Shown here: piece by piece, positions 1 through 64,000 of the stretch
How positions within the stretch are numbered: the stretch's first letter is position 1
Layout of the letters: every line of letters starts with the position of its first letter
Source: Gammaproteobacteria bacterium
GTDB taxonomy: Bacteria; Pseudomonadota; Gammaproteobacteria; Pseudomonadales; JADFDG01
Assembly (NCBI GenBank): GCA_046566505.1
Contig: JBKHWN010000159.1
Coordinates: 4,618 to 68,617 of the forward strand
Length of the DNA: 64,000 nucleotides
Reading direction: 5' to 3'
Translations under genes and position numbers: made by a program
The notes under the pieces: generated by a model
Told to the model about the DNA's origin: nothing
The model's database searches: none
What the model saw: only the letters and a program-made list of their open reading frames with translations

Positions 1-315
1 GGCATTGCTGCCATCCGAGGTGCCCGCACCAGAAACGCCCCGGACATAGGAGACCAGGTCCCTGTCACTTTCGTGTCCCCCAGTGGATGCGAGGTTGTAC
101 TTTGGGTGCTCAGTCAGCAGCGTCATCAGTGCGTCGACAAGGGTGGTCTTCCCTGCGCCGGTCGGACCGATGATGGCAGTCCCGCGTTGATCGATGTCGA
201 CGCCATGGCGTCCTTCGAAGCCACCCCAGTTGTACAGATCCAGGCGTGTCAGCTTGTAGGTCTTGATGTCCGGCGGAGTCTCGTAGGCGAGATCAAGTGG
301 CGCGGTCGTGCTCAT
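1..315 (-). CDS. jetC: Wadjet JetC (SMC-like ATPase), first 105 codons only; gene runs off the left edge
   Basis: Not in the ORF track because it is truncated. Reverse-strand translation from the ATG at 315 gives MSTTAPLDLAYETPPDIKTYKLTRLDLYNWGGFEGRHGVDIDQRGTAIIGPTGAGKTTLVDALMTLL... Walker A is GPTGAGKTT. ATGA overlap with the jetB stop. Canonical jetA-jetB-jetC order. Confidence 0.8.
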   Translation of the reverse strand, partial: MSTTAPLDLAYETPPDIKTYKLTRLDLYNWGGFEGRHGVDIDQRGTAIIGPTGAGKTTLVDALMTLLTEHPKYNLASTGGHESDRDLVSYVRGVSGAGTSDGSNA

Positions 316-986
316 GCGTCAGTTTCCTCGCCAGCGTCGGCAGTACTTCGCTGGGCCACATCGCGGAAGGTCTGCAGCAGACTCTTGAGGCTGTCCGGGT
401 TCGCCAAGTGGGTGATGATCGGACGTACCTGCAACTTGTCGTTCTCTATGTCGGAAACGACTCCGTGCTCCTTGAGCGCCTCAAGCAAGTTTCTCAGGCG
501 TTTCTGTTCCATGGCGTCGCTACCGAGGGACCCAAGGTACAACTGGATCTGCGGCAACAGGTCATCAATGGCCAGCGAGGCATCAGACGCACCGATGCCG
601 GCCTGTTGTTCGTGGGCAACGTAGTGCTGGCGTAGGATGGCCAAAAGCAGAGACTGATCCAGCGTCAATCGACGTTTGCGAATCAGCGGGTGTGACCATT
701 CTTCGTCCGATGAGGTTGCGACATCAGGCCTAACCGCAAGAAACGCCAGCCCCCTGATCTCATCCAGCCTTGCCTCGAGATCCATAGGCTCCAGTGCCGC
801 GTTAACTTCAGCGAGCGATGTGGACGCAACCCGATAGAGATTGGGCTTCCGAGCGGACTCCAGCAGCCCGTGCTTCATCAGCTCCTTCAGGGTGTCCCGG
901 ATTTCTGTCCGAGTCGTTCGCCCGGCATCGGAATCGACAGGTGCCTGCGAGGGAAGATGGTCTTCTGTATCCATCAGTTCAGACAT
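312..986 (-). CDS. jetB: Wadjet JetB (DUF4194-like kleisin-partner subunit)
   Basis: 224-aa acidic protein. It sits between a DUF3375-like gene and a Walker-A SMC-like gene, with 3-nt and 4-nt junctions. Size and position match JetB/MksE. Confidence 0.75.
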   Translation of the reverse strand: MSELMDTEDHLPSQAPVDSDAGRTTRTEIRDTLKELMKHGLLESARKPNLYRVASTSLAEVNAALEPMDLEARLDEIRGLAFLAVRPDVATSSDEEWSHPLIRKRRLTLDQSLLLAILRQHYVAHEQQAGIGASDASLAIDDLLPQIQLYLGSLGSDAMEQKRLRNLLEALKEHGVVSDIENDKLQVRPIITHLANPDSLKSLLQTFRDVAQRSTADAGEETDA

Positions 987-989
987 TAC

Positions 990-2486
990 CTAGATATCCT
1001 CATCGAGTGCATCGATGGCAGCGGCGGACAGGTGAACCAGTGGCACCCTGAAACGCCAGCGAGAGCTGTCATCTGCCAGTACGTCGAGTAATTCCTGGTC
1101 CGTGCCGACAGGCAGACCTGCGGCCCTTGCCATGCCAAGCCAAGCTGCAATCGTTTCCAGGTCGTGGGTCGGGGGGAGTAGCTGGGCAATCTCGCCAAGA
1201 GACAGGGGCTTGCCGGCGGCCATCAGGGCATTCAGTGTCGATTGACGGAGTGCCTGACGGTCGAGGCCATTCAGTGCTTCCCAAAACTCAGCATCAACCG
1301 AAGCCAGGTCGGGCTGACGCATGTTCAGGTCGAGCTCTCTGTCTTCGCTGTCCTCTTTCGAATAGGCGCGTAGTCGTTCAATGACTGGCAGGTTATCTAC
1401 GCGAATCGCCAGGGCGGGGAGAGGGGATGGCAGTTGGCGTGTGCTCTGGGAGCTCCAGTCAATATCCAGGGCAGCTTGCAGCACATCGGTGAGCATGGAG
1501 CCAACGCGGTGGTGTTCTGCCGCCAGCCCGGTTTTCAGGAAACCCTTAACGTCCCGCTCGCTTCTTGCGCGCGTTCGGATAACGCTCTCTGACTCTTTGA
1601 CCAGCCGCATGACAAGCCACCGCAGGTCGGCTTGTTGTGTACTGGTAAGCGCGCGGGAGGATGCCGGGAATTTCAGGATATCCCGAATTCTCACTTTCAT
1701 TTCATCAAGCGCAGCGGGTTGGTGAAGTTGTTGGTGAAATCCGTAGAAGACTCGGCCCTCCTGCGTTTGAAGAAGGTCGTCCTGGCTCTTCAAAAGGCTG
1801 TCCAGAATTTCTCCACGGTCTTGCTGCTCGCTAATGATCCGCTGCCGAAGAATACGGTCTGCTTCTCGCCACGAGTCCTCGACACGACGGAAGTCGGCGC
1901 GCAGCCCCATGGCCAATGCGTATGCTTCCCGGACTCGCTCAATGACCTCGCTTTCAGAAGGGACCGCCATGTGGCCGGCCTCGATGTCTGCCAGCTCGCG
2001 CTCAAGCGCTGCAATCTGTCGCTTGATCCGGGATGTGCGTGCGGCAGCACTCGGGTTGATGCTCGATTCGAGCCTTTCAATGAAGTCCTGCACCACCATC
2101 AGGCGGGATGCCGACGATGTCATGATCCGGGCGTCAAGGGACTGCACAAACCGGAATGCGGACTCGAGTGCATCGGTCGGATAGAGGCGATCGTTGCGCT
2201 CTACCAGTAACTGCTTCTTGATCCACGCCCGGATTTCCTGCCGGGCAGCCCGCGGATAGTCGGCCTCGTCAACGGCATACTCAGGGTCGCTGGCGTGTTG
2301 CTCCAGCAGGCCTGCCAGGGCCTGTGCCGCATCGTCAACGGCGACGCCGTCCTGGACATCCTCAAACAGAGTCTGCAGGCAGCTGATGACGAGCGGTGCT
2401 CTCCGGGAGGCTAGCAACTGCCAGGCGGGGTGTTGCTGCCTGGCGACGATGTAGGCTTGAGTCCGTTGGCGTGGCGATATGTCCAT
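990..2486 (-). CDS. jetA: Wadjet JetA (DUF3375-like)
   Basis: 498 aa. The N-terminus (HPAWQLLASRRAPLVISCLQTLFED) and long coiled-coil middle are typical of DUF3375/MksB-like proteins. First gene of the jetABC order. Confidence 0.8.
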   Translation of the reverse strand: MDISPRQRTQAYIVARQQHPAWQLLASRRAPLVISCLQTLFEDVQDGVAVDDAAQALAGLLEQHASDPEYAVDEADYPRAARQEIRAWIKKQLLVERNDRLYPTDALESAFRFVQSLDARIMTSSASRLMVVQDFIERLESSINPSAAARTSRIKRQIAALERELADIEAGHMAVPSESEVIERVREAYALAMGLRADFRRVEDSWREADRILRQRIISEQQDRGEILDSLLKSQDDLLQTQEGRVFYGFHQQLHQPAALDEMKVRIRDILKFPASSRALTSTQQADLRWLVMRLVKESESVIRTRARSERDVKGFLKTGLAAEHHRVGSMLTDVLQAALDIDWSSQSTRQLPSPLPALAIRVDNLPVIERLRAYSKEDSEDRELDLNMRQPDLASVDAEFWEALNGLDRQALRQSTLNALMAAGKPLSLGEIAQLLPPTHDLETIAAWLGMARAAGLPVGTDQELLDVLADDSSRWRFRVPLVHLSAAAIDALDEDI

Positions 2487-2722
2487 TTGCTACATCAGCC
2501 TAGTTTTGTGGCCTGGGGGGCGCTCCCTCCGAGAGGCCCTTGTGTGGCGCGCTGTTGGCGCACCACACATCGCTTGCCCAATGGTCGGTTCGACGAGTTC
2601 AGGTTGTCTACTATCGTCGCCCGACAGTAGGGCGGGGGTGCGACAAGGGCTGTCGCTTCTCGGGTGCACGCTGGCCAGCAATCGGGCGCCTTGGATAGTG
2701 CCCACCCCTCACAGGAACAGAT

Positions 2723-3487
2723 ATGCCAACCGGACACAGCCCTGACCCTTGGTGCCGCTACATCCCCCACCTGCACCGCGCCTTGGCTGACCCCTCCCAG
2801 GCCGGCTACCTGCCCTACGTCGCCGAGGAACTGACCCTCGAGCAAGCCTGTAGCGCCTGGGAGCCGCTCCACTACCTGTTCACCGCACTGCTGGGGTGGC
2901 GTTCCCCCGGCCATGGATTGGCTTGGTGGTATGCCGCCGGGAAGCCGGTGGATGATCCGCGGCTGGCGCTGGTGCGGGAACTGTGGGACGCCCATTACCA
3001 GCTCGACTACTACGCGGCATGGGCCTGGGCTCAGGGGCAGGTGTGCCTGACTCCGGACGACCTTGATCCGGCTGCTATGGCCTGCGCGTCCCTGTGGCAA
3101 AACGAGGCCTGGTGGCGGGCATTCAAGCGGCGCGGCCTGGACCTGCAGAACGATCCCTTCTACGGCGGCAGCAACCCGTTGCACCTCGGGCACAGCGAGA
3201 CGTTTGGGCGTCAGGAAACGCCGGGCGCCCAATTGGACCTGGTGGTGGACAAGGCGAGCCGAAAGGCGGTTCTCATGGTGTGCGGGCTGCTGTCCTGGCG
3301 GGCAGATCTGGACGCAGCTTCCACAAGGTTGCCCAGCCTTGGGGATAGGTCTTGGCACGTCGAGGTTATCGACCGTCAGGTGGGCTGGCTGGGTGAGTAC
3401 CGGCTGAGCCGCGACACGGGACTGTGGTTCCTCGGCAAGCACAGCTTGCACATGAGGGGAAACAGTTCAAACGCATCCAATCAGTAA
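2723..3487 (+). CDS. Hypothetical Trp-rich protein, no recognisable family
   Basis: 254-aa ORF with a strong GC3 codon bias in this frame (read manually). About 20 Trp residues. The overlapping 318-aa minus-strand ORF looks like a GC-frame shadow. Convergent 7-nt 3' overlap with the M48 gene. Confidence 0.6.
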   Translation: MPTGHSPDPWCRYIPHLHRALADPSQAGYLPYVAEELTLEQACSAWEPLHYLFTALLGWRSPGHGLAWWYAAGKPVDDPRLALVRELWDAHYQLDYYAAWAWAQGQVCLTPDDLDPAAMACASLWQNEAWWRAFKRRGLDLQNDPFYGGSNPLHLGHSETFGRQETPGAQLDLVVDKASRKAVLMVCGLLSWRADLDAASTRLPSLGDRSWHVEVIDRQVGWLGEYRLSRDTGLWFLGKHSLHMRGNSSNASNQ

Positions 3488-4197
3488 AGTCTCTGGTCTA
3501 GATGTCGATTGAGTTTTTCGCGAAGCGCTTTCCAGTCCGGCAGAACTCGGTCCATTAGGCGGTTGAAGCCGATGCCGTGGTTCATCTCCCGCAGATGGCA
3601 CAGCTCATGCGTAATGACGTAGTCGATACAGTCCTTGGGGGCATATATCAACTCTGGATTCAGGCTAATGATCCTGCCCTTTGAACAACTTCCCCAGCGT
3701 GTTCGCATCCGGCGGATGCTGAGGGTTTTCGCTGCGGGAAGTTTGAGCCGGCCGAGTCGCTCTACACATGCCAGATAGCGCTCGCGAATAACCTCGCGGG
3801 CACGTCCATCCAACCAGGTGTTGACCAGTCGCCCGGTCTCCGCCGGCGTCAGTTTGTGCGGCCCGCTAACTTCGATGTATCCAGGCACGACCTTGATGCG
3901 GCTATCCGGTGAGGTCACGAGCCGAAGTCGGTACTGGCGGCCCAGGTAGCGGATAGTTGCCCCAGGCAAAAACTGCTTAACGGGCTGCGGCGGAGGCAGC
4001 GTCGCCATGGCGCGTTGTTGGCGCAGGATCCACGCCCCGCGCTTTCCCACGACGGCGGCGATGCGCTCAAGCGATGCGTCGACGGGTGCATCGACAACAA
4101 CTTTGCAATCCGGGTGAACATGAATGGCAAGCGTCTTTCGCTGCTTGCGCCTGACCCGGTAGGTGATGGTCGATGTACCGAACTGAATCGATGGCAT
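3481..4197 (-). CDS. M48/DUF45 (YgjP-like) zinc metallopeptidase, last gene of the type I R-M operon
   Basis: HEXXH motif in ITHELCHLREMNH near the C-terminus. 238 aa. Starts 1 nt after the hsdR stop. This family commonly follows hsdR. Confidence 0.8.
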   Translation of the reverse strand: MPSIQFGTSTITYRVRRKQRKTLAIHVHPDCKVVVDAPVDASLERIAAVVGKRGAWILRQQRAMATLPPPQPVKQFLPGATIRYLGRQYRLRLVTSPDSRIKVVPGYIEVSGPHKLTPAETGRLVNTWLDGRAREVIRERYLACVERLGRLKLPAAKTLSIRRMRTRWGSCSKGRIISLNPELIYAPKDCIDYVITHELCHLREMNHGIGFNRLMDRVLPDWKALREKLNRHLDQRLY

Positions 4198-4198
4198 G

Positions 4199-7100
4199 TC
4201 AGGCGTTGTCTCTGCGCTTGGCTACACGCAGAAGCTGGTCACCCAGCTCGTCGCGAATGGCATACGGCACGTCGAGGCCATACGTTTCCTTCAGGTCGTC
4301 GAAATAGTCGTCGAAGGCGTTGAGGATGGCCTTGCGAACCTCGTCATTGCCCTGCCAGTCACGGATCTTGTGCCCGTCGATGATGACCTGAACCTGAATC
4401 GCGATTTCTGCGGCCAAGTCGCTGGGTTCAATTCCGTGAATGTCGTAACTGGCCAACGGCTCCCGGATGACGCCGTAGTAAGCCTTGGCGTCGCTGTAGG
4501 GTTTCAGGGAAGCCGGCAGGTCGCTGCTGCTCTTGCCGCGCAATTCGTCCAACTGCTTGCGAACACGGGCAAGGTACTCCGCATCTGAAAGCCGGCGCGC
4601 GCGATGCTCGGCAATGGTCTCGTCGATCATCTCGGACAGCCGCTTGTAGAGCGCCGGGTCCTCATCCATGTTCTCGGTAATGGTCTTCTTGACCCGGTTG
4701 GCGATGGCGTCGGCCTTGGCGGCATCCCCCTCGATGGCCAGCAGTTCCTGTTCGAAGGCATCGATGGCGTAGATGTCGACCGGCGCAACGATCTGCCGCA
4801 CCGTGTCGGCGCCGATGTACTTGTTCACGAGGTTGCGGATCTGGGCCTCATAGGCCGAGTAATCCACAGACTCGCCATAGCGCTGCTTGACCGCCGCGCG
4901 CAGGTTGAGGAATTCGCGCAGGTCATCCCGATAGCGCCGCTTGATGTCCTCCTTTGTTTCGTCCTGCCAGCGGGCATTGCCGATAGCGAGTTGCAGGGTG
5001 CGTGCGAAAGCCGAAAGCACCTCGTAGAACCGCTGCCGGATATCCGCCGGTTCCAGGTGGCGCTGCATGGCTTCTATGTCGCGCTTTTGGGCGACAGGCT
5101 TGAACACATCACAGACGTGGGTGTGCCTCTCGGGTAGTTTGGCCAGCTCTGCCGAAACGTCTGTCAGCGTGTCCTCGACATCGGCCCGGTCGAAGCCCTG
5201 ATTCTCGAGTTCGGCGTAGGTGTCGATGGCATCGTTCAGCTCGCCGAAAATTCCCCGGTAATCGATGATCAGGCCGAAGTCCTTGCCATCGAATAGCCGA
5301 TTCACGCGGGCAATGGCCTGCAGGATGTTGTGATCCTTCAGGCGCTTGTCGATGTACAGCACGGCATTTCGTGGCGCATCAAAGCCGGTAAGAAGCTTGT
5401 CGACGACGATCAGTATTTCGGGCTCATCAGAGTAGTTGAATCCGCTGGTGACGTTCTTGACGTAGTCCTTCTCGTTGCCGTGACGGTCCATCATGTCCTT
5501 CCAGAACTTTTGGACCGCCGGTATGCTGGACTCGTCGGTATTCGTGTGCCCCTCGCGCGTATCTGGCGCGGAAATCACCACCGCAACCGATACGCCGCCG
5601 AACTCCTCGAAATACGCCTTGTAGCGCAACGCCATTTCCTTGCTGGTGCAGGCGAGTTGTCCTTTAAGACCCGTGCCCTTGTACTTGGCGGTGTAGTGCT
5701 GGATGACGTCGTAGGCGATCTCGGCGATTCGCTGGTCTGCCTTGGTCAGTTCCTCTTCTCTGCGGAACTTCTTCTTGAGGTCCGCCTTCTGCTCTTTGGT
5801 AAGGTCCTTGGTGATGCGTTCGAACCAGCGGTCGATCTGTTCACGGTCGCCGTGCAGCTCGGAGTATCTGCCCTCGTAAAGCAGAGGTGTCACGGCACCG
5901 TCCTTGATGGCCTGGCTCATGGTGTAGGAGTGGATGAAGCCGCCAAACTTGCGGGCAGTCTCCTTTTCGATCTTGAGCAGTGGCGTGCCGGTGAACCCGA
6001 TGTAGCAGGCGTTCGGAAAAACGTTGCGCATTCGGGCGCTCATCTCGCCGTACTGGGAGCGGTGGCTCTCGTCGATCAGAACAAAGATGTCCGGACTCGG
6101 GTCCTTGACGCCGCGCTTTCCACCAACCGTGCCGAACTTGTTGATGATGGTCGTGATGATCGGCGCCTTGCCGTTGACGATCAGATCGACAAGATCCTCG
6201 CCGGTCCTGGCCTGGGCGACCTGCTTCCCGCAGTTCTTGAACGTCTTGTAGATCTGGTCGTCTAGGTCAACGCGATCCGTGACCAGAATGACGCGCGGGT
6301 TGCGAATGGCGGGGGAGAGCGTCAGGGCTTTGGCCAACATCACCATGGTCAGCGACTTGCCGGAGCCGGTGGTGTGCCAGATGACGCCGCCCTGGCGGGC
6401 TTCGTCGCCCCGTGACTGTGTGACGCGATCCAGTGTCGACTGGATGGCGAAATACTGCTGGTAACGACAGACCTTCTTCACTTTCGCGTCGTAGACGATG
6501 TATCGGTAGACCAATTCCAGGAGGCGTTCCTTGCGCAGGAGGCTATGGATCAGCCGATCCTGTTCGGAGGGCAGGCGTGGCGCGATCAGTGTGGCCAGCT
6601 CCGCATCCTGTGCAGCAGGGCGCTCTTCCTTCCAAAAGGACCAGAACTTCTCCGGCGTATCCGTGGTCGCAAACAGCGCGCGGTTCTGCGACAGCGCCAG
6701 CAGCAACTGGCTGAAGGCATACAGTTCTGGAATCTCATCGTGACGCTGGTTTCGGAGGTGCTGGCTGACAGCCTCTTTGACGGCATCCTTCAGATCGGGT
6801 CGCTTGCACTCGATGACAACCAATGGGATTCCGTTAACGAACAGCACCAGGTCCGGGCGCCGGGTCAGTTTGCTGTGGTGGCGTTCCACTTCGAATTCGG
6901 AACAGACATGAAAGACGTTGTTTTCCGGATGTTCCCAGTCGATGTAGTGCAGCGAATAGCTGCGAGTGTAACCATCGATGGTTTGCTCCAGGCTCTTGCC
7001 CAGGGTGATCAGGTCGTAGATGTCTTCGCTGGTCTTGATCAGGCTGTCGAACGGCAGCTGTGTTAAGGCTTGCACGGCCTTCTGGATATTGCCGTCGGAG

Positions 7101-7306
7101 AAGGCGTGTTCCTGGCCGCGGAAATTGATGCGGTTGATGCGGCGAAGCTGGGTGGCCAGCACATCTTCCAGAATCATGCGGGAGGTCTTGCCCCCGCGAA
7201 GGGTCAGCGCGTCGTCCGGCGACAGGCGCTGGTAGCCGAGGGCGACCAGCAGGCCGAGCGCCGGGACTTGTGAAGCTTGATTTTCGCGGTAGTCGGAGGC
7301 AGTCAT
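4199..7306 (-). CDS. hsdR: Type I restriction enzyme R subunit
   Basis: 1035 aa. Walker A is HTTGSGKSLTM and the DEAH-type box is VLIDESHRSQYG. SF2 helicase motifs; typical size and C-terminal helical domain. Confidence 0.95.
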   Translation of the reverse strand: MTASDYRENQASQVPALGLLVALGYQRLSPDDALTLRGGKTSRMILEDVLATQLRRINRINFRGQEHAFSDGNIQKAVQALTQLPFDSLIKTSEDIYDLITLGKSLEQTIDGYTRSYSLHYIDWEHPENNVFHVCSEFEVERHHSKLTRRPDLVLFVNGIPLVVIECKRPDLKDAVKEAVSQHLRNQRHDEIPELYAFSQLLLALSQNRALFATTDTPEKFWSFWKEERPAAQDAELATLIAPRLPSEQDRLIHSLLRKERLLELVYRYIVYDAKVKKVCRYQQYFAIQSTLDRVTQSRGDEARQGGVIWHTTGSGKSLTMVMLAKALTLSPAIRNPRVILVTDRVDLDDQIYKTFKNCGKQVAQARTGEDLVDLIVNGKAPIITTIINKFGTVGGKRGVKDPSPDIFVLIDESHRSQYGEMSARMRNVFPNACYIGFTGTPLLKIEKETARKFGGFIHSYTMSQAIKDGAVTPLLYEGRYSELHGDREQIDRWFERITKDLTKEQKADLKKKFRREEELTKADQRIAEIAYDVIQHYTAKYKGTGLKGQLACTSKEMALRYKAYFEEFGGVSVAVVISAPDTREGHTNTDESSIPAVQKFWKDMMDRHGNEKDYVKNVTSGFNYSDEPEILIVVDKLLTGFDAPRNAVLYIDKRLKDHNILQAIARVNRLFDGKDFGLIIDYRGIFGELNDAIDTYAELENQGFDRADVEDTLTDVSAELAKLPERHTHVCDVFKPVAQKRDIEAMQRHLEPADIRQRFYEVLSAFARTLQLAIGNARWQDETKEDIKRRYRDDLREFLNLRAAVKQRYGESVDYSAYEAQIRNLVNKYIGADTVRQIVAPVDIYAIDAFEQELLAIEGDAAKADAIANRVKKTITENMDEDPALYKRLSEMIDETIAEHRARRLSDAEYLARVRKQLDELRGKSSSDLPASLKPYSDAKAYYGVIREPLASYDIHGIEPSDLAAEIAIQVQVIIDGHKIRDWQGNDEVRKAILNAFDDYFDDLKETYGLDVPYAIRDELGDQLLRVAKRRDNA

Positions 7307-7412
7307 GGCTCAAGCCACTCTGAAAACGAGGAGGTCGGCCTACGACAAAGGTCGTCGGATGTTTGCAAAGGGCTACAGGAAGGAAGGTCGCAATAGGAGG
7401 GGGCACGTCCAT

Positions 7413-8222
7413 TCATGGCGCCACCGTTTCCTTGGCGGGCAGCAACCTGGCCATGTTCATGGCAGCAACGAGGTCATGCTGCGAGTTCAGGTGACGGCGG
7501 ACTGTCTGCAATGCCTGTTTCAAGCTGGCTATCTTGTCCTTGCTCTTCTGGCTGGCATCCCAGGACACATTCAGCGTGTCCATAAACGAAAAGAAGTACG
7601 CTTCCAGCGTTTCTGGAACCCAGAGAAAGTTGTGGGCAACAATTTTCTGCTCAAGCCCGTAGGATTCAAAAACGTATCCGGAGCGCGCATTCCAATACTT
7701 TGCCAGCCGGACTAAAGGACGAATCAGCCCATTGCAGCGCCGGTCCTTGGCGTCGAGATCCTTGCTGAATGCGTCTGGGGTAGTTTCCATCCACTTGAAG
7801 ATGGCGCCTTTCGCTGGGATCTGCAGGCCTGTCCAGATCGTGGCGTCCTTTGCAGGGACCAGCTCGAAGCGAATGTGGTTAAGATCCAGCGCGATGGTGG
7901 GGTGATCTTGATAGCGGGTCGAATTGCTGTATCGCCTTTCGGCGAATCGTTTGAGACGGTCCAGGTAGGTCTGGGGCTCCTTGTTTGAATCAGCGAACAC
8001 AACCATGTAATCGACATCGGACTGTTCGTCCATCCAGCGGGGCAGCATCGTCTGCCTTGCATACGAGCCAAAAATAAGTCGTTTCGACACGATTGCGTTG
8101 TCAAACTCTTCAAAAAGACGCTTGTCGAGAGTAGCTATCGACGTTTCGATGCCGGCCTTTTCTTGCTGCGACATCAGGGCGCCATTGGCGACTCTCTGCA
8201 GGTATGCGTTCACCGCTGACAT
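7413..8222 (-). CDS. SMODS/CD-NTase-like (pol-beta fold) nucleotidyltransferase
   Basis: FGSYARQTMLPRWMDEQSDVDYMVVF gives a GS...DxD active-site pattern, with a downstream acidic strand IRFELVPA. 269 aa. GGAG Shine-Dalgarno inside the end of the upstream 2TM gene; 1-nt gap. Confidence 0.7.
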   Translation of the reverse strand: MSAVNAYLQRVANGALMSQQEKAGIETSIATLDKRLFEEFDNAIVSKRLIFGSYARQTMLPRWMDEQSDVDYMVVFADSNKEPQTYLDRLKRFAERRYSNSTRYQDHPTIALDLNHIRFELVPAKDATIWTGLQIPAKGAIFKWMETTPDAFSKDLDAKDRRCNGLIRPLVRLAKYWNARSGYVFESYGLEQKIVAHNFLWVPETLEAYFFSFMDTLNVSWDASQKSKDKIASLKQALQTVRRHLNSQHDLVAAMNMARLLPAKETVAP

Positions 8223-8223
8223 C

Positions 8224-8730
8224 TCAAGGCTCCTTGTCTACCCGATGGGTTGCGCGATCTTCATCATCAATGTGCTTCCGGGCCTGCTCGTAAGCGAAGC
8301 CGGGGATACCGGAACTTGATGTGTTCAGCTCGGTACGGCGCCGATTCAATTCGGACAGCTGTGCCGTTGCGTCCTGCGCAGCCGAGGTCTGAGGAAGATC
8401 CACCGTCCGGAATATTCTGGCGTCGTTGCGCAGTGCGCCAAAACAGTCTCCAGCCGCCTTGTGTTCCTGGGCTTTCTCGGACGGGTTGAAGAATGTCAGC
8501 GCCGCGGCCGACAAACTGGAAAGAACGCCGGCGATGGCGGTCAGCCAAGTGCAATCCGAAAACGCGGACCCGCCAGCGATGGCACCGAAGAGCGCTGCGA
8601 TACCACCAATCACGTAATGGGTCGTCTTCCAGCGGGATTCAGCGTTGTAGTGTCCTTTTGACGAGAAGGTCGAATCCTCCTCGATGCGAGATGCCTCGTC
8701 GCCGATGGCTTTTCGGATTGTTTCGTCCAT
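8224..8730 (-). CDS. SLATT-like 2-TM effector protein
   Basis: 168 aa. Two adjacent hydrophobic helices (HYVIGGIAALFGAIAGGSAF and WLTAIAGVLSSLSAAALTFF) are followed by a charged helical tail. Sits immediately upstream of the NTase. Architecture matches SMODS-associated 2TM (SLATT) proteins. Confidence 0.6.
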   Translation of the reverse strand: MDETIRKAIGDEASRIEEDSTFSSKGHYNAESRWKTTHYVIGGIAALFGAIAGGSAFSDCTWLTAIAGVLSSLSAAALTFFNPSEKAQEHKAAGDCFGALRNDARIFRTVDLPQTSAAQDATAQLSELNRRRTELNTSSSGIPGFAYEQARKHIDDEDRATHRVDKEP

Positions 8731-8738
8731 ACGAGCCC

Positions 8739-9908
8739 CTATGCCTTGAGTCGCTTCTTGCCGGTCAGAAGAACGGCCATCAGGGCCTTCTTCTGACTTT
8801 CGAGCGCAGTTTTCTTTGCGATGAGCAAACGCAACTCCGTATCGGCCGCACCCAGAACCCTTGCAATCGCCGCCTGTTCCTTGGGGTCCGGCACAAGGAT
8901 GGATGCGTCCAAAAATTCGTCCACCTGAATTCTTCGGGCTTTTCGGCCGCCCTCCGCAGCGCCGGAGAATTGCGCGTAGAAGCTGGTTTGCCCAACGAAG
9001 CTCAGGAAGAATTCCGGGTTAATTCCGGGAGAGAAATCAAAGGCGGGAAGATCGAGCGTTGATTCGTATCCGTCCAGGCTGGGAGGAACGATGCCGAAAG
9101 CGCCATTTAGAAAATCAAGTTTTCCGTAAATAAATTGCCCGGCCTTACGACGGTAATACTTGGTGTTGTCGCTGCCGACCATGCGCTCTGAGCGCGGAAC
9201 CACGCCGTTCCCGTAGAGCTTAACAGTAAGCTTTCTTGCAGAGCTTCCGTCCGATCCGGGATTTCGGCTTTCAGTCAGGAAGGATCGGATTTGGGTCTGT
9301 GCCCACGGAGTCTTGAATCCTGGCAGGCGCATTTTACCAGTGAGCAGTTTCTGCATCAGCGCTTGCTTGCGTTGTTGTTTGGCGGCGATCAGGGATTCGG
9401 TGGTCGAAATTGCAACCTCCCATGAAACTACGGCCTTTGAGATGCGTGCTTGCTCCGCAGGCGTAGGAACGCCAACCTCTTGATCGAGGATGTCGTCACG
9501 GCGGACGTGCAGGAGGCTACTCTTAAACCCGTGGGCGTTTTCCTCGATCCTTTGAGTTACATCCATCAGCGCAAGGTAAAGCCATGATTTCTCGACCCCC
9601 GGCTTGGGGTGAACCTTGAATATGTGCTGGTTCAATACGCCGCGCGGGCCATTCCAGATTTTTGGCCCGAATGAAACCCCCTTTACTCCTGCCCAAGCGA
9701 ATAGGATTTGGCCTGGTTCAACCAGCCACCTTTTCTCTGGGTGGCCTTGGAAGTAGTTGAATTCCTTCGACCCGTTCAAATTCTGAATACGAATAATCGG
9801 AAGCCCGGACGATTTCCAGTCAGACGGTTTGAACCCGTTGCCACTTTCGAGGGTGCAAAGGTCGCGTACTAAGGCGACGCTCCATCCACTAGGAATCATT
9901 GCGACCAC
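8739..9908 (-). CDS. hsdS: Type I restriction enzyme S subunit (full length, two target-recognition domains)
   Basis: 389 aa. Has two conserved helical spacer regions (...AAKQQRKQALMQKLLTGKMRLPGF and ...ESQKKALMAVLLTGKKRLKA) that separate two variable domains. Confidence 0.9.
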   Translation of the reverse strand: MVAMIPSGWSVALVRDLCTLESGNGFKPSDWKSSGLPIIRIQNLNGSKEFNYFQGHPEKRWLVEPGQILFAWAGVKGVSFGPKIWNGPRGVLNQHIFKVHPKPGVEKSWLYLALMDVTQRIEENAHGFKSSLLHVRRDDILDQEVGVPTPAEQARISKAVVSWEVAISTTESLIAAKQQRKQALMQKLLTGKMRLPGFKTPWAQTQIRSFLTESRNPGSDGSSARKLTVKLYGNGVVPRSERMVGSDNTKYYRRKAGQFIYGKLDFLNGAFGIVPPSLDGYESTLDLPAFDFSPGINPEFFLSFVGQTSFYAQFSGAAEGGRKARRIQVDEFLDASILVPDPKEQAAIARVLGAADTELRLLIAKKTALESQKKALMAVLLTGKKRLKA

Positions 9909-10953
9909 CTTTTTTCGTCTTGCCTGCCTTCTCTAGCTTCTTGCTCTTGGTAATGGCCTCGACGAAATGCTTTTCCACCGGGCTTATTTCTGCCAACTGT
10001 GCCTGGCGGAATTTCTCGAACTCGATATGCGCTTTCTTCAGCGCCGTATCGTTGCTGATCCTGCCGGCATGGGTCAGGATGTCGCGCTCAGAAAGCCGCA
10101 GGAAGTCGTCGAGCTTTGAGACCCAGTCGGACATGCGCATCGCCCTTCGGCTTAGCGCCTGTAGTTCGGCGAACTCCAGGTAGAACGTGACGATCCGGTT
10201 CAGGGTGTCGAGCTCTTCGGTATTCAAGTAGTTCTTCGCCACCTCCGTATCGGCCTTGCGCGGCTTGTCGCCCTGCCAGCTCGTCAGGCCCATGTTGGGC
10301 TGCGTGGCGTCGGCGCGGCGCGCAATGACTTCGGCGGCAGTGTGACCGTGGGCAGCCCAGTGCATCTTGTTTTGCACCGTTGCGAAGAATAGCTGCGAGG
10401 TGTCCGTTTTCGGGTCGTAGTCGATGCTGGTGGCGTAGATCTCCAGCACCTTTTTCCAGAAGACTTTCTCCGAGCTGCGGATGTCGCGAATCCGCGCCAG
10501 CAACTCGTCGAAGTAATGGGTCTGCCCGGCCGCCTTGAGGCGGTCGTCGTCCATGGCGAAGCCCTTGATCAGGTATTCGCGCAGGCGCTGGGTCGCCCAG
10601 ATACGGAACTGGGTGCCGCGCCGGGACTTCACGCGGTAGCCGACCGAGATAATGACGTCCAGGTTGTAGAACTCGATGACCCGCTCGACCTGGCGCCCCC
10701 CCTCCGGCTGAACCGTTGCAAAATCTGCAACAGTTGCCTCCCGGAGCAGTTCCCCCTCCTCGAACACATTGCGAATGTGGCGGGAAATCACGGACTTATC
10801 GCGGCCGAACAGGTCCGCCATCTGCTGCAGGCTCAGCCAGACGGTCTCGCCGGCCATGCGCACCTCGATGCGCGACTGGCCGTCCTCGGTCTGGTAGAGC
10901 AGGAACTCGGAGCCGGACGGTGCGCCGGGCACGCCGATGGGGTTCTCAGACAT
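9889..10953 (-). CDS. rhuM: RhuM-family protein inserted between hsdM and hsdS
   Basis: FLLYQTEDGQSRIEVRMAGETVWLSLQQMADLFGRDKSVISRHIRNVF... is the typical RhuM N-terminus. I place the start at the ATG at 10953 (MSENPIG), an 8-nt overlap with the hsdM stop, rather than the track start at 11022. Confidence 0.8.
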   Translation of the reverse strand: MSENPIGVPGAPSGSEFLLYQTEDGQSRIEVRMAGETVWLSLQQMADLFGRDKSVISRHIRNVFEEGELLREATVADFATVQPEGGRQVERVIEFYNLDVIISVGYRVKSRRGTQFRIWATQRLREYLIKGFAMDDDRLKAAGQTHYFDELLARIRDIRSSEKVFWKKVLEIYATSIDYDPKTDTSQLFFATVQNKMHWAAHGHTAAEVIARRADATQPNMGLTSWQGDKPRKADTEVAKNYLNTEELDTLNRIVTFYLEFAELQALSRRAMRMSDWVSKLDDFLRLSERDILTHAGRISNDTALKKAHIEFEKFRQAQLAEISPVEKHFVEAITKSKKLEKAGKTKKGGRNDS

Positions 10954-12466
10954 AGCCGAGCTCCTTGAGGTAGCCGGCCATTTCCTTCTGTACGTCCTTG
11001 AGTTGCGCCTCCAGGGTGGCAATCTCCTTCTGTACCTTGGCCATGTCGATCTCGACTTCTTCCTCGAAGGTATCGACGTAACGCGGAATATTCAGGTTGT
11101 AGTCGTTCTCCTTGATCTCGGCGAGCGTGGCCTTGTGTGCATACTTCTCGACGTTCTTGCGCGCTTGTACGGTCTTGACGATTTTGGCGATGTCGTCCGG
11201 CCGCAGACGGTTCTGGTTCTTGCCGTCCTGGAAATCCCGGCTGGCGTCCACGAATATGACGCTCTTGTCTTTCTTGTTGCGGCGGAAGACGAGGATGGCT
11301 GCCGGGATGCCGGTGCCGTAGAAGAGGTTGGTTGGCAGGCCGATGACGGCGTCCAGCAGGTTCTCGTCGATCAACTGCTGGCGAATGCGGCCTTCGGCGC
11401 CGCCCCGGAACAAGACGCCGTGCGGTACCACGACACCAACGCGTCCGCTGGTGGCGGTTGTTGTTTCGATCATGTGGCTTATGAAGGCGTAGTCCGCCTT
11501 GGACTTCGGCGGTAGGCCACGATGAAAGCGCTGGAAGCTGTCTGTCTGGGCTTCTTCAATGCCCCACTTGTCCAACGAGAAGGGCGGGTTGGCGACGACC
11601 ACCTCGAACTTCATCAGACGGTGTTCTTCGGTCAGCTTCGGGCTGCGCAACGTGTCTCCCCATTCGATGCGGGCGCTGTCCACCCCGTGCAGGAAGAGGT
11701 TCATCTTCGCGAGCGCCCAGGTTTCGCTGTTGTTTTCCTGGCCGAATAGCGAGTAGTCCTTGATGCCCTTCCGGGTCAGTTGGTTTGCGCAGCGCAGCAG
11801 CAGCGAGCCCGAGCCGCAGGTCGGGTCGCAGATGCGTTCGCCAGGTTGCGGGTTAACCAATTCGGCCAACAGTTCGGAGACTTCTGCCGGGGTGTAGAAT
11901 TCCCCGGCCTTCTTACCGGCACCTGCGGCAAAGCGAGCGATCAGGTATTCGTAGGCGTTGCCGATCACGTCCAGATTGCCAATGCGGGACGGGCGCAGAT
12001 TCAGCCGGGCATCGTTGAAGTCCTCAAGCAGCATCTTCAGGCGTGCATTGCGGTCCTTGGTCTGGCCGAGGTTGGCTTCCGAGTTGAAGTCGATGTTGCG
12101 GAAAACGCCAGCCAACTTCTTCTTGTTGGCATCCTCTATGGCTTCCAGGGCGATGTTGATCAGCTCGCCAATGTTGGGCTTGTTGCGCTGCTCGTAGAGG
12201 TCGCGAAAGCTGGCCCCTTTGGGAAGCACGAAGCGGTCGCGCTCGAGGCGCCGGCGGATCGCGGCATCGTCACCCTTGTGCTTGGCGCTGAGTTCTTCGT
12301 AGTGCTCATCCCAGACGTCGCTGATGTATTTCACGAAGAGCGTAACGAGGATGTACGCCTTGTACTGCGAGGCGTCTATCACGCCCCGAAAGGTGTCGCA
12401 TGCCTTCCAGACGATGTTGTTGATTTCGTCCTGGTTGATCGGCGGGGTCTTTGCGCTCTTGCTCAT
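10946..12466 (-). CDS. hsdM: Type I restriction enzyme M subunit (N6-adenine methyltransferase)
   Basis: 506 aa. Catalytic motif VVANPPFS; AdoMet motif DPTCGSGSLL; HsdM N-terminal domain. Confidence 0.95.
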   Translation of the reverse strand: MSKSAKTPPINQDEINNIVWKACDTFRGVIDASQYKAYILVTLFVKYISDVWDEHYEELSAKHKGDDAAIRRRLERDRFVLPKGASFRDLYEQRNKPNIGELINIALEAIEDANKKKLAGVFRNIDFNSEANLGQTKDRNARLKMLLEDFNDARLNLRPSRIGNLDVIGNAYEYLIARFAAGAGKKAGEFYTPAEVSELLAELVNPQPGERICDPTCGSGSLLLRCANQLTRKGIKDYSLFGQENNSETWALAKMNLFLHGVDSARIEWGDTLRSPKLTEEHRLMKFEVVVANPPFSLDKWGIEEAQTDSFQRFHRGLPPKSKADYAFISHMIETTTATSGRVGVVVPHGVLFRGGAEGRIRQQLIDENLLDAVIGLPTNLFYGTGIPAAILVFRRNKKDKSVIFVDASRDFQDGKNQNRLRPDDIAKIVKTVQARKNVEKYAHKATLAEIKENDYNLNIPRYVDTFEEEVEIDMAKVQKEIATLEAQLKDVQKEMAGYLKELGYV

Positions 12467-13080
12467 GGTTGCTTTCCTTCGGCGAGTCGGGCGAGCGCGG
12501 CATTCAGCCAGCGCCCCTTGAGGGTGGTGAGTTGTTCGGTCAGTTCCTTTTCCCGTCGCCAGGCAGCCGCCACCGTGGCGATACGCTGCTGGATCTCCAT
12601 GGGGGGGAGTGGAACTGCAAGTTGCGACAGCGAGTGTCGCGGGACGTATTGGACGACGGCTCCGGTAGCAGAGCCCTTCAGATAGGCTTGGGCCGTTTCT
12701 TCATTGATGACCCAGGCGAGGTATTCGGGGGCCAGGAGGGATCGGTCCTTGATGCGTAGGATCGCAAGGTGCGGGCTGGCGACCGTTTGCCGGGGGGCGT
12801 CCCCCAGCGCTACGGCAAAGAAGCGGCTTCCCTTGCCAGAGAACAGCACATCTCCGGCCTGAAGCCAGGCCTCGTCTCTCACGTCCGCCAGGTCGGTAGG
12901 TGTCAGGGTGGCGATATTCAGCCCTCGCTCCGGGTCCAGGTCGCGCATCTGAATGATGCGCACGGCGCCCCCGGGGCGGTAGACAACCCGCTCCCGCAAT
13001 GGGATGCCGTTATGGATGGAGGCCAAAGCCTCCAGGGGTCTGGTCGGCAATTTTTGAGGCTCCTTCGCCTTTGATGACAA
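12463..13080 (-). CDS. Half-size type I S subunit (single target-recognition domain plus one conserved helix)
   Basis: 205 aa. One TRD-like region, then PPMEIQQRIATVAAAWRREKELTEQLTTLKGRWLNAAL, the conserved coiled-coil of HsdS. 4-nt overlap with the hsdM start. Confidence 0.7.
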   Translation of the reverse strand: MSSKAKEPQKLPTRPLEALASIHNGIPLRERVVYRPGGAVRIIQMRDLDPERGLNIATLTPTDLADVRDEAWLQAGDVLFSGKGSRFFAVALGDAPRQTVASPHLAILRIKDRSLLAPEYLAWVINEETAQAYLKGSATGAVVQYVPRHSLSQLAVPLPPMEIQQRIATVAAAWRREKELTEQLTTLKGRWLNAALARLAEGKQP

Positions 13081-13150
13081 CGCAGCCTAAGGGGTGCTAG
13101 AGTCTGGTGCAAGATATTTTGCATCAATGGCGATGATGGCGGGGGCGGGG

Positions 13151-13756
13151 ATGAAGAAGGATTTGTTTCTCAAGGAGCTGGCCCAGTCGGGCTACAACAT
13201 CGGGTATGCCGCCAAGAAGCACCTAGCGACCTTCGACATCGTCGAAAAAGCGCCGGGCTGGATCACCCTGGCGACCTTGGCCATCGGCATCTTTGCACTG
13301 GTCCTGCCGTCCCTTGAGCATCACCTGATTGCCGCATTGGTCATCGTGGTCGGCGTTGCCTCGATGTACTTCGGTTTTTATCAGGATTCCCGTGGCGGTT
13401 ACGAAAGGACGGGCAGTCGGCTGACGACGCTGTTCACCGAACTCCGCATGCTCTACGCCGAGGCGCAAAGCCTTGATGACAATGCGGACCTTGAAGGATT
13501 GAAGACCCGGTATAGGGCAATCCTCGAGGAATCGCAGCGTATCGGCATCAGCAAGCAGATTTTTCTCAGCGACTGGTACGCGCACTACAAATTCTTCTGG
13601 CAGGCGCAAACAGGCTGGCTGGACGAGCAACTGCATTTCGAATTCTGGCGAGACAAAGTCCCACTGTCGGCAACCGTTGTTGCCTGCGTGATGGTTATTG
13701 TTGGCCTCTTTGCAGCAGTTTCTGCCCTGGTCATTCACTTCGGTGCATGCCCATGA
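13151..13756 (+). CDS. SLATT-like (family-5-like) membrane effector protein
   Basis: The track ORF starts at a GTG at 13094. I prefer the ATG at 13151 (MKKDLFLKELAQSGYNIGYAAKKHLATFDIVEKAPGW), which follows a G-rich Shine-Dalgarno. Two central TM helices plus one C-terminal TM. Its stop overlaps the start of the downstream NTase (ATGA). Confidence 0.6.
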   Translation: MKKDLFLKELAQSGYNIGYAAKKHLATFDIVEKAPGWITLATLAIGIFALVLPSLEHHLIAALVIVVGVASMYFGFYQDSRGGYERTGSRLTTLFTELRMLYAEAQSLDDNADLEGLKTRYRAILEESQRIGISKQIFLSDWYAHYKFFWQAQTGWLDEQLHFEFWRDKVPLSATVVACVMVIVGLFAAVSALVIHFGACP

Positions 13757-15039
13757 GCGATTCCGAGCTGTTCGAGCAGTTCCGAAAGAATCTCTCGGTG
13801 AGCAATCGCGGAGACATCTCCACCAAATACTGCAACATCACCACCCGGCTAAACGCGGACTTCTGGGATCTGGAGTCCGACACTCGGCACAGCCTTCAGA
13901 TCGGTTCTTACGGCCGCGCCACCGCCATTGACGGCGTCAGCGATCTCGACATGGTGTTCGAGTTGCCCCCGGCAAACCTGGCGCGCTACAAGAGTCTGCA
14001 GGGGAACGGGCCGTCCGCGATGCTGCAGGAGGTGAAGGCTTCCCTTGAGAAGCGCTATCCAAAAACCGATGTTTCGGCGGACGGGCAAATTGTCGGTGTC
14101 AACTTCACAGGCTATCGAGTCGAGGTTCTGCCGGCGTTCCTTGATGAGAACGGGGACTATATTCACGGCGATACCAATGACGGAGGGTCGTGGAAGACGA
14201 CAAAGCCGCGACCAGAGATTCAGGCAATCAACGACCTGAACAAGAAGACGAATGGGAACCTCAAGGATTTGTGCATGATGCTGCGCGCCTGGAAGAACCG
14301 GGCAGGAGTAGGCATTGGCGGGCTGCTCATCGATACATTGACCTACAATTTCTGCAGTCAGCATGCTGGTATCGAGAATTTGACGTACCGCGACTACCCG
14401 ACTCTTATGGTTTCGCTGTTCACCCATCTGGGTGGCTTGCCGGATCAGGATTACTGGCTGGCTCCGGGAAGCAATCAGCGGGTACGGTGCAAGGCAAAGT
14501 TTCAAGCTAAGGCAAGGAAGGCGGCTGCCCGTTGTCAGGAGGCTGTCGACGCGACATCGGAAAATGCGCGGTCACGTCTTTGGAAAAAGGTTTTTGGACG
14601 CCCATTCCCGCAGCCGGAGGTTCAGCGGTTGGTGGAGTCGGCTTCAATCCCGAAAACGGAAGCGTTTATTGAAGATAAGTTCCCTGTCGATATTCGATAT
14701 AGCCTGGAGCTGGATTGTGAGGTGACTGAAAAGGGAAATCTCCGCGAGATGCTCCGTGGGCTTATCAGCAGTAAGCGAAGGGTCCCAACTGGCAGAGGAC
14801 TTCGCTTCTATGTCTCGGCGTGCGATGTACCCGGCGAATACGCGATATTTTGGAAGGTACGCAATAGAGGAGAAGAGGCCGAACGGAGTGGCAGGCTTCG
14901 GGGTGAAATTTCGTTCGACGAGGGCGGTCGTAAGGAGAAGCGAGAGACCGCAGACTTCCCGGGCGATCATTACGTCGAAGCATATGCAGTCAAAAATGGT
15001 GTCTGCGTTGCGCGGTGCAGAATTGCAGTGCCGATTTAA
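13747..15039 (+). CDS. SMODS-type nucleotidyltransferase with a C-terminal AGS-C-like sensor domain
   Basis: LQIGSYGRATAIDGVSDLDMVFELP gives GS-x11-DxD, and YRVEVLPAF gives the third acidic residue. A ~140-aa C-terminal extension follows (...LRFYVSACDVPGEYAIFWKVRNRGEEAE...). 430 aa. An alternative ATG at 13753 forms an ATGA overlap. Confidence 0.7.
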   Translation: MPMSDSELFEQFRKNLSVSNRGDISTKYCNITTRLNADFWDLESDTRHSLQIGSYGRATAIDGVSDLDMVFELPPANLARYKSLQGNGPSAMLQEVKASLEKRYPKTDVSADGQIVGVNFTGYRVEVLPAFLDENGDYIHGDTNDGGSWKTTKPRPEIQAINDLNKKTNGNLKDLCMMLRAWKNRAGVGIGGLLIDTLTYNFCSQHAGIENLTYRDYPTLMVSLFTHLGGLPDQDYWLAPGSNQRVRCKAKFQAKARKAAARCQEAVDATSENARSRLWKKVFGRPFPQPEVQRLVESASIPKTEAFIEDKFPVDIRYSLELDCEVTEKGNLREMLRGLISSKRRVPTGRGLRFYVSACDVPGEYAIFWKVRNRGEEAERSGRLRGEISFDEGGRKEKRETADFPGDHYVEAYAVKNGVCVARCRIAVPI

Positions 15040-15052
15040 TCTCGTAGGAACC

Positions 15053-15091
15053 AAAAAAAGAGGGTCAGCCAGCCGCCGGCGGAGCTGACCC
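15053..15091 (-). terminator. Rho-independent terminator between convergent genes
   Basis: GGGTCAGC (15062-15069) pairs with GCTGACCC (15084-15091). The loop contains a CCGCCGGCGG palindrome. The A7 run at 15053-15059 gives a U-tract on the minus strand. Confidence 0.6.
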
Positions 15092-15119
15092 TCACGCCCA
15101 AGGGGTCTGGTGACCCCGC

Positions 15120-16031
15120 TCAGGCCTGGTTTTGCGCCGGGGCAGGGGTGGAGCGTTGCTCCAGTCGCTGGCGCAGGCCCCCGGAGGGGACGGCGGTCAC
15201 GCCGGCCGGCGCAGGGGTGTCCGTGTCGGTCGGCGGGTAGAACTCCTCCAGGATCTCCGGCCCTTCCTCCTCGCTGAACTCGAAGGCCGCGTTACCGAAG
15301 CCCGCCTGAGCAGCGGCATCCAGTGCCGGCTGGTCCAATCCCGCTTCCAGGCGCCTGGCCGCCAAGGCTTTTGCCTCCGTGATGGCTTCCTCCAGCGACA
15401 TACCCTCCCGCACCCCCAGATCCACGTAGTAGATCGCCCCCCGATGGCTCTGGGTAGTGCTCTTGCCCCGCAGCCGTAGTTCCAGCGGCAGGCAAGCGAG
15501 CAGGTTCCCTGACACCGCCTTGTAGTAGCTCAACCGTGCCGCCAGCGTGCGAATCGAGTTGAACCCCGTGGTACGGAAGATGAACGTCCCGACCTCGTCG
15601 TCGTCTCCGATCCGGACGTTGAGGCGGCCATACGGCTTGCACATCCCGCCCTTGGCCAACTCGCAGACATCAGGAGACGGGCACGGAAGTGTCTGGACGC
15701 CAGCGGACGTTACGCGTCGGCACGTTTCCCCGTTGCCCACGCAGACCGGTCGCCCCGTCTGCCGGTCGAACATCGAATATTCCGCCCGCAGGTTCAGGTC
15801 GGGGTCGTTGAACAGCATGCGCACCGGGATGCTGCGCAGCTTCCCGTTCGGCGCGTTCTTGCGCAGCTCCTCGTCGTAGGGGTGCGGCACCCAGGCGCCG
15901 GCCACCTGGACCTGGGTGGTGATGGTGAACTGGTCGTCCTTCTCGGGCAGTCGCTTGCCATTCTTCTCGACGACACGCCCGATGCTGATTCGCCCGAGCA
16001 CGGGCGGGGTGATCGCAAGGCCTTTGATCAT
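15120..16031 (-). CDS. Conserved island protein with a Cys cluster (possible metal-binding); putative partner of the YqaJ exonuclease
   Basis: 303 aa. Cys cluster in CVGNGETC...LPCPSPDVCELAKGGMC. Acidic, Pro-rich tail. Lies directly downstream of yqaJ in the same orientation. Function not assignable from sequence alone. Confidence 0.5.
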   Translation of the reverse strand: MIKGLAITPPVLGRISIGRVVEKNGKRLPEKDDQFTITTQVQVAGAWVPHPYDEELRKNAPNGKLRSIPVRMLFNDPDLNLRAEYSMFDRQTGRPVCVGNGETCRRVTSAGVQTLPCPSPDVCELAKGGMCKPYGRLNVRIGDDDEVGTFIFRTTGFNSIRTLAARLSYYKAVSGNLLACLPLELRLRGKSTTQSHRGAIYYVDLGVREGMSLEEAITEAKALAARRLEAGLDQPALDAAAQAGFGNAAFEFSEEEGPEILEEFYPPTDTDTPAPAGVTAVPSGGLRQRLEQRSTPAPAQNQA

Positions 16032-16091
16032 GGTCGTTCTCCCAAATGGGGTATGCGCAGGCCGGCATAGCCGGCACCGCGCGTCGAGGGT

Positions 16092-17009
16092 TCAGGGGTT
16101 GATGACGAACCGGCGGCTGCCGGCTTTGTTGCGTTTCCAGCTCACGGCGCCGGTGGCGAACCGGGCGTAACTGGCTTCGCCCATCCGTTCCTGGATGCGC
16201 TGCTTGAGTTGGGCTTCCAGCTCCTTGCGGGCTTCGATCTCGGCGCGAACCGAAACCAGGTCAGCAAACGACTCGGTGAACGTCGGGTCCTCGCTGAGGT
16301 CCAGCATCTGGCCGCGATCAAACGGGTAGAGGGCCTGCAGCGCCTTGCCCGCGGAATCCGAGCCATCCGCCGGCGGTGGGGTATCGGTGATGACGTACTG
16401 CCAGAAGCGCCGTTCCAGCTCGATCAGCCGGTCGATGACTTCCTCGTCCCGCTCGATCCGGTGGATCTCGATCTTCTGGCCGTGCAGCAGCACGCACACA
16501 TCCGCCGCCTGCCGGCCGGTGACCGCCAACTGATGCTGGACCTGCACCTGCACGTATTCCGGCGGCCCGTCCCGCCACAGGCGCGAGCCGAACTCACCGG
16601 CCGTCTTGCACTCGAGGATCTGCACGTCCTTGCTGCCGACAATCGAGTAATCGATGTTGGCGAGCATCCAGCCCTTGTCCTCGTCCGGGTGCTGGAGGAT
16701 GGCGTTGGTTTTCCGGACCTTCAGGCCGGTGTGCTTGGTGTAGTGCGCCGCGACGATGGGCTCGAGGATGTTGCCCCAGTAGGTGGGGTGGCTCTCGTCG
16801 TTCGGGTCGATCTTCGGCAGGAGCTCGTCGCGCCCCGTCTTGATCATCCAGAGCTCGAGCGGCGACTGGTACGGGTTCAGGCCAACCGCAGTGGCCGCAT
16901 CGCTGCTGCCGATACCTTGCTTTCGCATGATCAGCCACTCGTCACGGCTCATGCCTTTCGTGGACGCCAGGCGCAGGGCGCGCTGGGGTGTAGGCAGTGC
17001 TTGGTTCAT
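16092..17009 (-). CDS. YqaJ-like (lambda-exonuclease fold) viral recombinase-family exonuclease
   Basis: GIGSSDAATAVGLNPYQSPLELWMIKTGR is the N-terminal YqaJ signature. A downstream D...ECK catalytic pattern is present (VQILECKTAG). GGAGA Shine-Dalgarno. Confidence 0.85.
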   Translation of the reverse strand: MNQALPTPQRALRLASTKGMSRDEWLIMRKQGIGSSDAATAVGLNPYQSPLELWMIKTGRDELLPKIDPNDESHPTYWGNILEPIVAAHYTKHTGLKVRKTNAILQHPDEDKGWMLANIDYSIVGSKDVQILECKTAGEFGSRLWRDGPPEYVQVQVQHQLAVTGRQAADVCVLLHGQKIEIHRIERDEEVIDRLIELERRFWQYVITDTPPPADGSDSAGKALQALYPFDRGQMLDLSEDPTFTESFADLVSVRAEIEARKELEAQLKQRIQERMGEASYARFATGAVSWKRNKAGSRRFVINP

Positions 17010-17020
17010 GGGTTTCTCCA

Positions 17021-17060
17021 GACAACAAAAAACCCGGCGGGGCGTGAGCCCGGCCGGGTT
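17021..17060 (-). terminator. Intrinsic terminator-like hairpin abutting the yqaJ ribosome-binding site
   Basis: AACCCGGCGGGGC / GCCCGGCCGGGTT forms a 13-bp stem with one mismatch and a GTGA loop. On the minus strand it is followed by TTTTGTTGTC. A second perfect 10-bp hairpin (GAAGCCGGGC-ATGC-GCCCGGCTTC) lies at 17107-17130. Confidence 0.55.
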
Positions 17061-17185
17061 GAGGGGGTAGGTGGTCAGGTGTTCGTTACGGTGCGCAAGA
17101 AACGACGAAGCCGGGCATGCGCCCGGCTTCCAGAGTTGACCCTAGCCCTGATGGGCTCGGGCCTGCCTGAACCCGATGGGGCCTA

Positions 17186-17338
17186 TTAGCAGAGGCACCG
17201 GCACGGCGGCATGCCGCAGGTTCCGCAGACACTACGGTGAACGTCACCGCAGTATTCGCAGGTGTACGGGGAGCGTGGCTCCATGGTGAAGAGCTTGCCG
17301 CGGAGCGGGGTCTTGCCTTTGGCGAGGCGGATGAACAT
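17186..17338 (-). CDS. Small Cys-rich protein (50 aa), below the ORF-track cutoff
   Basis: Manual translation gives MFIRLAKGKTPLRGKLFTMEPRSPYTCEYCGDVHRSVCGTCGMPPCRCLC, with 8 Cys. GC3 bias is strong across all 50 codons. Divergent from the XRE gene. Confidence 0.45.
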   Translation of the reverse strand: MFIRLAKGKTPLRGKLFTMEPRSPYTCEYCGDVHRSVCGTCGMPPCRCLC

Positions 17339-17374
17339 GGCGTTTTCTTCCCTGGTGGATGTGGATGCGACTAA

Positions 17375-17407
17375 TGACCTCTATAAAGGTCACAATGTGC
17401 TTTATAG
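17375..17407. promoter_or_regulatory. Nested palindromes in the divergent promoter region (candidate XRE operator)
   Basis: TGACCT-ctataa-AGGTCA lies at 17375-17392. CTATAAAG (17381-17388) pairs with CTTTATAG (17400-17407). Located between the small Cys-rich ORF and the XRE gene. Confidence 0.35.
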
Positions 17408-17475
17408 GGCGTTTAGCGTACCCTCGCAAGACCTAACACTTTTCCAGACCCCAGTCCGGGGTCTGGGGGAGTGCC

Positions 17476-17724
17476 GTGGACATAACAGAGGCCTTTGGGC
17501 GTGCCGTCAAAGCGCGTCGTGCCGAGGTGGGGATCACCCAGGAAGACCTGGCTGACAAGGCCGAGGTAGCCCGGTCTTTCGTATCAGCCATGGAGCGGGG
17601 CGAGAAGGCCCCGACCATTCGGACGGTCTGGCGACTGGCATCAGCACTTCACTGCAAGCCCTCCGACCTCTGGCTCACCACTGAGCGCTTGGTCGACGAA
17701 GGCGCCCAGAAAAAGCGACGCTGA
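17476..17724 (+). CDS. XRE-family helix-turn-helix transcriptional regulator
   Basis: 82 aa. ITQEDLADKAEVARSFVSAMERGEKAPTIRTVWRLASAL is a classic Cro/C1 HTH. Confidence 0.85.
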   Translation: MDITEAFGRAVKARRAEVGITQEDLADKAEVARSFVSAMERGEKAPTIRTVWRLASALHCKPSDLWLTTERLVDEGAQKKRR

Positions 17725-17745
17725 CCGAGGGCCTGCCCGGCGCAG

Positions 17746-18135
17746 TCAGGCCTCCTCCTTGAAGAAGTCCGTCAGCAATGTGCGGATTATCGTTCTCGCC
17801 TTGTCGACCTCGGGCAATTGCCCGTCATTCAGAATCACGTGGTCCCCCAACAGGGCACCGAGTTCCGAGATGACCTCGTACTCGAATACCCCGGGGAAGC
17901 CCTGCGACGCATCTCGCCAGCGTGCCTCGACCTGCCGCCAGACTTCCGGCAGGTAGCTGCAGCACTGCCAGAGCAGTTCCAGGCAGCCCTGGTTCCACGC
18001 ATCCAGCACGCGCTGGGCGCGATCGGGCTGTCGGCTGGACACCATGACCCCCTCGAACAGGAACGCGCCCCAGACGGCTGCCAGGTCGGCGGGAATGGGT
18101 GTGTCGGCACTGGCCGGTACGGGAGCCCGGTTCAT
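17746..18135 (-). CDS. Hypothetical protein (third gene of an overlapping three-gene operon)
   Basis: I place the start at the ATG at 18135 (MNRAPVPASADT...), 8 nt downstream of a GGAGG. ATGA overlap with the upstream stop. The track's 197-aa N-terminal extension is Arg/Gly-rich and implausible. Confidence 0.5.
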   Translation of the reverse strand: MNRAPVPASADTPIPADLAAVWGAFLFEGVMVSSRQPDRAQRVLDAWNQGCLELLWQCCSYLPEVWRQVEARWRDASQGFPGVFEYEVISELGALLGDHVILNDGQLPEVDKARTIIRTLLTDFFKEEA

Positions 18136-18917
18136 GCCGCCACCTCCAGTGCTTTGCGCACCGACTGACGCCCCTCCGAGAACACCGTGGCGTTCGGATG
18201 GACGTAAGCCAGCAGCTGGAACCACCACGGTTCTTCCGTGAGCTGGCGATGCTGGTCGGCATGCCCGTTGTTGCCGCTGACGTGCACCTCCAAGCAGCGC
18301 TCGCAGGCGAGCATCTCGCACACCAGGTTCCGTTCCCACCGGTTGGTGTGGATGGTCAGGATGTGCAGGTGCGAGAGATCAAGCGCGTAGCGGACACCGG
18401 ATTCCAGCAAGGCCCGGTACTCGCCCCAGGACGACAGCGCCCAGTAGTCCCCGTGGGTCGGGTAGTGACCCTCGATTCCCACGGGAACGCCGAACAGGTC
18501 TTCCAGTTCGCGCGTGTAGCGGAAGATCTCCTGCAGGCTGGCCTCGTGCCGGCGTCCCGCGTGCGCCGTGTAGGCGGTCGCTTCCAGGGCCTGCGACACG
18601 CGCGCCAGTTCGCGGAAGTAGTCCTGCTCCTGTGGCCAGTCGCAGATGTCGGCCCATCGATGCATCCCGCGCACGCGCACGTTGGCGTGCAGGCGCCAGT
18701 GGATGTGCGGGAAGGCCTCGCGTACCTGTTGCGCCGTCTCGACCGTGAACAGGCCATGGTTCTGGGGGCAGATCTGCACGTGCTCCGTCGAGAGTCGGCC
18801 CCAAAGGGGTTCCTCCGGCGGGGTCACGAGCATCTCGGCGATGGCGATCAGGTGCGGGGTGCGACCGTAGGCCCCGAGCGATACGTGGATGGGTGGCCGA
18901 CTACAGGGAGTGCTCAT
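18132..18917 (-). CDS. Xylose-isomerase-like / DUF692-like TIM-barrel protein (putative metal-dependent enzyme)
   Basis: The ATG at 18917 follows a GGAGA Shine-Dalgarno. An ordered pattern of His/Glu/Asp-containing strands parallels the DUF692 protein at 57438-58292. Pairs: RLHANVRV vs LLHGLSLS; AYTAHAG vs TYSEHLS; VGIEGHY vs IAMENVSY; ALDLSHLHI vs LLDVNNVYV; LEVHVSGNNGHADQH vs [18 protein letters not shown]. Confidence 0.5.
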   Translation of the reverse strand: MSTPCSRPPIHVSLGAYGRTPHLIAIAEMLVTPPEEPLWGRLSTEHVQICPQNHGLFTVETAQQVREAFPHIHWRLHANVRVRGMHRWADICDWPQEQDYFRELARVSQALEATAYTAHAGRRHEASLQEIFRYTRELEDLFGVPVGIEGHYPTHGDYWALSSWGEYRALLESGVRYALDLSHLHILTIHTNRWERNLVCEMLACERCLEVHVSGNNGHADQHRQLTEEPWWFQLLAYVHPNATVFSEGRQSVRKALEVAA

Positions 18918-19338
18918 AGCTGGTGCTCTCCGTGTAGTAGGCCGTGTGCTCAAGGTGGATTGCGTCGTCGGGGACGTTGATGGTCACCGTGCCGCAGGCG
19001 CCGTCATCGTTCTCCCAGCCGCCATACAGCGCATCGACCCAGCGCATGGCGAAGTCGCGCACCGCTTCGTCCAGCGCCAATTCGGTCTCGCGCATGGAGC
19101 AGGCGCGCTGGCCGTAGCCGAGGTACTGCACATCGACCACGTGTTGCTTGACCTTGATCGCGCTGAGCCCGTCCAGAACCTCGGGCGGCTGAACTGCCAG
19201 ATCGCAGGTGTCGCCGGAATCACCGGCGCCGGCGTAATCGACCTTGGCCGTGATGACGCCCTGTTCCGTCAGGGCCTGGATCAGAAGAGCGCGGTTCTTC
19301 TCTTGCGCCTGCGTGGCAAGCGCCTGGTAATCGGACAT
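18901..19338 (-). CDS. Conserved ICE-associated hypothetical protein (possibly DUF6878-like)
   Basis: Start at the ATG at 19338 (MSDYQALATQAQEKNRALLIQALTEQGV...). 145 aa, acidic. Lies next to a DUF932 gene, as in many integrative elements. Family assignment is from memory only. Confidence 0.45.
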   Translation of the reverse strand: MSDYQALATQAQEKNRALLIQALTEQGVITAKVDYAGAGDSGDTCDLAVQPPEVLDGLSAIKVKQHVVDVQYLGYGQRACSMRETELALDEAVRDFAMRWVDALYGGWENDDGACGTVTINVPDDAIHLEHTAYYTESTSYEHSL

Positions 19339-19437
19339 GGGAATCTCTTGCGCCAGTGAGGGCGAATCAGGTATCGGGGCCACAACGCAAAAGCCCGGCG
19401 CGAGGCCGGGCTTCTGTGCCGTGGGGTGGTGGTGTGC

Positions 19438-20397
19438 TCAGGAGACCAGCGCGAGCGCCTGGTCGAGCGCCTTCTGCTTCAGCGCGGCGCCGTTGCCGAA
19501 CCAGGCCGAGTCCAGCCGGTAGTCGGTGTTGCGCGCCCGGCGCTCGTGGTCGACGAACTCCGTCACGGCGTTGAGCAGGCCGTAGGCCGTGTTCTTCGAT
19601 GACGCCAGCTCCGAGCCGCGGCCCTGCCCGTTGTAGAGCTCCAGCGTGCGCTTCATCAGCCGCTCGCTGGTCTGCACCGGACCAGGCTTGTTCTCGTCGG
19701 CAAACAGCTTCCAGAAAAAGTGTTCGGCCTCGGTCGACTGGACCTTCCGCTGGCTGAGTGCCTTCAACTGGTACATGAACCGGTCCCAACTCGAGACGCA
19801 GATCCCCAGCTGCCGTTTCACCGCCTGCGGATCGAACGTGGTGGAGTGGGGGACCTTCACCGCGCTGGGGCTGCCGTCCAGGGCGACGGTCAGGGTGTTG
19901 TTGCAGACCACCCGGATCATCGTGAATTGCGCCGTGGTGGCCAGCGTGCCATCGCAGGCCGTGGCCAGCAGCACATAGCCGTTGCTGACGTCATTGCCCT
20001 TGAACACGGTGGACTGCCCGGTGCGGGCCAGCGCCCACACCTTGCGGCCACCCTTGAGCACACCGGCGGTCTCCAGCTCGAAGCCGGAGATCTCGGTGAG
20101 GTCGCGATAGAACTCCAGCACCTCGCGCGGCTGTACGACGCGGAAGCGCTGGCTGACGACTGAGAGCGGGGCCTCGGTGTCCGAGCGATAGAGAACCTTG
20201 TGGTCCTCGAAGGTCTTGATACTGCGCAGGTGCTGGGCGCCGCCGGTCATGAAGCTGACCGGGGCTTCCTTGATGGTCCAGTCCATCCCGGCCTGTTTGG
20301 CCCAGGTCTCGATGGACTGGCGCGGCGCGAGCGGGTTGCCCAGCCCGTGCCACGGGGTCTGGCCGACGTAGGCCATGGTTTCAACAAGATGAGCCAT
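19438..20397 (-). CDS. DUF932 (phage/plasmid-like) domain protein
   Basis: 319 aa. MAHLVETMAYVGQTPWHGLGNPL...WTIKEAPV is the characteristic DUF932/DUF945 N-terminus. Confidence 0.85.
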   Translation of the reverse strand: MAHLVETMAYVGQTPWHGLGNPLAPRQSIETWAKQAGMDWTIKEAPVSFMTGGAQHLRSIKTFEDHKVLYRSDTEAPLSVVSQRFRVVQPREVLEFYRDLTEISGFELETAGVLKGGRKVWALARTGQSTVFKGNDVSNGYVLLATACDGTLATTAQFTMIRVVCNNTLTVALDGSPSAVKVPHSTTFDPQAVKRQLGICVSSWDRFMYQLKALSQRKVQSTEAEHFFWKLFADENKPGPVQTSERLMKRTLELYNGQGRGSELASSKNTAYGLLNAVTEFVDHERRARNTDYRLDSAWFGNGAALKQKALDQALALVS

Positions 20398-20505
20398 GAG
20401 GGCTTCCTCCTGAAAAGGGCATAGCAGCCCGCACCCTTCGGGGTGGGGCCAGTGTGGGTGTGAAGTGCGACAGGGGTTGTCGTCCTTGCGACGACGGGGA
20501 GGGCG

Positions 20506-21000
20506 TCAGAGCAGGCCGCGTTCAGCGAAGCTCACGTAGCTGTTCCGGGACACGACGAAGTGGTCGAGGACCCGGACGTCGATGAGGGCGAGGGCATCGG
20601 TCAGCCGGCGGGTGATCTGCCGGTCAGCCATTGATGGCTCGCACTCGCCGCTGGGGTGGTTGTGGGCAAAGATCACGGCGCCGGCATTGAACTCCAGCGC
20701 CTTCTGGACGACGACGCGGGGATAGACCGAGGCGCCGTCCACCGTGCCAGTGAACAGGGTCTCGAAGCGGAGCAGGTGGTGTTGGGTCGACAGGAAGAGG
20801 GCGGCGAAGTGCTCGTTCTTCTCCTGAGCCAGAGCGAGCTGGACGAAGCGGGCGGCATTGGCCGGATTGGACATGACCTCCTTGCCGGCGAGGTCGTCGA
20901 GCAGGATGTCGGCTGCGACCCGGACCAGTTCCTCCGGCCGGAAGTAACCGCGCACCCGGTACAGGCCCTGCTCGTTCTTGATGAACTGTGGCTTGGACAT
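20506..21000 (-). CDS. radC: RadC-like JAB/MPN domain protein
   Basis: JAMM motif in VIFAHNHPSGECEPSMADRQIT. Start at the ATG at 21000 (MSKPQFIKNEQGLY); the track extension is unlikely. Confidence 0.9.
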   Translation of the reverse strand: MSKPQFIKNEQGLYRVRGYFRPEELVRVAADILLDDLAGKEVMSNPANAARFVQLALAQEKNEHFAALFLSTQHHLLRFETLFTGTVDGASVYPRVVVQKALEFNAGAVIFAHNHPSGECEPSMADRQITRRLTDALALIDVRVLDHFVVSRNSYVSFAERGLL

Positions 21001-21059
21001 GCTGGACTCCAGAAACGCGAAGGCCCGCACGCGGCGGGCCTGGATGCTTAGGTCAGGGG

Positions 21060-21392
21060 TCAACCGCGCCGGCGGTTGAAGGTGTGGCCGCACTCTTGGC
21101 ACTGGTAGTTGTCGAGGATGTTCTCGTCGACGAAATCGCCAAGTGCGGCACCGGCGGCACCGCCGGTGACACCGCCCACCAGACCGCCGAGGACGGCACC
21201 GGCAATCGAGCCGATGGCAATGCCCGCGGGACCGCCGACGACGCCGAGGGCGGCGCCCGCCTGGGCACCGCGACTGGCCGCCATGGCACCGCTGGCCGCA
21301 CCGGCCATGGTGCCGAGGCCAGAGCCGACGCGCCGGCCGTTATGGATCGTGCTGATGAGCCCGGATTCGCATCGCGGGCATTGAATGGACAT
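21060..21392 (-). CDS. Zinc-ribbon / glycine-zipper small protein
   Basis: CPRC near the N-terminus and CQEC near the C-terminus flank a long Gly/Ala zipper (GAAGAALG...). Confidence 0.55.
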   Translation of the reverse strand: MSIQCPRCESGLISTIHNGRRVGSGLGTMAGAASGAMAASRGAQAGAALGVVGGPAGIAIGSIAGAVLGGLVGGVTGGAAGAALGDFVDENILDNYQCQECGHTFNRRRG

Positions 21393-21429
21393 GGGAAGTC
21401 TCCTGGGAATGGGCTGCGGGATGGCAGAA

Positions 21430-21470
21430 CAAAAACGCCCCGGGGTCGCTGGCGCGAAACCCGGGGCGTT
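21430..21470 (-). terminator. Rho-independent terminator
   Basis: AACGCCCCGGG (21434-21444) pairs with CCCGGGGCGTT (21460-21470), an 11-bp stem. On the minus strand it is followed by TTTTTG. Confidence 0.6.
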
Positions 21471-21664
21471 GTCAGGAGGGTGATATGTATCTGAGAAAAA
21501 TTGGGCTCCACTTCGACGCGCTACACATTTCCCAGGCGCTACAGGCCAAAGTAGTAGCCCGCCCGACGCGTGAGTTCATCTTCGTCCCTGCCTTGCAGGT
21601 AATTCTCTGCGGTGGGGCCGAGAGCAACTCTCCAACGGCGTATCCCGATATGTAGGAATGCTCC

Positions 21665-21883
21665 TCAGCGGTTGAGGGATCTGGCATTGATCCGCAGCCC
21701 TTCGCTCATCAGTTCGGCCGCCGTCAGGGTTCCGTTGGCGTACAGGTCGAGCAATTGGCGGACCTCGGTTGGCACAACAAGACCCTCCATCGCGGCAGAT
21801 GCGATGGCTGCCTTGGCGTCCAGGCGGCGGAACTGTTCGTTGCGCGCTGGATCATTAGTCGGGAGGGTGAGGGCTTGGTACAT
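21665..21883 (-). CDS. VbhA-like antitoxin (Fic inhibitory-helix family), apparently orphan
   Basis: 72 aa. ASAAMEGL matches the (S/T)xxxE(G/N) inhibitory motif of VbhA/FicA-type antitoxins. Confidence 0.6.
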   Translation of the reverse strand: MYQALTLPTNDPARNEQFRRLDAKAAIASAAMEGLVVPTEVRQLLDLYANGTLTAAELMSEGLRINARSLNR

Positions 21884-21999
21884 ACCTCGTTGAATTCTAT
21901 AAAGATGACAGGGTTGGGCAAAGTCCTATCGATAGCGCATTGCGCTGGATGCCGCGAGACATGGATGGTTCTCTGTCGGACCGATGTCGCCGGCACTTT

Positions 22000-23349
22000 C
22001 TACCCAGACTCTCCATTCCGCGTGGTTGCACCTGACTGCTTCGCAGTCATCAGTGTGTACAGTAGCTCAAGCGCCTGCCGCTTTTCGGCAGCGTAGTCGT
22101 GCATGTTGTAGTGCTTGTGCTGTACCCCATGCAGCCCATGCGACTGCAGGTGGGCGCGGATCTCGCCGTTGATTCCCGCCGCGGCCAGGCGGGTTTCTAC
22201 GGTGCGCCTCAGATCGCCAGGCGTGAACGGCTCCCGCGCCTCCCCCGCGCCCACCATTTCCGCGACGACCGACTGGAGGGCATGACGGAACGTCGTGTGC
22301 GTGACAGGCTTTTCACCCATGGTCAGGGTTAGCAGGTAAGGCCCCGTGGCCGGCGCGCCCATCTGTTCAAGCGCTTCCTTTGCTTCCGGCAGCAGCGGGA
22401 CCAGGTGTCGCCGTGCCTCCGTGCGTCGCCCCTTGCTGTCGCTGATCACAGCAGCATCCCCGTCGAGATCGCGAACGGTCAAACGGACTAGTTGCTGAAT
22501 GCGCTGGCCTCCAGTCAGTAAATGGAAGCGGAGCAGGGCGCCCTCAGGTCCCTGCATGACCTGGATGCGACGCCAGTACGCCTGCAGTTCCGCAAGATCC
22601 AGAACGCGTGAGCGCGCCTTGCTGGCACCTTCAATCGTCGGCACATCCCGCAGGGGGTTGTGCCGGATACCAAACTTTCTCAGGCCGACTGCGGCGCCTG
22701 ACGATCGGGCTCGGATGGCAGCCGAGAATGCTGCCCGCAGGTAGGAGCGGACCTTGGCCGCTTCGCGCAGCTTGCCGGCTTCGGTAATCAGATCCAGCAC
22801 GGGGGCGATGCTGTCGTCATCAACCCGATCTGCCGGCAGCTTCCAGATTTTCGGGAAAGCATCCCGGATGTGGCGATGGATCGAAGTTTCCACCGCCCGC
22901 GCGCTCGGTTTCTGCAGGTGCTTGAGGTGGGCCACATAGGCCTCGAGGAGGGCGCCCAGCGTCTGCTCCTGGGCTCGCCGGGCGACTTCCGCCTCCTGCT
23001 CCTTTTTGCGCTGGCTCTCCCGGACGGCTTCTGCCTGCTGTTCCTTGCGCATCTGGATGGCCGCACGCAGGTCGGTTTCGCCGGCCTGGTAGCGGCTGCG
23101 CAGTTCGTTGGCCTTCTGGCGGGCGCCGGCCAGTGTCAATTGCAGTTCGCCGTCGTTGGTTTCGGACCACTCGCCGATGGGAAGCTGGACACGCTTGCCG
23201 TCGGAACCGGTGTAGCGGAAATAAAAGATGACCCGGCCGCTCTGGTTGCGACGGGCATAGAGCTGGCCGGCGCCTCGGGGGTCACCGTCAGAAAGCCACT
23301 TGAGCGGCTTGGCAGTTTCCAACTGCTTTACTCGGATAAGATTGCCCAC
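22000..23349 (-). CDS. int: Tyrosine-type site-specific integrase (P4-like, DUF4102-type N-terminus)
   Basis: 449 aa. N-terminus ...LSDGDPRGAGQLYARRNQSGRVIFYFRY. C-terminal catalytic region contains ...HDLRRT-like GDLRRTVETRL and HGLHGVQHKHY. Adjacent to a tRNA-like att site. Confidence 0.9.
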   Translation of the reverse strand: MGNLIRVKQLETAKPLKWLSDGDPRGAGQLYARRNQSGRVIFYFRYTGSDGKRVQLPIGEWSETNDGELQLTLAGARQKANELRSRYQAGETDLRAAIQMRKEQQAEAVRESQRKKEQEAEVARRAQEQTLGALLEAYVAHLKHLQKPSARAVETSIHRHIRDAFPKIWKLPADRVDDDSIAPVLDLITEAGKLREAAKVRSYLRAAFSAAIRARSSGAAVGLRKFGIRHNPLRDVPTIEGASKARSRVLDLAELQAYWRRIQVMQGPEGALLRFHLLTGGQRIQQLVRLTVRDLDGDAAVISDSKGRRTEARRHLVPLLPEAKEALEQMGAPATGPYLLTLTMGEKPVTHTTFRHALQSVVAEMVGAGEAREPFTPGDLRRTVETRLAAAGINGEIRAHLQSHGLHGVQHKHYNMHDYAAEKRQALELLYTLMTAKQSGATTRNGESG

Positions 23350-23372
23350 GAGCGCCCCTCAAGTCCCCCGCA

Positions 23373-23415
23373 ACGGAGACGGAGTCTACCATTTCCGTCT
23401 CCGTTCCGTCTCCGT
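23373..23415. repeat. Inverted plus tandem 11-mers upstream of int (candidate integrase/Xis arm sites)
   Basis: ACGGAGACGGA (23373-23383) is the reverse complement of TCCGTCTCCGT. That 11-mer occurs twice in tandem at 23394-23404 and 23405-23415. Confidence 0.6.
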
Positions 23416-23501
23416 TAGGCGCTGGTTTCAGGCGTGACGCGACGGAAGACTGCGGACAGTAAAATGAATAACCTATTGATAATGCTAGGACGCTATTTCC
23501 G

Positions 23502-23587
23502 TGGCGGACGGTGGCGGAAAGATTGCAAGGGACTTAAAATCCCTCGACCGCAAGGTCATGCCGGTTCGATTCCGGCTCCGGGCACCA
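23502..23587 (+). tRNA. tRNA-Leu(UAA)-like sequence with a defective 5' third; probable displaced 3' tRNA fragment or att site
   Basis: Canonical features run from the anticodon arm onward. They are AGGGA-CTTAAAA-TCCCT (anticodon TAA at 23535-23537), a long variable arm, T-arm GCCGG-TTCGATT-CCGGC, and 3' acceptor TCCGGGC-A-CCA. The 5' strand TGGCGGA pairs at only 4 of 7 positions. Positions 8 and 14 are C, not U and A. A direct repeat GTGGCGGA x2 (23501-23518) lies at the junction. Confidence 0.55.
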
Positions 23588-23834
23588 TCTCGCGCTCATC
23601 TTTTCATCTCTTTTGCGACCCCTCGTCGCGGAATCGGTCTTTTCCGTTGTCATACAGCGGCGCCGGGTCTTCGGGCGCGTGGCCTGCGTGTCGCCCGGAC
23701 CACATACGATTCTTTATACAGGACTTGTGCAAAGGGATGTAATTGCATAAGATTGATTCTCATGCTTGCCCTGCTGATCGCCTTGTGTCGGGCGGGGCAA
23801 GGCATGGCGCAGAGCACCCCGAAGGAGACGACCC

Positions 23835-24320
23835 ATGGTTCCGATCAGTGAAATCAGCAGCCCGTGCCGTGACGACGAGTCGCTCGCACAATTCCCGGCG
23901 AGCCCCGCTGTCGAGATGTTCCGTGCCAATGTGCAGGCGGTGCTGGGTGGGCGCGTGGTGGCGCGCAGTGAGCGAGGCGTCCGGTTGCTGCAGCGCGGCC
24001 GACTGCCGATGTTCTTCCTGCCGCCGTCGTCGCTGATCATGCGTCACGTCCGGGCATCCGACACCCTGCGACTCGACGACATAGGCCTCGCCGTGCACCT
24101 GAGCCTGTTCAGCGGCGCCCATGTCGCCCGGGACGGTGCCTGGTATTACCCGGGACCGGATCCGGACCTGGCAATCATCGCCGGCATGGTCTGTCTGGAT
24201 CCGTCGCGCTTTGACGCAGTCCTGCTCGACGGGCACCGGGTAAGCGGCGGCGAGCAGCCCGGAACCTGGGTAACGCCGAACCTGCGCGGATACGTCATGC
24301 ACAGCAAGGGCGTGGCCTGA
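23835..24320 (+). CDS. DUF427-like protein
   Basis: 161 aa, with GGAGA 6 nt upstream of the ATG. ...ARSERGVRLLQRGRLPMFFLPPSSL... and ...GAWYYPGPDP... resemble DUF427 repeats. Family assignment is from memory. Confidence 0.5.
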   Translation: MVPISEISSPCRDDESLAQFPASPAVEMFRANVQAVLGGRVVARSERGVRLLQRGRLPMFFLPPSSLIMRHVRASDTLRLDDIGLAVHLSLFSGAHVARDGAWYYPGPDPDLAIIAGMVCLDPSRFDAVLLDGHRVSGGEQPGTWVTPNLRGYVMHSKGVA

Positions 24321-24382
24321 TAACGGCGGATACCGCGCCGGACAACCCTGGTTCCCCGGAACATCAGGAAGGAAAGACCCTC

Positions 24383-24835
24383 TTGGAGAAGACGGCAGCG
24401 GCACTGGGCAACACCGGCGTGCTGCCGTTGCTGTTGGCGGCAGTCGGCATCTGGCTGTTCGATGCTTCCGCCGTCGAGTGGATGCTCCATTTTTTCCGTG
24501 TCTGGAGCGCCGTGCTCCTCACGTTCCTGGGCGCGCTGTGGTGGGGCATCTTGCTCGCGAACCCGGGGAACACCGCAGAACGGCGACAGGGCGGCATGTT
24601 GGTGATGGGCGCGATGCCGGCGGTGGCCGCCGCGATCTCCTTGTTGATGCCACCGCCGGGCGGACTGCTGGTCGCCGCTGGCGGGTTTGTCCTGTTCCGC
24701 TGGCTGGAAAAAATCCCCTCACATCGAGATCTTTACCCTTCCTGGTTCGATCCATTGCGCGCCCGGCTGTCCTGGATGGTGGTGGTGTGCCACGTCTCGA
24801 TGATCACCTGGGTCGTCAACGGCCAGCACGCGTGA
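24383..24835 (+). CDS. DUF3429-like integral membrane protein
   Basis: 150 aa, about four hydrophobic helices. TTG start preceded by AGGAAGGAAAG. Confidence 0.5.
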   Translation: MEKTAAALGNTGVLPLLLAAVGIWLFDASAVEWMLHFFRVWSAVLLTFLGALWWGILLANPGNTAERRQGGMLVMGAMPAVAAAISLLMPPPGGLLVAAGGFVLFRWLEKIPSHRDLYPSWFDPLRARLSWMVVVCHVSMITWVVNGQHA

Positions 24836-24883
24836 ATCAGGCAGCAAGTCCTTCCGCTGCCTGACGGCTTGTACAGGACGTGT

Positions 24884-25567
24884 TCAGCTGCCTCGATAGT
24901 CCGGGCCTTCCTTCATCAGTCCGTAGAAGTAGGTGGACAACCGCTGGTTTTCCTCAAGCGAGATGTCTCGGACGAGCTTGCGGATCGTCGAGTGCGCCAT
25001 GGACGACATCGCCGAATTTCCCACTTCCGCGCTCTTGCGGGCGATGAAGCCGAGCTTGATCAGGCCCAGCGGCTTCTTGAGCATGTAGTCCAGAGAAATG
25101 TCGACGAACTCGCACATCACCTCGACCTGTTCATCAGCGTTGTCGCGGCTGCCCGACATCGTCGCCTCGTGCAGCGCTTCGAAACGGGTGGTGAAGTGGG
25201 AGGAAAGCGGGAAACTGACGTGCGGCTTGCCGTCCAGGTACAGGCGACGTTCCTGCACGTAGTCTTCCAGCGCACTGAGCTCCTCGTTGGACAGCTTGGC
25301 GACCACCGAACGAATGAGGCCGTGCGAGGTTTTCTCGATCAGGCTGCCCAGCCCGTCGATCAGTTTCTTGCGGAATCCGGTGTGTTCGATCTGGCGCGTC
25401 GGGCCATGAAACAACGCCTCCAGCATGACGCCGACAAATTCAAACGCGATCTCGGTGAAAACGGCGTTCTGCGGCTCACGGCTGCGGCTGCGGATGGCGG
25501 CAAGGAACTTGTCGGTATTGGTTTCTAGTTTTTCCGAGCTTGGCACGGCGACATAAACAGCTGCCAT
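24884..25567 (-). CDS. Hypothetical protein
   Basis: 227-aa ORF with balanced amino-acid composition and normal codon bias. No family recognised. Confidence 0.55.
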   Translation of the reverse strand: MAAVYVAVPSSEKLETNTDKFLAAIRSRSREPQNAVFTEIAFEFVGVMLEALFHGPTRQIEHTGFRKKLIDGLGSLIEKTSHGLIRSVVAKLSNEELSALEDYVQERRLYLDGKPHVSFPLSSHFTTRFEALHEATMSGSRDNADEQVEVMCEFVDISLDYMLKKPLGLIKLGFIARKSAEVGNSAMSSMAHSTIRKLVRDISLEENQRLSTYFYGLMKEGPDYRGS

Positions 25568-25821
25568 CGGGGGCTCCCTGATTGCGTGAGGACTGGCGCT
25601 CCTGAGACTAAGGCGCGCGCGGAATGTTAAGGGGAAACCGGCCGGTCACGCACCTTGAATCGGCGACAGGATTGACCACGTTCAGGCGCGCGGCCTGTGG
25701 CACGGACAGCAACACGCCGCACGAACCGGAAGGTCCGGCAAGCGGCACGGCGATGAAGGAAATATCAATTGGCCGGAAAGCCGGATCGGGTCACGCATTG
25801 CGCGTGTCCGGCGGGGGCGAA

Positions 25822-25898
25822 TGGTCGGAGTGATAGGATTCGAACCTACGACCCCTACGTCCCGAACGTAGTGCTCTACCAGGCTGAGCTACACTCCG
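25822..25898 (-). tRNA. tRNA-Pro (anticodon CGG)
   Basis: Manually folded 77-nt cloverleaf. Segments: CGGAGTG-TA-GCTC-AGCCTGGTA-GAGC-A-CTACG-TTCGGGA-CGTAG-GGGTC-GTAGG-TTCGAAT-CCTAT-CACTCCG-A-CCA. All stems pair. Confidence 0.9.
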
Positions 25899-25964
25899 AC
25901 GCCCCGTCCGAGGCCGCGTATTCTACACATCGCGGTTCCCGGCGCAATGAAAATGAGGGGGCGT

Positions 25965-26666
25965 TCAGAGGCCGGAAAGCCCTTCGAGGTCGGCCGCCAA
26001 CCCTTCCCGGATCAAGCGCAGGGTCGCCGCGCGCGTACGGCGCTTGGTAGCGGCAAACGCGCGCGGATCCAGTGCCGCGAGCCGTTCGGCCTGCACGCAG
26101 GCGAAGTCGATCACCGACAGTTCATCGACCACCTCGTCGAGATAGCCGGCATCGACCGCGACCGACGGCGTGAATATTTCCGCGTTGAGCACGGCACGGC
26201 TGTAGTAGCGCGGGCTGAGTCGGTCGCGGGCGAGTTCGGCACCGAACTGCGGCATGATCATGCCGATCTGGACTTCGTTCATGCCGATCTTGAAGTCGCC
26301 ATCGGCTCCGGTCCGCCAGTCGGCGGTGAACAGCAGGATGGCGCCCATGGCCAGCGCGTGGCCGCTGCAGGCCATGACCACCGGTTTCGGGAACTCATGG
26401 ATCCGCAGGGCGAGGCAAGCGCCGGCGCCGACCAGGCCCCGGACGGCCTCCGGCCCGGCCTTCATCACGGACAGGTCGAAGCCGGCGGAAAAACGCCCTT
26501 CGCGCCCGGTGATCACCAATGCCCGGACAGACTCGTCTGCCTCGACCTCGTCCAGCAGGTTGTGCAAGCGTTCGATCATGGCGTGCGAAAACGCGTTGGC
26601 CTTGCCGTCATCAAGGGTCAGCAGGGCCAGTTGTTTGTCGCGTTGCAGGTGGGCAAGGGTGGTCAT
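25965..26666 (-). CDS. Enoyl-CoA hydratase/isomerase (crotonase) family protein
   Basis: 233 aa. ...GKANAFSHAM...ALVITGREGRFSAGFDL... is the crotonase oxyanion-hole pattern. Confidence 0.85.
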   Translation of the reverse strand: MTTLAHLQRDKQLALLTLDDGKANAFSHAMIERLHNLLDEVEADESVRALVITGREGRFSAGFDLSVMKAGPEAVRGLVGAGACLALRIHEFPKPVVMACSGHALAMGAILLFTADWRTGADGDFKIGMNEVQIGMIMPQFGAELARDRLSPRYYSRAVLNAEIFTPSVAVDAGYLDEVVDELSVIDFACVQAERLAALDPRAFAATKRRTRAATLRLIREGLAADLEGLSGL

Positions 26667-26740
26667 GGGGTTGTCTGCCGGCCGGGAAAGGGCCGGCAGA
26701 TCATAGCGCCGCGCAGGAGCCGCGTCCCCGGAAGGAATGA

Positions 26741-27670
26741 TCAGGCCACGGGTGCTGCGGCCCTGCTCCTGAGGCGCACAAGGTAATCCCCGATCCGGCG
26801 TGAAAGCGTGCGCCCGGTCTCGGTGTCGGAATCCTCCACACGGGCATCCACCGGCGCTGCCATCGCCGTTCTTGCGAGGGCGCCTCTACCAGTCAAAGCG
26901 GTCTCCAGTCCCTTGGCCAGAATCCCGGCCCGCGCCGGTTTCGGCAGGTAGCGGTAAACCTGTGCCTGATTGATCAGGCGAATCAGCCGGGACGTATCAC
27001 GCATGCCGGTCAGGACGATGCTGAGCACATGCGGCTGCTGGATTTTCAGCGTGCGCAGCAGGTGGGTCATGTCATCGCCATTGACCATCACCTCGGTAAC
27101 AACCACCGCGACCGGGCGGGTGCCTAGAATCTGCACGGCGGTGGTGAGGTTCGCGGCCGCGTGAATGACGGTTCCGGGTGGTGCGGCACTGCGCACGGTG
27201 GCGATGGTGTCCGGGTCGTCGTCAATGACCAGGATTTCGCGAGCGTGGGACGCATGCACTTCCGGCATTTCCGGCAGTGTACCCAGGCTCTCGGCGATGG
27301 CGACCGCATCACGCAACGTCCGCTGAATGCTCTCGACGGTCCACGGCTTGGCGAGGTAACGCCAGATGCCGCCATCATTGAGTGCAGCAACCGCAGCGTC
27401 GCTGTCGGAATAGCCCGTGAGCAGGATGCGAACCGTATCCGGGGCGATCTCGCGTACCTGGCGCAACAGTTCTGCACCCATCATCTGCGGCATGCGCTGG
27501 TCGCTCACGACAACCTTGACCGGCTCCTGGCGCACCAGCGCCAGGGCTTCGGCAGGATCCGTTGTGGTCAACACCCTGTAGTGCGGCCTGAACAGCACCT
27601 GCAACGAGCGGAGGATCCGCTCGTCGTCATCGACGAACAGCACGGCAGGCAGTTCCCGGACGGTGCTCAT
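26741..27670 (-). CDS. Response regulator with two receiver domains and no output domain
   Basis: REC1 has VLFVDDDE...VVVSDQRMP...KPW. REC2 has ILVIDDDP...VVVTEVMVNG...KPA, with Glu in the phospho-acceptor position. 4-nt overlap with the kinase gene. Confidence 0.85.
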   Translation of the reverse strand: MSTVRELPAVLFVDDDERILRSLQVLFRPHYRVLTTTDPAEALALVRQEPVKVVVSDQRMPQMMGAELLRQVREIAPDTVRILLTGYSDSDAAVAALNDGGIWRYLAKPWTVESIQRTLRDAVAIAESLGTLPEMPEVHASHAREILVIDDDPDTIATVRSAAPPGTVIHAAANLTTAVQILGTRPVAVVVTEVMVNGDDMTHLLRTLKIQQPHVLSIVLTGMRDTSRLIRLINQAQVYRYLPKPARAGILAKGLETALTGRGALARTAMAAPVDARVEDSDTETGRTLSRRIGDYLVRLRSRAAAPVA

Positions 27671-28983
27671 ATGAAATCCTCCTGAAAGTGTTGGGTGGAT
27701 GCAGGGGCAATGGTTGATACGAATGTGACCGGCAGTGAGACCAGGAACTCCGTTCCGATGCCGACCGTGGAACTGACGTTTATAGAGCCGCCATGCTCCT
27801 GGATGATGCGATAGCAGATGGCGAGCCCGAGTCCGGTTCCCTGGCCAACCGGCTTGGTGGTGAAAAACGGATCGAAGATGCGCTTGAGGTTTTCCGGCGG
27901 GATGCCCTTGCCGCTGTCACGTATGAGGACGGTGATGGCTTCGCCAACATGACGCGTCCTTATCTCGATGCGCCCGGCACCCTCTATCGCCTGCGCCGCG
28001 TTGGTTACCAGGTTCAGGAGCACCTGGTTGATCTGCGAGGGCATGCAGGAGATGGCCGGGAGGTCGCCGGTATCGCGCACGACATCGATGCGCTCCTTGA
28101 GCATGTTCCGGGCGATGAGCAGGGCGCCGTTGACGCAGTCATTGATGTTGATTTTTTCGCTGCTCTCCCGGTCCAGCCTGGAGAAGTCCTTCAGGCTGCA
28201 CACCAGTTCGCCGATCTGGTTGCATCCGTACAAGGTGTCATCGAGCAGTTGCCCGAGGTCGGCGATGATCAGGGATTCGGCATGCCTGTTGGTGTCGGAC
28301 AGGGCCGCCTCCACAAGCCCGGCCAGCATTTCCGGATCCGTATTGTCGTCTGCCAGCATGGCCAGCAGGCGCTGGTTGTCCTCGGTGGCCGATCGGACGC
28401 TGCCGACCAGCCCGCAGATCATTTCAACGTTGTTGCGGACATAGCCCAGCGGTGTGTTCAGCTCATGGGCCACACCGGCAACCATCTGGCCCAGCGATGC
28501 CATCTTTTCGGACTGCACCAGGTGCGCTTGTTGCTGCTGGAGCTGCTGGTACGCCTGCGCGATCTCTTCGTTGCGCCGGGAAATCCGCTGCTCCATCACC
28601 TTGAGCAGGTCGATCACCACGCCGACACCGGCATAGAGGCCGTTGTCGGTGATGACGAAGTCTTCCTGTATGGGCAGCCGGATGTTTTCAGTGATGACCT
28701 GGGAGGCAACTTCTACCGGCGATGTGCGTTCAACGGTTACTGCGCGGGTATTCATTACCACACTGACCGGTCGGCGCCCGTAAAGCTCTCGCCCGTAACG
28801 CGACATGAAGATGTGCTGCAGCTGGTGGCGGCTGAGCACGCCTACTGGCCGCCCCCTGTCAACAACCGGCAGGGAAAGAAAGGACGCACACTCCTGACTC
28901 AGGAACAGGTTGGCCGCTTCATCAACTGTGATGTCCGGCGCCAGGGCCGGACATGAACGGACCAGATCGGAAAGGGTTGCCAT
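27667..28983 (-). CDS. Sensor histidine kinase with an N-terminal CBS pair
   Basis: H-box [13 protein letters not shown]. HATPase N/G boxes ([23 protein letters not shown]). N-terminal CBS-like region. Confidence 0.9.
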
Positions 28984-29147
28984 GCGACGATGTACTCCGT
29001 CATCCGGAGTTCGCCGTCAGCGCCCTGCAGTCACGATGCAACTTCCGTTTGCCGACGAACTTTCGACGGCAAGGCTCAGCTTCTTGTATGACAGGGGTAT
29101 TAACGAGACATGAAAATTTCTGACGTTAAAGCGCGACGGGCTTTGCT

Positions 29148-30512
29148 TCAGAGGTACTTGCGCAGTATGGCGTCACCACGCACTTCGGCGCGGATGACGT
29201 GCAGGAAGGTGTAGGCCCCCAGCAGTTTCCTGGCCAGGAAGATGAACTCCTTGGGCGGGACGTCGAAGTGGGTCGTCAGTGCGGCGCGCGAGGCCTTGGC
29301 CATGACGCGGTCGGGCAGGTCGCTCTTGCCCCAGAGGTATTCCTTGCGCTCGTTGAGCACATAGGCGGGCATGGGGTGGACATCCGGATCGGCCAGGACT
29401 TCCACGGCCATGAAGCAGAGTTCGACAAACTGGTCGAGCACGTTGTCCGGCACGTTCTTGTTCAGGAAGTTCAGGTCGTTGAGCGCGCGCAGCAGGCGGT
29501 GGCGGTCGCGGTAATAGGAGGCGCGGATCATTTCCTTGCCGGGGCCGAGCACCTTCTCGTCGAAGTCGCGGAAGGCGCCGAAGTCGAGCAGGACGATCCG
29601 GTCGTGGTCACCCGGGTTCGCGGCAATCTGGATCAGGTAGTTGCCGAAATTCGGGTCGGTCTGCATCTTGCTCCAGACGAAGACCTCCTGGCAGCAGATA
29701 TCCATGATCGCGTGGCCAATCCGGTTGCGCCGATCCTGCGGCAACGCCAGCACTTTCGGGTCGCTGACGCCGACGCCGTGTTCGAAAGACGTGCACAGCA
29801 CGCTGCCCGTCGAGTACTCGGGGAACACGTCCGGTACGCGGAAGCGCGGATCATCGTGCAGGATCTCGCCGAAATGACGGGTGGTATCCAGTTCGAGGTG
29901 GTAGTTCACCTCGCGGCTGAGCATGGCGTGGACTTCGTCCAGCCAGCCATTGAACTCCTCGGTGATCGGCACCAGGCGGGTGAGCTTCAGCAACTGCACC
30001 AGCGCCTGCAGGTCGCTGTCGATGGCGGCGGCGACACCCGGATACTGGATCTTGAGCGCGAGCTCGCGGCCATCCGACTTGCGCCGCGCCTTGTGTACCT
30101 GGCCCAGGGAAGCGGCGCCGAGCGGCTCGGTCTCGATCTCGAGTTCGTCCATGCGCTCGCCGAGTTCCCGGCGCAGGTGGCGCGACATCGCCGGCCAGGC
30201 GAGCGCCGTGGTGTCCGACTCCAGCGTGTGCAGTGCCGCAGTGACTTCGGCCGGCAGGAAATGCTCGCCGAGCAGCGCCATCATCTGGCCGACCTTCACC
30301 ACGCTGCCCTTGAGCTTGCCCAGTTCCTTGACCAGGTACTGCGCCTGCTCGGACAGGATTTCCCGCTGCCGTTGCTCGCGGTCTTCCGCCGCCGTGAACA
30401 GGTTGCCGGCAGAATGCAGCGCAAACTTCGCCCCGGCCATGAAGCCGGCGCGGGCGAGGGTGAAGCGGCGCTCCAGCGCGCCGGTCTTGATGCGGCTGAC
30501 CTTGTCGGACAT
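29148..30512 (-). CDS. ABC1/UbiB-family atypical kinase
   Basis: AASLGQVHKARRKSDGRELALKIQYPGV is the ABC1 signature. Start at the ATG at 30512 (MSDKVSRIK) with GGAG upstream. Confidence 0.85.
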   Translation of the reverse strand: MSDKVSRIKTGALERRFTLARAGFMAGAKFALHSAGNLFTAAEDREQRQREILSEQAQYLVKELGKLKGSVVKVGQMMALLGEHFLPAEVTAALHTLESDTTALAWPAMSRHLRRELGERMDELEIETEPLGAASLGQVHKARRKSDGRELALKIQYPGVAAAIDSDLQALVQLLKLTRLVPITEEFNGWLDEVHAMLSREVNYHLELDTTRHFGEILHDDPRFRVPDVFPEYSTGSVLCTSFEHGVGVSDPKVLALPQDRRNRIGHAIMDICCQEVFVWSKMQTDPNFGNYLIQIAANPGDHDRIVLLDFGAFRDFDEKVLGPGKEMIRASYYRDRHRLLRALNDLNFLNKNVPDNVLDQFVELCFMAVEVLADPDVHPMPAYVLNERKEYLWGKSDLPDRVMAKASRAALTTHFDVPPKEFIFLARKLLGAYTFLHVIRAEVRGDAILRKYL

Positions 30513-30690
30513 CGGGACTCCACGGGGGACGGCGAAGGCGCGCGGATTGTACGCGAAGCATGCTGTGCCGCGACCCGATTGTCCCGCGGGAAAGGGTGAC
30601 ATCGGCAGGGTCTTCCCCCGATCATCGGCGCCGGCCTTTTACCGGATACGCCGGGATCCCGGATTCCGGCCACGCAGTCAGGAGCAGGGG

Positions 30691-31470
30691 ATGTACGAGT
30701 TCGATCGCCACGCGCAGTTGTCACCAGGTGCCGATGGCATTTGCACCGGCGACATGAGTGACCTGTGGAATGTCGGCCCGGTCCCCAACGGCGGGTACCT
30801 GATGGCGCTGGCGGCGATGAGCATGGCGACCCACTGCAGCCATCCCGATCCGTTGACGATCACCGGCCATTACTTGCGCCCGGCGCGTGCCGGGCACGCC
30901 GAGTGGCACGGGTCGTCGGTGAAGCGGGGAGGGTCCTTCGACAACGCCCAGGTCTCGCTGGTGCAGGACGGCACCGAGCGCTGCCGGTTCCTCGGCGCCT
31001 ACGGCACGCTGGACAACATCAAGGGGCCCAGCTGGCAGGAGGCGGCACCACCGGACATGCCACCGCCGGAAGCGTGCGAACGACTGACGGCACCGGTCAC
31101 CGTCAACGGTCGCTACGAGGCGCGATTCGACGCCGGGTGCCTGGGCTGGCTGCAGGGGGAAACCGGGCGGCCGGCAGAATTCCGGGCCTGGATCCGGCAT
31201 GTCGACGAGCGACCTTGTGACCTGTTGAGCCTGCTGTTGTTTGCCGACGCCTTGCCGCCGCCGGTGTTTGCGCGGCTCGGACCGCTGGGCTGGGTGCCGA
31301 CGGTCGAACTGACGGTTCACCTGCGCAGCAAACCGGCACCGGGTTTCGTGCAATGCCGTTTCCGCACCCGCTATGTGACCAACGGGTTGCTGGAAGCTGA
31401 CGGGGAACTCTGGGATGCAGAGGGCAAGCTGGTGGCCTTGTCGCGCCAGCTTGCCCTGTTGCGTCAGTGA
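30691..31470 (+). CDS. Acyl-CoA thioesterase-like (double hot-dog) protein
   Basis: ATG at 30691 after AGGAGCAGGGG. VPNGGYLMALAA is typical of this thioesterase family. The track ORF 29923-31470 is an artefactual upstream extension. Confidence 0.7.
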   Translation: MYEFDRHAQLSPGADGICTGDMSDLWNVGPVPNGGYLMALAAMSMATHCSHPDPLTITGHYLRPARAGHAEWHGSSVKRGGSFDNAQVSLVQDGTERCRFLGAYGTLDNIKGPSWQEAAPPDMPPPEACERLTAPVTVNGRYEARFDAGCLGWLQGETGRPAEFRAWIRHVDERPCDLLSLLLFADALPPPVFARLGPLGWVPTVELTVHLRSKPAPGFVQCRFRTRYVTNGLLEADGELWDAEGKLVALSRQLALLRQ

Positions 31471-31473
31471 CGG

Positions 31474-33720
31474 TCAGCGCGCGACGGCTTCCCGGCGAGC
31501 ACTGCTGCCGTTGGCTGCCGTGGCCGCGCGCTGGCGCATCTGGACAACCTTGTCGGCAAGAATCGTGCTGCCTTCGAGCAGCAGCGCCTGGTCGACTGGA
31601 TTCTTCACATTTTCGTCGATTGACGAGGCCAGTTCCTCGTTGATCTTCTCGAGTTCTTCGTATGTCTTGAGCGGGGGTTCGCCCTTGGCCTTGCGGCGCT
31701 TGTTCTCGATGTCGAGTGAGCGCTGGCGCATCTGGTCACGCTCCTTGCGACGAACCGTTTCGTTCAGCGACAGCCGCTTTTCCGCACGCGATTCGTTGAC
31801 GAGCACAAGTTGCTCGCGCAGGTACTGGAAATCCGGGTTGCCCGCTGCCCGCTGCTCGCTGCGGCGGCGCAGTTCCGGAAGCAGTTCGGCAATGTGACGG
31901 CCCTCAACGGAGCGCTGGAAGCGGGCCGGGCGGATGGTGTCCCAGGGCATGGCATCGTCAAGCGCACTTTCGCCGACCTGCGTCTTGTCCACCAGTCCCG
32001 GAAAAACGATGTCCGGCACCACGCCCTGCAACTGCGTGCTGTCACCGGATATCCGGTAGAACTTCGCCTGCGTCACCTTGATCTGGCCATGGTTCAGCGG
32101 ACGCACGGTTTGCACCGTGCCCTTGCCGAACGTCTGCTCGCCGATCACCAGGCCGCGACCGTAATCCTGGATGGCGCCGGCGAAAATCTCGGATGCGGAC
32201 GCTGACAACCGGTTGGTCATGACCGCCAGCGGTCCGTCATAGTGGACCGCCGGATCGTAATCGCCGTTCACCTCGGTGCGGTTGTTTGCCCAGCGTACCT
32301 GCACGACCGGGCCGGTGCGGATGAACAGGCCGACCAGCGACTGGGCCTCGTCCAGCGAGCCGCCACCGTTGTCGCGCAGGTCGAGCACCAGGCCGTCGAT
32401 ACGCTCCTTGCGCAACTCGGTGATGAGGTTGGCCACGTCGCGCGTGGTGCTGCGATAGTCGGGATCACCGCGGCTGCGCCCGTCAAAATCAATGTAGAAG
32501 GTGGGCAGCTGTATCACGCCGATACGCAGCTTCTGCCCGTTAACCGTGGTTTCGAGCACCTGCTTGCGTGCCGCCTGCTCCTCGAGTTTCACGGCATCGC
32601 GTACCAGCGACACCACGCGCGTGCTGGAATTGTCCGCAGCGCTGGCGGGGATGATCTCAAGGCGCACCTGGGTGCCCTTCGGGCCGCGAATCAACTCCAC
32701 GACTTCGTCCAGCCGCCAGCCGACGACGTCGACCAACTCCGCATTCCCTTGCGCGACGCTGACGATCCGGTCCGCCGGCTTCAGTTGCTGCGACCGCTCT
32801 GCCGGGCTGCCCGGCACCAGCTTCACGATCTTGGTGTACTCGTCCTCGGTCTGCAGCACCGCACCGATGCCCTGCAGTTCCAGGCTCATGTTGATGGCGA
32901 AGTTTTCACTGGTCTGCGGCGAGAGGTATTCCGTGTGCGGGTCGTAGAGCCCGCCCAAGGCGTTCATGTACGCGGAGAAGGCATCTTCCGAACGGATCTG
33001 CAGCGCACGGTTCAGCTGGTTGCGATAACGCTTTTCGAGCAGCGTCTGGATTTCGGCATCCTCCTTGCCGGACAGGCGCAAGTCGAGCATCGCTGCCTTC
33101 AGCCGGCGCCTCCAGATATCGTTCATCTCGGCACGGGTCGCCGGCCACCTGGCATCCTTGCGGTCGAGTTCGATGTATTCGTCCTTGCCGAAATCGAAGC
33201 GTGCGATGCCCTTGTCGTTTTCCGAGATCAGGTACTGCAGGCGTTCGACCAGGCGCTGCAGGTGACGGTTGTAAACCGCGAAGGCCGGCTCGAGATCCCC
33301 GGACTTGAGCGCCGGCTCGAAGCGGGGGCGCAGGCGCTCCAGCTCGGCAATGTCCGACGCCAGGAAATAGATGCGCTGCTCATCGAGCGACTTCAGGTAG
33401 TTGTCGAAAAGGCGGGAGGCCAACGCGCCGTTGACGGGCTGCTGGCGGTAATGGGACTGCTGCAGCTGGCGAACAACGTTCACCGCCGCCCGGACCTGCT
33501 CGCGTTCCGGGCTGACCGGGCGCACCTTGGCGGCCAGTGCGGCCGCGGTGTTCTCGACCAGGCTCGCGGCCATCAGCGGCGAAGGACCCGCGACCAGCAA
33601 GAGCGCGAGCAACAGAGGTGCGACGAGGGAAAACGGCTTCGAAACCGTCCTGGAACAGCGGGCAACAGCGGAAAGCATGGGGGGAACCAGGTGGCGCACG
33701 ATGGCAGAAACTTCAGGCAT
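31474..33720 (-). CDS. prc: Tail-specific (C-terminal processing) protease
   Basis: S41 family. PDZ region, then the catalytic GSLDEAQ... / SASASEIFAGAIQD block and a Prc C-terminal domain. Start chosen at the ATG at 33720 before a signal-like segment; an alternative ATG is at 33678. Confidence 0.85.
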   Translation of the reverse strand: MPEVSAIVRHLVPPMLSAVARCSRTVSKPFSLVAPLLLALLLVAGPSPLMAASLVENTAAALAAKVRPVSPEREQVRAAVNVVRQLQQSHYRQQPVNGALASRLFDNYLKSLDEQRIYFLASDIAELERLRPRFEPALKSGDLEPAFAVYNRHLQRLVERLQYLISENDKGIARFDFGKDEYIELDRKDARWPATRAEMNDIWRRRLKAAMLDLRLSGKEDAEIQTLLEKRYRNQLNRALQIRSEDAFSAYMNALGGLYDPHTEYLSPQTSENFAINMSLELQGIGAVLQTEDEYTKIVKLVPGSPAERSQQLKPADRIVSVAQGNAELVDVVGWRLDEVVELIRGPKGTQVRLEIIPASAADNSSTRVVSLVRDAVKLEEQAARKQVLETTVNGQKLRIGVIQLPTFYIDFDGRSRGDPDYRSTTRDVANLITELRKERIDGLVLDLRDNGGGSLDEAQSLVGLFIRTGPVVQVRWANNRTEVNGDYDPAVHYDGPLAVMTNRLSASASEIFAGAIQDYGRGLVIGEQTFGKGTVQTVRPLNHGQIKVTQAKFYRISGDSTQLQGVVPDIVFPGLVDKTQVGESALDDAMPWDTIRPARFQRSVEGRHIAELLPELRRRSEQRAAGNPDFQYLREQLVLVNESRAEKRLSLNETVRRKERDQMRQRSLDIENKRRKAKGEPPLKTYEELEKINEELASSIDENVKNPVDQALLLEGSTILADKVVQMRQRAATAANGSSARREAVAR

Positions 33721-33894
33721 GGTAGGTACGTCACCGGAGTGAAGCAACTCAATCAGGTTGCCGTGGTGGTACGACCCTGCACGCTTCCCGCCGGTTCCCA
33801 CGCGGCAGACCCGGCGTCGCAGGGCGGGTGGACAGCGCCGGCCCTCGGTGACCGGGGCGGCGCGCGCCCCGCATAATGCCGCGCCCGCTCCGGG

Positions 33895-35148
33895 ATGCCA
33901 GGCTTGGGAGAGTCCGTTGTGCTGCACCGCGTCTGGTTTTCGCTGTTCCTCGCCGGCTTCGCGGTTGCGCTCTGGCAACTGCTCGCCCACGGTAACGGTG
34001 AGGTGTTCGGCGACCTGGTCACCGCCATGTTCGCCATGGCAAGGCTTTCCGTGGAGATCGCCATCGGCCTGGTTGGCGCGCTGGCGCTCTGGCTGGGCCT
34101 GTTCCGTGTTGCCGAGCAGGCCGGCCTGGTCGATCGACTGTCGCGGCTGCTGGCTCCTGTTTTTGCCCTGTTGATGCCCGGGGTGCCGCAGGGCCATGCG
34201 GCCGTCGGCGCCGTGACGATGAATCTCTCGGCAAACATGCTCGGGCTGGACAACGCGGCAACCCCGCTCGGCCTGAAGGCCATGCGCGAACTCCAGTCAC
34301 TGAACCCTTCGCCGGACCGCGCCTCCGATGCGCAGATCCTGTTCCTGGTGCTGAACACCTCCAGCGTGACGCTGTTGCCGGTATCGATCTTTGTCTACCG
34401 GGCGCAACAGGGCGCCGCCGACCCGGCACTGGTCTTCCTGCCCATCCTGCTCGCCACCTGCGCCTCGACGCTCGCCGGCCTCATTGCCGTCGCCGCCCTG
34501 CAGCGCCTGCCGCTGTGGCGATTGCTGCGCCTGTGGCCGGTGATGGCCGGCATCGGCGCCATCGGCGCGCTCATTGCCACCCTGCTGATCCTGCCGCGCG
34601 AAGGCGTGGCCGGGGCGTCCGCCACCGCCGGCAACGTGCTGCTGTTCTCCATCGTGATGCTGTTCCTCGGTACCGGCCTGTGGCGCGGCAAGGACATCTA
34701 CGCAACCTTTGTCGACGGTGCGGAGGAGGGTTTCAGGACGGCGGTCGCGCTGATTCCCTACCTGGTGGCCATGCTGGTGGCCATCGGCGTGCTGCGCGCC
34801 AGCGGGGCGCTGGATCTGCTGCTCGACGGGCTGCGCCTGCTGGTGGCAGGTGCCGGTTTCGATACCCGCTGGGTGGAGGCCATGCCAACGGCGCTGGTCA
34901 AGCCGTTCAGCGGCAGCGGAGCGCGGGCGATGATGCTGGAAACCATGCAGACGCACGGTGTCGACTCGTTTGCCGCGCGACTGGCGACGGTTATCCAGGG
35001 CAGCACGGAAACGACGTTCTATGTACTGGCGGTCTACTTCGGCAGCGTGGGGATCCGCCACGTGCGCTATGCGCTCTGGTGCGGCCTGCTGGCCGACGCC
35101 GCCGGCGTCGCGGCGGCGATCATGGTCTGCTACGCGTTCTTTGGCTGA
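33895..35148 (+). CDS. Nucleoside-recognition (Gate) domain membrane protein (SpmA/SpmB-like fusion)
   Basis: 417 aa, polytopic. ...NMLGLDNAATPLGLKAM... is typical of Gate domains. Confidence 0.7.
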   Translation: MPGLGESVVLHRVWFSLFLAGFAVALWQLLAHGNGEVFGDLVTAMFAMARLSVEIAIGLVGALALWLGLFRVAEQAGLVDRLSRLLAPVFALLMPGVPQGHAAVGAVTMNLSANMLGLDNAATPLGLKAMRELQSLNPSPDRASDAQILFLVLNTSSVTLLPVSIFVYRAQQGAADPALVFLPILLATCASTLAGLIAVAALQRLPLWRLLRLWPVMAGIGAIGALIATLLILPREGVAGASATAGNVLLFSIVMLFLGTGLWRGKDIYATFVDGAEEGFRTAVALIPYLVAMLVAIGVLRASGALDLLLDGLRLLVAGAGFDTRWVEAMPTALVKPFSGSGARAMMLETMQTHGVDSFAARLATVIQGSTETTFYVLAVYFGSVGIRHVRYALWCGLLADAAGVAAAIMVCYAFFG

Positions 35149-35192
35149 GGCGGGCAGGGGCAGGACGCGGGTCCTGCCCCTGCCCGGCCGGC

Positions 35193-35648
35193 TTACATAT
35201 CGTTCAGCTGCATCGCCTGACGCACCATCCGCATCTTCTCCTGGCGCTCCTGTGACACGAGGTTGCTGAACGCTTCCTTCACCGCCGGCAACTCGCTCTG
35301 GGCGGCGATCATCTGGTACAGGTCGGTGATGCAGTCATCGAGCTGGATGGCAAGGTCTATCACTTCGTCGACGGACATCTGCTCCACAGGCTTGGCCGGC
35401 GGGATGCACTTGACGAACTCGAAGTCGAGTTCCTGGCTGAACCAGGCGTTGCGAATCGCATCCGGCGCCTCCTTGCTGTAGCGCTGGGCGGCGTCGGCCA
35501 GATGCTGTTCGTGCCGGGACAGGTAGTCCAGCAGCATGCGCACCTTCTCCTTGCTGTTGCCTTCGGAAAGCCGCTGGTAGTAACGGGCCAGGCCGTCATG
35601 CATCTGGCTGGCGAGTTCGAGCAGGTCACGGGATGTCTTGAAACGCAT
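35193..35648 (-). CDS. Hypothetical helical protein
   Basis: Start at the ATG at 35648 (MRFKTSRDLLELASQ), with GAGGA 11 nt upstream. 151 aa. Confidence 0.55.
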   Translation of the reverse strand: MRFKTSRDLLELASQMHDGLARYYQRLSEGNSKEKVRMLLDYLSRHEQHLADAAQRYSKEAPDAIRNAWFSQELDFEFVKCIPPAKPVEQMSVDEVIDLAIQLDDCITDLYQMIAAQSELPAVKEAFSNLVSQERQEKMRMVRQAMQLNDM

Positions 35649-35803
35649 GGAACAATCCTCTTCGTGATGACGTGTGGCAAATCCGTGTTCAACGCACGAA
35701 CAGAGCATCGACCTGACCCCCGAAGGGTGTCAACGTGTCAGGGGCACGGGGAGCCTGTGGTATCGTCCGCGCTTTCCGGAAGCCGCACGTCGAGAATCCC
35801 GCC

Positions 35804-38320
35804 ATGCCACTTCGGCCGCTGACCCTGCGCGAAGCCACCCGCCACTGCCGTCCCGCCGACCTTCCGTTCCGCAGCACCAATGATCTGGCCCCACTGACCG
35901 ATTTCCTCGGCCAGGAGCGGGCGCAGGCCGCAATCCGTTTTGCGGTATCCATGGGGCAGCGTGGCTACAACGTCTATGCCGTCGGTACCGACGGTCTTGG
36001 CAAGCGCACGCTGGTGCTCCGCGCACTCGAGGAAATGGCCCGGGCGCTGCCTGCCCCGGACGACTGGTGCTACGTCAACAACTTCGACAATGCCCGTGAG
36101 CCGCGCGTACTTCGCCTGCCCGCAGGTACCGGCACCCGGCTCAAACTGGACATGGAGAAGTTGCTGACCGAGCTGGGCGAGGCGATTCCCCAGGCGTTCG
36201 ACAACGAGAAGTACTTCCAGCGCGTCGAGGCGCTCAAGACCGAACTGGTGCACGAGCAGCAGGGCATCCTGTCGGCCGTGGCCAAGGAGGCCGAGGAACG
36301 CAGCCTCAAGATGGTGCTCAACACCCCCGGTGGCTACAGCTTCGTGCCGGTTGCGGACGAGGAGATCATCGATCCGGAACGTTTCAAGAAACTGGCCGAG
36401 GCCAAGCAGGTCAAGTACAAGCAGGACATGGACGCCATGGACAGCCACCTGCGCTCGGCGTTGCGCCAGGTGGCGCAGCGCGAACAGGTCCACCGGCGCA
36501 AGGGCCGCCAGCTGAACGAGGAAACCGCCGAACTGGTGGTGACGCATCTCATCGACGAGATGATCGAGAAATACAACCATCTCGAAGCAGTGACAGCCCA
36601 CCTGAAACGGGTTCGCCAGGACCTGATCGAGAACTTCAGCGTCTTCCTGCCCAACGGTGACGATTCCGCCGACGCCTCGGCGAGCATCCTCGGCAGCAAC
36701 ACGCCACCGCGTTACCAGATCAACGTGATGGCATCCTGTGATCCGGAGAAGGGCGCGCCGGTGGTGGTCGATGACCTGCCGGCCCACAACAACCTGGTCG
36801 GCCGCATCGAGCAGGTCACCTACATGGGCACGGTGGCAACGGACTTCACGCTGATCCGGCCGGGTTCGCTGCACAAGGCCAACGGCGGCTTCCTGGTCAT
36901 CGAGGTGGAGAAACTGCTGGAGCAGCCCTTCGTCTGGGAAAGCCTCAAGCGCACGCTGCGTGCCGGCAACATCCAGGTCGATGTGCTGGAAAAGATCCTG
37001 ACCCTCTCCGGCACGATTTCGCTGGAACCCGAACCGATTCCCGCGAACGTCAAGGTGGTTTTGCTCGGCGGGCATCGCATCCTGTACCTGCTGCGCGAAT
37101 ACGATCCGGACTTCGAGGAACTGTTCCGCGTCATCGCCGATTTCGAGGACGACCTGCCGCGCACGCCGGAAAACGAACTGCTCTACGCGCGCTTCATCGC
37201 CGACATGGTCCGCCAGCAGGACCTGCTGCCGCTGGACAAGTCGGCCGTCGCCCGCACGATCGAGCTCTCCGCACGCTGGACCGAGGACCAGAACAAGTTG
37301 TCGCTGCATGCCGCCTCGTTGCAGGAAATCCTCCGCGAGGCAACGTTCTGCGCCCGTGAGGCCGGGCGGAAGCGGGCAACGGCCGGCGACATCCGGCAGG
37401 CCCGTGAACGCCAGCAGCACCGCGCCGGACGCATCCGGGACCAGTACCTGGAGACGCTGCACAAGAACCTGCTGATGATCGATGTGAAGGGCAACGAGGT
37501 CGGCCAGATCAACGGCCTGACCGTCCTGATGCTGCCGGGCTTCGAGTTCGGCATGCCGTCGCGCATCACCGCCACCACGCGTTACGGCGACGGCGAGGTG
37601 ATCGACATCGAGCGCAGCGTGCAGCTCGGCGGCAAGATCCACTCCAAGGGCGTGATGATCATGTCGGCATTCATCAGCACGCTGTTTGCCCAGGAGCGGC
37701 CGATCCCGTTGTCGGCACAGATCGTCTTCGAGCAGTCCTATTACGGTGTCGAGGGCGACAGCGCGTCGCTGGCGGAACTCTGCGCCTTGCTGTCCTCGCT
37801 GTCGGGCATCCCGATCAGCCAGTCGTTCGCGATGACCGGCTCGGTGAACCAGTTCGGCGCGGTGCAGGCCATCGGCGGCGTGAACGAGAAGGTCGAGGGT
37901 TTCTTCGACGCCTGCAGCATCCTCGATACGCACAAGGGCAAGGCGGTGATCGTGCCGAAATCCAACGTGCAGAACCTGATGCTGCGCGACGACGTACTGG
38001 CGGCGGTCAAGGCCGGCGAGTTCCGTATCTACGGCGCCGAGCATGTCGACGAGGCGGTCGAACTGCTGACCGGTGTGCCGGCGGGCAAGCCGCTGAAGCA
38101 GGGCGGCTTCACGGCCGGTTCGGTTTACGCACGGGTACTGGAGCGCATCGAGCGCCTGCGCGAACTGCACCGCGAGGAAGCGCGCCTGCGCGGACAACCG
38201 CAGAAGGCAAAGCCGGGGCGGGAAACCGGCGTGCCGGACGAGGATGGCGAGGAAGAGGCACCGGGCAGGAAACCCGGCCGGGGTGCCTTCAGGCCTGCCA
38301 GCGCTCGCCGTCGCGGCTGA
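35804..38320 (+). CDS. Lon-like ATP-dependent serine protease (COG1067/LonC-like, with a long helical insertion)
   Basis: Walker A GTDGLGKRT near the N-terminus. A Walker-B-like GGFLVIEVEKL lies about 300 aa later. The S16 catalytic block is YGVEGDSASLAELCALLS with the Lys in GGVNEKVEGFF. Start at the ATG at 35804. Confidence 0.8.
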   Translation: MPLRPLTLREATRHCRPADLPFRSTNDLAPLTDFLGQERAQAAIRFAVSMGQRGYNVYAVGTDGLGKRTLVLRALEEMARALPAPDDWCYVNNFDNAREPRVLRLPAGTGTRLKLDMEKLLTELGEAIPQAFDNEKYFQRVEALKTELVHEQQGILSAVAKEAEERSLKMVLNTPGGYSFVPVADEEIIDPERFKKLAEAKQVKYKQDMDAMDSHLRSALRQVAQREQVHRRKGRQLNEETAELVVTHLIDEMIEKYNHLEAVTAHLKRVRQDLIENFSVFLPNGDDSADASASILGSNTPPRYQINVMASCDPEKGAPVVVDDLPAHNNLVGRIEQVTYMGTVATDFTLIRPGSLHKANGGFLVIEVEKLLEQPFVWESLKRTLRAGNIQVDVLEKILTLSGTISLEPEPIPANVKVVLLGGHRILYLLREYDPDFEELFRVIADFEDDLPRTPENELLYARFIADMVRQQDLLPLDKSAVARTIELSARWTEDQNKLSLHAASLQEILREATFCAREAGRKRATAGDIRQARERQQHRAGRIRDQYLETLHKNLLMIDVKGNEVGQINGLTVLMLPGFEFGMPSRITATTRYGDGEVIDIERSVQLGGKIHSKGVMIMSAFISTLFAQERPIPLSAQIVFEQSYYGVEGDSASLAELCALLSSLSGIPISQSFAMTGSVNQFGAVQAIGGVNEKVEGFFDACSILDTHKGKAVIVPKSNVQNLMLRDDVLAAVKAGEFRIYGAEHVDEAVELLTGVPAGKPLKQGGFTAGSVYARVLERIERLRELHREEARLRGQPQKAKPGRETGVPDEDGEEEAPGRKPGRGAFRPASARRRG

Positions 38321-39128
38321 TCGTCCCGTCTTCGAGCAACTTGATCAGGTGCGCCTCCAGTGAGAGGCGCGCGATCGCGTGCATGAACGGCGGCACATCG
38401 TCGTAGACGCGTGGCAACAACTCATTGATGGTCGCCGTGCCGCGCTCGCGCAGTGCGCGCAGCGTCTTGGCCTCGCGCGCCAGGCGGTGGCGCGTGGTGG
38501 CGGCGATGACCTGTGCCGGGTCGTCCATCAGCACGCCGTGGCCCGGCGCGATCACGGCCAGCGGCAAGCGCTCCAGCCGCGCCAGCGAGGCGAGGTAGTC
38601 ACGCATCGAGCCTTCGGGCGGCACGATCACCACGGTCGAGCCCTGCATCAGGTGATCGCCGGTGAACAGCATCCGTTCCTCTTCCAGCAGGAAGCACAGG
38701 TGGTTGGACACATGCCCCGGCGTGGCGACCACGCGCAGGCGGAGGCCGTCGAGCTCCAGCACGCTGTCGTCGTCGGGAATGAAGTCTGGCTTGAAGGAGG
38801 TGTCGTTGTAGCCGTCCTCGGGCGCCGGGTTGCCGATGATGCGCGCACCGGTGCGCTCGGCCAGCACGCGGGCGCCGGGCGAGTGGTCGTCGTGGGTGTG
38901 GGTGCAGACGATGTGGCGGATCCTCCCGCCAAGCGTTTCCGCGGCGCTCATCAGGGCCCGGATGTGGGCCTCGTCGGTCGGTCCCGGGTCGAGCACGGTG
39001 ACCGCATCGCCGGCCAACAGCAGGTAGCTGTTGGTCCCCGGGCCGGTAAAGACCGACGGGTTCGGCGCGAGCAGGCGCACCACGCGGTCGGACAGCCGCA
39101 CCGGCTTGCCGGCAACCAGTTCCGACAT
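38289..39128 (-). CDS. MBL-fold metallo-hydrolase
   Basis: HxHxDH motif in VCTHTHDDHSPG. 279 aa. 32-bp convergent 3' overlap with the Lon-like gene. Confidence 0.85.
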   Translation of the reverse strand: MSELVAGKPVRLSDRVVRLLAPNPSVFTGPGTNSYLLLAGDAVTVLDPGPTDEAHIRALMSAAETLGGRIRHIVCTHTHDDHSPGARVLAERTGARIIGNPAPEDGYNDTSFKPDFIPDDDSVLELDGLRLRVVATPGHVSNHLCFLLEEERMLFTGDHLMQGSTVVIVPPEGSMRDYLASLARLERLPLAVIAPGHGVLMDDPAQVIAATTRHRLAREAKTLRALRERGTATINELLPRVYDDVPPFMHAIARLSLEAHLIKLLEDGTISRDGERWQA

Positions 39129-39129
39129 C

Positions 39130-39870
39130 TCAGGCTTCCTCGTAGCCGGCGTCGCCCGGCAGCAGCATGCGCAGGCCGTTGGCGGTGTTCTGCATCTTCG
39201 GCAGGTTCGCCGGCACGGCGCGGGGCCGGTGCGTGAGGTTGAGCAAGGCGTCGGTGCTGTCGAAGGCGGACAGTGCTTCCAGGTTGCGGATGGTCGGGAA
39301 GATCAGCCGGATATCACCGCACCGGTGAGCCTCCAGGGCATCGACCGGCCGCAACCAGTCGGCGGCCACCGCTTCATGGCCATCGATCTGCACCGACTGC
39401 CCCTCGGGCATCCGGGCCACGAAAAACCGCGTGTCATAACGACGTGGTACGCCGAGCGGGGTGATCCAGTGGCTGAAGTAGCCGAGTTCGTCGGTCGCCA
39501 GCGACGGCAGATGTTCACGGGACAGGTCAGCCAGGCTGTGCTCGCGTGCGTTCAGCGCCAACTGCCACTGCCGCAGCAGGTCACCGTCGCCGTTTGCCAG
39601 GCCCGGCAGCACGCCCACCTCTTCCAGGCATTCGCGCAGCGCCGCGACAAACCAGGGCAGCGCATCGCCGGTCCCGAGCAGGGCCTCGGCCGAGGCCGCA
39701 TCGCGCCGGGAACGGGCGAGCAGGGCGGGATGGCTGTCGACGGCATCGACCAGCCCGCCGGGAAACACATGCAACCCGGGAAAGTCCCCGCTGCTGTTTC
39801 GTTTGACCAGCAGCACCTCGGGGCCGGTGGACCCGTCGCGAACCAGCAGCAGCGTGGCAGCGGCGCGCAT
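39130..39870 (-). CDS. NUDIX hydrolase
   Basis: Start at the ATG at 39870 (MRAAATLLLVRDG), an ATGA overlap with the upstream stop. Nudix-box-like PGGLVD...ALRECLEEVGVL. Confidence 0.7.
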   Translation of the reverse strand: MRAAATLLLVRDGSTGPEVLLVKRNSSGDFPGLHVFPGGLVDAVDSHPALLARSRRDAASAEALLGTGDALPWFVAALRECLEEVGVLPGLANGDGDLLRQWQLALNAREHSLADLSREHLPSLATDELGYFSHWITPLGVPRRYDTRFFVARMPEGQSVQIDGHEAVAADWLRPVDALEAHRCGDIRLIFPTIRNLEALSAFDSTDALLNLTHRPRAVPANLPKMQNTANGLRMLLPGDAGYEEA

Positions 39871-41003
39871 CAGGCGGTTTCGGCGAAACGGCGCAGGTGG
39901 AAGTCCTCGTTGCCGAACATCACGTCGATGGCGGTCAGGCGCTTGAACGCATGGCCGACCACGAACTCGTCGGTCATGCCCATGCCGCCGTGCAACTGCA
40001 CCGACTGCTGGCCAATGTAGCGCCCGGCCTTGCCGCAATAGGCCTTCAGGGCGCTGACGGCCCGGCGGGCGACGACCGGGTCGTCCTCGGCGAGGCGGAT
40101 CACCGCCATCAGCAGCAACGAACGTGCCTGCTCGTGCTGGATGAACATGTCGGCCATGCGGTGTTGCAGCACCTGGAAGGAGGCGATGGGCACGCCGAAC
40201 TGCTTGCGCGTCCGGGTGTACTCGACCGTGCCCTTGTACAGCGTCTCCATGATGCCGATCGCCTCGGCGCAGAGCGCGACCGTCGCTTCGTCGATCACCG
40301 TCTCCAGCACGGCAAGGCCGCCGCCGGCCTCGCCGAGCAGGGCGTCATCGGCGACATGAACATCGTTCAGCGCGAGTTCGGCGGCACGGAAGCCGTCGAA
40401 CGTCCGGAACGGTCGCCGGGAAAGGCCTTCTGCATGGCCGTCAACCACGAACAGGCTGATGCCGCCCGCATCGCGCGTACCACCGCCGGTACGGGCAACA
40501 ACCACGAAGGTGTCGGCGACGTCACCGTTCAGGACGAGGGCCTTCTCGCCGGCCAGCCGCCAGCCGCTGCCATCGCGTACGGCACGGGCCTCGACCGCGT
40601 TCAACGCAGCCCGGCTGCCCGGCTCGGTATGGGCCATGGCGAACTGGCGGGAGCCGTCGATCAGTCCCGGCAGCAAGGCTGCGCGCTGCGCCGGGCGGCC
40701 GGCACGCCGGATGATGTTCCCCGCCAGCATCACGTTGGCGAGGTAGGGCTCGACCACCAACCCGTGCCCGAACGACTCGGTCAGCAGCGTGACGTCCAGC
40801 AGCGAGCCGCCGAGCCCGCCGTCTTCCTCGGCAAAGGGCAGCGCCAGCCAGCCGAGTTCCGCCATCTGCGCCCAGTTCGCCGGGTCGAAACCGCCGTACT
40901 CCTTCAACTGGCGGCGACGGCGCTCGAAAACGTAGGTGTCCTGGACCCACTTGCGCACGCTGTCGCGCAGCAGGTTCTGCTCTTCGGTGTAGCTGAAATC
41001 CAT
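39870..41003 (-). CDS. Acyl-CoA dehydrogenase
   Basis: Start at the ATG at 41003 (MDFSYTEEQNLLRDSVRKW). 377 aa. C-terminal ...QLHGGMGMTDEF... is an ACAD signature. Confidence 0.9.
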   Translation of the reverse strand: MDFSYTEEQNLLRDSVRKWVQDTYVFERRRRQLKEYGGFDPANWAQMAELGWLALPFAEEDGGLGGSLLDVTLLTESFGHGLVVEPYLANVMLAGNIIRRAGRPAQRAALLPGLIDGSRQFAMAHTEPGSRAALNAVEARAVRDGSGWRLAGEKALVLNGDVADTFVVVARTGGGTRDAGGISLFVVDGHAEGLSRRPFRTFDGFRAAELALNDVHVADDALLGEAGGGLAVLETVIDEATVALCAEAIGIMETLYKGTVEYTRTRKQFGVPIASFQVLQHRMADMFIQHEQARSLLLMAVIRLAEDDPVVARRAVSALKAYCGKAGRYIGQQSVQLHGGMGMTDEFVVGHAFKRLTAIDVMFGNEDFHLRRFAETA

Positions 41004-41194
41004 GAGGGGTTCCCGGTTGAACCTGGTGTAGGAGCACGACTGCCGGGACGGGCTGCCCAGGCGGCGCACTGCGCAAGCCGTTTTGTAGCGCGTTGCGGCA
41101 ACGCCGGGCAATGACGCTTTCGATCAGCCGGCAGGCGTCGGCGGCAAGGTTGGCGTTTGCGACGCGATATTCAGCGGACAAGCCGCCGGCGATG

Positions 41195-41686
41195 TCAGCG
41201 GATGACCGCCTCGTAAACCTGCGGTGCGCCGGTCTCGACCCGCCACTTCAGCGCCGCACTGGCGGGGCGACGGGAGACAGGAAAAACCCGGACAAAATCC
41301 CGGGCCTCTCCGGGCGGAATCGACACCAGGAGGGTGTCCGCCAGGTCGTGCTGCAGGCGACAGTCGTCGCCACTGCAATCCTCCACCAGCAGGCGCAGCG
41401 GAACGGCGGTGATCGCCTGGGTGCTGCTGCGGTTGACGAGGCGGCCCGTCAGGCGGTAACTGCCAGCCACCTCTTCCAGTGCCGATGTCTCCAGGACAAC
41501 CAATGACGGGTCGCCCTGCTTGCTGCCACCTGCGCCCACCCACAGCACATAGCCGGCCACCGCGGCCGCGACGAGAACCGTCGCCAGCAGGGCCGGAACG
41601 AAGTAGCGGCGCTTCTCCCGGTAGACGACGACCAGTGTCCCGCCAACGATCAGGGCGGCGAGGGTGGCAACGAGAAAGGGGGTCAT
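41195..41686 (-). CDS. Hypothetical membrane-anchored protein
   Basis: 163 aa. Two N-terminal hydrophobic helices, then a soluble domain. Confidence 0.5.
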   Translation of the reverse strand: MTPFLVATLAALIVGGTLVVVYREKRRYFVPALLATVLVAAAVAGYVLWVGAGGSKQGDPSLVVLETSALEEVAGSYRLTGRLVNRSSTQAITAVPLRLLVEDCSGDDCRLQHDLADTLLVSIPPGEARDFVRVFPVSRRPASAALKWRVETGAPQVYEAVIR

Positions 41687-42008
41687 CAGGCGCTCCGGAC
41701 AGGCAGGGGCAGCACTTTAGGGAGCCAGGGGAAGTGCTGTCCAGCATTCATCCGGACAGCCCCCGGGGGTATCCCGGCGGCCTTTGCCATAACAAGAATT
41801 AACCTTAAATAATCTACTTATCTTAATGATATATATAACAATCTAAGATCGGGATGGTCGCAACCACAAGGCATCCTCACTTTTTGCTATCCTCCCGCAC
41901 CCGGCAGAACCGGCCGGTCACTGATCGCCGGCCACAGGCCGCCGGAAAACTTCCACCCCGGGGTGCCGGCCTGCAGGCACCCCGTCGTCCTTCTCCCCGG
42001 AGCCCACC

Positions 42009-42869
42009 ATGAACCTTGCGACCGTAAAGACCTGCGTCGCCGACGGCGTGATGACCGTCACCCTGAACCGCCCGGAAAAACTGAACGCCTTCACCGTGAC
42101 GATGTTCCAGGACCTGATGCAGGTCGCCGACCGGATCGACCAGGACGACGAGGTCAGGGTGGCCATCTTCACCGGCGAGGGCCGCGCGTTCTGCGCCGGT
42201 GCCGACCTCGCCTCTGGCGAGAACACCTTCAACTACGACGCGGGCGGCGGCGAGATCGACTGGAACCGGGTGCGCGACATCGGGGGCATCCTCAACCTGC
42301 GCCTGTTCCGCTCGCGCAAGCCGTTGATCGCCGCCATCAACGGGCCGGCAGTAGGCGTGGGTGCCACCATGACACTGCCGATGGACATCCGGCTGGCTGC
42401 CGACAACGCGAAGATGGGTTTTGTCTTCGTCCGCCGCGGCATCGTGCCGGACGGCGCTGCCAGCTGGCTACTTCCGAAAGTGGTCGGACTGCCGCAGGCT
42501 CTGGAGTGGACGCTCAGCGGCCGGGTCTTCGACGCCAATGAGGCGCTCAACGGTGGACTGGTGCGGTCGCTGCACAAGCCCGAAGACCTGATGCCGACGG
42601 CCATGTCGCTGGCCCGGGAAATCGCCGACAACACCTCCGCCATCTCGGTGGCGCTGGCCCGCCAGCTGCTGTGGAACACGTCAGGCAAGGATCACCCGGT
42701 CTACGCCAACATGTATGAATCGCGAGGGCTGTACCACGCGGGACGCTCGCCGGACGCCATGGAAGGCGTGATGTCGTTCCTGCAGAAGCGCGCACCGAAA
42801 TACCCCGGCAAGGTCAGCACCGACATGCCGCCAGGTTTCCCCTGGTGGGACGAGCCGGAGTACCGCTGA
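42009..42869 (+). CDS. Enoyl-CoA hydratase/crotonase family protein
   Basis: ...RPEKLNAFT...AIFTGEGRAFCAGADL... GGAG Shine-Dalgarno. Confidence 0.85.
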   Translation: MNLATVKTCVADGVMTVTLNRPEKLNAFTVTMFQDLMQVADRIDQDDEVRVAIFTGEGRAFCAGADLASGENTFNYDAGGGEIDWNRVRDIGGILNLRLFRSRKPLIAAINGPAVGVGATMTLPMDIRLAADNAKMGFVFVRRGIVPDGAASWLLPKVVGLPQALEWTLSGRVFDANEALNGGLVRSLHKPEDLMPTAMSLAREIADNTSAISVALARQLLWNTSGKDHPVYANMYESRGLYHAGRSPDAMEGVMSFLQKRAPKYPGKVSTDMPPGFPWWDEPEYR

Positions 42870-42972
42870 ATCCCTGCGCACCAACGGGCTCGGTGCCGTG
42901 CAGCGGACCTGTCGGCATCGCACGCCTTCGGCTAGCATGGCCGGGCTTTCCCTGTTGCCATGGAACCCGGTC

Positions 42973-44154
42973 ATGCTGCTGCGCCCCCTGATCTTTTCCG
43001 CATCCCTGTTGTTGCTCGCTGCCACGAACGCGGTCGCCGCCGAACCGGAGATGTCCCTGAATGAGGACATGACGGAAATCGGCGCCCTGATGTCCAACCT
43101 GCTCAACGAGAAGGTGCTGGCAGACCCGAAAGCAACCATCACGCGGCTGGACAAGCTGGGCGAGCGCTTCGTCAGCATGGCGCCGCATGCCGAGGGCAGG
43201 GGACCTGCGTTCCGGATCACCTGGCAGACCATGCTTGAACAGATCGACCGGACGCGGGAAGCCGTCGACCGCGGCACGGCCAGCAAGGACTCCCTGCGCA
43301 ACCTGGTGCACGGCATCGCCACCGCCTGCGCCGGCTGCCACACGCAAGACGACCGGGCCCAGGCCCTGAGTTTCGGCAAGCTGTCGGTGGCTACGGACGA
43401 TCCGCTGCAGCAGGCCCGTTTCCACTACATCACCCGTGACTACGCGGCAGCACTCAAGCTGTACGACGCCTTCCTCGACAGCCGTCCACGCCTGGCCTAT
43501 GACGGAGGCGTGCTGGACGCGCTGGAAGGCGAGTTGACGATCTTTGCCCAGATCTACCGCGACCCGGAGCGGGGCGTCCGCCATTTCCGCAAGCGCCTGG
43601 AGCAGGGCGGCGGTTCCATGTCCAAGCAGGTGCGCAAGGACATCGAGGCCTGGATCAGGGGCTTCGACGAGGTCCGCAGGGCAAAACTCAAGGCGTTCGA
43701 GCCATCCTGGGAACAACTCGAGAGTTATGCCGGGCGCTATGTGCTGCCGCACGAGGGCGTGCCCATTGTCAGCGAGGAGAAGGAAAAGGTTGCCTACCTC
43801 TGGATGCGCGGGCTGCTGCACGAGTACGTGCAGACGCACCCGGCAGACCCGAACATGCCGCAACTGCTGTACTGGCTGGCAATCGTCGATCGGATGCTCG
43901 ACTACAACCTGTACTACTCGCTGGCAGACCTCTACCTCAAGGAGTGCATCACCCGCTACCCGGCGACCGATACGGCAGAGCGCTGCTACACCGAGTACCG
44001 ACGCTATGTGGAGTTCGCCTACAGCGGATCCGGCGGGGAAAACGTGCCCGCAGATGTCGTCGATGAGTTGGCGCGGCTGTACAAGCTGATCGAGTCGGCA
44101 AGGGCGCCAGCGAGTGGCGAGGAAATACCGGACAACGCAGCGCCCACCCCATAA
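42973..44154 (+). CDS. Periplasmic protein with a single CxxCH haem-c motif
   Basis: Start at the ATG at 42973 gives a signal peptide (MLLRPLIFSASLLLLAATNAVAA). CAGCH motif. Helical, TPR-like remainder. Confidence 0.5.
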   Translation: MLLRPLIFSASLLLLAATNAVAAEPEMSLNEDMTEIGALMSNLLNEKVLADPKATITRLDKLGERFVSMAPHAEGRGPAFRITWQTMLEQIDRTREAVDRGTASKDSLRNLVHGIATACAGCHTQDDRAQALSFGKLSVATDDPLQQARFHYITRDYAAALKLYDAFLDSRPRLAYDGGVLDALEGELTIFAQIYRDPERGVRHFRKRLEQGGGSMSKQVRKDIEAWIRGFDEVRRAKLKAFEPSWEQLESYAGRYVLPHEGVPIVSEEKEKVAYLWMRGLLHEYVQTHPADPNMPQLLYWLAIVDRMLDYNLYYSLADLYLKECITRYPATDTAERCYTEYRRYVEFAYSGSGGENVPADVVDELARLYKLIESARAPASGEEIPDNAAPTP

Positions 44155-44208
44155 AAAGCGGCGGAAAACCGGGGCAGAAAGACCGGCAGCAATAGCCGGA
44201 AGTGGCAA

Positions 44209-45360
44209 CTAGAGGCGATCGAGAAACCGCTCGATCGCCTGCCCGCCGTTGGCAAGACCCTCCTCGAGCCTGCTGATCACCGGCAGGCGGCCGGCCCAGT
44301 CTTCCGGTTCGATGCGGACGCTGCACAGGATGTCCTTTTCCAGCATCGCGGCCACCTCGCGCGCAAAGACCGCATCCTGCACTTCCTGGTTGGCCTCAAG
44401 GTTCCAGCGCAGGTTCCAGCGATCGAAATTGCAGGAACCGATCGAACACCAGTCGTCGACGAGCAGCGTCTTGCTGTGAATGAAGCGCGGCTGGTACTCG
44501 TGGATATGTATGCCGTGGCGCAGCAGGCCTGCGTAGTAATGATGGCTCGCCATGCGCAGCAGCGGGTGGTCCGTATGCGAGCCCGGCAGTATCAGGCGCA
44601 CCTCGACGCCGCGCCGGGCCGCGCGGGCCAGTTCGCGACGCATGCGCATGGACGGCAGGAAGTAGGGCGTCGACAGCCAGACCCGCCGACGGGCAACCCG
44701 TATCGCGTCGAGCGCGTGATGCTGCACGTCCTGGACGTTGAGGCCGTGGGCGATGGCGACGCGCCCGGCCTGGGTGCCACCGGCAACAGCCTCCCGCGCG
44801 CTGGCCACCCTGAACGCAGGGTTCCCGCCGCCCGTCCACACCTGTGCGAACAGGCGCGCCCAGTCGCCGACGACGGGGCCGCGGATATCCAGCATTGTTT
44901 CCCGCCAGTAGCTGTCCGGGCTGGCTTCCGGGGAGAACTCATCGGTGATGCCGGTGCCGCCGACAAAGGCCCGCTTACCGTCGATGACCAGCAATTTGCG
45001 GTGATCACGCGCCAGGTTGCGCACCCGGTCACCGAGCACCTGCAGCGGGTTGTAGACGTGCAGTTTTACGCCAGCCCGGGACAGGGTTTCCCGGTCCGGC
45101 GAGGACAATGCCAGGGACCCGAACGCGTCGATGATGACGCGCACATCCACGCCCCGGGACGCCGCAGCGCCCAGCGCGGAAACAAACCGGTCCGCCACGC
45201 GGCCGCTTTCGAAGAGATAGAGTTCCAGGAGTATCTGGCGTCTGGCCGATGCAATGGCGCCCAGCATTTCCGGGAAGAACTGGTCACCGTTAGCCAGCAG
45301 CCGGAAATGGTTTTTTCTGCGCCAGTGAAGTTCAGGCAGGTTGGGGCGGCGGCGCGCCAT
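44209..45360 (-). CDS. Phospholipase D family protein (ClsB-like cardiolipin synthase)
   Basis: Two HKD motifs: HRKLLVIDGKRAFVGGTGITD and HSKTLLVDDWCSIGSCNFD. Confidence 0.85.
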   Translation of the reverse strand: MARRRPNLPELHWRRKNHFRLLANGDQFFPEMLGAIASARRQILLELYLFESGRVADRFVSALGAAASRGVDVRVIIDAFGSLALSSPDRETLSRAGVKLHVYNPLQVLGDRVRNLARDHRKLLVIDGKRAFVGGTGITDEFSPEASPDSYWRETMLDIRGPVVGDWARLFAQVWTGGGNPAFRVASAREAVAGGTQAGRVAIAHGLNVQDVQHHALDAIRVARRRVWLSTPYFLPSMRMRRELARAARRGVEVRLILPGSHTDHPLLRMASHHYYAGLLRHGIHIHEYQPRFIHSKTLLVDDWCSIGSCNFDRWNLRWNLEANQEVQDAVFAREVAAMLEKDILCSVRIEPEDWAGRLPVISRLEEGLANGGQAIERFLDRL

Positions 45361-45381
45361 TGTCCGCTGTCCGCTCCGGGA

Positions 45382-46146
45382 TCAGCCGGCCCGGATCTGC
45401 ACGGTCTGCGAATCCTGGACGTTGGCCATTTCGCACAAGACCTGTCTTTTGACGACCTCGATTTCCTTGCCGTTCACGGCAAGGACGCCGCTCTGTTGCA
45501 GGCGGGTGAAGATGCGGCTGACCGTCTCGACCGCCAGCCCCAGGTAATTACCGATGTCATTGCGGGACATCGGCAGGCGGAAGCAACTGGGTGACAGCCC
45601 CCGGCGCGAATAACGCGCCGAGAGATTCAGGATGAACGAGGCAACGCGCTCGTCCGCCGGTTTCTTGGTCAGCAGCAGCATCAGTTGCTGGTCGGACTGG
45701 ATTTCCCGGCTCATCAACTGGAAGAAGTGCCGCTGCAACGACGGTATCCGGGTCGAGAGCGACTCCAGTTTGTCGAAGGGGATCTCGCAGACCGCCGCGG
45801 ACTCCAGCGCCTTTGCGGCATTGCTGTGCACGTTGGTGCTCAGGCCGTCCATGCCGAGGATCTCGCCCGGCAGGTAGAACCCCGTGACCTGTTCTTCGCC
45901 TTCCTCGGTCAGGGTATAGGTCTTGAATGCCCCGCTGCGCACGGCATAGACCGACATGAAGGAATCGCCCGGCCCGAAGATGTGCTCGCCTTTGCGCAGG
46001 GGCCGCGAGCGCTTGATGATGTTGTCGAGTTCCTCGACCTCATCGGTACGAACAGCCAGCGGCAGGCAGACCGGATTGAGCGTGCAATCCGTGCAGGTGA
46101 CGTGGGGCATGCCCTGGGTGTGGTCGTTGCATCCCGAAAACGGCAT
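45382..46146 (-). CDS. fnr: FNR/Anr-type oxygen-sensing Crp-family regulator
   Basis: Start at the ATG at 46146 after AAGGGGG. N-terminal Cys cluster C-x11-C-x2-C-x5-C plus a mid-protein Cys. cNMP-binding fold. C-terminal HTH RNDIGNYLGLAVETVSRIF. Confidence 0.9.
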   Translation of the reverse strand: MPFSGCNDHTQGMPHVTCTDCTLNPVCLPLAVRTDEVEELDNIIKRSRPLRKGEHIFGPGDSFMSVYAVRSGAFKTYTLTEEGEEQVTGFYLPGEILGMDGLSTNVHSNAAKALESAAVCEIPFDKLESLSTRIPSLQRHFFQLMSREIQSDQQLMLLLTKKPADERVASFILNLSARYSRRGLSPSCFRLPMSRNDIGNYLGLAVETVSRIFTRLQQSGVLAVNGKEIEVVKRQVLCEMANVQDSQTVQIRAG

Positions 46147-46225
46147 CTCAGCCCCCTTTCTGCGCCTTGCAGTGGAGGGCAAGTCTACACGGGGGGAAAG
46201 ATCAGACCAAGGCCGGGCGGGGGAA

Positions 46226-47641
46226 TCAAATAACCCGGGAAAAAGTGGGGATCTTGCCGCCCTTGCGCAGATAGATGTCGAACACCATGCAGATACTGCG
46301 GAGCAGCAGGCGCCCGCGCGGCAGGACGGTGATCTTCTGGGGGGATATTTCCACCAACCCGTCCTCCTGCATCGACTGCAGGCGCTCCAGTTCGGCAGCG
46401 AAATAGCGCTCGAACCGTATCCCGTGCGCCCCTTCGACATCGGAGAAGAGCACGCGTCCGCGGCAGGCGATATCCATGATCACGTCACGGCGAACCTTGT
46501 CGTCCGCCGACAGGGTCAAGCCACGGTCGACTGACAGCCGCCCGCTGTTGATGGCCGCCGAGTATTCGGTAACCGCCTTGGCGTTCTGCGCGAAGGAATC
46601 CCCGATCTGGGAAATGGATGACAGTCCGATGCCGACAAGGTCCGCACCGCGCTGCGTCGAGTACCCCTGGAAGTTGCGCTGCAGGTCGCCGCGGCTGAGG
46701 GCAAGGGCCAGTTCGTCATCCGGCCGGGCGAAGTGATCCATGCCGATGTAGACATAACCTGCATCGAGCAGGTGACGGATGGTCTCCTCGAGGATGCGCA
46801 ACTTTTCCTGCGGCGGCGGCAGCGCCGCCTCGTCGATCTGCCGCTGCGTCTTGAAACGTGCCGGCAGGTGGGCGTAGCTGTAGACGCTGATGCGATCGGG
46901 CAGCAGATCCACGACCTTGTCCAGGGTCGCCCTGAACGTATCAACGGTCTGGTGCGGCAGACCATAGATCAGGTCGTAACTGATGGACTTGAAACCCAGG
47001 CCGCGCGCCACGTCGGTGACGTTGCGGACCTGCTCGCTGCTCTGGATGCGGTTGACCGCACGCTGCACCGTCGGGTCGAAATCCTGCACGCCGAGGCTTA
47101 GCCGGTTGAAGCCGAGCTTGCGCAGCAGCCCGACCATGCCGGTATCAACCGTACGCGGGTCTATCTCGATGGAATATTCGCCACGGTCGTCCCCCAGCAG
47201 GCGGAAATGCCGGGCGATATGGTGCATCAGCTCGGTCAGTTCGGCAGGCGTGAAGAAGGTCGGCGTGCCGCCACCCCAGTGCAGTTGCGTCACCGGCCGC
47301 GTCTCTGCAAACAATGCCGACTGCAGGCGGATTTCCTCTTTCATCACGTCGAGGTAATCACGCGAACGCGAACGATCCCCGGTGATGATCTTGTTGCAGG
47401 CGCAGTAGTAGCAGACGGTGTTGCAGAACGGCAGGTGGAAATAGAGCGAAAGCGGGCGGCGCTGGGTGTTGCTCTGCTCGCAGGCCGCCCGGTATTCAGC
47501 CTCGCCGAACTCCTCGTGGAAATGGTTTGCCGTCGGGTAGGAGGTATAGCGGGGCCCCGCCGTGTCGTAGCGACGAATCAGGTCTTCATCCCACTGGATG
47601 GAATGACGATTGCCGGACACGACTTTCAGATCCACTGACAC
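46226..47641 (-). CDS. hemN: Oxygen-independent coproporphyrinogen III oxidase (radical SAM)
   Basis: 471 aa. CxxxCxxC in FCNTVCYYCACN. The HemN C-terminal domain is present. Confidence 0.95.
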   Translation of the reverse strand: MSVDLKVVSGNRHSIQWDEDLIRRYDTAGPRYTSYPTANHFHEEFGEAEYRAACEQSNTQRRPLSLYFHLPFCNTVCYYCACNKIITGDRSRSRDYLDVMKEEIRLQSALFAETRPVTQLHWGGGTPTFFTPAELTELMHHIARHFRLLGDDRGEYSIEIDPRTVDTGMVGLLRKLGFNRLSLGVQDFDPTVQRAVNRIQSSEQVRNVTDVARGLGFKSISYDLIYGLPHQTVDTFRATLDKVVDLLPDRISVYSYAHLPARFKTQRQIDEAALPPPQEKLRILEETIRHLLDAGYVYIGMDHFARPDDELALALSRGDLQRNFQGYSTQRGADLVGIGLSSISQIGDSFAQNAKAVTEYSAAINSGRLSVDRGLTLSADDKVRRDVIMDIACRGRVLFSDVEGAHGIRFERYFAAELERLQSMQEDGLVEISPQKITVLPRGRLLLRSICMVFDIYLRKGGKIPTFSRVI

Positions 47642-47688
47642 TGCCCCCTCCGAGTTGAGGCAGCAGTCTATCGGCGTGCAGGGAAAAC

Positions 47689-48432
47689 CTAGTTGACGTG
47701 TGTCAAGACGTTAAGGACAACGCCGAGCACGTCACCCGGTGAGCGGCAGGTGCCGGCAAGAATCTCCGGCAGGGCAATCCAGGTCGAAACCAGCGTCCAG
47801 ACGGCGTAGGCCAGCATGAGCAGTCCCGACCAGTAGCGCAGGCGGCTGGCGTGGCTGGCCAGCCAGCGGCCGGCCAGCCCCAGCCCCAGCACGGCCGGCA
47901 GCGTGCCCGCGCCGAAGGCCAGCATCGTCAGCCCGCCGGCAACGGCGGAGCCGGACGTGGTCGCGTAAAGCAGCGCACCGTACACCAGTCCGCAGGGCAT
48001 CACGCCCCAGAGCATGCCCAGAGCCCAGGCACGCGGCAGGGTGTTCGCCGGCAACAGCCTGCGCAGAACCGGTGCGATCAGCCGCCAGGCGCCACTGCCG
48101 CCGGATTCCAGCACCTTGATCCAGAGGACCAGATCCAGCAGGTACAGCGCGACCAGCAGCAGCACCAGGCCCGCCAGCGTTCGCCCGATGGCCATCGCCA
48201 GCCCGACATCGGCCGGCGCGGCAAGCGCCGCCAACCCGCCGGCAATCACCCCGAACAGCGAGTAGGTGGTGAGGCGGCCGCCGCTGTAGGCGAGGGTACT
48301 CGGCAGGGGACGGGCACCGCCGCTGGCGTGCGCGAAGGCGCCGGCAATGCCGCCGCACATGCCGGCGCAATGGCCGGCACCGGCCAGCCCGGTCAGGGCG
48401 GCGGCAAGCAGGAAGACGGGATCCATGGTCAC
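47689..48432 (-). CDS. TauE/SafE- or DsbD_2-like membrane protein associated with cbb3 maturation genes
   Basis: 247 aa, polytopic. GAGHCAGMCGGIAGA motif. 4-nt overlap with the ccoS stop. Confidence 0.65.
   Translation of the reverse strand: MTMDPVFLLAAALTGLAGAGHCAGMCGGIAGAFAHASGGARPLPSTLAYSGGRLTTYSLFGVIAGGLAALAAPADVGLAMAIGRTLAGLVLLLVALYLLDLVLWIKVLESGGSGAWRLIAPVLRRLLPANTLPRAWALGMLWGVMPCGLVYGALLYATTSGSAVAGGLTMLAFGAGTLPAVLGLGLAGRWLASHASRLRYWSGLLMLAYAVWTLVSTWIALPEILAGTCRSPGDVLGVVLNVLTHVN
47693..47706. promoter_or_regulatory. FNR/Anr box TTGAC-GTGT-GTCAA upstream of hemN
   Basis: Perfect 5-4-5 palindrome centred about 58 nt upstream of the hemN ATG (47641). It lies within the last codons of the upstream TauE-like gene. 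Confidence 0.6.
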
Positions 48433-48614
48433 GGCTTGTCGTCGGCGTCGTTCTGGTCGAGACGGGCCCGTTCCTCGCGGTCATCGATGATCACGCGGTG
48501 CGCCGGGCTGTCCAGGTCCTCAAACTGGCCCTTGCGCAGCGACCAGATGAACATCCCGACGGCGCCAACCAGCAGGAGCAGGGACATCGGGATGAGGAAG
48601 TAGACGGAGTCCAT
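48429..48614 (-). CDS. ccoS: cbb3 oxidase maturation protein CcoS/FixS
   Basis: MDSVYFLIPMSLLLLVGAVGMFIWSLRKGQFEDLD is typical of CcoS. ATG at 48614 is preferred over the GTG at 48626. Confidence 0.85.
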   Translation of the reverse strand: MDSVYFLIPMSLLLLVGAVGMFIWSLRKGQFEDLDSPAHRVIIDDREERARLDQNDADDKP

Positions 48615-48622
48615 GGGGGGGG

Positions 48623-51094
48623 TCACGCGGCCGGGTGGCGCGCATTCTCTTCGTGGTTCGTAGTCGCGTAAAGCGAATCATCGCCGGCCCGGCGTTCCAG
48701 CAGCAGGGCATTGCCGACCACCAGCAGGGAACTGGCGGACATGCCCACCGACGCCAGCCAGGGCGGCACCAGCCCGACCACGGCCAGCGGGATCATGGCG
48801 ATGTTGTAGCCCAGCGCCCAGGCGAGGTTCTGGTGGACTGTGCGCCGGCTGGCGACTGCCGTCGTGAACGCCTGCGGAACCAGGCGCAGGTCGGAACGCA
48901 GCAACACGGCATCGGCCGCCGTGCGCGCAAGATCGGTGCCCTCACCGATGGCAAACGATACGTCCGCCGCAGCGAGCACCGGTGCGTCGTTCACGCCGTC
49001 ACCCACCATCAGGACCGGCCCGATACGCTCACGCAGGGAGGTGACGTAGGCGACCTTGTCTTCGGCCGTCGCACCGGCGCGCACCGAATGGATGCCCAAT
49101 GCGGTGCCCAGGCGCATCGCCTCGTCCGAGGCATCCCCCGACAGCAGGTGCACGTCCAGGCCTCGTTGTTGCAGTGCCTCGATCACGGTACGCGCCTCGG
49201 GGCGCACGGCATCGGCTATCCGGAAACCGGCAAGCAGGGCCGTCTGCGAGGCGAGCCAGACCCAGGTGCCGTCGTCTGTCGCCGGCGGTTGTTGTGCGAC
49301 GACTGCCGTGAAGTCCGGTGCCGTGACAAAGGCGAAGGAGCCGATCCGCAACCGTTCACCATCGACGGTTCCCTCGATGCCGCGACCCGGCATGGCTCGC
49401 ACGTCGTCGGCACGCGGCAACGTGTCGCCGAGGGCGAAGGCGCGCGCCAGGGGATGCTCGGAATCCCGTTCCAGCATGGCGGCGAGCCGCCTGGCCGCCC
49501 CTTCATCGGCCAGTGCGCACAACTCGGTCCGGGCGATCGCCGGCCTGCCCTGCGTCAGCGTGCCGGTCTTGTCGAACACCACGGCCTTCACTTCGGGCAA
49601 CGCGGACAACACATGCGCACGTGCCACCAGCAACCCGCGCGCAGTCAGCATGTTGGTGGCGACCGTGTAGGCAACGGGCGTTGCCAGCGACAGCGCGCAG
49701 GGACAACTCACCACCAGCACGGCCAGCGCAATCCAGAACGCGTTTGCCGGGTCGAGGAAATGCCAGACGAGCCAGGTTGCCGCCGTCAGCAGCAACAGGC
49801 CGACCACGAAGTGTGTGGCGATGCGGTCGGCCAGTTCCTGCAGGCGCGGCTTGCCGACCTGTGCGCGGGTGACAAGGTCGACGATACGCGACAGGCGTCC
49901 CTGTGCCGGCGATGCCGTGACCTCGATTTCCAGGATGCCGTCGACGTTCACGCAACCGCCGGTGACCGGATCGCCGTTACCGCGTCGTTCCGGCAGCGAT
50001 TCTCCGGTCAGCATCGCCTCATTGATGTGGCCTTCGCCGATCCGGATCACGCCGTCCGCCGGGATGGTTTCACCCGGGCGTACCCGCACACGGTCCCCAG
50101 GCTGCAGGCGTGAAGCGGGAACTACTTCATCGTTGCCGTCCAGGACGCGGGTGGCGGTGAGCGGCAATGCGGCAGACAGGTTGTCGATCACCCGCGTTGC
50201 CTTGCGGCGCGCCTCCAGTTCAAGGTGCCGGCCAACCGACAGGAAGAAAACGAACATCACCACCGAGTCAAACCAGACTTCGGGGCCGCTCACCATCACC
50301 GCCCACAGGCTCGCGAAGTAGGCGAGCACCAGTGCGACCGAGACCGGCACGTCCATGCCCGGCACGCCGCCGCGCAGGCTGAACCACGCATTGCGCAGGA
50401 ACGGCCAGCCCGAATAGAAAAGTACCGGCGTGGTGACGATGAAACTGATGACGCGCAGATAGTCGCGCTGCACGAGGCTCATGCTGCCGGCAGACTCACC
50501 GTAAAAGCCGACGGCAACGTGCATCACCTGCATCATGCCGAAGGCGGCGACCACCAGGCGCAGCAGTGAACTCCTGCGCTCGGCGTCCAGCCGGGAACCA
50601 TCGGTGGTCCCGCGGAACGGCAGCACGCGGTAACCCAGCTTGCGGATACGCAGCAGGAAATCGCGGACTTCCCGGGTTCCCGCCTGCCAGCGGATGCGTA
50701 CGCGCCCGGTGGTGATGTTCACGCTGGCCTGCGACACGCCGGGCATCGCGTTCAGCGATTTCTCGATCAGCCAGCCGCAGGCGGCGCAACGCAGGTCATC
50801 GACCACGAGCGTGCATTCGCGCTGGTTTTCGTCGTCTGCGACCACGAAGCCGCTGTCGGCCAGCGCGGCATCACCGAAATGCCGGAACAGGTCGTCGGGC
50901 ACCGGTGTTTCATCACCGTGCGGCGCGTACTGGTCGCGATGCTGGTAGTAGTTTTCGAGTCCCAGCTCGACGATGGTGTTGCAGGCCGCCTGGCAGCCGG
51001 GGCAGCAGGTGCGCTCCGCACGACCGGCAACCTGCACCGGCCAGTCACGCCTGCCGAGGGTCTCGCCGCAGTGGAAGCAGCGTCCTGCCGTCAT
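48623..51094 (-). CDS. ccoI: Copper-translocating P1B-type ATPase CcoI/FixI
   Basis: HMA site CAACGWLIEKSL. CPC motif in VSCPCAL. Phosphorylation site DKTGTLT. GDGVNDAP. Confidence 0.9.
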   Translation of the reverse strand: MTAGRCFHCGETLGRRDWPVQVAGRAERTCCPGCQAACNTIVELGLENYYQHRDQYAPHGDETPVPDDLFRHFGDAALADSGFVVADDENQRECTLVVDDLRCAACGWLIEKSLNAMPGVSQASVNITTGRVRIRWQAGTREVRDFLLRIRKLGYRVLPFRGTTDGSRLDAERRSSLLRLVVAAFGMMQVMHVAVGFYGESAGSMSLVQRDYLRVISFIVTTPVLFYSGWPFLRNAWFSLRGGVPGMDVPVSVALVLAYFASLWAVMVSGPEVWFDSVVMFVFFLSVGRHLELEARRKATRVIDNLSAALPLTATRVLDGNDEVVPASRLQPGDRVRVRPGETIPADGVIRIGEGHINEAMLTGESLPERRGNGDPVTGGCVNVDGILEIEVTASPAQGRLSRIVDLVTRAQVGKPRLQELADRIATHFVVGLLLLTAATWLVWHFLDPANAFWIALAVLVVSCPCALSLATPVAYTVATNMLTARGLLVARAHVLSALPEVKAVVFDKTGTLTQGRPAIARTELCALADEGAARRLAAMLERDSEHPLARAFALGDTLPRADDVRAMPGRGIEGTVDGERLRIGSFAFVTAPDFTAVVAQQPPATDDGTWVWLASQTALLAGFRIADAVRPEARTVIEALQQRGLDVHLLSGDASDEAMRLGTALGIHSVRAGATAEDKVAYVTSLRERIGPVLMVGDGVNDAPVLAAADVSFAIGEGTDLARTAADAVLLRSDLRLVPQAFTTAVASRRTVHQNLAWALGYNIAMIPLAVVGLVPPWLASVGMSASSLLVVGNALLLERRAGDDSLYATTNHEENARHPAA

Positions 51095-51096
51095 TG

Positions 51097-51621
51097 TCAG
51101 CCGCTGGGCAGAAGATCTACGGGTGCGCCCTGGAAAATGACGTCACCGGCACGCAGGCGCCAACGCGCCTCCTTCGGCATCGTGTCACCCGGTTCCAGCA
51201 TGAGGTGGCGCTTGCCCATGGGCAGTCTTGGCAGCGCCGCATACCACTCCCGCTCGCCGACGCGTTCCAGGATGACCGTCATGTCTTCCGCGGCGATCGT
51301 GCTGTGCACGAGTGACAGGCTGAGCCGGGCGGGCAGGGAAGTGCTGCCCGGCATCTCGATGCGTATCGCCGGCGTTGCCGGTTCGAGGATCAACCTGGCC
51401 GTCAGGCCCAGTTCGCGGGCGTGATGTTCAGCATGAAGATCCTGGTTGATGCCGCGGCCGGCCTTGTACCAGTCGTCACGGACCAGGTCGTCCTGGTTTT
51501 TGACGGCAATGGTCACCAGCGTCAGGCTGGCGATCACCGAGGCCAGGGGCAGGGCGATGATGAACCACACCCAGGGTTGTCGGTACCAGGGCACCGTGTC
51601 GCGTTCGTGATCCTGAATCAT
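51097..51621 (-). CDS. ccoH: FixH/CcoH family protein
   Basis: PWYRQPWVWFIIALPLASVI TM segment. 174 aa. Located between ccoG and ccoI. Confidence 0.8.
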   Translation of the reverse strand: MIQDHERDTVPWYRQPWVWFIIALPLASVIASLTLVTIAVKNQDDLVRDDWYKAGRGINQDLHAEHHARELGLTARLILEPATPAIRIEMPGSTSLPARLSLSLVHSTIAAEDMTVILERVGEREWYAALPRLPMGKRHLMLEPGDTMPKEARWRLRAGDVIFQGAPVDLLPSG

Positions 51622-51625
51622 GATG

Positions 51626-53050
51626 TCAGCGCACCGGCGTGATGAATCGGCTTTCGATCCTTACAGTGACATCCGCATCGTCGGCGGCGGTCACCACGAA
51701 ATGGATATTGCTGTTCCTCACCTGGCCTGCGGACGGATCCAGCAGCAGGCTGACCGGAACCGCCTCGGCCCCCGCGGCCTCGACCTTGACCTGGGCGGGA
51801 CCCTGGTAGCGGATTCCTTCGGGTACATCGACGGACAGGGCAAACGTGCGTGCCTCCGGCGACTTGTTGTAGAGCTTGAGCGTGTAGACGTTCTCGATGA
51901 GTCCGTCATCCGTCTCGTTGTACAGCGAGTTGCGGTCACGCAACACGTCGACATCGAGCGGCACGCGCAGAAACAGTCCGGTGAGGAACATGGTGAGCAG
52001 GGCGCCGACCACGATGCCGTAGCCAATCAGGCGCGGGCGCATGATCTTCGTCGACCTGCCTGCCAGTGCATGCTCTGTGGTGTAGCGCACCAGCCCGCGC
52101 GGCTTGCCGATGCTGTCCATCACTTCGTCGCAGGCATCAATGCAGGCGGCGCAGGTGATGCACTCGTACTGCAGGCCATCACGGATGTCGATGCCGGTCG
52201 GGCACACCTGCACGCAGAGCTCGCAGTCCACGCAGTCCCCGAGTTCCTTGTGCTCGTCGGAAGTATCACGCCGCTTCTTGCCACGGCCGCGCGGCTCGCC
52301 ACGCGATTCGTCGTAGCTGACGATCAGCGTGTCCTCGTCGAACATCGCGCTCTGGAAACGCGCATAGGGACACATGTAGAGGCAGACCTGCTCCCGCAGC
52401 CAGCCGGCATTGGTGTACGTCGCCGCCGTGAAGAAGAACAGCCACCAGGCTTCCCACACGCCGATGTCCAGGGTGAACAGGCGGACACTGAGGTCCCGGA
52501 TCGGCGAGAAGTAGCCGACGAAGGTCAACGCCGTCAGCAGGGCGAGGGCAAACCACAACAGGTGCTTGCTGCCGCGCCGCACCACCTTCTCCAGGCTCCA
52601 GGGTGCTTTGTCCAGCTTCAGCCGGGCATTGCGGTCTCCCTCCGTCAACCGCTCGATCCGCACGAAAAAACGCGTCCAGACCGTTTGCGGGCAGACGTAG
52701 CCGCAGAAAACGCGCCCGAGCAGGTTGGTGAAGAACAGCAGGCCGAATGCCGCAATCATCAGCAGCAGGGCCAGGAAGAAGAAGTCTTCCGGAAGAAAGG
52801 TCAGGCCGAAAAAATCGAAACGACGATTGGGCAGGTCGAACCTGACCACGGGATCGCCTTTCCATGTCAGCCAGGGCGTGACCAGATAGACACCCATGGT
52901 GGCGATGACAGTGAAGTCACGCAGTTTCTGGAATCGCCCTTCGATCCAGCGCGGCTGGATCTTTTCACGGCTCTTGTAGAAGGAGGCGGGCTTTTCGCCG
53001 CCGGCACCGGGCGTGACGTTCCTGACGGGAATCTGTTTCGACATGGTCAC
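51626..53050 (-). CDS. ccoG: cbb3 oxidase accessory 4Fe-4S protein CcoG/FixG
   Basis: Two ferredoxin clusters: CVDCELCVQVCP and CITCAACIDAC. Five TM segments. 474 aa. Confidence 0.9.
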   Translation of the reverse strand: MTMSKQIPVRNVTPGAGGEKPASFYKSREKIQPRWIEGRFQKLRDFTVIATMGVYLVTPWLTWKGDPVVRFDLPNRRFDFFGLTFLPEDFFFLALLLMIAAFGLLFFTNLLGRVFCGYVCPQTVWTRFFVRIERLTEGDRNARLKLDKAPWSLEKVVRRGSKHLLWFALALLTALTFVGYFSPIRDLSVRLFTLDIGVWEAWWLFFFTAATYTNAGWLREQVCLYMCPYARFQSAMFDEDTLIVSYDESRGEPRGRGKKRRDTSDEHKELGDCVDCELCVQVCPTGIDIRDGLQYECITCAACIDACDEVMDSIGKPRGLVRYTTEHALAGRSTKIMRPRLIGYGIVVGALLTMFLTGLFLRVPLDVDVLRDRNSLYNETDDGLIENVYTLKLYNKSPEARTFALSVDVPEGIRYQGPAQVKVEAAGAEAVPVSLLLDPSAGQVRNSNIHFVVTAADDADVTVRIESRFITPVR

Positions 53051-53093
53051 CTCGCTGGAGTCAAAACCGGCATGCCGGACTCAAGGCGACAAA

Positions 53094-53124
53094 GTGCCCG
53101 TGCAGTCAGGGACCACACGGGCAC
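53094..53124 (-). terminator. Hairpin downstream of ccoP (possible weak terminator)
   Basis: GTGCCCGTG (53094-53102) pairs with CACGGGCAC (53116-53124). On the minus strand only a short TTTG follows. Confidence 0.35.
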
Positions 53125-53173
53125 TCCGGGACAGCCGCTTGGGGCTGCGCTCTGCGGAGGCGATGCTACGCGA

Positions 53174-54073
53174 TTACTGCTTGTGCGACAGTCCGTAAAC
53201 GTACGCAGTCAGTACATGGATCTGCTCGGGCGAAAGCCGTCCTTCCTGTGCGGGCATCACGCCAAAACGGCCATGCGTGATGGTCTCGCGGATCTTCGCA
53301 ATGTTGCCGCCGTAGAGCCAGACGTTGTCCGTCAGGTTCGGCGCACCGAACAGGTGGTTGCCTTTGGCGTCGGCACCGTGACACATCGCGCAATTGGTCT
53401 GGAATTTCGGTCCGCCTGCGGCGACCAGTTCCGGGCGCTCGCCGGCAATCTCCGGACGCGACAGGCTGGCGACGTAGTGCGCAACCTCGTTCACACCTTC
53501 ATCGCCCAGCGTGCCGAGCCATGCCGGCATCGCGGCAACGCGACCGTTGGCGATGCTTGCCTTGATCGCTTCCGGCGTGCTGCCGTACAGCCAGTCACCG
53601 TCGGTGAGGTTCGGGAAGCCCACCGAGCCGGTGGCGTTCGAGCCGTGGCAGACCGCGCAGTTGGTCAGGAACAGGCGCTGGCCGACCTTGACCGCTTCCG
53701 GATCGTGGGCGAGTTCCTCGACCGAACGCGCGGCAAAGGCATCGAACAGCGGCTTGATGCGTGCCTCGGTGGCCTGCACTTCAGCTTCCCACTGGTTTTG
53801 CGAAGTCCAGCCCAGCAGGCCCTGCCACTTGCCGAAACCCGGGTACAGGACCAGGTAGACCACCGCGAAAACGATGGTTGCCCAGAACAGGCCGAGCCAC
53901 CAGCGTGGCATCGGGTTGTTGTACTCCTCGATCCCGTCGAAGGAGTGCCCCATGCTCTCGCCGGTCGGCGGTTCGCCCTTGATGGGCTTCGCCGTCCACC
54001 AGATCAGCCAGGCGCAACCGCCGAGGTTGATCGTGACGATCGCAATGATCCAGAAACTCCAGAAATCGCTCAT
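53174..54073 (-). CDS. ccoP: cbb3-type cytochrome c oxidase subunit III (dihaem c)
   Basis: Two CxxCH sites: CAVCHG and CAMCHG. N-terminal TM helix. Confidence 0.9.
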   Translation of the reverse strand: MSDFWSFWIIAIVTINLGGCAWLIWWTAKPIKGEPPTGESMGHSFDGIEEYNNPMPRWWLGLFWATIVFAVVYLVLYPGFGKWQGLLGWTSQNQWEAEVQATEARIKPLFDAFAARSVEELAHDPEAVKVGQRLFLTNCAVCHGSNATGSVGFPNLTDGDWLYGSTPEAIKASIANGRVAAMPAWLGTLGDEGVNEVAHYVASLSRPEIAGERPELVAAGGPKFQTNCAMCHGADAKGNHLFGAPNLTDNVWLYGGNIAKIRETITHGRFGVMPAQEGRLSPEQIHVLTAYVYGLSHKQ

Positions 54074-54088
54074 GAACGGCGCTCTCCC

Positions 54089-54274
54089 TTAATCCTGTCG
54101 ACGATTTTCCTGTTGCTTCTTCCCGCCGTCCTTTTCGTCATGGAACGGCAGTGAAGCGGCGTCGTCATAGGTCTTCTTGCGACGCGGCAGGTATACCCAA
54201 ATGGCCATGCCGATGAACGTGAACATGAACAACAGCGTGTAGATGCCGTGCAGCGTTCCCTTGTCCATCGTCAT
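54089..54274 (-). CDS. ccoQ: cbb3-type oxidase subunit CcoQ/FixQ
   Basis: 61 aa, single TM helix (IYTLLFMFTFIGMAIWVY). Located between ccoO and ccoP. Confidence 0.75.
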   Translation of the reverse strand: MTMDKGTLHGIYTLLFMFTFIGMAIWVYLPRRKKTYDDAASLPFHDEKDGGKKQQENRRQD

Positions 54275-54294
54275 GGCTCCTGTTTTTGCGGTGG

Positions 54295-54930
54295 TCAGTT
54301 GGCGGAGGCGGTTGCCGCGCCACCGCGGCCGAGTACCGTGCCCAACTGTTGCAGGTAGGCCACGACGGCGTCCTGCTCGGTCTTGCCGGCCACCAGCGCC
54401 TTGGCGCCTTCGATGTCCGCGTCCGTGTAGGGCACGCCGACCTTGCGCAGGGCGGCCATCTTGCGACCGGTCAACTCACCGTCCAGCGCCGTCGTGGCCA
54501 GCCACGGGAAGCCGGGCATGTTTGACTCGGGCACCACGTCGCGCGGGTTGTTCAGGTGCACGCGGTGCCAGTCATCGGAGTAACGGCCACCGACGCGGGC
54601 CAGATCCGGACCGGTACGCTTGGAACCCCACAGGAACGGGTGCTCGTAGACGTGTTCGCCGGCAACCGAGTAGTGGCCATAGCGCTCGGTTTCCGCGCGG
54701 AACGGACGGATCATCTGCGTGTGGCAAACATTGCAGCCTTCGCGGATGTAGATGTCGCGTCCTTCCAGCTCGAGCGCACCGACCGGCTTGAGGCCTTCGA
54801 CCGGCGTGGTCGTTTCCTTCTGGAACATCAGCGGGACGATTTCAGCCAGGCCACCGAAACTGCACGCGACCAGCGTGAGCACGATGAGCAGACCCACATT
54901 CTTTTCAACGACGGAATGTTGCTGTGCCAT
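54295..54930 (-). CDS. ccoO: cbb3-type cytochrome c oxidase subunit II (monohaem c)
   Basis: [11 protein letters not shown] haem site. 211 aa. Conserved FixO sequence throughout. Confidence 0.95.
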
Positions 54931-54953
54931 TTTTCAGTACTCCTCGTGCAGTC

Positions 54954-56387
54954 TCAGGCGTACTGGGCCTGTGCAGCGTTGGATTTTTCGCCGGACATCT
55001 GGATGGTCTTCCAGGTGTTCCATGCCATCAGCAGCATGCCGGTGAGGTAGATGATGCCGCCGACCATGCGCATCACGTAGTACGGCCAGTTGGCAGCGAG
55101 CGCCTCGACGAACGAGTAGGTCAGGGTGCCGTCCGGGTTGACCGCACGCCACATCAGGCCCTGCTGGATACCGGCCACCCACATGGCGGCGATATAAAGG
55201 ATGGTGCCGATGGTCGCGAGCCAGAAGTGCGCGTTGATCAGGCGGATGCTGTACATCTGCGTCAGGCCGAAGACCCGCGGCAGCAGCACATAGAGTGCGC
55301 CGAAGGAAATCATCGCCACCCAGCCCAGCGCACCGGAATGCACGTGGCCAACCGTCCAGTCGGTGTTGTGCGACAGCGCGTTCACCGTCTTGATCGACAT
55401 CATCGGGCCTTCGAAGGTCGACATGCCGTAGAAGGAAAGGGCAACGATCATGAAGCGCAGGATCGGATCGGTGCGCAGCTTATGCCAGGCACCCGACAGG
55501 GTCATGATGCCGTTGATCATGCCGCCCCAGCTCGGTGCCAGCAGTACCAGCGAGAACACCATGCCCACGCTCTGCGTCCAGTCCGGCAGCGCCGAGTAGT
55601 GCAGGTGGTGCGAACCGGCCCACATGTAGACGGAGATCAGCGCCCAGAAGTGCACGATCGACAGGCGGTAGGAGTAAACCGGGCGGCCGGCCTGGATCGG
55701 CACGAAGTAGTACATCATCCCGAGGAAGCCGGCGGTCAGGAAGAAACCCACGGCGTTGTGGCCGTACCACCACTGGACCATGGCATCGACGGCACCGGCG
55801 TACACGGAGTACGACTTGGTGAGCGTTACCGGGATGGCCAGGCTGTTGACGATGTGCAGCAGCGCGACCGCGATGATGAAGGCACCGTAGAACCAGTTGG
55901 CAACGTAGATGTGCTCGGTCTTGCGCTTGGCGATGGTCGCGAAGAAGACGATGGCGTAGGACACCCAGACGACCGCGATCAGCAGGTCGATCGGCCACTC
56001 CAGTTCCGCGTACTCCTTGGACGAGGTCATGCCCAGCGGCAGCGTGATCGCCGCCAGCACGATGACCAGTTGCCAGCCCCAGAAGGTGAATGACGCCAGC
56101 CATGGCAGCGCCAGCCGGGTGTGGCAGGTCCGCTGGACGACGTAGTAAGAGGTGGCAAACAGCGCGCAACCACCGAACGCGAAGATGACCGCGTTGGTGT
56201 GCAGCGGACGCAGGCGCCCGAAATGGGTCCAGGGCAGATCGAAGTTCAGGGCCGGGAAGGCCAACTGGGCCGCGATCCATACACCGACAAACATGCCGAC
56301 GACACCCCAGACGACCGCCATGACGGCAAAGCGCCGTACAGCTGTGTAGTCGTACTCGGATTCTGCAACGGGGGCTGCGTGACTCAT
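54954..56387 (-). CDS. ccoN: cbb3-type cytochrome c oxidase subunit I
   Basis: 477 aa, 12+ TM helices. Haem-copper oxidase His ligands (...WYGHNAVGF..., ...HHLHYSALP..., ...[10 protein letters not shown]...). Confidence 0.95.
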
Positions 56388-56652
56388 GGACTGGATCTTC
56401 CTGAAATATCAAGTCGGGAAGGCGATATCGAATTCGTCAAGAAAGGACGAATCCACATGGGGCGGCGTATCTTAATGGCGCGTATTCAGTGCGGCAACTG
56501 CAAATGTCGGGTCGCCAATCCGGGGTTTCGATGGTAAAAACCAAACCTCATTTATTTCGCATAATGTATATTATGTTAAATAATACGGTCGTATGCGCAA
56601 ACGGCTTGATTACCGTGTCTCGGCCCACCCGCCGGCCTGGATCAGGCACGAC

Positions 56653-57441
56653 TTATCGCCGGGACGTGCCCGACACCACCTGCTGCTCCAGCCAGGACGA
56701 CAACTGCTGCCGCCCACCCTCAAGAAGGTCGTCGCTGACCGCTTGCCCCAACGCCTCGGCGACCCGGGACAACACGCGTTCACCCGACAATACGGTTGCA
56801 CCCGTTGCGCCGGGGCCATTGCCGTTGTCACGCAGGCTCGCGAACAACAAGGCCGCAGCCTCGTTCAGCACCTGGAACCGGACTACATCCTCACCTGTCC
56901 GCCAGACCAGCAGCCAGGTAACAGCCGGAGCGACCTGTGCATTGGTAGCGGAAACCCGGTGCACCGGCCATTCATATCGGGCAAGGACACTGAGCGGGTT
57001 CACCACCGGCACGCCACGAAGCAGATCGCCCTGCCGGTCACATCCAATCGACGGGATCTCCTCGTCGGCGACATCCAGCACCAACTCCAGCCACTCGTAA
57101 TGCGCCAGATCCCGCAGGTATGGCGGATCGCAGGGACGCCGCTCGTACCCTGACTCCAGAAAGGCAACGAACTCCCCGGCTATTTCCAGGAAATAGGGTG
57201 TTTTGGCGCAATGCCCGGCGTAAAAGGCCCTGACCAGACCCTGCCAGTCTGCCGGGTCATAAAGGCTGCGCAGCACCGGAAAGAAGCCCGACAACAGCCC
57301 CTCCATGTTGGCGAAAAACAACTCGCGGTAGACGGACAGGCGCGCCGGATCAATACCCTGCGGGGGTTCAACACCCTCCGGGTCACGAAGATGCGCAGCC
57401 AGCGCCTGCTGCCGGATCGAGGCCAATGAAGGCTGGCTCAT
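56653..57441 (-). CDS. hvfC: DUF2063-family RiPP maturation partner (HvfC-like)
   Basis: ...[27 protein letters not shown]... is the DUF2063 N-terminal signature. 4-nt overlap with the DUF692 gene. Confidence 0.8.
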
Positions 57442-58292
57442 GCGATAACTCCCTGGGGCGGACGGCGCTCAAGTGCCGCCACGCCCTGAATCTCACGGAT
57501 ATCACTGACTTCCCGGAGCAGATCCGCAAATGCCGGCAGGTTGAAGTCGCGCTCAAGCAAGGTCGGACGGACACCGTGGCGCTCATAGGTTTTCGCCAGC
57601 AGGGCCCACACCGGCTCGATCACATCCGCACCATGCGTATCGACCTTGAGGTCCGGTGCTTCGTCGTAGTGCCCGGCAATATGCAGGTAGCGAATCCGGT
57701 TCGATGGCAAGGCGCTGATAAACGCCCCTGCATCGTAAGCATGGTTGATGCTGTTGACGTAGACGTTGTTCACGTCGAGCAACAGGTCGCAATCCGCCTC
57801 CTCCAGCACGGCACTCAGGAACTGCAATTCCGTGAGTTCGCCACCGAGTGGCGCGTAGTACGACACATTCTCCATGGCAATGCGCATGCCCAGCAGATCC
57901 TGCACCTGGCGTATGCGCGCCGCAACGTGGTGAACGGCCTCACTGGTGAACGGCAAGGGCATCAGGTCATAGAGATGGCCATCGTCACTGCAGTAACTGA
58001 GGTGCTCGCTGTAGGTGGTGATGCCGTGGGTCGCCATGAACTGCCCCACGGCTGCCACAAGTTCCAGATCCAGCGGATCACGGCTGCCGATGGACAAGGA
58101 AAGCCCGTGCAGCAGGAACGGATAGCGCTCGGTAAGCGCCCGGAACCGGCGGCCAAGGCGGCCGCCGACCCCGATCCAGTTTTCGGGCGCCACTTCAAGA
58201 AAATCCGGCGCGGTCAGTGGCGGGCGGACCTCAAGCAGGTCCTCCATCAATGCCCGCCGCAAGCCAAGACCCGCCCCTGATATTCTCGACAT
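57438..58292 (-). CDS. hvfB: DUF692 / MNIO-family iron enzyme (HvfB-like, MbnB relative)
   Basis: 284 aa. GLGLR..., ...YSEHLS..., ...AMENVSYY..., ...[15 protein letters not shown]..., ...YLHIAGH... and ...TLLERD... are the DUF692 TIM-barrel metal-ligand strands. Confidence 0.85.
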
Positions 58293-58322
58293 GACTGCCC
58301 CTCCAGACGCTAAGCGATGGTG

Positions 58323-58691
58323 TTATTTCTTGCCGCCACACGCACCCTCGGCAGCTTTGGCACCACCGCATTGGCCTTCCGCAGCCTTCCCTTGGGCAGC
58401 CTTGGCACCACCGCATTTGCCTTCACCGCATTTGCCCTCGCCTGCCTTGGCAGCCGCCTGGTCGGCACCGCACTTGCCTTCACCACATTTTCCTTCGGCA
58501 CGCTTGCCTGCCTTGGCGCCACCACATTTGCCTTCGCCGCACTTGCCTTCGGCCATTGCCGCACCAGCCAGTTGGTAGCCGGCAATCTCCTGAGACTGGA
58601 ACGGGTTGCCGGCAGCCTGGGCGGTCATCGGCAGGGCAAGAGCCAGGACAGACGCACTGGCGAAGGTGCTGAGTGTGGAAACCTTTTTCAT
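58323..58691 (-). CDS. hvfA: Secreted Cys-repeat precursor (HvfA-like oxazolone/thioamide copper-binding RiPP substrate)
   Basis: Start at the ATG at 58691 (MKKVSTLSTFASASVLALALPMTAQA signal peptide). 122 aa with 8 Cys, each in an EG(K/Q/A)CG unit (six EGKCG, one EGQCG, one EGACG). GGAG Shine-Dalgarno. Confidence 0.8.
   Translation of the reverse strand: MKKVSTLSTFASASVLALALPMTAQAAGNPFQSQEIAGYQLAGAAMAEGKCGEGKCGGAKAGKRAEGKCGEGKCGADQAAAKAGEGKCGEGKCGGAKAAQGKAAEGQCGGAKAAEGACGGKK
58338..58550 (-). repeat. Imperfect tandem coding repeats inside hvfA
   Basis: The unit AEGKCGEGKCGGAKA recurs three times, plus two degenerate single units. This generates repetitive ORFs on the opposite strand. Confidence 0.7.
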
Positions 58692-58842
58692 GATGTCGCT
58701 CCGTATGAAGGCCGCCACCCTGGCGACCGTGCTCATTCGACAGGGCGGAATCTGATTTCTTACACCGGATGATTCGGCTGCGTTTTGTAAGACCTGCCCG
58801 GGCGGCGCGTCGAACAATGACACCAACCCTGGAGATATCCCG

Positions 58843-59463
58843 ATGACCACATCAGCAGTCAGGACAACTGTTCGCCTTTACGATGGCCTGCTGACCCGTC
58901 TTTCGCATTTCGACGGGCTCGCGCCGCTGGCACTGAGGCTGTTTCTCGTACCCGTTTTCTGGATGGCCGGGATGCAGAAACTGGAGCATTTCGACAGCAC
59001 TGTGGACTGGTTCGGCAATCCTGACTACGGTCTCGGGCTGCCCCAGCCCTGGCTTATGGCTTTCCTCGCCACGGCCACGGAACTCGCCGGTGCTGTCTTG
59101 CTGACCCTGGGCCTCGCCACCCGCTGGATCGCAATTCCGTTGATGGTCACCATGGTTGTGGCGGCGGCAACCGTGCACTGGGACTTTGGCTGGCAGGCCA
59201 TTGCCGACGCCGGCGCGCCCTTCGCCAATGAGCGCGTGATCGAGGCCGCAGAGAAACTGGATCGGGCTCGCGCCATCCTGCAGGAAAACGGTAATTACGA
59301 ATGGCTCACCAGCAGTGGCTCCTTCGTCATCCTGAACAACGGTATTGAATTCGCCACGACCTATTTCATCATGCTGCTTGCACTTTTCTTCACCGGCGGC
59401 GGTCGTTACACGAGCATGGATTGGGTGATACACCGATATGCACACCGCAACTCATACCGGTAA
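58843..59463 (+). CDS. DoxX-family membrane protein (Hvf-cluster-associated)
   Basis: 206 aa. ...LALRLFLVPVFWMAGMQKL... and ...TELAGAVLLTLGLATRW... are DoxX helices. Divergent from hvfA. Confidence 0.7.
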   Translation: MTTSAVRTTVRLYDGLLTRLSHFDGLAPLALRLFLVPVFWMAGMQKLEHFDSTVDWFGNPDYGLGLPQPWLMAFLATATELAGAVLLTLGLATRWIAIPLMVTMVVAAATVHWDFGWQAIADAGAPFANERVIEAAEKLDRARAILQENGNYEWLTSSGSFVILNNGIEFATTYFIMLLALFFTGGGRYTSMDWVIHRYAHRNSYR

Positions 59464-59501
59464 TACACGACACCACGCTACCTGTAGCAATCCCGATACA
59501 A

Positions 59502-61445
59502 CTACCGCTGCCATACACGGTTGGCTGCCATCAGGTCGTCCGGGCTGCGCCCTCCCTGCCGTCGCAACAGCGGCTTGCCGAAAATCGGCATCGGACTGCG
59601 GCCGGCGCTGTCCCACCAGCCGTCGCCCGCCGCGGCGTCCCAGTCCAGGCCGCCGAGCTTGGCGATTGCAACGAACAAGGAGTCCACCGACGGGTCGACA
59701 GGCCCAGGTTGAAACTTGGGGGGTACCGGCGCGGTGAATCGGTCCGCGTCCGTCTGCTTGCCGGTGAGGAACTGCCACGCCTGGTACACCGGCTGCCGCA
59801 TGACTTCCGCGCGCACCTCGGTGCGCACCTCACGGCGCAAACCCGCCGCCTCCCGCTGCAACCGCTTCAGGTGCCGGGAGTGAGCGTTGTGCAACCAGCG
59901 CATGTCGCGCAGACCCTTGGCTTGCAGATCCTCGACGGCACCGGCCGTGGCGTCTGCGCCCAGCGCCTGGTAGTCAGCGAACTCTGCCGGGCTCATACCA
60001 CCCTGCTCCGGGTTGGCGAACAGCGGCAACATGCTGCGCGCCTGCTGGGCCAGTGCGATCTGTTCCTGTGACGCCAACATCCGGTCGAACACACCGCGCA
60101 CGGTATCGTCCAGTTGGCCGGCCTCGGGGTGCCGCGCGATGAAGGCTTTGACCGACTGGTAGACGCGCAACATCCAGGTGCTGAACCGCTGGAAGTACGG
60201 CTGCAGCGCAAGACTCGGCGCCCGGCCCTCGGCCAGGTAACGCTCGTACATCTCGGCCGTGCGCTCGTGGTGGCCCCGGCGCTCTTCAAAGTCCATCCGG
60301 TGCCAGTCGGTCAACTGCTGGAAAACGTCGCCTTCGATGCCGTGCTTGGTCAGCAGGGCCGACACGTCGGCCAGCAGTTGCTTCTCCCCGGCCGTCAGGG
60401 TGCCGTAACCACCCGGCCCGACGCGGGCCGTGATTTCCGACGCCAGCGCGATGTCGTTCTCGAAGAAGAAGTGCGCCGCCTCGTGCAGGACCGTGGACAG
60501 GTCCGCCCCTTCAAGCAAGGTGATGGTCAGGCTTTCCGGGGAGAACGAACCGCGGGCGCCTTGGAAGAACACCGCTGCCTGGCGCCCGCCGGTACTGGTG
60601 AATGCCTCACCGAACATGCCACCGGTGGCGCCGGTGCTGCGCGTCCAGTGAATGCCCACCTGGTCCCGCTTCTGCCACAGCGACAGTCGCGCGCGGGCAT
60701 CAGCCAGGAGTGGCGTCAACTGGGAGATGGGTAGCGGACGACTGGCGTCCTTCGGGTTGAGCAGGCGGGTCCAGCCGGGCGTCGTGTTGCCCTCGCCGTC
60801 CCGGGCGTAGTCCGCCCAGCCGCGTCGCTGGAACTCCTTGAAGGTATCGCTTTGGGGATCCGGCCCGTTGATGACCAGTTCGCCATCGGCCGCCAGCGTG
60901 ATGACCAGCGCCGGGCTGTCGGTCAACTCCGCTTCGAGTTGCTCCTTGCCGAACACCTCAATGCGCAGGTGCCCGTCCGGGTGGAGCGAATCCGGTTCAA
61001 CTACTTCGGCGTCGACTCGGTATCCACTGAACGCCCCAAGAGGAGTGCTGTCGCTTTCTCGCGACTCTTCCGCCTCTCCTCCGAGCTCATGGGCGGCGCT
61101 TTCGGAAGCTTTGCGTATGCTTCCAAGTAGCCGGGAACCGGTGTAACGCGCTGCCTCTTGGAAAGAGGATAGGAACCCACGTAGGTCTCGTCGAGTCGTA
61201 ACCTGTCTTCCAAGGTCATCTGTGCGAACACTGAACGTGTCATCGATCGTACCCCGCAGTAAATCCGCGTCCTCCTTGGAATACTCCCCCGCAGCCACGT
61301 CGGCGTCAATTTGCGCCATCAGCGCATCGTAGGTTTCTCGCGGGTTTTCCGACGAAGCGTCCTGATTCAGGGTTCGCTCGCCGGTGGGTAGCGTCGCCGC
61401 ACACGGCTGCCGGCTCCAAGCTGGCCCACGGCAACGTGCGCACAC
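59502..61445 (-). CDS. Large hypothetical protein with an HExxH motif (possible metallopeptidase; start uncertain)
   Basis: Long ORF with normal composition. VLHEAAHFFFEND contains HEAAH. Candidate starts are the GTG at 61445 (18-nt overlap with the anti-sigma stop) or the ATG at 61319. The track start at 61547 overlaps the anti-sigma gene by 86 nt. Confidence 0.5.
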   Translation of the reverse strand: MCARCRGPAWSRQPCAATLPTGERTLNQDASSENPRETYDALMAQIDADVAAGEYSKEDADLLRGTIDDTFSVRTDDLGRQVTTRRDLRGFLSSFQEAARYTGSRLLGSIRKASESAAHELGGEAEESRESDSTPLGAFSGYRVDAEVVEPDSLHPDGHLRIEVFGKEQLEAELTDSPALVITLAADGELVINGPDPQSDTFKEFQRRGWADYARDGEGNTTPGWTRLLNPKDASRPLPISQLTPLLADARARLSLWQKRDQVGIHWTRSTGATGGMFGEAFTSTGGRQAAVFFQGARGSFSPESLTITLLEGADLSTVLHEAAHFFFENDIALASEITARVGPGGYGTLTAGEKQLLADVSALLTKHGIEGDVFQQLTDWHRMDFEERRGHHERTAEMYERYLAEGRAPSLALQPYFQRFSTWMLRVYQSVKAFIARHPEAGQLDDTVRGVFDRMLASQEQIALAQQARSMLPLFANPEQGGMSPAEFADYQALGADATAGAVEDLQAKGLRDMRWLHNAHSRHLKRLQREAAGLRREVRTEVRAEVMRQPVYQAWQFLTGKQTDADRFTAPVPPKFQPGPVDPSVDSLFVAIAKLGGLDWDAAAGDGWWDSAGRSPMPIFGKPLLRRQGGRSPDDLMAANRVWQR

Positions 61446-61461
61446 GGCAACGGCAATCCCG

Positions 61462-61665
61462 CTATTCGATGGTCCCCCTGCCGGCATCCTCCGCACGCCT
61501 GGCATATTCGCGCGCAATGTGCCGAAGATCCTGCATGTGCTGGCCACAGTTCCGGCAACCCCTGCACATCATCAGGTGCATGTTGACGCCCATGCGCTCC
61601 CTCACGGTCAGGGGACGATCGAGTGATTCAGACAACAGTTTTGTCGCTTGTTCGCAATTCAGCAT
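61462..61665 (-). CDS. zf-HC2-type anti-sigma factor
   Basis: MLNCEQATKLLSESLDRPL...HLMMCRGCRNC gives an H-x3-C-x2-C zinc motif. 7-nt overlap with the sigma-factor stop. Confidence 0.75.
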   Translation of the reverse strand: MLNCEQATKLLSESLDRPLTVRERMGVNMHLMMCRGCRNCGQHMQDLRHIAREYARRAEDAGRGTIE

Positions 61666-62288
61666 GACACGCCACCTCCGGCAAACCATCTGTTTTCCAG
61701 GCACTCACGCAACCGCAGGCGCGCCCGGTGCAGCATCACGTGAAGATTGCTGGTCGATATGTCCAGCGCCGTGCAGATTTCCCCGGATTCCAGCTCGACG
61801 AATTCACGCATCATGAATACCCGCGCCTGCTTGGGCGGCAGGTTGTCCAGACAAGCCTCGAACACACGCCAGAAATGATCGTCATGAACAGCAGCCTCCG
61901 GTGCCCCCCACGTCACCGGACGCTCCTCGGGCTTCCAGAAACCCTTCTGGTCGAAGACATCGGGTAGTGCATCGCCCTCGTCGTCCATCCTGAGCAGGCT
62001 GCTCGCCGTCACCAGGCGGTTGCGCTGGCGGATCAGGTCGATGATGCGATTCTTGAGGATGGCAAAAACCCACGTCTTCAATGCCGACCGGCCGCCGAAG
62101 GAACCGGCATTGCGCAGTGCCAGTACCAGCGCGTCCTGCACGGCATCTTCCGCAAGGTCAGGGTCCCCGATCTGGATCGTGGCGAACTTGACCATCTGCA
62201 GCCGAAGTTCTTCCAGGAACGCCGGGTCCCGCAGCAACGCCGGGGCACCCTGTGTGTCATTCCGTGTTTGATCCTGTGTGTCAGTCAC
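61659..62288 (-). CDS. ECF (sigma-70 group 4) RNA polymerase sigma factor
   Basis: Region 2 is DAVQDALVLALRN...LKTWVFAILKNRIIDLIR. Region 4 is LPPKQARVFMMREFVELESGEICTALDISTSNLHVMLHRARLRL. GTG start at 62288, 9 nt after GGAGA. Confidence 0.85.
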   Translation of the reverse strand: MTDTQDQTRNDTQGAPALLRDPAFLEELRLQMVKFATIQIGDPDLAEDAVQDALVLALRNAGSFGGRSALKTWVFAILKNRIIDLIRQRNRLVTASSLLRMDDEGDALPDVFDQKGFWKPEERPVTWGAPEAAVHDDHFWRVFEACLDNLPPKQARVFMMREFVELESGEICTALDISTSNLHVMLHRARLRLRECLENRWFAGGGVSC

Positions 62289-62630
62289 CGGGATCGTTCT
62301 CCTTGAGTTCCAGCGGACGTCAACGGACGCTAGCCGGCTTCCGACAGAAACGTCGACATGTTTGCAACGATCGCCGGATGCGGGCGGGCCAGAAGGACAG
62401 TGGCGGGGTTCATGCGGCTGATGAAGTCCGTGACGATTCGGGTTGTTCAGTTTGGACGCGCCCCGCCCGGCTTTACTTACACCAGGTCCACGTCGAATCC
62501 ACAGCACGGGGGCCACCTGCCTGAGACTCCGGCGGCACTCCACCAGGCAATCCGGGCACTGTTGTACCGGTTAACGCACGTTTGGTGCTAGCTTTCCCTG
62601 CCCGACCCGCATTTCGGCAGGAATTCCCGC

Positions 62631-63347
62631 ATGAACAGGCAAGCTCGATTCACCGCCCGGCTGCAAGCCGCAGTCCTGTCACTGGCCATGATCCTGCTGA
62701 CGAGCGTTCCAGCCCACGCAGAGGACGGATGGATGCGCGTCGCATCCGCCCGTGCCGACAACGACGTTTCCCTCTGGACCCGCCACCTGTCGGGACAGCA
62801 GATGAAGCAGTTCCGCGGTGAAACCCACGCCCGGGCGTCGCTTGAGCAGGCGCTGTCGCTGTTTCTGGACATGGACGCCACACCCGGCTGGCTGTACCGG
62901 TGCCAGGAGGCAAAAATCCTCGAGAAGGTCAGCGCCAACGAATACATCGTGCACCTCAAGTTCAACGCCTTCTGGCCTCTGCAGGACCGGGATGCAGTGC
63001 TCAGGATCATGGGTACCCGCCATCCGGGAACCGGCGCCGTGCTCCTGACCGGAACGGCACTGCCGGATTACCTGCCCGCCAGGCCCGACGTCGTGCGGGT
63101 GCCGGCCATCGCCGCGTCGTTCATCCTGGAACCGGTGAAGGAACACAAGTTGCGCCTGGAGATGACCGGTCATTTCGACCCGGGCGGCGTGGTTCCGGTC
63201 TGGATGGCGAACATGGTGGTGACCATCCTGCCCAAGCATTCGCTGAGCATGATGAGCAGCATCCTGGGGGAGTCCTATTACACCGGCACCCGCGCGGAAA
63301 CGGGACGGAAGGCCCTGGCGGAAATCCCCGCCACGCCAACGCCCTGA
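62631..63347 (+). CDS. Secreted START/SRPBCC-like lipid-binding domain protein
   Basis: Signal peptide (...LAMILLTSVPAHA). The ...WPLQDRDAVL...GGVVPVWMANM... pattern is START-like. Confidence 0.55.
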   Translation: MNRQARFTARLQAAVLSLAMILLTSVPAHAEDGWMRVASARADNDVSLWTRHLSGQQMKQFRGETHARASLEQALSLFLDMDATPGWLYRCQEAKILEKVSANEYIVHLKFNAFWPLQDRDAVLRIMGTRHPGTGAVLLTGTALPDYLPARPDVVRVPAIAASFILEPVKEHKLRLEMTGHFDPGGVVPVWMANMVVTILPKHSLSMMSSILGESYYTGTRAETGRKALAEIPATPTP

Positions 63348-63354
63348 CGCCGGA

Positions 63355-64000
63355 CTACCGGCCGGCGTCCGCGACAAACACCGGCTGCAACTGCAGCAGC
63401 ACCCGCCCGGCATAGTCCAGCAGCCCGCGCCCCGCGCCGGGCACCGACGGGCAGTCCGCATCGAACAGTCCGTCCAGGGCCAGCGACGAAAACCCGTGCA
63501 CCACGCTCCATGCCAGCGCCGAGGCTTCGCGGACACGCGCCTCGTCAGGCGGCGCGGCCCGTTGTTCGGCGAGCACCGCGCGCACCGAATTTGTCAGGCG
63601 TCCGTGGCAATCTGCCGCTGCCTGCTGCAGCACGGCGTCACCGGTCCTGTTGGCTTCGATCCGGAACATGAGCCGGTACATGCCGGGGTGGCGCAGCGCG
63701 AAATCGATGTAGGCAACACCCATTGCCGGCAGCATGGCGCGCGGGTCCGGCGCGGCCTCCGCCGCATAGCGGTCCATGAACGCGGAGAGCCGCTCGAAGG
63801 CACGTACCGCGAGCACCGACGTCATCCCGGCGAGGTCCCCGAAATGGTGTGCCGGCGCCGCATGGGACACCCCCGCCTCCCGCGCGCAGGCCCGCAGGGT
63901 GAACTTCTCCAGCCCGTCACGCTCCAGCACGCGCTCGGCAGCCGCCAGCAGTGCCTCGCGCAGGTCGCCATGGTGATAGCGCTGGCGTGCGGCGGCGGCC
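63355..64000 (-). CDS. TetR-family transcriptional regulator (N-terminus beyond the right edge)
   Basis: The reading frame stays open to position 64000 (...RQRYHHGDLREALLAAAERVLERDGLEKFTLRACAREAGVSHAAPAHHF is a TetR HTH). The track's Met at 63930 is internal. Confidence 0.8.
   Translation of the reverse strand, partial: AAAARQRYHHGDLREALLAAAERVLERDGLEKFTLRACAREAGVSHAAPAHHFGDLAGMTSVLAVRAFERLSAFMDRYAAEAAPDPRAMLPAMGVAYIDFALRHPGMYRLMFRIEANRTGDAVLQQAAADCHGRLTNSVRAVLAEQRAAPPDEARVREASALAWSVVHGFSSLALDGLFDADCPSVPGAGRGLLDYAGRVLLQLQPVFVADAGR

Follow-up and report, generated by a model that had tools for sequence, protein, structure and literature searches.

How closely are restriction and nucleotide signalling linked in a locus where a type I restriction-modification (R-M) operon carries one nucleotidyltransferase (NTase) and two-transmembrane (2TM) protein pair, here called pair A, and lies back-to-back with a second such pair, pair B? 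The locus occupies positions 3481-15039 of the 64,000-nucleotide stretch of gammaproteobacterial DNA analysed here (the window). A sequence-only reading of it had offered coupling of the pairs to restriction or an insertion hotspot as explanations, and elements of both were found, unequally distributed between the two pairs. All ten genes were confirmed on the strands, and all seven junctions at the lengths, that this reading gave, with ORF coordinates and the Pfam and PADLOC domain assignments agreeing gene for gene. Eight genes on the minus strand follow the order half-hsdS, hsdM, rhuM, hsdS, 2TM gene, CD-NTase, hsdR and YgjP-like peptidase, with computed junctions of -4, -8, -20, +8, +1, +106 and +1 nt, of which the -8 nt between hsdM and rhuM depends on the rhuM ATG at 10953, where ATGTCTGA overlaps the hsdM stop.

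The R-M operon is intact and of type I, and its methylation and restriction activities are predicted. It opens with a half-hsdS (12463-13080, minus strand; ~205 aa, single TRD) that matches the 208-aa PADLOC profile PDLC03199 at 2e-20 and Pfam Methylase_S weakly; a gene of this type upstream of hsdM is conserved across the R-M family. The methyltransferase subunit HsdM (10946-12466, minus strand; 506 aa) contains HsdM_N (PF12161, 2e-29) and the N6-adenine methylase domain N6_Mtase (PF02384, 3.5e-109) and is called as MTase_I by PADLOC. The full-length hsdS (8739-9908, minus strand; 389 aa) encodes two TRDs and matches PADLOC Specificity_I (PDLC03087, 2e-62 over residues 4-388) as well as Pfam Methylase_S. 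The restriction subunit HsdR (4199-7306, minus strand; 1035 aa; PADLOC REase_I, 2e-232) combines an N-terminal nuclease with SF2 translocase domains (HSDR_N, SWI2_SNF2, T1R_D3-like, T1RH-like_C). Only 1 nt past its stop begins the last gene of the operon (3481-4197, minus strand), encoding a YgjP-like (DUF45/M48/SprT-like) zinc metallopeptidase (Pfam PF01863, 6e-55) with an HExxH motif ('THELCH'), and a peptidase gene at this place is conserved in nearly all relatives.

Two positions within this backbone, slot 1 between hsdM and hsdS and slot 2 between hsdS and hsdR, are recombination-active cargo bays. In the window slot 1 contains rhuM (9889-10953, minus strand; 354 aa; PF13310 Virulence_RhuM, 3e-114; PADLOC candidate PDC-S05, PDLC04843, 1e-149) and slot 2 contains pair A. 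In all ten plasmid operons examined from the same R-M family (half-hsdS … hsdR-M48), slot 2 holds other cargo, namely Abi, Fic, TIGR04141, Shedu, DUF3800, HAD or kinase genes, and the hsdS/hsdR junction of this family is thus a general cargo bay. The entire composite is found again in two independent metagenome lineages, L004 and L005, at 88-94% nucleotide identity, and its arrangement is therefore no chance juxtaposition. Against this backbone the block of hsdS and pair A diverges, and in L005 the cassette has been swapped, HsdR being 98% identical and the cyclase just 61%. Passengers also decay: the rhuM of L004 is cut short at 88 aa, and L005 has a truncated 2TM gene.

The locus is carried on a mobile genomic island integrated at tRNA-Leu (23498), beside which lies an integrase gene (22000-23349) followed by genes for a Gp3-like RDF, YqaJ and DUF932. 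A Wadjet system (JetA/B/C, window 1-2486) adjoins the island, and the GC content of the locus is 0.55-0.60 against 0.65 in the flanks. As a separate observation, cyclase A and hsdR are set apart in the window by a 106-nt insertion (7307-7412); in L004 the two genes share the letters ATGA as stop of the cyclase and start of hsdR, and the 106 extra nucleotides in the window, a sequence occurring there once, have 'CCATGA' at both ends.

Pair A is assigned as a minimal type I CBASS, composed of a 2TM SLATT effector and a sensor-less CD-NTase, for which nucleotide synthesis and phage protection are predicted. Cyclase A (7413-8222, minus strand; 269 aa) matches SMODS (PF18144, 5e-34) and the PADLOC Cyclase profile PDLC00769 (1e-94). 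Its AF2 model (pLDDT 93.4) finds CdnD, CdnC, CdnB, CdnG and CdnE as top Foldseek matches at TM 0.70-0.78, and the GS…DxD…D/E active site is present, with G52, S53, D69 and D71 invariant and position 120 acidic (E/D). No sensor domain is recognisable in it by Pfam or in the AF2 model. Effector A (8224-8730, minus strand; 168 aa; PADLOC '2TM effector' PDLC00712, 3e-53), whose gene lies 1 nt upstream of cyclase A as the adjacent effector typical of type I CBASS, has two hydrophobic helices spanning approximately residues 38-80 and is modelled by AF2 as an all-helical hairpin (pLDDT 86). A search of PDB structures with this model gave no significant match, and Pfam gave just weak matches to SLATT_4 and DUF4231. 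Searches of the operon by Pfam and PADLOC detected no Cap2/Cap3 and no HORMA/TRIP13 accessory domains.

Pair B, on the plus strand, is a mobile type I CBASS that is independent of the operon and has a sensor domain of its own, and its activity is predicted. The effector B gene, called at 13094-13756, encodes a SLATT_6 membrane protein (PF18169, 2.6e-65; PADLOC 2TM effector PDLC00695, 1e-76) and adjoins the gene for cyclase B (13747-15039; 430 aa), a SMODS CD-NTase (PF18144, 2e-44; PADLOC Cyclase PDLC00796, 1e-165) with a C-terminal AGS_C sensor domain (PF18134, 1e-40). The start of the SLATT_6 gene is most likely the ATG at 13151 (201 aa) rather than 13094, since L004 and other relatives are called at that length; the Pfam match begins at residue 20, homologues are called at 201-208 aa, and the gap between the divergent operons becomes ~70 bp with this start.

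The explanation that we consider probable is that of a layered anti-phage island at tRNA-Leu, in which the R-M operon offers cargo slots, pair A occupies slot 2 and pair B is autonomous, with no need for a dedicated link to R-M. The R-M enzyme would cut incoming unmodified DNA, while the CD-NTase, as its family membership predicts, would respond to a phage cue by synthesising a cyclic oligonucleotide, which would activate the membrane effector so that the infection is aborted. Pair A is presumably transcribed together with the hsd genes, judging by gene spacing (+8 and +1 nt, with overlaps in relatives); a promoter and terminator scan gave 2 promoter-like sites against 3.1 expected and was thus uninformative. 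Residence of the lineage mostly in slot 2 may be mainly due to three factors: cassettes are swapped amongst related operons by way of their conserved hsdS and hsdR flanks, linkage brings co-expression and co-transfer, and the two defence layers complement each other. No dedicated molecular connection to the restriction enzyme has to be assumed for this. Points that count against the explanation are the 106-nt insertion separating cyclase A from hsdR in the window, the lack of a recognisable sensor domain in cyclase A, and the range of methylase-linked arrangements described below.

Such a connection would exist in a guard resembling PrrC, in which the Hsd complex restrains, or is monitored by, cyclase A. 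When a phage anti-restriction protein of the Ocr, ArdA or Stp type disables restriction, the cyclase would fire and the 2TM effector would kill the cell, turning restriction failure into abortive infection. We regard this as unlikely; the recurrence and co-divergence of pair A relatives speak for it as well as for the layered island. The census took in the best 80 of 479 metagenome relatives, a biased sample for which proteins of the window served as annotation probes, and yielded 39 informative sequence clusters at 41-62% identity. Amongst these, pair A relatives lie in the same slot between hsdS and hsdR in 24 clusters and probably in 3 more, after the hsdR of another type I family in 2, and inside another methylase/helicase system in 1 (L069). 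Embedding was also seen in three of four separate contexts annotated with Pfam, and in L110 the relative is located upstream of hsdM-hsdS-OLD-UvrD. Type I R-M operons contain or adjoin the pair in 29/39 clusters of these best 80 relatives as against 0/6 for the pair B family (Fisher's exact p=0.001; p=0.007 with the 24 strictly embedded clusters alone), the census clusters being phylogenetically non-independent. Cyclase A co-diverges with HsdR (r=0.75), the 2TM protein (0.82) and YgjP (0.80), and all 2000 Mantel permutations gave a lower r than observed (p<0.0005). Judged from these comparisons, pair A has a strong and old association with type I R-M. This association extends to two families of type I and to other methylase-based systems, and the four methylase-linked arrangements (slot 2, after the hsdR of the other family, in the methylase/helicase system and upstream of hsdM-hsdS-OLD-UvrD) exceed what exchange through the flanks alone predicts. 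Pair A also has the position of prrC in EcoprrI, between hsdS and hsdR (PMC12707154; 10.1101/2024.01.29.577857), and under the guard explanation cyclase A would be sensor-less because the Hsd complex itself senses.

Several observations weigh against this explanation. Many unrelated cargos occupy slot 2 of the same R-M family, and in at least 9 clusters, as well as in plasmid examples, the pair stands alone and R-M genes are absent from its vicinity. That a nearly identical hsd backbone tolerates a 61%-identical cyclase and a lost 2TM gene speaks against tight co-adaptation, and pair A is not homologous to PrrC. In its broader form, the proposal would have the whole lineage of SLATT proteins with minimal CD-NTases dedicated to guarding restriction systems of type I and related methylase-based kinds, the Hsd complex being the sensor and phage anti-restriction proteins or stalled or failed complexes releasing the cyclase to bring about membrane-mediated abortive infection; this too we hold to be unlikely. 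If true, it would give one CBASS clade a defined, testable trigger.

The presence of two cyclase modules raises the further idea of cross-talk between them, including a Panoptes-like decoy, in which cyclase A would be constitutive, with its nucleotide setting the state of a 2TM effector, and cyclase B inducible, so that one circuit would also detect anti-CBASS nucleases or sponges. The Panoptes precedent, where a minimal cyclase and a 2TM effector may act by inverse signalling and often reside beside CBASS (PMC13580996, PMC12657230), resembles pair A in joining a sensor-less minimal nucleotide cyclase to a small membrane effector. Extra cyclase genes occur near pair A relatives in 8/57 clusters (best 80 of 479 relatives), a figure that has no baseline rate for multi-cyclase neighbourhoods beside it. 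The locus L078 has a DncV-like cyclase with AGS_C in slot 1, devoid of an effector of its own, together with pair A in slot 2, and L005 retains cyclase A without the 2TM gene while its pair B is intact. However, cyclase A has the CD-NTase fold (Foldseek, Pfam SMODS) and not the Cas10/GGDEF-like palm of mCpol, and effector A belongs to the all-alpha SLATT proteins and not to the 2TM-beta (Cap15-like) or CARF-TM effectors of Panoptes. Pair B homologues, moreover, are stand-alone cassettes in 6/6 other contexts examined and lie within a type I operon in none of the six, 3 of which adjoin single-chain IIG-like methylases; amongst the best 80 of 479 relatives, pair B is beside the R-M operon solely in the closest relatives of pair A. 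Pair B is therefore outside the conserved unit and back-to-back with the operon in this island lineage only, and the bracketing of the core by two modules, pointed out in the earlier reading, is a feature of this lineage and no conserved design. Cross-talk is in our judgement very improbable. Least credible, and refuted by recurrence in divergent loci together with co-divergence, is a one-off, evolutionarily non-persistent insertion of CBASS into the restriction operon of this genome, for which the 106-nt scar at the cyclase/hsdR junction and the mobile island could be cited but which dozens of divergent loci with the same arrangement and co-diverging genes contradict.

The layered island may also be placed amongst systems already described, since its architecture matches the embedded-defence operons of PrrC, DarTG2/RRDM and TgvAB. 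Insertion between hsdS and hsdR, M48 after hsdR and RhuM between hsdM and hsdS have all been reported for other cargo (PMC12255303; bioRxiv 10.1101/2024.01.29.577857; PMC11411939), whereas our literature search turned up no description of CBASS as the cargo of such an operon; the earlier suggestion that the locus is undescribed as a unit is only partly true. For the EPEC RRDM island, RptR-hsdM-hsdS-DarTG2-hsdR-M48 on horizontally acquired DNA, the authors term the hsdS/hsdR site a potential recombination hotspot for defence systems (PMC12255303). In both loci a two-gene abortive-type module separates hsdS from hsdR, and hsdR is followed directly by a gene for a zinc metallopeptidase. They differ in cargo, which is the DarTG2 toxin-antitoxin there and a SLATT and SMODS CBASS here, in the first gene, which is the rptR repressor there and a half-hsdS here, and in the second slot between hsdM and hsdS, which holds rhuM here.

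Similarly, defence candidates in type I R-M, BREX and DISARM operons have been collected through 'guilt by embedding' by Payne et al. (10.1101/2024.01.29.577857), and their candidates, like TgvAB of V. cholerae (PMC11411939), illustrate the same general pattern, in which type I R-M operons harbour defence genes. The RhuM of the present locus, which matches the RhuM profiles and is embedded between hsdM and hsdS of an R-M operon, corresponds to PADLOC PDC-S05, a numbered PADLOC model of the phage-defence-candidate (PDC) class introduced in that work; CBASS, SLATT and SMODS are absent from its text and 11 supplementary files (10.1101/2024.01.29.577857). PrrC, a single ABC-ATPase/anticodon nuclease, is kept masked by the R-M enzyme until T4 Stp sets it free; its gene in EcoprrI, a type IC R-M system, belongs to a family found almost only embedded in type I operons and is the paradigm for sensing of restriction failure (PMC12707154; 10.1101/2024.01.29.577857). 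Pair A shares with it the embedding in a type I R-M operon at a position recurring across relatives, but consists of an unrelated CD-NTase and membrane protein with neither ABC-ATPase nor anticodon nuclease. Amongst CBASS systems, the lactococcal type I system of SLATT and NTase/AGS-C, whose phage protection has been validated, has the same SLATT and NTase-AGS_C architecture as pair B (PMC11381338). Like other type I CBASS with 2TM/SLATT effectors, as represented by the PADLOC cbass models, both pairs lack Cap2, Cap3 and HORMA genes; compared with these systems, cyclase A is unusually short (~260-280 aa), sensor-less and presumably promoter-less within the operon of another system.

The window carries an intact type I R-M operon with two cargo slots, together with embedded and neighbouring type I CBASS gene pairs, all on a mobile defence island. 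Eight genes follow one another on the minus strand: a half-length hsdS (12463-13080), hsdM (10946-12466), rhuM (9889-10953), hsdS (8739-9908), the gene of a 168-aa SLATT-type 2TM protein (effector A, 8224-8730), that of a 269-aa SMODS cyclase (cyclase A, 7413-8222), hsdR (4199-7306) and a YgjP-like/DUF45 zinc peptidase gene (3481-4197). Divergent from them, on the plus strand, stand SLATT_6 (effector B, 13094-13756) and SMODS+AGS_C (cyclase B, 13747-15039). The gene list, coordinates and identities proposed in the sequence-only reading match our ORFs exactly, with Pfam and PADLOC in agreement for every gene, and its junctions of -4, -8, -20, +8, +1, +106 and +1 nt are borne out by the ORF coordinates, the -8 junction requiring that rhuM starts at ATG 10953, overlapping the hsdM stop as ATGTCTGA. 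All ten genes are intact; the HExxH motif is retained in the YgjP-like peptidase and the GS and DxD motifs in both cyclases. SLATT_6 most likely begins at ATG 13151, given that its Pfam match runs from residue 20 and that homologue calls are 201-208 aa long. Throughout this R-M family, hsdM is preceded by an HsdS-like gene of half length with a single TRD, present besides the full-length hsdS (window 12463-13080; L009, L013, L020, L104, L106, L108, L109, L112 and others); its product may confer a second (palindromic) specificity on the enzyme or serve another role.

A mobile island carries the locus as cargo. To the right of the locus lie Gp3-like RDF, YqaJ and DUF932 genes and a tyrosine integrase (22000-23349) adjoining tRNA-Leu at 23498, and the GC content of the locus is 0.55-0.60 as against about 0.65 outside. 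The R-M operon directly adjoins a type I Wadjet system on the minus strand at 1-2486, in which PADLOC recognizes JetA at 990-2486 (JetA1, 2e-212), JetB at 312-986 (JetB1, 6e-86) and the beginning of JetC (JetC1, 4e-46), whose gene is cut off by the window start after its first ~100 codons. A 318-aa ORF (2495-3451, minus strand) with no Pfam or PADLOC match separates jetA from the YgjP peptidase gene, and ~700 nt of it are conserved in the related locus L005 (the alignment reaches window 2744); given its place in a defence island, it could be a candidate uncharacterised defence gene. In L004, the nearest relative of all, the place after the YgjP gene that the 318-aa ORF and Wadjet hold in the window is taken by the gene of a 1693-aa protein (14669-19750) with faint matches to nSTAND1/nSTAND3 NTPases, so the island varies in its right-hand cargo.

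The confident model of cyclase A (pLDDT 93.4) finds its best structural matches exclusively among bacterial CD-NTases, namely CdnD, CdnC, CdnB, CdnG and CdnE (TM 0.70-0.78). In an alignment of 48 homologues and in metagenome relatives, G52, S53, D69 and D71 are invariant and position 120 is acidic. The protein is short and lacks both sensor and regulatory domains. Model and translation show effector A as an all-helical hairpin containing a pair of membrane helices, and the fold search returned no significant match and no solved homologue for it. Membership of the Panoptes or PrrC families was rejected on fold and domain grounds.

A scan of metagenome contigs gave 479 relatives of cyclase A, of which the best 80 were kept; their loci were annotated with phmmer, by searching six-frame ORFs with the proteins of the window itself, and dereplicated at 90% cyclase identity into 57 clusters, 39 of them with enough flank to judge. 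The order hsdS-2TM-SMODS-hsdR was found in 24 of these 39 clusters. In three more, hsdM/hsdS lie upstream before the contig ends; in two the pair directly follows an hsdR that belongs to a different type I family; one (L069) sits within another methylase/helicase multi-gene system, and nine have no hsd gene within reach. Pfam confirmed the arrangement after hsdR on L063, and an annotated Aeromonas caviae plasmid has the same order (M-S-R-SLATT-NTase). Three of four further Pfam-annotated contexts are embedded, the remaining pair lying just upstream of hsdM-hsdS-OLD/TOPRIM-UvrD. Such recurrence across relatives led us to reject a one-off insertion. The embedded fraction is extreme whatever plausible background it is set against (binomial tail <1e-8 even at a rate of 20%), with the clusters being non-independent and drawn from the nearest 80 of 479 relatives. 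Among embedded loci, the divergence of cyclase A correlates with that of its 2TM effector (r=0.82), YgjP (r=0.80), HsdR (r=0.75) and HsdM (r=0.71), the observed r being reached in 0 of 2000 Mantel permutations in each comparison (p<0.0005).

The closest relatives retain more than the pair. In L004 (cyclase 94-95% identical) the island flank is shared with the window, and so is the divergent pair of effector B and cyclase B (pair B); L005 (61-62%) also has rhuM and pair B. L009 (47%) lies in a different context, between an upstream Mrr-like gene and a downstream integrase, and keeps the order half-hsdS, hsdM, hsdS, 2TM, SMODS, (DUF3800 and one more gene), hsdR, YgjP. In a neighbour-joining tree without branch support, the embedded state occupies the basal branches and extends across the largest clade, and the solo and appended states group in one derived clade. 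Plasmid relatives at 24-43% identity are mostly solo pairs. When genome contigs were scanned with cyclase A alone, the only matches were three distant loci of Bacteroidota, at 32-35% identity and lacking hsd genes. The phage collection yielded a single distant match to cyclase A, and the pair does not appear to be typically phage-borne. Firmicute relatives of cyclase A at 37-43% identity (L097 7998-9545, from L. lactis pMRC01; L095; L096) have no annotated upstream SLATT gene and instead a ~255-aa hypothetical protein after the cyclase, possibly a different effector.

The reverse comparison covered ten operons of this R-M family that are carried on plasmids (L104-L107, L113-L118; HsdR 42-65% identical). 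A SprT/YgjP peptidase follows hsdR in all ten, and a half-length hsdS-like gene occurs near the operon start in nine, directly before hsdM in eight; the PLSDB gene table of the tenth begins further in. The hsdS/hsdR junction (slot 2), which holds effector A and cyclase A (pair A) in the window, is occupied in 10/10 and holds a SLATT/SMODS pair in 0/10. Its content is TIGR04141 in three operons, with none annotated at the hsdM/hsdS junction (slot 1, rhuM in the window). RhuM fills slot 1 in three single operons whose slot 2 carries a HAD hydrolase, Shedu with DUF3800, or Shedu with a HAD hydrolase; one has Fic in slot 2 and MazEF in slot 1; and an Abi family protein, DUF3800 alone, and a hypothetical protein with a Ser/Thr kinase each occur once with slot 1 empty. 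With every operon filled and the cargo varied, slot 2 is a general cargo bay. HAD hydrolase and DUF3800, which are not established defence genes, recur in it.

Compared at the nucleotide level with L004 and L005, the window is a mosaic, in which a backbone 88-94% identical surrounds a diverged block of hsdS and pair A (window 9881-7309); in L005, HsdR is 98% and HsdM 99% identical, the cyclase just 61%. Passenger genes show decay as well: in L004, rhuM is cut down to its N-terminal 88 codons. The 2TM gene of L005 (6519-6647) is a 42-codon stub, a variant shared with L006, L007 and L012 and seen in five samples; the cyclase (281 aa) and divergent pair B are intact beside it, and this cyclase could be an orphan, or its signal could go to a different effector. 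In the window, a 106-nt insertion (7307-7412) with CCATGA at each side splits the cyclase A stop from the hsdR start; it is absent from L004, where cyclase and hsdR overlap as ATGA. The spacer contains a short hairpin, ACGAC-CTTT-GTCGT, and is not repeated elsewhere in the window. A promoter and terminator scan of the window performed no better than on shuffled sequences, and transcription units were not defined from it.

Taken together, we consider it probable that pair A is one layer of a layered defence, held in slot 2 by cassette exchange, linkage and complementarity. Its lineage would reside there mainly through three things: exchange of cassettes via conserved flanks, linked transfer and expression, and the complementary action of two layers, with restriction first and abortive infection second; pair A would be co-transcribed with the hsd genes, its CBASS-type signalling ending in membrane disruption. 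The alternative that pair A guards the R-M enzyme in the manner of PrrC seems unlikely to us: the fidelity of the lineage to methylase systems, in four arrangements, and the missing sensor domain of cyclase A speak for it, but slot 2 is promiscuous, solo relatives exist and the cassette is swapped on a constant backbone. The coupling suggested by the sequence-only reading is thus tempered, as pair A is embedded in 24/39 clusters but all ten same-family plasmid operons carry other slot 2 cargo.

The two modules that the sequence-only reading saw bracketing the core are a feature of this island lineage, in which pair B is a neighbour and lies outside the conserved unit. Among the best 80 of 479 pair A relatives, pair B occurs only in L004 and L005. 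Homologues of pair B (54-66% identity) occur as a SLATT_6 + SMODS-AGS_C cassette complete in itself. Its six distinct contexts, next to integrases or housekeeping genes, include no type I operon, and type I association differs between the families of pair A and pair B (Fisher's exact, p=0.007 for embedding only and p=0.001 for any attachment). Three of the six contexts adjoin, within about 2 kb, single-chain MmeI-like (type IIG) or N6-methylase genes, encoding an MmeI-like enzyme or a 718-aa N6-methylase protein (L098 10884-13811; L119 10155-13061; L120 3976-6132). Extra cyclase genes, tandem or neighbouring, lie beside pair A relatives in L050 (2174-5961), L031 (4820-7303) and L001-L003. L078 (4353-5930; cluster of L075) has a 526-aa DncV-like NTase + AGS_C cyclase in slot 1, between rhuM and hsdS, without its own effector gene, and pair A in slot 2, so that a single type I operon encodes two cyclases with one 2TM effector. 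A Panoptes-like logic, or cross-talk, linking the two cyclase modules could draw on this effector-less slot 1 cyclase and on the 8/57 clusters whose fetched flanks contain additional cyclases, and we regard it as very improbable.

Few of the triggers by which CBASS cyclases sense infection are known so far. A CBASS clade residing mostly inside type I R-M operons offers a concrete test, with anti-restriction proteins or Hsd loss as candidate triggers, and this testable hypothesis for one clade is what makes the locus moderately interesting. Even if no trigger link exists, type I CBASS is added to the known slot 2 cargo, and the half-hsdS … hsdR-M48 family, with slot 2 filled in every operon examined, is a compact hunting ground for new defence genes.

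The literature searched on CBASS or SLATT with type I R-M contained nothing describing the arrangement in the window. The words 'cbass', 'SLATT' and 'SMODS' are absent from the text and 11 supplementary files of the 'guilt-by-embedding' survey of defence genes embedded in type I operons by Payne et al. (10.1101/2024.01.29.577857), and mentions of hsdR/hsdS in the Panoptes paper were discarded as strain genotypes only. The claim that the locus is undescribed as a unit therefore stands for CBASS as embedded cargo, within that literature, but not for the architecture, already described for other cargo. The locus shares the architecture of described embedded-defence type I operons such as EcoprrI with prrC (PMC12707154), TgvAB (PMC11411939) and the EPEC RRDM island, which has DarTG2 between hsdS and hsdR and an M48 gene downstream, and whose authors regard the hsdS/hsdR site as a likely recombination hotspot (PMC12255303). 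The RhuM of slot 1 matches PADLOC PDC-S05, a numbered phage-defence-candidate (PDC) model, and pair B shares its SLATT and NTase/AGS-C architecture with a Lactococcus system listed among verified antiphage systems (PMC11381338).

Follow-up and report, generated by a model that had tools for sequence, protein, structure and literature searches.

Among the antiphage systems that were found on lactococcal plasmids and put to the test, a type I CBASS that joins a SLATT protein (PF18186) to a CD-NTase is listed (PMC11381338), and CdnF-SLATT6 operons confer at least 10,000-fold restriction (10.1101/2023.05.21.541620). The CBASS profiles of PADLOC derive from a published catalogue of such systems (PMC8565338). 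Type I restriction-modification (R-M) loci are known to harbour other defence genes. The anticodon nuclease PrrC resides in the EcoprrI type IC R-M locus (PMC12707154), and its family occurs mostly in type I R-M loci (10.1101/2024.01.29.577857). DarTG2 sits between hsdS and hsdR of an EPEC type I R-M system, in the RptR-RMS-DarTG-M48 island (PMC12255303), and TgvAB is nested in the type I R-M system of Vibrio VPI-2 (PMC11411939). A systematic 'guilt-by-embedding' survey presents R-M-embedded defence candidates, among them the PADLOC PDC families (bioRxiv 10.1101/2024.01.29.577857). The initial annotation of the locus described here knew of no characterised example of a nested arrangement; with these precedents that statement falls, and the locus adds a new instance to an arrangement already known and is no new kind of system.

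The window, by which we mean the whole stretch of 64,000 nucleotides that was analysed, carries a type I R-M operon on its minus strand, in which the order is hsdS, 8 nt, the gene of a 168-aa two-transmembrane (2TM) protein, 1 nt, the gene of a 269-aa nucleotidyltransferase, 106 nt and hsdR (Table 1). The spacing had been annotated correctly: the 168-aa frame begins 8 nt past the hsdS stop, the cyclase ATG follows the upstream TGA after 1 nt (..CCTTGAGATG..) with an AAGGAG Shine-Dalgarno sequence within the upstream gene, and the gap to hsdR has the claimed length. Both start codons are backed by alignments of homologues.

Table 1. Features of the R-M operon, its cargo and the adjoining CBASS, with positions in the window
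Feature	Position	Strand	Basis
YgjP-like metallopeptidase, last gene of R-M operon	3481-4197	-	Pfam YgjP-like 6e-55
hsdR, type I restriction subunit	4199-7306	-	NCBIfam TIGR00348 hsdR, 4e-146
106-nt spacer, cyclase stop to hsdR start	7307-7412	-	alignment with closest relative
269-aa minimal CD-NTase/SMODS cyclase	7413-8222	-	profile matches, residues, AF2/Foldseek
168-aa two-transmembrane SLATT_4-type protein, predicted CBASS membrane effector	8224-8730	-	profile matches, hydropathy, AF2
hsdS, full-length specificity subunit	8739-9908	-	stop 8739-8741; Pfam Methylase_S, PADLOC Specificity_I 2e-62
rhuM-family gene, cargo of second slot (hsdM-hsdS)	9889-10953	-	Pfam Virulence_RhuM 2.5e-114; PADLOC PDC-S05 9e-150
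hsdM, methyltransferase subunit	10946-12466	-	NCBIfam TIGR00497 hsdM, 1e-93
Half-size hsdS-like gene upstream of hsdM	12463-13080	-	PADLOC Specificity_I 2e-20; start codon uncertain
Second type I CBASS, divergently transcribed	13094-15039	+	SLATT_6 effector 13094-13756; SMODS-AGS_C cyclase 13747-15039

The Pfam domains of HsdR, read on the identical protein of a duplicate contig (L001), are HSDR_N, ResIII, SWI2_SNF2, T1R_D3-like and T1RH-like_C. The half-size hsdS-like gene keeps its position throughout the R-M family (the call in the related locus L003 is shorter, 161 aa), and the YgjP-like gene comes after hsdR in nearly all loci of the embedded type. The operon belongs to a defence island of an uncultured gammaproteobacterium, beside genes for an integrase and for tRNA-Leu. 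The pair had been described as visibly more AT-rich than hsdM and hsdR, which is true of total GC to a modest degree (54% and 58% for the pair, 58.8% for hsdM and 59.0% for hsdR), with hsdS equally low at 54%; the difference is clearer at third codon positions, where GC is 65–67% in the pair versus 79–81% in hsdM and hsdR. A scan of positions 3300-13400 for promoters and terminators, the 106-nt spacer and the gaps around the pair included, gave no site above shuffled expectation, a result that speaks neither for nor against an internal promoter in that spacer.

The 269-aa protein is a cyclase of the SMODS class (Pfam SMODS 5e-34, 118 bits against a cut-off of 26.5), and the PADLOC CBASS cyclase profile PDLC00769 matches it with 1.1e-94 over 3-262 of 261 profile positions. 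It scores 90 bits where the NCBIfam equivalog CBASS_cyclase_b requires 200, and is on this ground a divergent CBASS member. The motifs FGSYARQ, SDVDYMVVF and IRFELVPA quoted in the initial annotation are all present, and the retention of catalytic residues, on which its proposal had been made to depend, is borne out: in an alignment of 34 homologues G52, S53, D69 and D71 never change, with E or D at position 120, so that the GS, DxD and acidic set is kept, and the catalytic residues do not vary even in homologues down to 41% identity to the window protein. The AF2 model (pLDDT 93.7, pTM 0.89) has the CD-NTase fold. Its best Foldseek matches in the PDB are CdnD, CdnC, CdnG and CdnB (TM 0.72–0.78, E down to 8e-12), and the best 50 are all CD-NTases (CdnD, CdnC, CdnG, CdnB, CdnE and DncV), with identities to solved CD-NTases of 13–18%; a sequence search against PDB chains returned weak CD-NTase matches only (best E = 9e-5). 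A nucleotidyltransferase of an MNT/HEPN-type or AbiEii-type toxin-antitoxin system was considered and ruled out, the best fold and HMM matches all being CD-NTases.

The 168-aa protein is matched over its full length by the PADLOC 2TM effector profile PDLC00712 (3.4e-53) and by NCBIfam SLATT_4 (114 bits, cut-off 55), while Pfam SLATT_4 gives 19 bits, under its gathering score of 27 bits. Its hydropathy peaks, at about residues 38–58 and 61–82, and its charged C-terminal half (13 K+R, 15 D+E) are those of the initial description; the protein thus shows what defines the SLATT_4 family, two adjoining transmembrane helices with a helical soluble part behind them and a match to the family model. The AF2 model is all-helical (pLDDT 86). 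A fold search with it against the PDB gave no significant match and thus no structural clue to how the effector senses a signal, and no nucleotide-binding domain is recognisable in the protein. As a word-indexed search with the 2TM protein as query returned only 12 homologues, its diversity was taken from the fetched loci.

Profiles from Pfam, PADLOC and NCBIfam therefore agree with the AF2 and Foldseek results in supporting the earlier reading of the two genes as a cassette of the signalling or abortive-infection type, a SMODS/CD-NTase with a SLATT 2TM effector, and with HMM matches of 1e-94 and 3e-53 the pair is not a product of chance. The features by which CBASS is recognised are present, namely a SMODS active site, the CD-NTase fold and an adjoining gene for an effector of a recognised class. 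The assignment to type I follows from the neighbourhood, which consists of hsd genes, rhuM and ygjP and holds no Cap2/Cap3 or HORMA/TRIP13 genes nearby. Like type I CBASS with SLATT-type effectors (for example PMC11381338 and EcCdnF04-SLATT6, 10.1101/2023.05.21.541620), the pair consists of two genes in one operon, the effector gene immediately before the cyclase gene, with GS/DxD/acidic residues, a CD-NTase fold, a small two-helix membrane hairpin and no accessory genes. Its cyclase, at 269 aa, is a minimal one without the AGS_C sensor domain of the tested lactococcal and CdnF enzymes, and the pair differs from stand-alone systems in being embedded in an R-M operon. A match on the lactococcal plasmid pMRC01 has the nucleotidyltransferase gene followed by a different, 252-aa gene and no SLATT gene upstream.

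A counterpart in position is the EPEC DarTG2 island (PMC12255303), where the same slot holds a two-gene cargo of abortive type, restriction operon and cargo make up a single defence island and the operon likewise ends in a metallopeptidase gene (M48 in EPEC). DarTG2, however, is a DNA ADP-ribosylating toxin-antitoxin pair whereas the window pair is predicted to signal by a nucleotide, and the EPEC island has the RptR repressor upstream where the window operon begins with the half-size hsdS-like gene. As with PrrC, a gene predicted to encode a suicide-type effector is nested among hsd genes; PrrC, in contrast, acts as a single tRNA nuclease; EcoprrI silences it physically and the T4 Stp peptide releases it, and the window pair also occurs without any R-M system. 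With the guilt-by-embedding candidates the pair shares a general phenomenon, the insertion of defence genes in type I R-M, BREX and DISARM operons, and the window rhuM gene itself belongs to PDC-S05; the SMODS/SLATT_4 clade is not singled out in the main texts of that survey or of the TgvAB study.

A second, divergently transcribed CBASS lies next to the operon, as it also does in the related loci L003 and L004 (Pfam SLATT_6 2.6e-65, SMODS 2.3e-44 and AGS_C 1.3e-40; PADLOC cyclase 1e-165). The pair had been called non-homologous to it, which does not stand for the cyclases, both SMODS proteins that align at 22% identity (E = 5e-8). The two 2TM proteins are both of the SLATT family (SLATT_4 and SLATT_6), and their pairwise comparison found no similarity. 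By sequence, the pair at 13094-15039 is thus a distant paralogue from the same superfamilies.

That the pair is nested in, and was inserted into, the R-M operon is supported by its translational-coupling spacing and by a survey of the hsdS-hsdR junction in 58 HsdR-anchored relatives of the window's R-M family. Ten of them have an empty junction (24 bp or less), and in 42 it holds 0.45–4.9 kb of other cargo; the same SMODS/SLATT_4 pair recurs in one only. The alternative cargo includes TIR/ThsB, Schlafen-AlbA, DUF3800, Abi_alpha, a SAVED nuclease, ApeA-HEPN, short pAgo and many PDC candidates. Since the junction is empty or differently filled in other members of the R-M family, these comparisons support the view that the pair is cargo and not part of the R-M enzyme. 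The window's operon has two such slots, hsdS-hsdR and hsdM-hsdS, the latter occupied here by rhuM, which is present, absent or truncated among relatives.

The two genes travel together. In about 78 of 90 loci the cyclase gene is immediately preceded by the 2TM gene, and distances between cyclase and 2TM protein are more strongly correlated (Mantel r 0.74–0.91) than those between cyclase and HsdR (0.44–0.59). The question of whether the pair moves as a unit, raised by the initial annotation, is answered by its occurrence in R-M-embedded, post-hsdR and stand-alone contexts. Of 80 species genomes, 24 (and probably about 6 more) have it within a type I R-M operon, between hsdS and hsdR, 20 directly after hsdR and 29 with no type I R-M seen nearby, some of these on short contigs; for 16 of the 29 the flanks reach at least 4 kb on either side. 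A Rhizobium plasmid carries a stand-alone copy. The genes around homologues of the pair are consistently defence genes. About 50 of the 80 species loci thus link the pair to type I R-M. This rate is higher than one would expect of cargo that is placed purely at random, which gives some scope for functional coupling; the count is inflated by a small number of island types with shared ancestry. The abstract of Burroughs et al. (NAR, 2015) reportedly describes such systems as 'sometimes combined with' R-M systems.

Such coupling could take the form of a guard of restriction, in which the SMODS/SLATT_4 clade is a dedicated partner of type I systems: the pair would be silenced by intact HsdRMS, or would sense Ocr, ArdA or Stp-like peptides, and would collapse the membrane and kill the cell once restriction is neutralised. 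PrrC offers a precedent as an R-M-embedded abortive module that is activated when its R-M system is inhibited (PMC12707154). A dedicated partnership would explain why roughly 60% of the sampled species have the pair within a type I R-M operon or just behind one. The genes often overlap by 4 bp, and the association recurs across unrelated type I families, at least three being linked to the pair. However, confinement to R-M loci of the PrrC-like kind was not found for the pair family, which also occurs with no type I R-M within 5–10 kb. Pairs at least 80% identical adjoin HsdR proteins that are only about 21% identical, which speaks against specific protein recognition, and among similar pairs the R-M block has been replaced although the flanking DNA is 83–89% identical. 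The presence of the pair in a single one of the 58 R-M relatives, the many unrelated defence genes that share its slot, whereby a common cargo hotspot explains the linkage, and the small number of independent associations, many loci being copies of a few island types, also weigh against a guard. We regard it as unlikely, both as a property of the clade and as an account of the window pair; the evidence favours simple cargo exchange over the sensing of restriction failure, and the pair is probably neither a subunit nor a sensor of the restriction enzyme.

Cargo exchange is also visible in the window's own lineage, where alignment shows a mosaic: the backbone shares 88–94% identity with L003 and L004, but the pair no more than 83% and about 70%, and the hsdS target-recognition domains are unrelated to theirs, the central conserved stretch alone being alignable. 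L003 has a cyclase of 95% identity, and there the stop codon of the cyclase gene (TGA) shares bases with the hsdR start (ATG) in the sequence ATGA; at this junction the window, like the identical contigs L001 and L002, has 110 extra bases, flanked by a CCATGA repeat, so that, compared with the closest relative, an insertion of 110 bp created the 106-nt spacer. The spacer was considered as a repeated element (REP/MITE) and rejected, since the window has a single copy of it and the only other copies are those of L001 and L002. In L004 a deletion of roughly 390 bp has removed both transmembrane helices, and with them the effector, while the cyclase is kept.

The loss of the effector with retention of the cyclase is what a toxin-antitoxin-like dependency would allow, and it bears on a reading in which the signalling is inverted, a constitutive nucleotide keeping the 2TM toxin inactive until phage sponges or nucleases release it. 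Panoptes demonstrates that a cyclase and a 2TM effector can work in this manner (PMC12657218; PMC12657230), and the different CBASS 4 kb away could be the system that is guarded. In Panoptes, however, the synthase is mCpol (Cas10-like) and the effector a beta-barrel S-2TM-beta protein (PMC12657218), and the window pair has neither, being a SMODS/CD-NTase with an all-helical SLATT protein. Where CD-NTase/SLATT operons have been tested, they have behaved like ordinary CBASS, and one decayed lineage is weak evidence, loss of the effector being equally tolerated under normal CBASS logic. Inverted signalling is thus somewhat less probable still than a guard. The least probable reading makes the pair an inactive or non-defence passenger, a decaying remnant or a gene pair with some other role such as regulation of the R-M operon; the deletion in L004 and the split SLATT gene of a copy on an Aeromonas plasmid would fit it, but both window genes are intact full-length frames, the catalytic residues withstand divergence, the neighbours point to defence and the family is widespread across phyla (cyclase relatives in 297 species genomes, 240 clusters, E ≤ 1e-30), which makes it very improbable.

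We therefore consider it quite probable that the pair is a type I CBASS that occupies the hsdS-hsdR slot as exchangeable cargo and provides an autonomous abortive layer behind restriction. By analogy with related systems, the pair would be transcribed together with the R-M genes. Upon infection by a phage that escapes restriction, the cyclase would produce a cyclic oligonucleotide, this would activate the membrane protein, presumably by way of a pore, and the inner membrane would be permeabilised, with death or arrest of the cell ahead of phage release. Most likely the pair acts on its own as this second line of defence. Were its linkage to R-M to reflect the sensing of restriction failure instead, CBASS would gain a defined trigger, which has been a long-standing gap. 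The locus adds one more well-documented case of type I R-M operons as carriers of other defence genes, and the very diverse contents of the hsdS-hsdR and hsdM-hsdS junctions make them a useful hunting ground for new ones.

The 269-aa protein encoded between hsdS and hsdR matches Pfam SMODS (5e-34) and, over its full length, the PADLOC CBASS cyclase model PDLC00769 (1.1e-94). The PADLOC CBASS models derive from a published CBASS catalogue (PMC8565338), and therefore the family had already been catalogued as CBASS. The GS, DxD and acidic catalytic positions, whose loss the initial annotation had considered, are all kept in an alignment of 34 homologues (41–84% identical to the window protein), with G52, S53, D69 and D71 invariant and position 120 always E or D. 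The AlphaFold2 model built from this alignment is confident (pLDDT 93.7) and the solved structures that match it best are all CD-NTases (CdnD, CdnC, CdnG, CdnB, CdnE and DncV; TM up to 0.78, E down to 8e-12), at sequence identities of 13–18%. The NCBIfam equivalog cut-off is not reached, and the protein is a divergent CD-NTase. Its 168-aa partner matches the PADLOC CBASS 2TM-effector model (3.4e-53) and NCBIfam SLATT_4 (114 bits, cut-off 55); it has the two adjacent hydrophobic helices and charged tail first described, and its predicted model is all-helical, with no relative found among solved structures in a fold search. Cap2/Cap3 and HORMA/TRIP13 genes are absent at the pair, whose gene content is that of a type I CBASS carrying a SLATT-type membrane effector. 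The initial identification of a 2TM and SMODS-type NTase pair is right. The accompanying description of the pair as non-homologous to that at 13094–15039, which is another type I CBASS (SLATT_6 and SMODS-AGS_C), is wrong at the superfamily level, as the two cyclases are distant homologues (22% identity, E = 5e-8).

The pair lies in a tightly packed string of minus-strand genes (3.4–13.1 kb), with the spacings originally reported: the 168-aa ORF starts 8 nt after hsdS ends, the cyclase ATG comes 1 nt after the TGA of that ORF, which also contains the AAGGAG, and 106 nt lead up to the hsdR ATG. This last gap holds a 110-bp insertion with a CCATGA repeat at its flanks and a short hairpin (ACGACCTTTGTCGT); it occurs once in the window, is not a repeat and has no promoter- or terminator-like match. 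In L003, a close relative with a 95% identical cyclase, the insertion is missing, and the stop codon of the cyclase gene and the hsdR start codon overlap in an ATGA. The AT-richness claimed for the pair is modest in total GC (54–58% versus 59%); third codon positions show it more clearly (65–67% versus 79–81% in hsdM and hsdR), and hsdS has the same lower values. The rhuM-family gene overlaps both hsdM and hsdS, and the half-size hsdS-like gene, 205 aa in the window versus 161 aa as called in L003, keeps its position before hsdM across the R-M family in many phyla.

Features of the window and of related loci in other genomes
Feature	Location	Strand	Remarks
jetA-like (DUF3375, 2e-103) and jetB-like (DUF4194, 2.5e-27) genes	312-2486	-	
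254-aa ORF	2723-3487	+	no Pfam match
YgjP-like metallopeptidase gene	3481-4197	-	
hsdR	4199-7306	-	
110-bp insertion	7307-7412		between cyclase stop and hsdR start
269-aa ORF (cyclase)	7413-8222	-	
168-aa ORF (2TM)	8224-8730	-	
hsdS	8739-9908	-	
rhuM-family gene	9889-10953	-	Pfam Virulence_RhuM 2.5e-114; PADLOC PDC-S05 9e-150
hsdM	10946-12466	-	
half-size hsdS-like gene	12463-13080	-	one target-recognition domain; precedes hsdM; start codon uncertain
likely island boundary	15120-23583		
tyrosine integrase gene	22000-23349		adjoins tRNA-Leu gene
tRNA-Leu gene	23498-23583		adjoins integrase gene
second island type (WYL-GmrSD)	L029, L051, L056, L026, L054; about 1300-12100		
L172	NZ_CP121793.1		Aeromonas caviae conjugative plasmid; annotated copy of second island type

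The left 23 kb of the window looks like an integrated defence island, whose members are the SLATT_6 CBASS, the R-M operon, the 254-aa gene and jetA and jetB, the last two opening a Wadjet plasmid-defence operon that extends towards the window's left end. GC is ~54–60% in the R-M/CBASS part versus 63% in the whole window. The integrase gene is followed by DUF932, YqaJ-like recombinase and Gp3-like recombination-directionality genes, and tRNA-Asn and tRNA-Pro genes lie just beyond the tRNA-Leu/integrase boundary. The 254-aa ORF, in a region of unusually high GC (63–68%) with long ORFs on both strands, is probably real because L004, another close relative of the window, carries a gene of equal size at the same position after ygjP. 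A housekeeping protease encoded in the window is 100% identical to one from an NCBI 'Gammaproteobacteria bacterium' MAG and shares ~52–56% identity with proteins of Pseudomonas and Thalassolituus; the host is an uncultured gammaproteobacterium.

It is already established that defence genes can be nested in type I R-M operons. PrrC is nested in EcoprrI (PMC12707154) and TgvAB in the Vibrio VPI-2 system, with the Campylobacter rlo genes as another case (PMC11411939), and DarTG2 sits between hsdS and hsdR of an EPEC system (PMC12255303) whose operon likewise ends in a metallopeptidase gene and has the same layout as the window's. A systematic survey covered 17,432 genes located inside BREX, DISARM and type I R-M systems (10.1101/2024.01.29.577857), and the window's own rhuM is one of its candidates (PDC-S05). 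The initial statement that no characterised example of this arrangement was known does not hold in the light of these reports; because such nesting is established, the pair is a further case of it.

The cyclase family is compact and widespread, with 297 matches in many phyla among 185,579 species-representative genomes and 240 clusters at E <= 1e-30 in a library of 1.84 billion proteins; the closest species representative is just 49% identical to the window cyclase. The hsd genes, 2TM gene and cyclase were mapped in 90 fetched loci, 80 of them species loci. The 2TM gene is directly upstream of the cyclase in ~78 of the 90, and homologues of the pair clearly do occur together elsewhere. Among the species loci, the pair is embedded between hsdS or hsdM and hsdR, as in the window, in 24/80 (probably also in ~6 others, on truncated contigs), immediately follows hsdR in 20/80 and has no type I R-M seen nearby in 29/80; 16 of these 29 have at least 4 kb of flank on both sides and show mixed neighbours (e.g. 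BrxC, PLD, Abi_2, Vsr, HTH/M78). The distance matrices of the cyclase and the 2TM protein are strongly correlated (Mantel r = 0.74–0.91), those of HsdR and HsdM near-perfectly (0.95–0.998) and those of the cyclase and HsdR only moderately (0.44–0.59). The pair therefore moves as a unit, a question raised by the initial annotation, and is tied only loosely to any particular R-M. At one locus (L025, 734–4648), hsdS is followed by a SMODS-AGS_C and SLATT_6 pair and also by a cyclase related to the 269-aa one that lacks an immediately upstream 2TM gene; two cyclases thus share the position downstream of hsdS, and the contig ends before any hsdR is seen.

Exchange is also visible in the window's own lineage. 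The backbone (hsdM, hsdR, ygjP and the neighbouring CBASS) shares 88–94% DNA identity with the window's closest relatives, L003 and L004, identity over the pair is 83% and ~70%, respectively, and the hsdS recognition domains of the window are unrelated to those of either. Among relatives, rhuM is present, absent or, in L003, deleted to a truncated remnant of 88 aa. The L004 lineage (L004 6519–7479; also L005 and L006), which recurs in several samples, has a ~390-bp deletion that spares just the first ~30 codons of the 2TM gene, so that the effector's two TM helices are gone. The cyclase of this lineage is intact and 62% identical to the window's, and its HsdR shares 97% identity with L003 HsdR; the lineage thus carries an orphan cyclase within an otherwise intact R-M operon.

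The post-hsdR loci share a backbone of WYL regulator, GmrSD, type I R-M, 2TM, cyclase and 315-aa protein, and the plasmid copy adjoins type I-F CRISPR (Cas6f, Csy3) and Tn7-like (TniQ, TniB) genes. Such common backbones indicate that the many R-M-linked loci descend from a few island types, and therefore independent events are fewer than the ~60% linkage suggests. Between two of these islands, L029 and L051, the flanks are 83–89% identical in DNA and the entire R-M block has been exchanged for one of an unrelated family (HsdR ~21% identical; HsdM lengths of 524 and 835 aa), making the R-M the swapped part and the pair the constant part. This bears on whether the pair guards the restriction enzyme in the manner of PrrC, as its frequent linkage to type I R-M might suggest. 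However, near-identical pairs beside very different, swapped restriction enzymes argue against specific enzyme recognition, and stand-alone copies of the pair exist, so that a guard is unlikely. Inverted signalling like that of Panoptes (PMC12657218) is slightly less probable still, as both the enzyme and effector families differ from those of the pair, and there is very little likelihood that the pair is an inactive passenger.

The best-supported reading is that the pair is an autonomous type I CBASS giving an abortive second layer. It would be transcribed together with the R-M genes; during infection a cyclic oligonucleotide would come from the cyclase and membrane permeabilisation from the SLATT protein, all steps from trigger to killing being those we infer for the SMODS/SLATT_4 clade. 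A nucleotide-responsive, pore-forming role has been predicted for SLATT (PMC7159879), CdnF-SLATT6 operons protect strongly (10.1101/2023.05.21.541620) and a type I CBASS of SLATT (PF18186) and CD-NTase appears in the list of antiphage systems that were identified from lactococcal plasmids and tested (PMC11381338).

An HsdR-anchored sample of 80 metagenomic relatives of the window's R-M family (42–59% identical) contained 58 loci with both full hsdS and hsdR. The hsdS–hsdR junction is empty (-28 to +24 bp) in 10/58, providing the empty sites that the initial annotation had proposed to look for, and some of these loci also carry rhuM (e.g. L096, L119). It spans 100–230 bp with no ORF in 6/58 and holds 0.45–4.9 kb of cargo in 42/58; the window's kind of pair occupies it in only one (L141). 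Cargo in these gaps (L091–L170) matches Schlafen/AlbA_2, Schlafen-AlbA/HATPase, TIR and ThsB-like, DUF3800, DUF4917 (PDC-S21), Abi_alpha, SAVED nuclease, ApeA-HEPN and GIY-YIG families, short Argonaute with SIR2 or TIR partners and many PADLOC PDC families, and some cargo proteins have no family match. The hsdM–hsdS junction is a second slot, filled by rhuM in the window and elsewhere by SMODS-AGS_C-like or other SMODS-like genes (L114, L126, L141, L146, L152, L155 and L159). The two slots look like a general hotspot for defence cargo, and a search for new defence genes in this family's hsdS–hsdR slot could be rewarding.

Follow-up and report, generated by a model that had tools for sequence, protein, structure and literature searches.

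An undescribed xylose-isomerase-like TIM-barrel metalloenzyme family paired with DUF6878 on mobile elements of beta- and gammaproteobacteria

The window considered here, the whole stretch of 64,000 nt (64 kb) of a gammaproteobacterial contig that was analyzed, holds a run of three overlapping genes, g1, g2 and g3, within an integrase-bearing island with the following features:

15120-16031, minus strand: Gp3-like (PF18897) protein of the island backbone (Pfam E 2.7e-45)
16092-17009, minus strand: YqaJ-type exonuclease of the island backbone (Pfam E 1.1e-44)
17476-17724, plus strand: HTH_3 (Cro/C1-type) regulator gene, convergent (Pfam E 1.4e-15)
17746-18135, minus strand: g3, 129 aa, acidic (pI 4.5), apparently lineage-specific and outside the conserved core
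18132-18135, minus strand: 4-nt overlap (ATGA) of the g2 stop and the g3 start, seen in the sequence
18132-18917, minus strand: g2, 261 aa, a (beta/alpha)8 barrel with a predicted nine-residue trinuclear-type metal site
18143-18147, minus strand: Shine-Dalgarno sequence GGAGG of g3, inside g2, 7 nt ahead of the ATG (18135)
18901-18917, minus strand: 17-nt overlap of the g1 stop and the g2 start (translational coupling), seen in the sequence
18901-19338, minus strand: g1, 145 aa, acidic (pI 4.3) member of DUF6878, conserved as the partner upstream of g2
18928-18931, minus strand: Shine-Dalgarno sequence GGAG of g2, inside g1, 10 nt ahead of the ATG (18917)
19349-19344, minus strand: putative, weaker Shine-Dalgarno sequence AAGAGA of g1, seen in the sequence
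19392-19407, minus strand: terminator-like GC hairpin with T-run, seen in the sequence between g1 and the DUF932 gene
19438-20397, minus strand: DUF932 gene, a frequent upstream neighbor of the pair (Pfam E 3.1e-72)
20506-21102, minus strand: RadC-like JAB protein of the island backbone (Pfam E 3.3e-42)
22000-23349, minus strand: tyrosine integrase (Pfam Arm-DNA-bind_3 and Phage_integrase), island end
23498-23583, plus strand: tRNA-Leu(taa), probable integration site (ARAGORN)

The coordinates and the sequence bear out what a preliminary description of this locus had reported, namely overlaps of 17 and 4 nt among three minus-strand genes, with good Shine-Dalgarno sequences for g2 and g3 (GGAG and GGAGG) and a weaker one for g1 (AAGAGA). 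Upstream of g1, the sequence shows no sigma-70-like promoter.

The g2 product is modeled by AF2 with eight beta/alpha units (pLDDT 93.5, pTM 0.90), and a Foldseek search with this model recovered 197 PDB matches at E<=1e-3, the best 50 of which all belong to the xylose-isomerase-like clan, so that the TIM-barrel placement proposed earlier holds. Clan members among the matches include TglH (E 6.6e-8), MbnB (E 1.8e-6), the DUF692 protein 3bww (E 2.3e-5) and endonuclease IV; the best match is the D-tagatose-3-epimerase-like protein 3wqo (E 4.3e-8, TM 0.64), after which come many epimerases and xylose isomerases. Sequence searches of the PDB, with either the single g2 sequence or a 43-sequence profile, gave chance matches only. 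The family around g2 comprises 408 clusters at 50% identity (E<=1e-3), all unannotated, and its metal-ligand residues H77, H119, E149, D180, H183, H212, D221, H223 and E248, whose conservation the preliminary description had put forward as a check, are kept in 255–258 of the 258 homologues. g2 founds a family of TIM-barrel metalloenzymes, xylose-isomerase-like in kind, that has not been described before.

The head of the Foldseek list, together with weak PF01261 matches, might be taken to indicate an ordinary AP_endonuc_2 sugar or sugar-phosphate isomerase/epimerase carried as metabolic cargo, a role that had also been suggested from the sequence. In the sugar isomerases and epimerases of PF01261 the metal site is single or double and consists of E-D-H-E, whereas in the g2 family five further ligands (H77, H119, H183, D221 and H223) are invariant beyond this set; moreover, the annotated g2 neighborhoods hold mobile-element genes only, with no sugar transport or catabolic genes, g2 is nearly always paired with DUF6878, and its best profile similarity is to the MNIOs. 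Because all nine residues of the trinuclear-type site are kept, and not just E-D-H-E, a sugar-phosphate isomerase role is very improbable.

In profile-profile comparison, the relatives nearest to the g2 family are the MNIO/DUF692 oxidases. Aligned by hhalign with a DUF692 profile of eight sequences, the HvfB of the window included, the family of 258 sequences gave Prob 95.4 and E 1.8e-8 over 179 columns, with H77, H119, E149, D180, H183, H212 and D221/H223 of g2 in register with H62, H97, E141, D173, N176, H204 and D218/H220 of HvfB; since this alignment stops at residue 237, the pairing of E248 with HvfB E247 is positional only. The ordered series of His, Glu and Asp residues previously noticed as common to the two proteins is therefore real and far beyond chance, and the remark that their similarity is otherwise low was also correct, overall identity being about 20%. 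Small family profiles, not single sequences, were needed for the hhalign signal of the g2 family, the comparison of the single g2 and HvfB sequences being marginal (E 0.067). The HvfB gene, at 57438-58292 on the minus strand, is the bona fide DUF692 (HvfB-like) gene that it had been taken for (PF05114, E 2.1e-100, 335.8 bits; NCBIfam HvfB, 3.7e-129), and a bona fide MNIO system, HvfA/B/C, thus lies at 56653-58850 in the same window as g2. The description of g2 as a divergent DUF692/MNIO-like protein stands as far as this profile kinship goes, which is seen also in weak matches of 34 of 43 family members to the NCBIfam model of the MNIO ApyH. It does not extend to curated membership: PF05114 is matched by none of the 43 at E<=1, and the best NCBIfam match, again ApyH, reaches 18.7 bits where the cut-off is 400. 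Nor does it extend to the D-x-x-N motif, the Asn of which is present in 8/8 diverse DUF692 proteins, the g2 family having D-x-x-H with a His at the third-site position H183 in 258/258 sequences. In the iron-ligand lists used for this comparison (Fe1, Fe2 and Fe3; PMC8888699, PMC10880893), the structures have the Asn as an Fe3 ligand, N168 in MbnB and N187 in TglH.

In Escherichia coli endonuclease IV (Nfo), H69, H109, E145, D179, H182, H216, D229, H231 and E261 are of the same types and in the same order as the nine residues of g2. These positions were confirmed in the Nfo sequence and are invariant in 7/7 diverse Endo IV sequences; the nine residues are reportedly the Zn ligands identified by Hosfield et al. 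in 1999. An Endo IV profile aligns with the g2 family over 177 columns (E 5.6e-4, Prob 29.7) with the first eight ligands in register, and a single Nfo sequence returned no match. Compared directly, the profiles of Endo IV and of the MNIOs show no relation (E 0.22), yet each of them picks up the g2 family, the Endo IV profile marginally. Judged from its sequences, the family appears to occupy a position between the MNIO/DUF692 oxidases and endonuclease IV, nearer to the MNIOs. It retains in full a nine-residue site of the kind with which both of these groups bind three metal ions.

The His at the third site, shared with endonuclease IV, makes hydrolytic Zn-type chemistry a live alternative to oxidation. 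On such a reading g2 would be an endonuclease-IV-like trinuclear Zn/Mn phosphodiesterase that cuts or trims nucleic acid, its targets being for instance AP sites, 3'-blocking groups of incoming element DNA or a nucleotide immune signal; the acidic DUF6878 would regulate or inhibit it or serve it as a DNA-mimic adaptor. The agreement of all nine ligands with Nfo in type and order, the aligned ligands being in register, the D-x-x-H that is invariant in the family where every MNIO examined has D-x-x-N, and weak AP_endonuc_2 (PF01261) matches in 17 of 43 members are all in keeping with this. Yet by profile the family resembles Endo IV much less than it does the MNIOs (Prob 29.7 versus 95.4), the NCBIfam nfo models have no match in the g2 family at E<=1, and the PF01261 score of g2 itself (19.4 bits) falls below the cut-off of 31.1; further, endonuclease IV works without a partner protein, and a single change between His and Asn fixes neither the metal nor the chemistry.

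The upstream protein, g1, belongs to Pfam DUF6878 (E 1.5e-19), a family of no known function. The preliminary description had treated both flanking proteins as lacking a recognized function, which remains true of their function, although g1, in contrast to g3, does have a Pfam family. DUF6878 lies immediately upstream of g2 homologues in 62/69 informative loci, with a g1/g2 overlap of 17 nt in 15 loci and of 4 nt in 15, as counted where the longest-ORF call begins at the true g2 start. Instances of this arrangement include a Cupriavidus plasmid, a MOBF conjugative plasmid of Burkholderia pseudomallei and a viral contig (36% identity). The conserved unit thus consists of two translationally coupled genes, g1 and g2, and the earlier conception of three genes as a unit survives for the first two only: g3 has homologues in just 14/73 loci, sometimes non-adjacent, and matches nothing in Pfam, NCBIfam, PHROGs or PADLOC, while in other lineages the position downstream of g2 is taken by unrelated genes with no hhalign relation to it. 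These distributions rule out g3 as a conserved MNIO-type partner, and it appears to be a lineage-specific third gene confined to close relatives. PHROGs and PADLOC likewise gave no match for g1 or g2. No g1-g2 fusion occurs among 269 proteins, three apparent fusions of 411 aa being frame artefacts of long GC-rich ORFs.

The AF2 model of g1 (pLDDT 83.8) has no fold match in the PDB, which includes MbnC and TglI, at E<1e-3 in Foldseek; the sole PDB fold with TM >0.35 is the DUF600 protein BH3703 (TM 0.37, E 0.15), of a family that we take to be immunity-like. The DUF6878 family is strongly acidic (median pI 4.4), and its conserved motifs are YxGxGDxG, GWE..G..G and H131. It has no conserved Cys, all three Cys of g1 being variable, and the idea that neighboring Cys residues serve as substrates accordingly finds no support in g1. 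A conserved but low-confidence C-terminal tail of g1 (LEH..YYTES..YEHSL) was considered as a shared substrate, but it does not have the look of a common recognition element: it diverges in Burkholderia and is missing from the non-DUF6878 proteins that lie upstream of the most divergent g2 homologues. In phage contigs, DUF6878 occurs without g2 in 28/28 cases, beside a His-rich DUF6915 protein that is missing from all 73 g2 loci; DUF6878 must thus have a function of its own. No literature mention of DUF6878 or DUF6915 was found.

The gene order, with a small acidic protein first, an overlap of 4 or 17 nt and consistent co-occurrence, is that of type II toxin-antitoxin systems, and the pair occurs on islands and plasmids near other such pairs, including ParDE, PIN and RES. 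Thus g1-g2 might stabilize the island as an addiction module, of either the toxin-antitoxin or the enzyme-immunity kind, with g2 as a toxic metallo-nuclease and DUF6878 as its antitoxin, for which the DUF600 fold could be cited as well. However, that match is not significant, g1 has no DNA-binding autoregulatory domain, the pair is unmatched in PADLOC, and in the 28 phage loci DUF6878 is always accompanied by DUF6915 rather than by g2; this reading is quite unlikely. The same phage loci admit another interpretation, that DUF6878 is a mobile-element or phage effector matured by a metalloenzyme, namely g2 in proteobacterial islands and plasmids and the unrelated DUF6915 in phages, which we regard as doubtful.

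The wider neighborhoods of the pair belong to mobile DNA. DUF932 is present in 26/73 g2 loci and on the one viral contig with g2, directly abutting g1 in some of them (with a 1-nt gap in locus L008, for example), and the convergent HTH_3 arrangement recurs in locus L010. The Burkholderia locus has T4SS genes, an Antirestrict (PF03230) protein and an SNF2 helicase as neighbors, and the Cupriavidus plasmid an orphan methyltransferase, DUF4942 and a SprT-like protein; ParB-like proteins and PLD-like nucleases are further DNA-processing neighbors of the family. In the window itself, the island carries SMODS, type I RM and DUF3375/DUF4194 as defense cargo. There are no conjugation genes within the 64 kb, which leaves the label 'ICE' unproven, and what had been called an ICE maintenance region is not borne out as such: what lies there is an integrase beside tRNA-Leu with defense cargo. 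The g1-g2 module occurs as an accessory insert, carried in beta- and gammaproteobacteria by integrase-borne islands and by conjugative plasmids and elements, and is situated among element-establishment genes such as DUF932, RadC, YqaJ, ArdB/KlcA-type anti-restriction genes, orphan methylases and ParB-like genes, and from this neighborhood it may have a role in anti-defense or establishment. The DNA-processing neighbors (YqaJ exonuclease, RadC, DUF932, ParB-like and PLD-like nucleases) would also suit the phosphodiesterase, as would the acidity of DUF6878, reminiscent of DNA-mimic anti-restriction proteins; with the evidence on both sides counted, that reading is possible but rather unlikely.

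The interpretation that we tentatively favor, with somewhat less than even confidence, is that g2 represents a new family of trinuclear-metal enzymes which act together with DUF6878, or on it, through an MNIO-like, O2-dependent modification. MNIOs characteristically depend on a partner protein (PMC8888699, PMC10880893, PMC11117315), and by analogy with them and their partners g2 and DUF6878 would form a complex, in which the multinuclear metal center of g2 would act on DUF6878 or on a target presented by it. Under the favored chemistry, the candidate site of modification would be the invariant Gly-rich acidic loop YxGxGDxG of DUF6878, and the active DUF6878 species would aid the establishment of the incoming element, with g3 as a lineage-specific add-on to the module. 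Counting against this MNIO-like reading, DUF6878 is unlike any MNIO partner or precursor known so far; the third-site His, the lack of a PF05114 match, the lack of a conserved Cys in DUF6878 and the lack of g1-g2 fusions count against it as well.

The MNIOs yield a rapidly growing range of unusual peptide chemistry; to our knowledge the characterized members all reside in RiPP clusters. If DUF6878 is indeed an effector matured by a metalloenzyme, as in the doubtful reading above, no MNIO-type enzyme before g2 would have modified a folded protein, here at the invariant YxGxGDxG loop, instead of a RiPP peptide, and this modification of DUF6878 would serve the establishment or counter-defense of mobile DNA. 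As a sizeable sister family, with some 400 clusters at 50% identity, the g2 proteins would bring multinuclear TIM-barrel chemistry into mobile-element biology; they have an endonuclease-IV-type third metal site and a new protein partner and live on mobile elements only. The g2 family is a natural intermediate for relating the Zn3 phosphodiesterase site to the Fe2-3 oxidase site, and it opens a first way into DUF6878 and DUF6915, two families that are frequent in phages and islands and have no literature.

Set against known systems, the module parallels the MNIO/DUF692 enzymes in the common TIM-barrel clan, in the best profile-profile match of the g2 family, in eight of nine identical ligands (E248 by position only, the rest in register) and in the presence of a dedicated partner gene beside that of the enzyme. 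It departs from them in its invariant His in place of the third-site Asn and in the want of a PF05114 match; in its partner, a folded, acidic 145-aa DUF6878 protein encoded upstream, where known MNIO partners are MbnC, an RRE protein (TglI, ApyI) or DUF2063; in a locus without leader-peptide precursor, conserved Cys, signal peptide or transporter; and in a context of mobile-element establishment genes rather than RiPP clusters. With endonuclease IV it shares the fold, all nine site residues including D-x-x-H, and a DNA-related neighborhood, whereas the profile similarity is marginal (E 5.6e-4, Prob 30%), no nfo model matches, and endonuclease IV is a chromosomal housekeeping repair gene while g2 is paired with a second protein and is not a housekeeping gene. 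The D-tagatose/D-psicose 3-epimerases and xylose isomerases give the best Foldseek E and TM of g2 (3wqo, TM 0.64) and are echoed in the weak PF01261 matches, but they differ in the five additional ligands that the g2 family keeps. As for the setting, tyrosine-integrase islands with a backbone of RadC, DUF932, YqaJ and HTH genes and with defense cargo have been described by Zhao et al. (PNAS 2025, PMC12595487), and the island in the window resembles them in its backbone genes, tRNA-adjacent integrase and defense cargo. Island I23 of that study has YqaJ right after DUF932, whereas here a block of g1-g2-g3 plus the HTH gene is inserted in that slot; this direct succession in Pseudomonas fluorescens islands of the same class marks the g1-g2 module as accessory to the island backbone.

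Three overlapping minus-strand genes of the window, here g1, g2 and g3, were recognized in the preliminary description, and both the ORF listing and the sequence bear them out:
18901-19338, minus strand: g1, 145-aa DUF6878 protein
18132-18917, minus strand: g2, 261-aa barrel enzyme
17746-18135, minus strand: g3, 129-aa protein
The overlaps are 17 nt (g1/g2) and 4 nt (g2/g3, ATGA). Good Shine-Dalgarno sequences precede g2 (GGAG, 18931-18928) and g3 (GGAGG, 18147-18143) and, as likewise described, g1 has a weaker one, AAGAGA only. Between the DUF932 gene and g1, downstream of it, lies a terminator-like hairpin (19407-19392), and g1 has no recognizable sigma-70-like promoter.

The AlphaFold2 model of g2, computed from an alignment of 43 homologues, shows eight beta/alpha units (pLDDT 93.5, pTM 0.90). 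Foldseek returned 197 PDB matches at E<=1e-3, and every one of the best 50 belongs to the xylose-isomerase-like TIM-barrel clan, where g2 had been placed from its strand motifs. The matches include a D-tagatose-3-epimerase-like protein (3wqo, E 4.3e-8), TglH (8hci, E 6.6e-8), MbnB (7fc0, E 1.8e-6), AP endonuclease 2 (3ngf, E 4.1e-6), endonuclease IV (3aam, E 1.7e-5) and a DUF692 protein (3bww, E 2.3e-5). With 383 homologues, all unnamed or 'hypothetical' (E<=1e-3, 90%-clustered collection), and 408 clusters at 50% identity among 1.84 billion representatives searched by profile (E<=1e-3; 184 reach E<=1e-30), the g2 family is sizeable and unannotated.

This is a new TIM-barrel family of trinuclear type, whose predicted metal site consists of nine residues near-invariant in a 258-sequence alignment: H77, H119, E149 and H183 (258/258 each), H212 and H223 (257/258), D221 and E248 (256/258) and D180 (255/258). 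Eight of the nine are alike in the multinuclear iron oxidases (MNIOs), as seen in the structures of MbnB (H55 H91 E135 D165 N168 H194 D209 (H211) E238; PMC8888699) and TglH (H71 H107 E151 D184 N187 H216 D229 H231 E258; PMC10880893), whereas the invariant H183 stands where MNIOs have the Asn of D-x-x-N. The family's H77-A-N79 (Asn in 234/258) recalls, by motif alone, the TglH-specific catalytic H71-x-N73 (PMC10880893). At the D-x-x-N position the g2 family and endonuclease IV (Endo IV) have a His in common; small diverse samples have Asn there in 8/8 DUF692 and His in 7/7 Endo IV proteins. The sequence of E. coli Endo IV (Nfo) carries exactly the residues which we take to be its Zn ligands (H69 H109 E145 D179 H182 H216 D229 H231 E261). 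The third metal site of the g2 family thus has the Endo IV composition. That g2 might be a plain sugar isomerase is very improbable, being hard to square with nine invariant ligands and with the gene context.

Small profiles built from plasmid-borne genes and compared by hhalign relate the g2 family far more strongly to MNIOs (Prob 95.4, E 1.8e-8, 179 columns) than to Endo IV (Prob 29.7, E 5.6e-4, 177 columns), with the aligned ligands in register in both cases; Endo IV against MNIO gives E 0.22. Scanned member by member with hmmscan, 34 of 43 g2-family proteins match the ApyH MNIO model, 17 match AP_endonuc_2, and none matches PF05114 or the nfo models. By itself g2 is sub-threshold against both AP_endonuc_2 (E 9e-4, 19.4 bits, cut-off 31.1) and ApyH (E 7.6e-4). 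The g2 family is therefore a separate one bridging MNIOs and Endo IV, and in sequence nearer the former. The proposed likeness to DUF692/MNIO enzymes stands as regards profile kinship and eight ligands; g2 does not qualify as a DUF692 member, because it falls below the model threshold and lacks the Asn ligand.

The DUF692 protein with which g2 had been compared is indeed a bona fide HvfB (PF05114 2.1e-100, NCBIfam HvfB 3.7e-129). It belongs to a complete HvfA/B/C-type MNIO cluster (56653-58850, minus strand), chromosomal and outside the island:
within ORF 58323-58850, minus strand: HvfA-type precursor with signal peptide and repeated EGKCGEGKCG motifs
57438-58292, minus strand: HvfB
56653-57441, minus strand: 262-aa ORF downstream of HvfB, DUF2063/HvfC by position alone
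Beside it, 58843-59463 (plus strand) encodes a possible DoxX-like membrane protein.

The comparison of g2 loci covered 65 from one-genome-per-species contigs and 8 further contigs, some being duplicates of the same element; four are cut by contig ends. In 62 of the 69 informative loci the stop of a DUF6878 gene falls inside the opening codons of the g2 homologue, an obligate, translationally coupled pairing, and in one further locus the two genes lie ~129 nt apart. In the five or six loci without upstream DUF6878 the g2 homologues diverge most (36-50% identity), and the genes upstream of these, often overlapping, match no Pfam family. Homologues of g3 occur in 14 loci only, all close relatives, at times kilobases from g2. 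The slot after g2 is held by unrelated families that show no kinship to one another in hhalign: a ~180-aa protein (24 loci), a 77-107-aa protein in Burkholderia, YqaJ, and singletons. The ~180-aa protein (locus L007:8749-9282 and 23 others, of Acidovorax/Rubrivivax-type lineage) is acidic, overlaps the g2 stop, matches no family and is unrelated to g3, whose slot it occupies. Thus, of the three-gene unit first described, the g1-g2 part holds, and the conserved module has two genes. No g1-g2 fusion occurs among 269 family members.

The pair is present four times in Agitococcus lubricus DSM 5822 (L025, L026, L027, L029) and twice in MAG QR_Bin.12, the closest to the window (L011, L012; 97% and 95% identity). 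Loci L027 and L028 have an additional DUF6878 paralogue just upstream. A Burkholderia cepacia complex DUF6878 protein (L004:7171-8004, 277 aa) has two DUF6878 matches, looks like a tandem duplication, and ends in a different, Gly/Ser-rich tail.

Only mobile elements carry the module, and many of the genes around it are of establishment or anti-restriction type. It is found on a Cupriavidus plasmid, on the conjugative MOBF plasmid pBPSE01 of B. pseudomallei, and in Burkholderia cepacia complex elements beside VirB8-10, ParDE, an ArdB/KlcA-type Antirestrict protein and an SNF2 helicase; one viral contig has the order DUF932, 277-aa ORF, DUF6878, g2 (36% identity), PolA. The DNA-processing genes near the pair, with the invariant D-x-x-H, speak for the main rival explanation, in which g2 would be an Endo IV-like nuclease or phosphodiesterase regulated by the acidic DUF6878; we hold it to be somewhat less likely than the MNIO-like chemistry favoured below.

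The g1 protein is acidic (pI 4.3; family median 4.4), and its family conserves YxGxGDxG, GWE..G..G and H131. Nothing in the PDB matches its AlphaFold2 model (pLDDT 83.8) at E<1e-3 (best TM-score 0.37, a DUF600 protein), and BFVD yields only another DUF6878 protein; DUF6878 therefore does not resemble the MNIO partners MbnC, TglI and RRE. The suggestion that neighbouring Cys-containing proteins are substrates finds no support in g1, none of whose three Cys is conserved. Among viral contigs, 28 (L090-L117, GC 0.29-0.65) encode DUF6878, none with g2 within 3 kb; all have a DUF6915 gene at most about 2 kb away, often abutting (in L112, DUF6878 at 3004-3360 and DUF6915 at 3360-3701). DUF6915 (PF21866, phrog_8143) is ~110 aa long and His-rich (HPYHHA...RHRALRHHxEG), and is found in 0/73 g2 loci. 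Hence it is DUF6878 that stays constant, and its His-rich companion is either g2 or DUF6915. A toxin-antitoxin pair is improbable, since DUF6878 stands without g2 in every phage locus. Neither DUF is mentioned in the searchable literature.

We tentatively favour MNIO-like oxidative chemistry, a possible reading in which g2 would form a complex with DUF6878 and its metal centre would act on DUF6878 or on whatever DUF6878 presents, because the profile kinship to MNIOs is much the stronger and partner dependence is typical of them. The initial observation is thus confirmed and its interpretation upheld in part; what emerges is an unannotated family with a new partner and context that connects two known enzyme families.

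Read leftwards from tRNA-Leu (23498-23583), the island carries a tyrosine integrase (22000-23349), RadC, DUF932, g1-g3, a convergent HTH gene, YqaJ and a Gp3-like protein. A 110-aa ORF between RadC and the integrase (21060-21392, minus strand), with CxxC...CxxC ends (MSIQCPRCES...QCQECGHTF) and a long Gly/Ala-rich core, could encode a zinc-ribbon membrane or glycine-zipper protein. The cargo that follows (312-15039) is a defence island:
13747-15039, plus strand: SMODS and AGS_C
10946-12466: HsdM (type I RM)
8739-9908: HsdS (type I RM)
7413-8222, minus strand: second SMODS protein
4199-7306: HsdR (type I RM)
3481-4197: YgjP
990-2486: DUF3375
312-986: DUF4194
The last two are presumably Wadjet JetA/JetB. 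The window holds no conjugation genes, so the earlier label of ICE is unproven. In backbone its island does match the defence-cargo islands of integrase/RadC/DUF932/YqaJ/HTH type which a jumbo phage transduces (Zhao et al., PMC12595487). In island I23 of that study DUF932 is followed directly by YqaJ, whereas in the window g1-g2-g3 and the HTH gene lie between them, and for this reason the block is an accessory insert rather than core island machinery.
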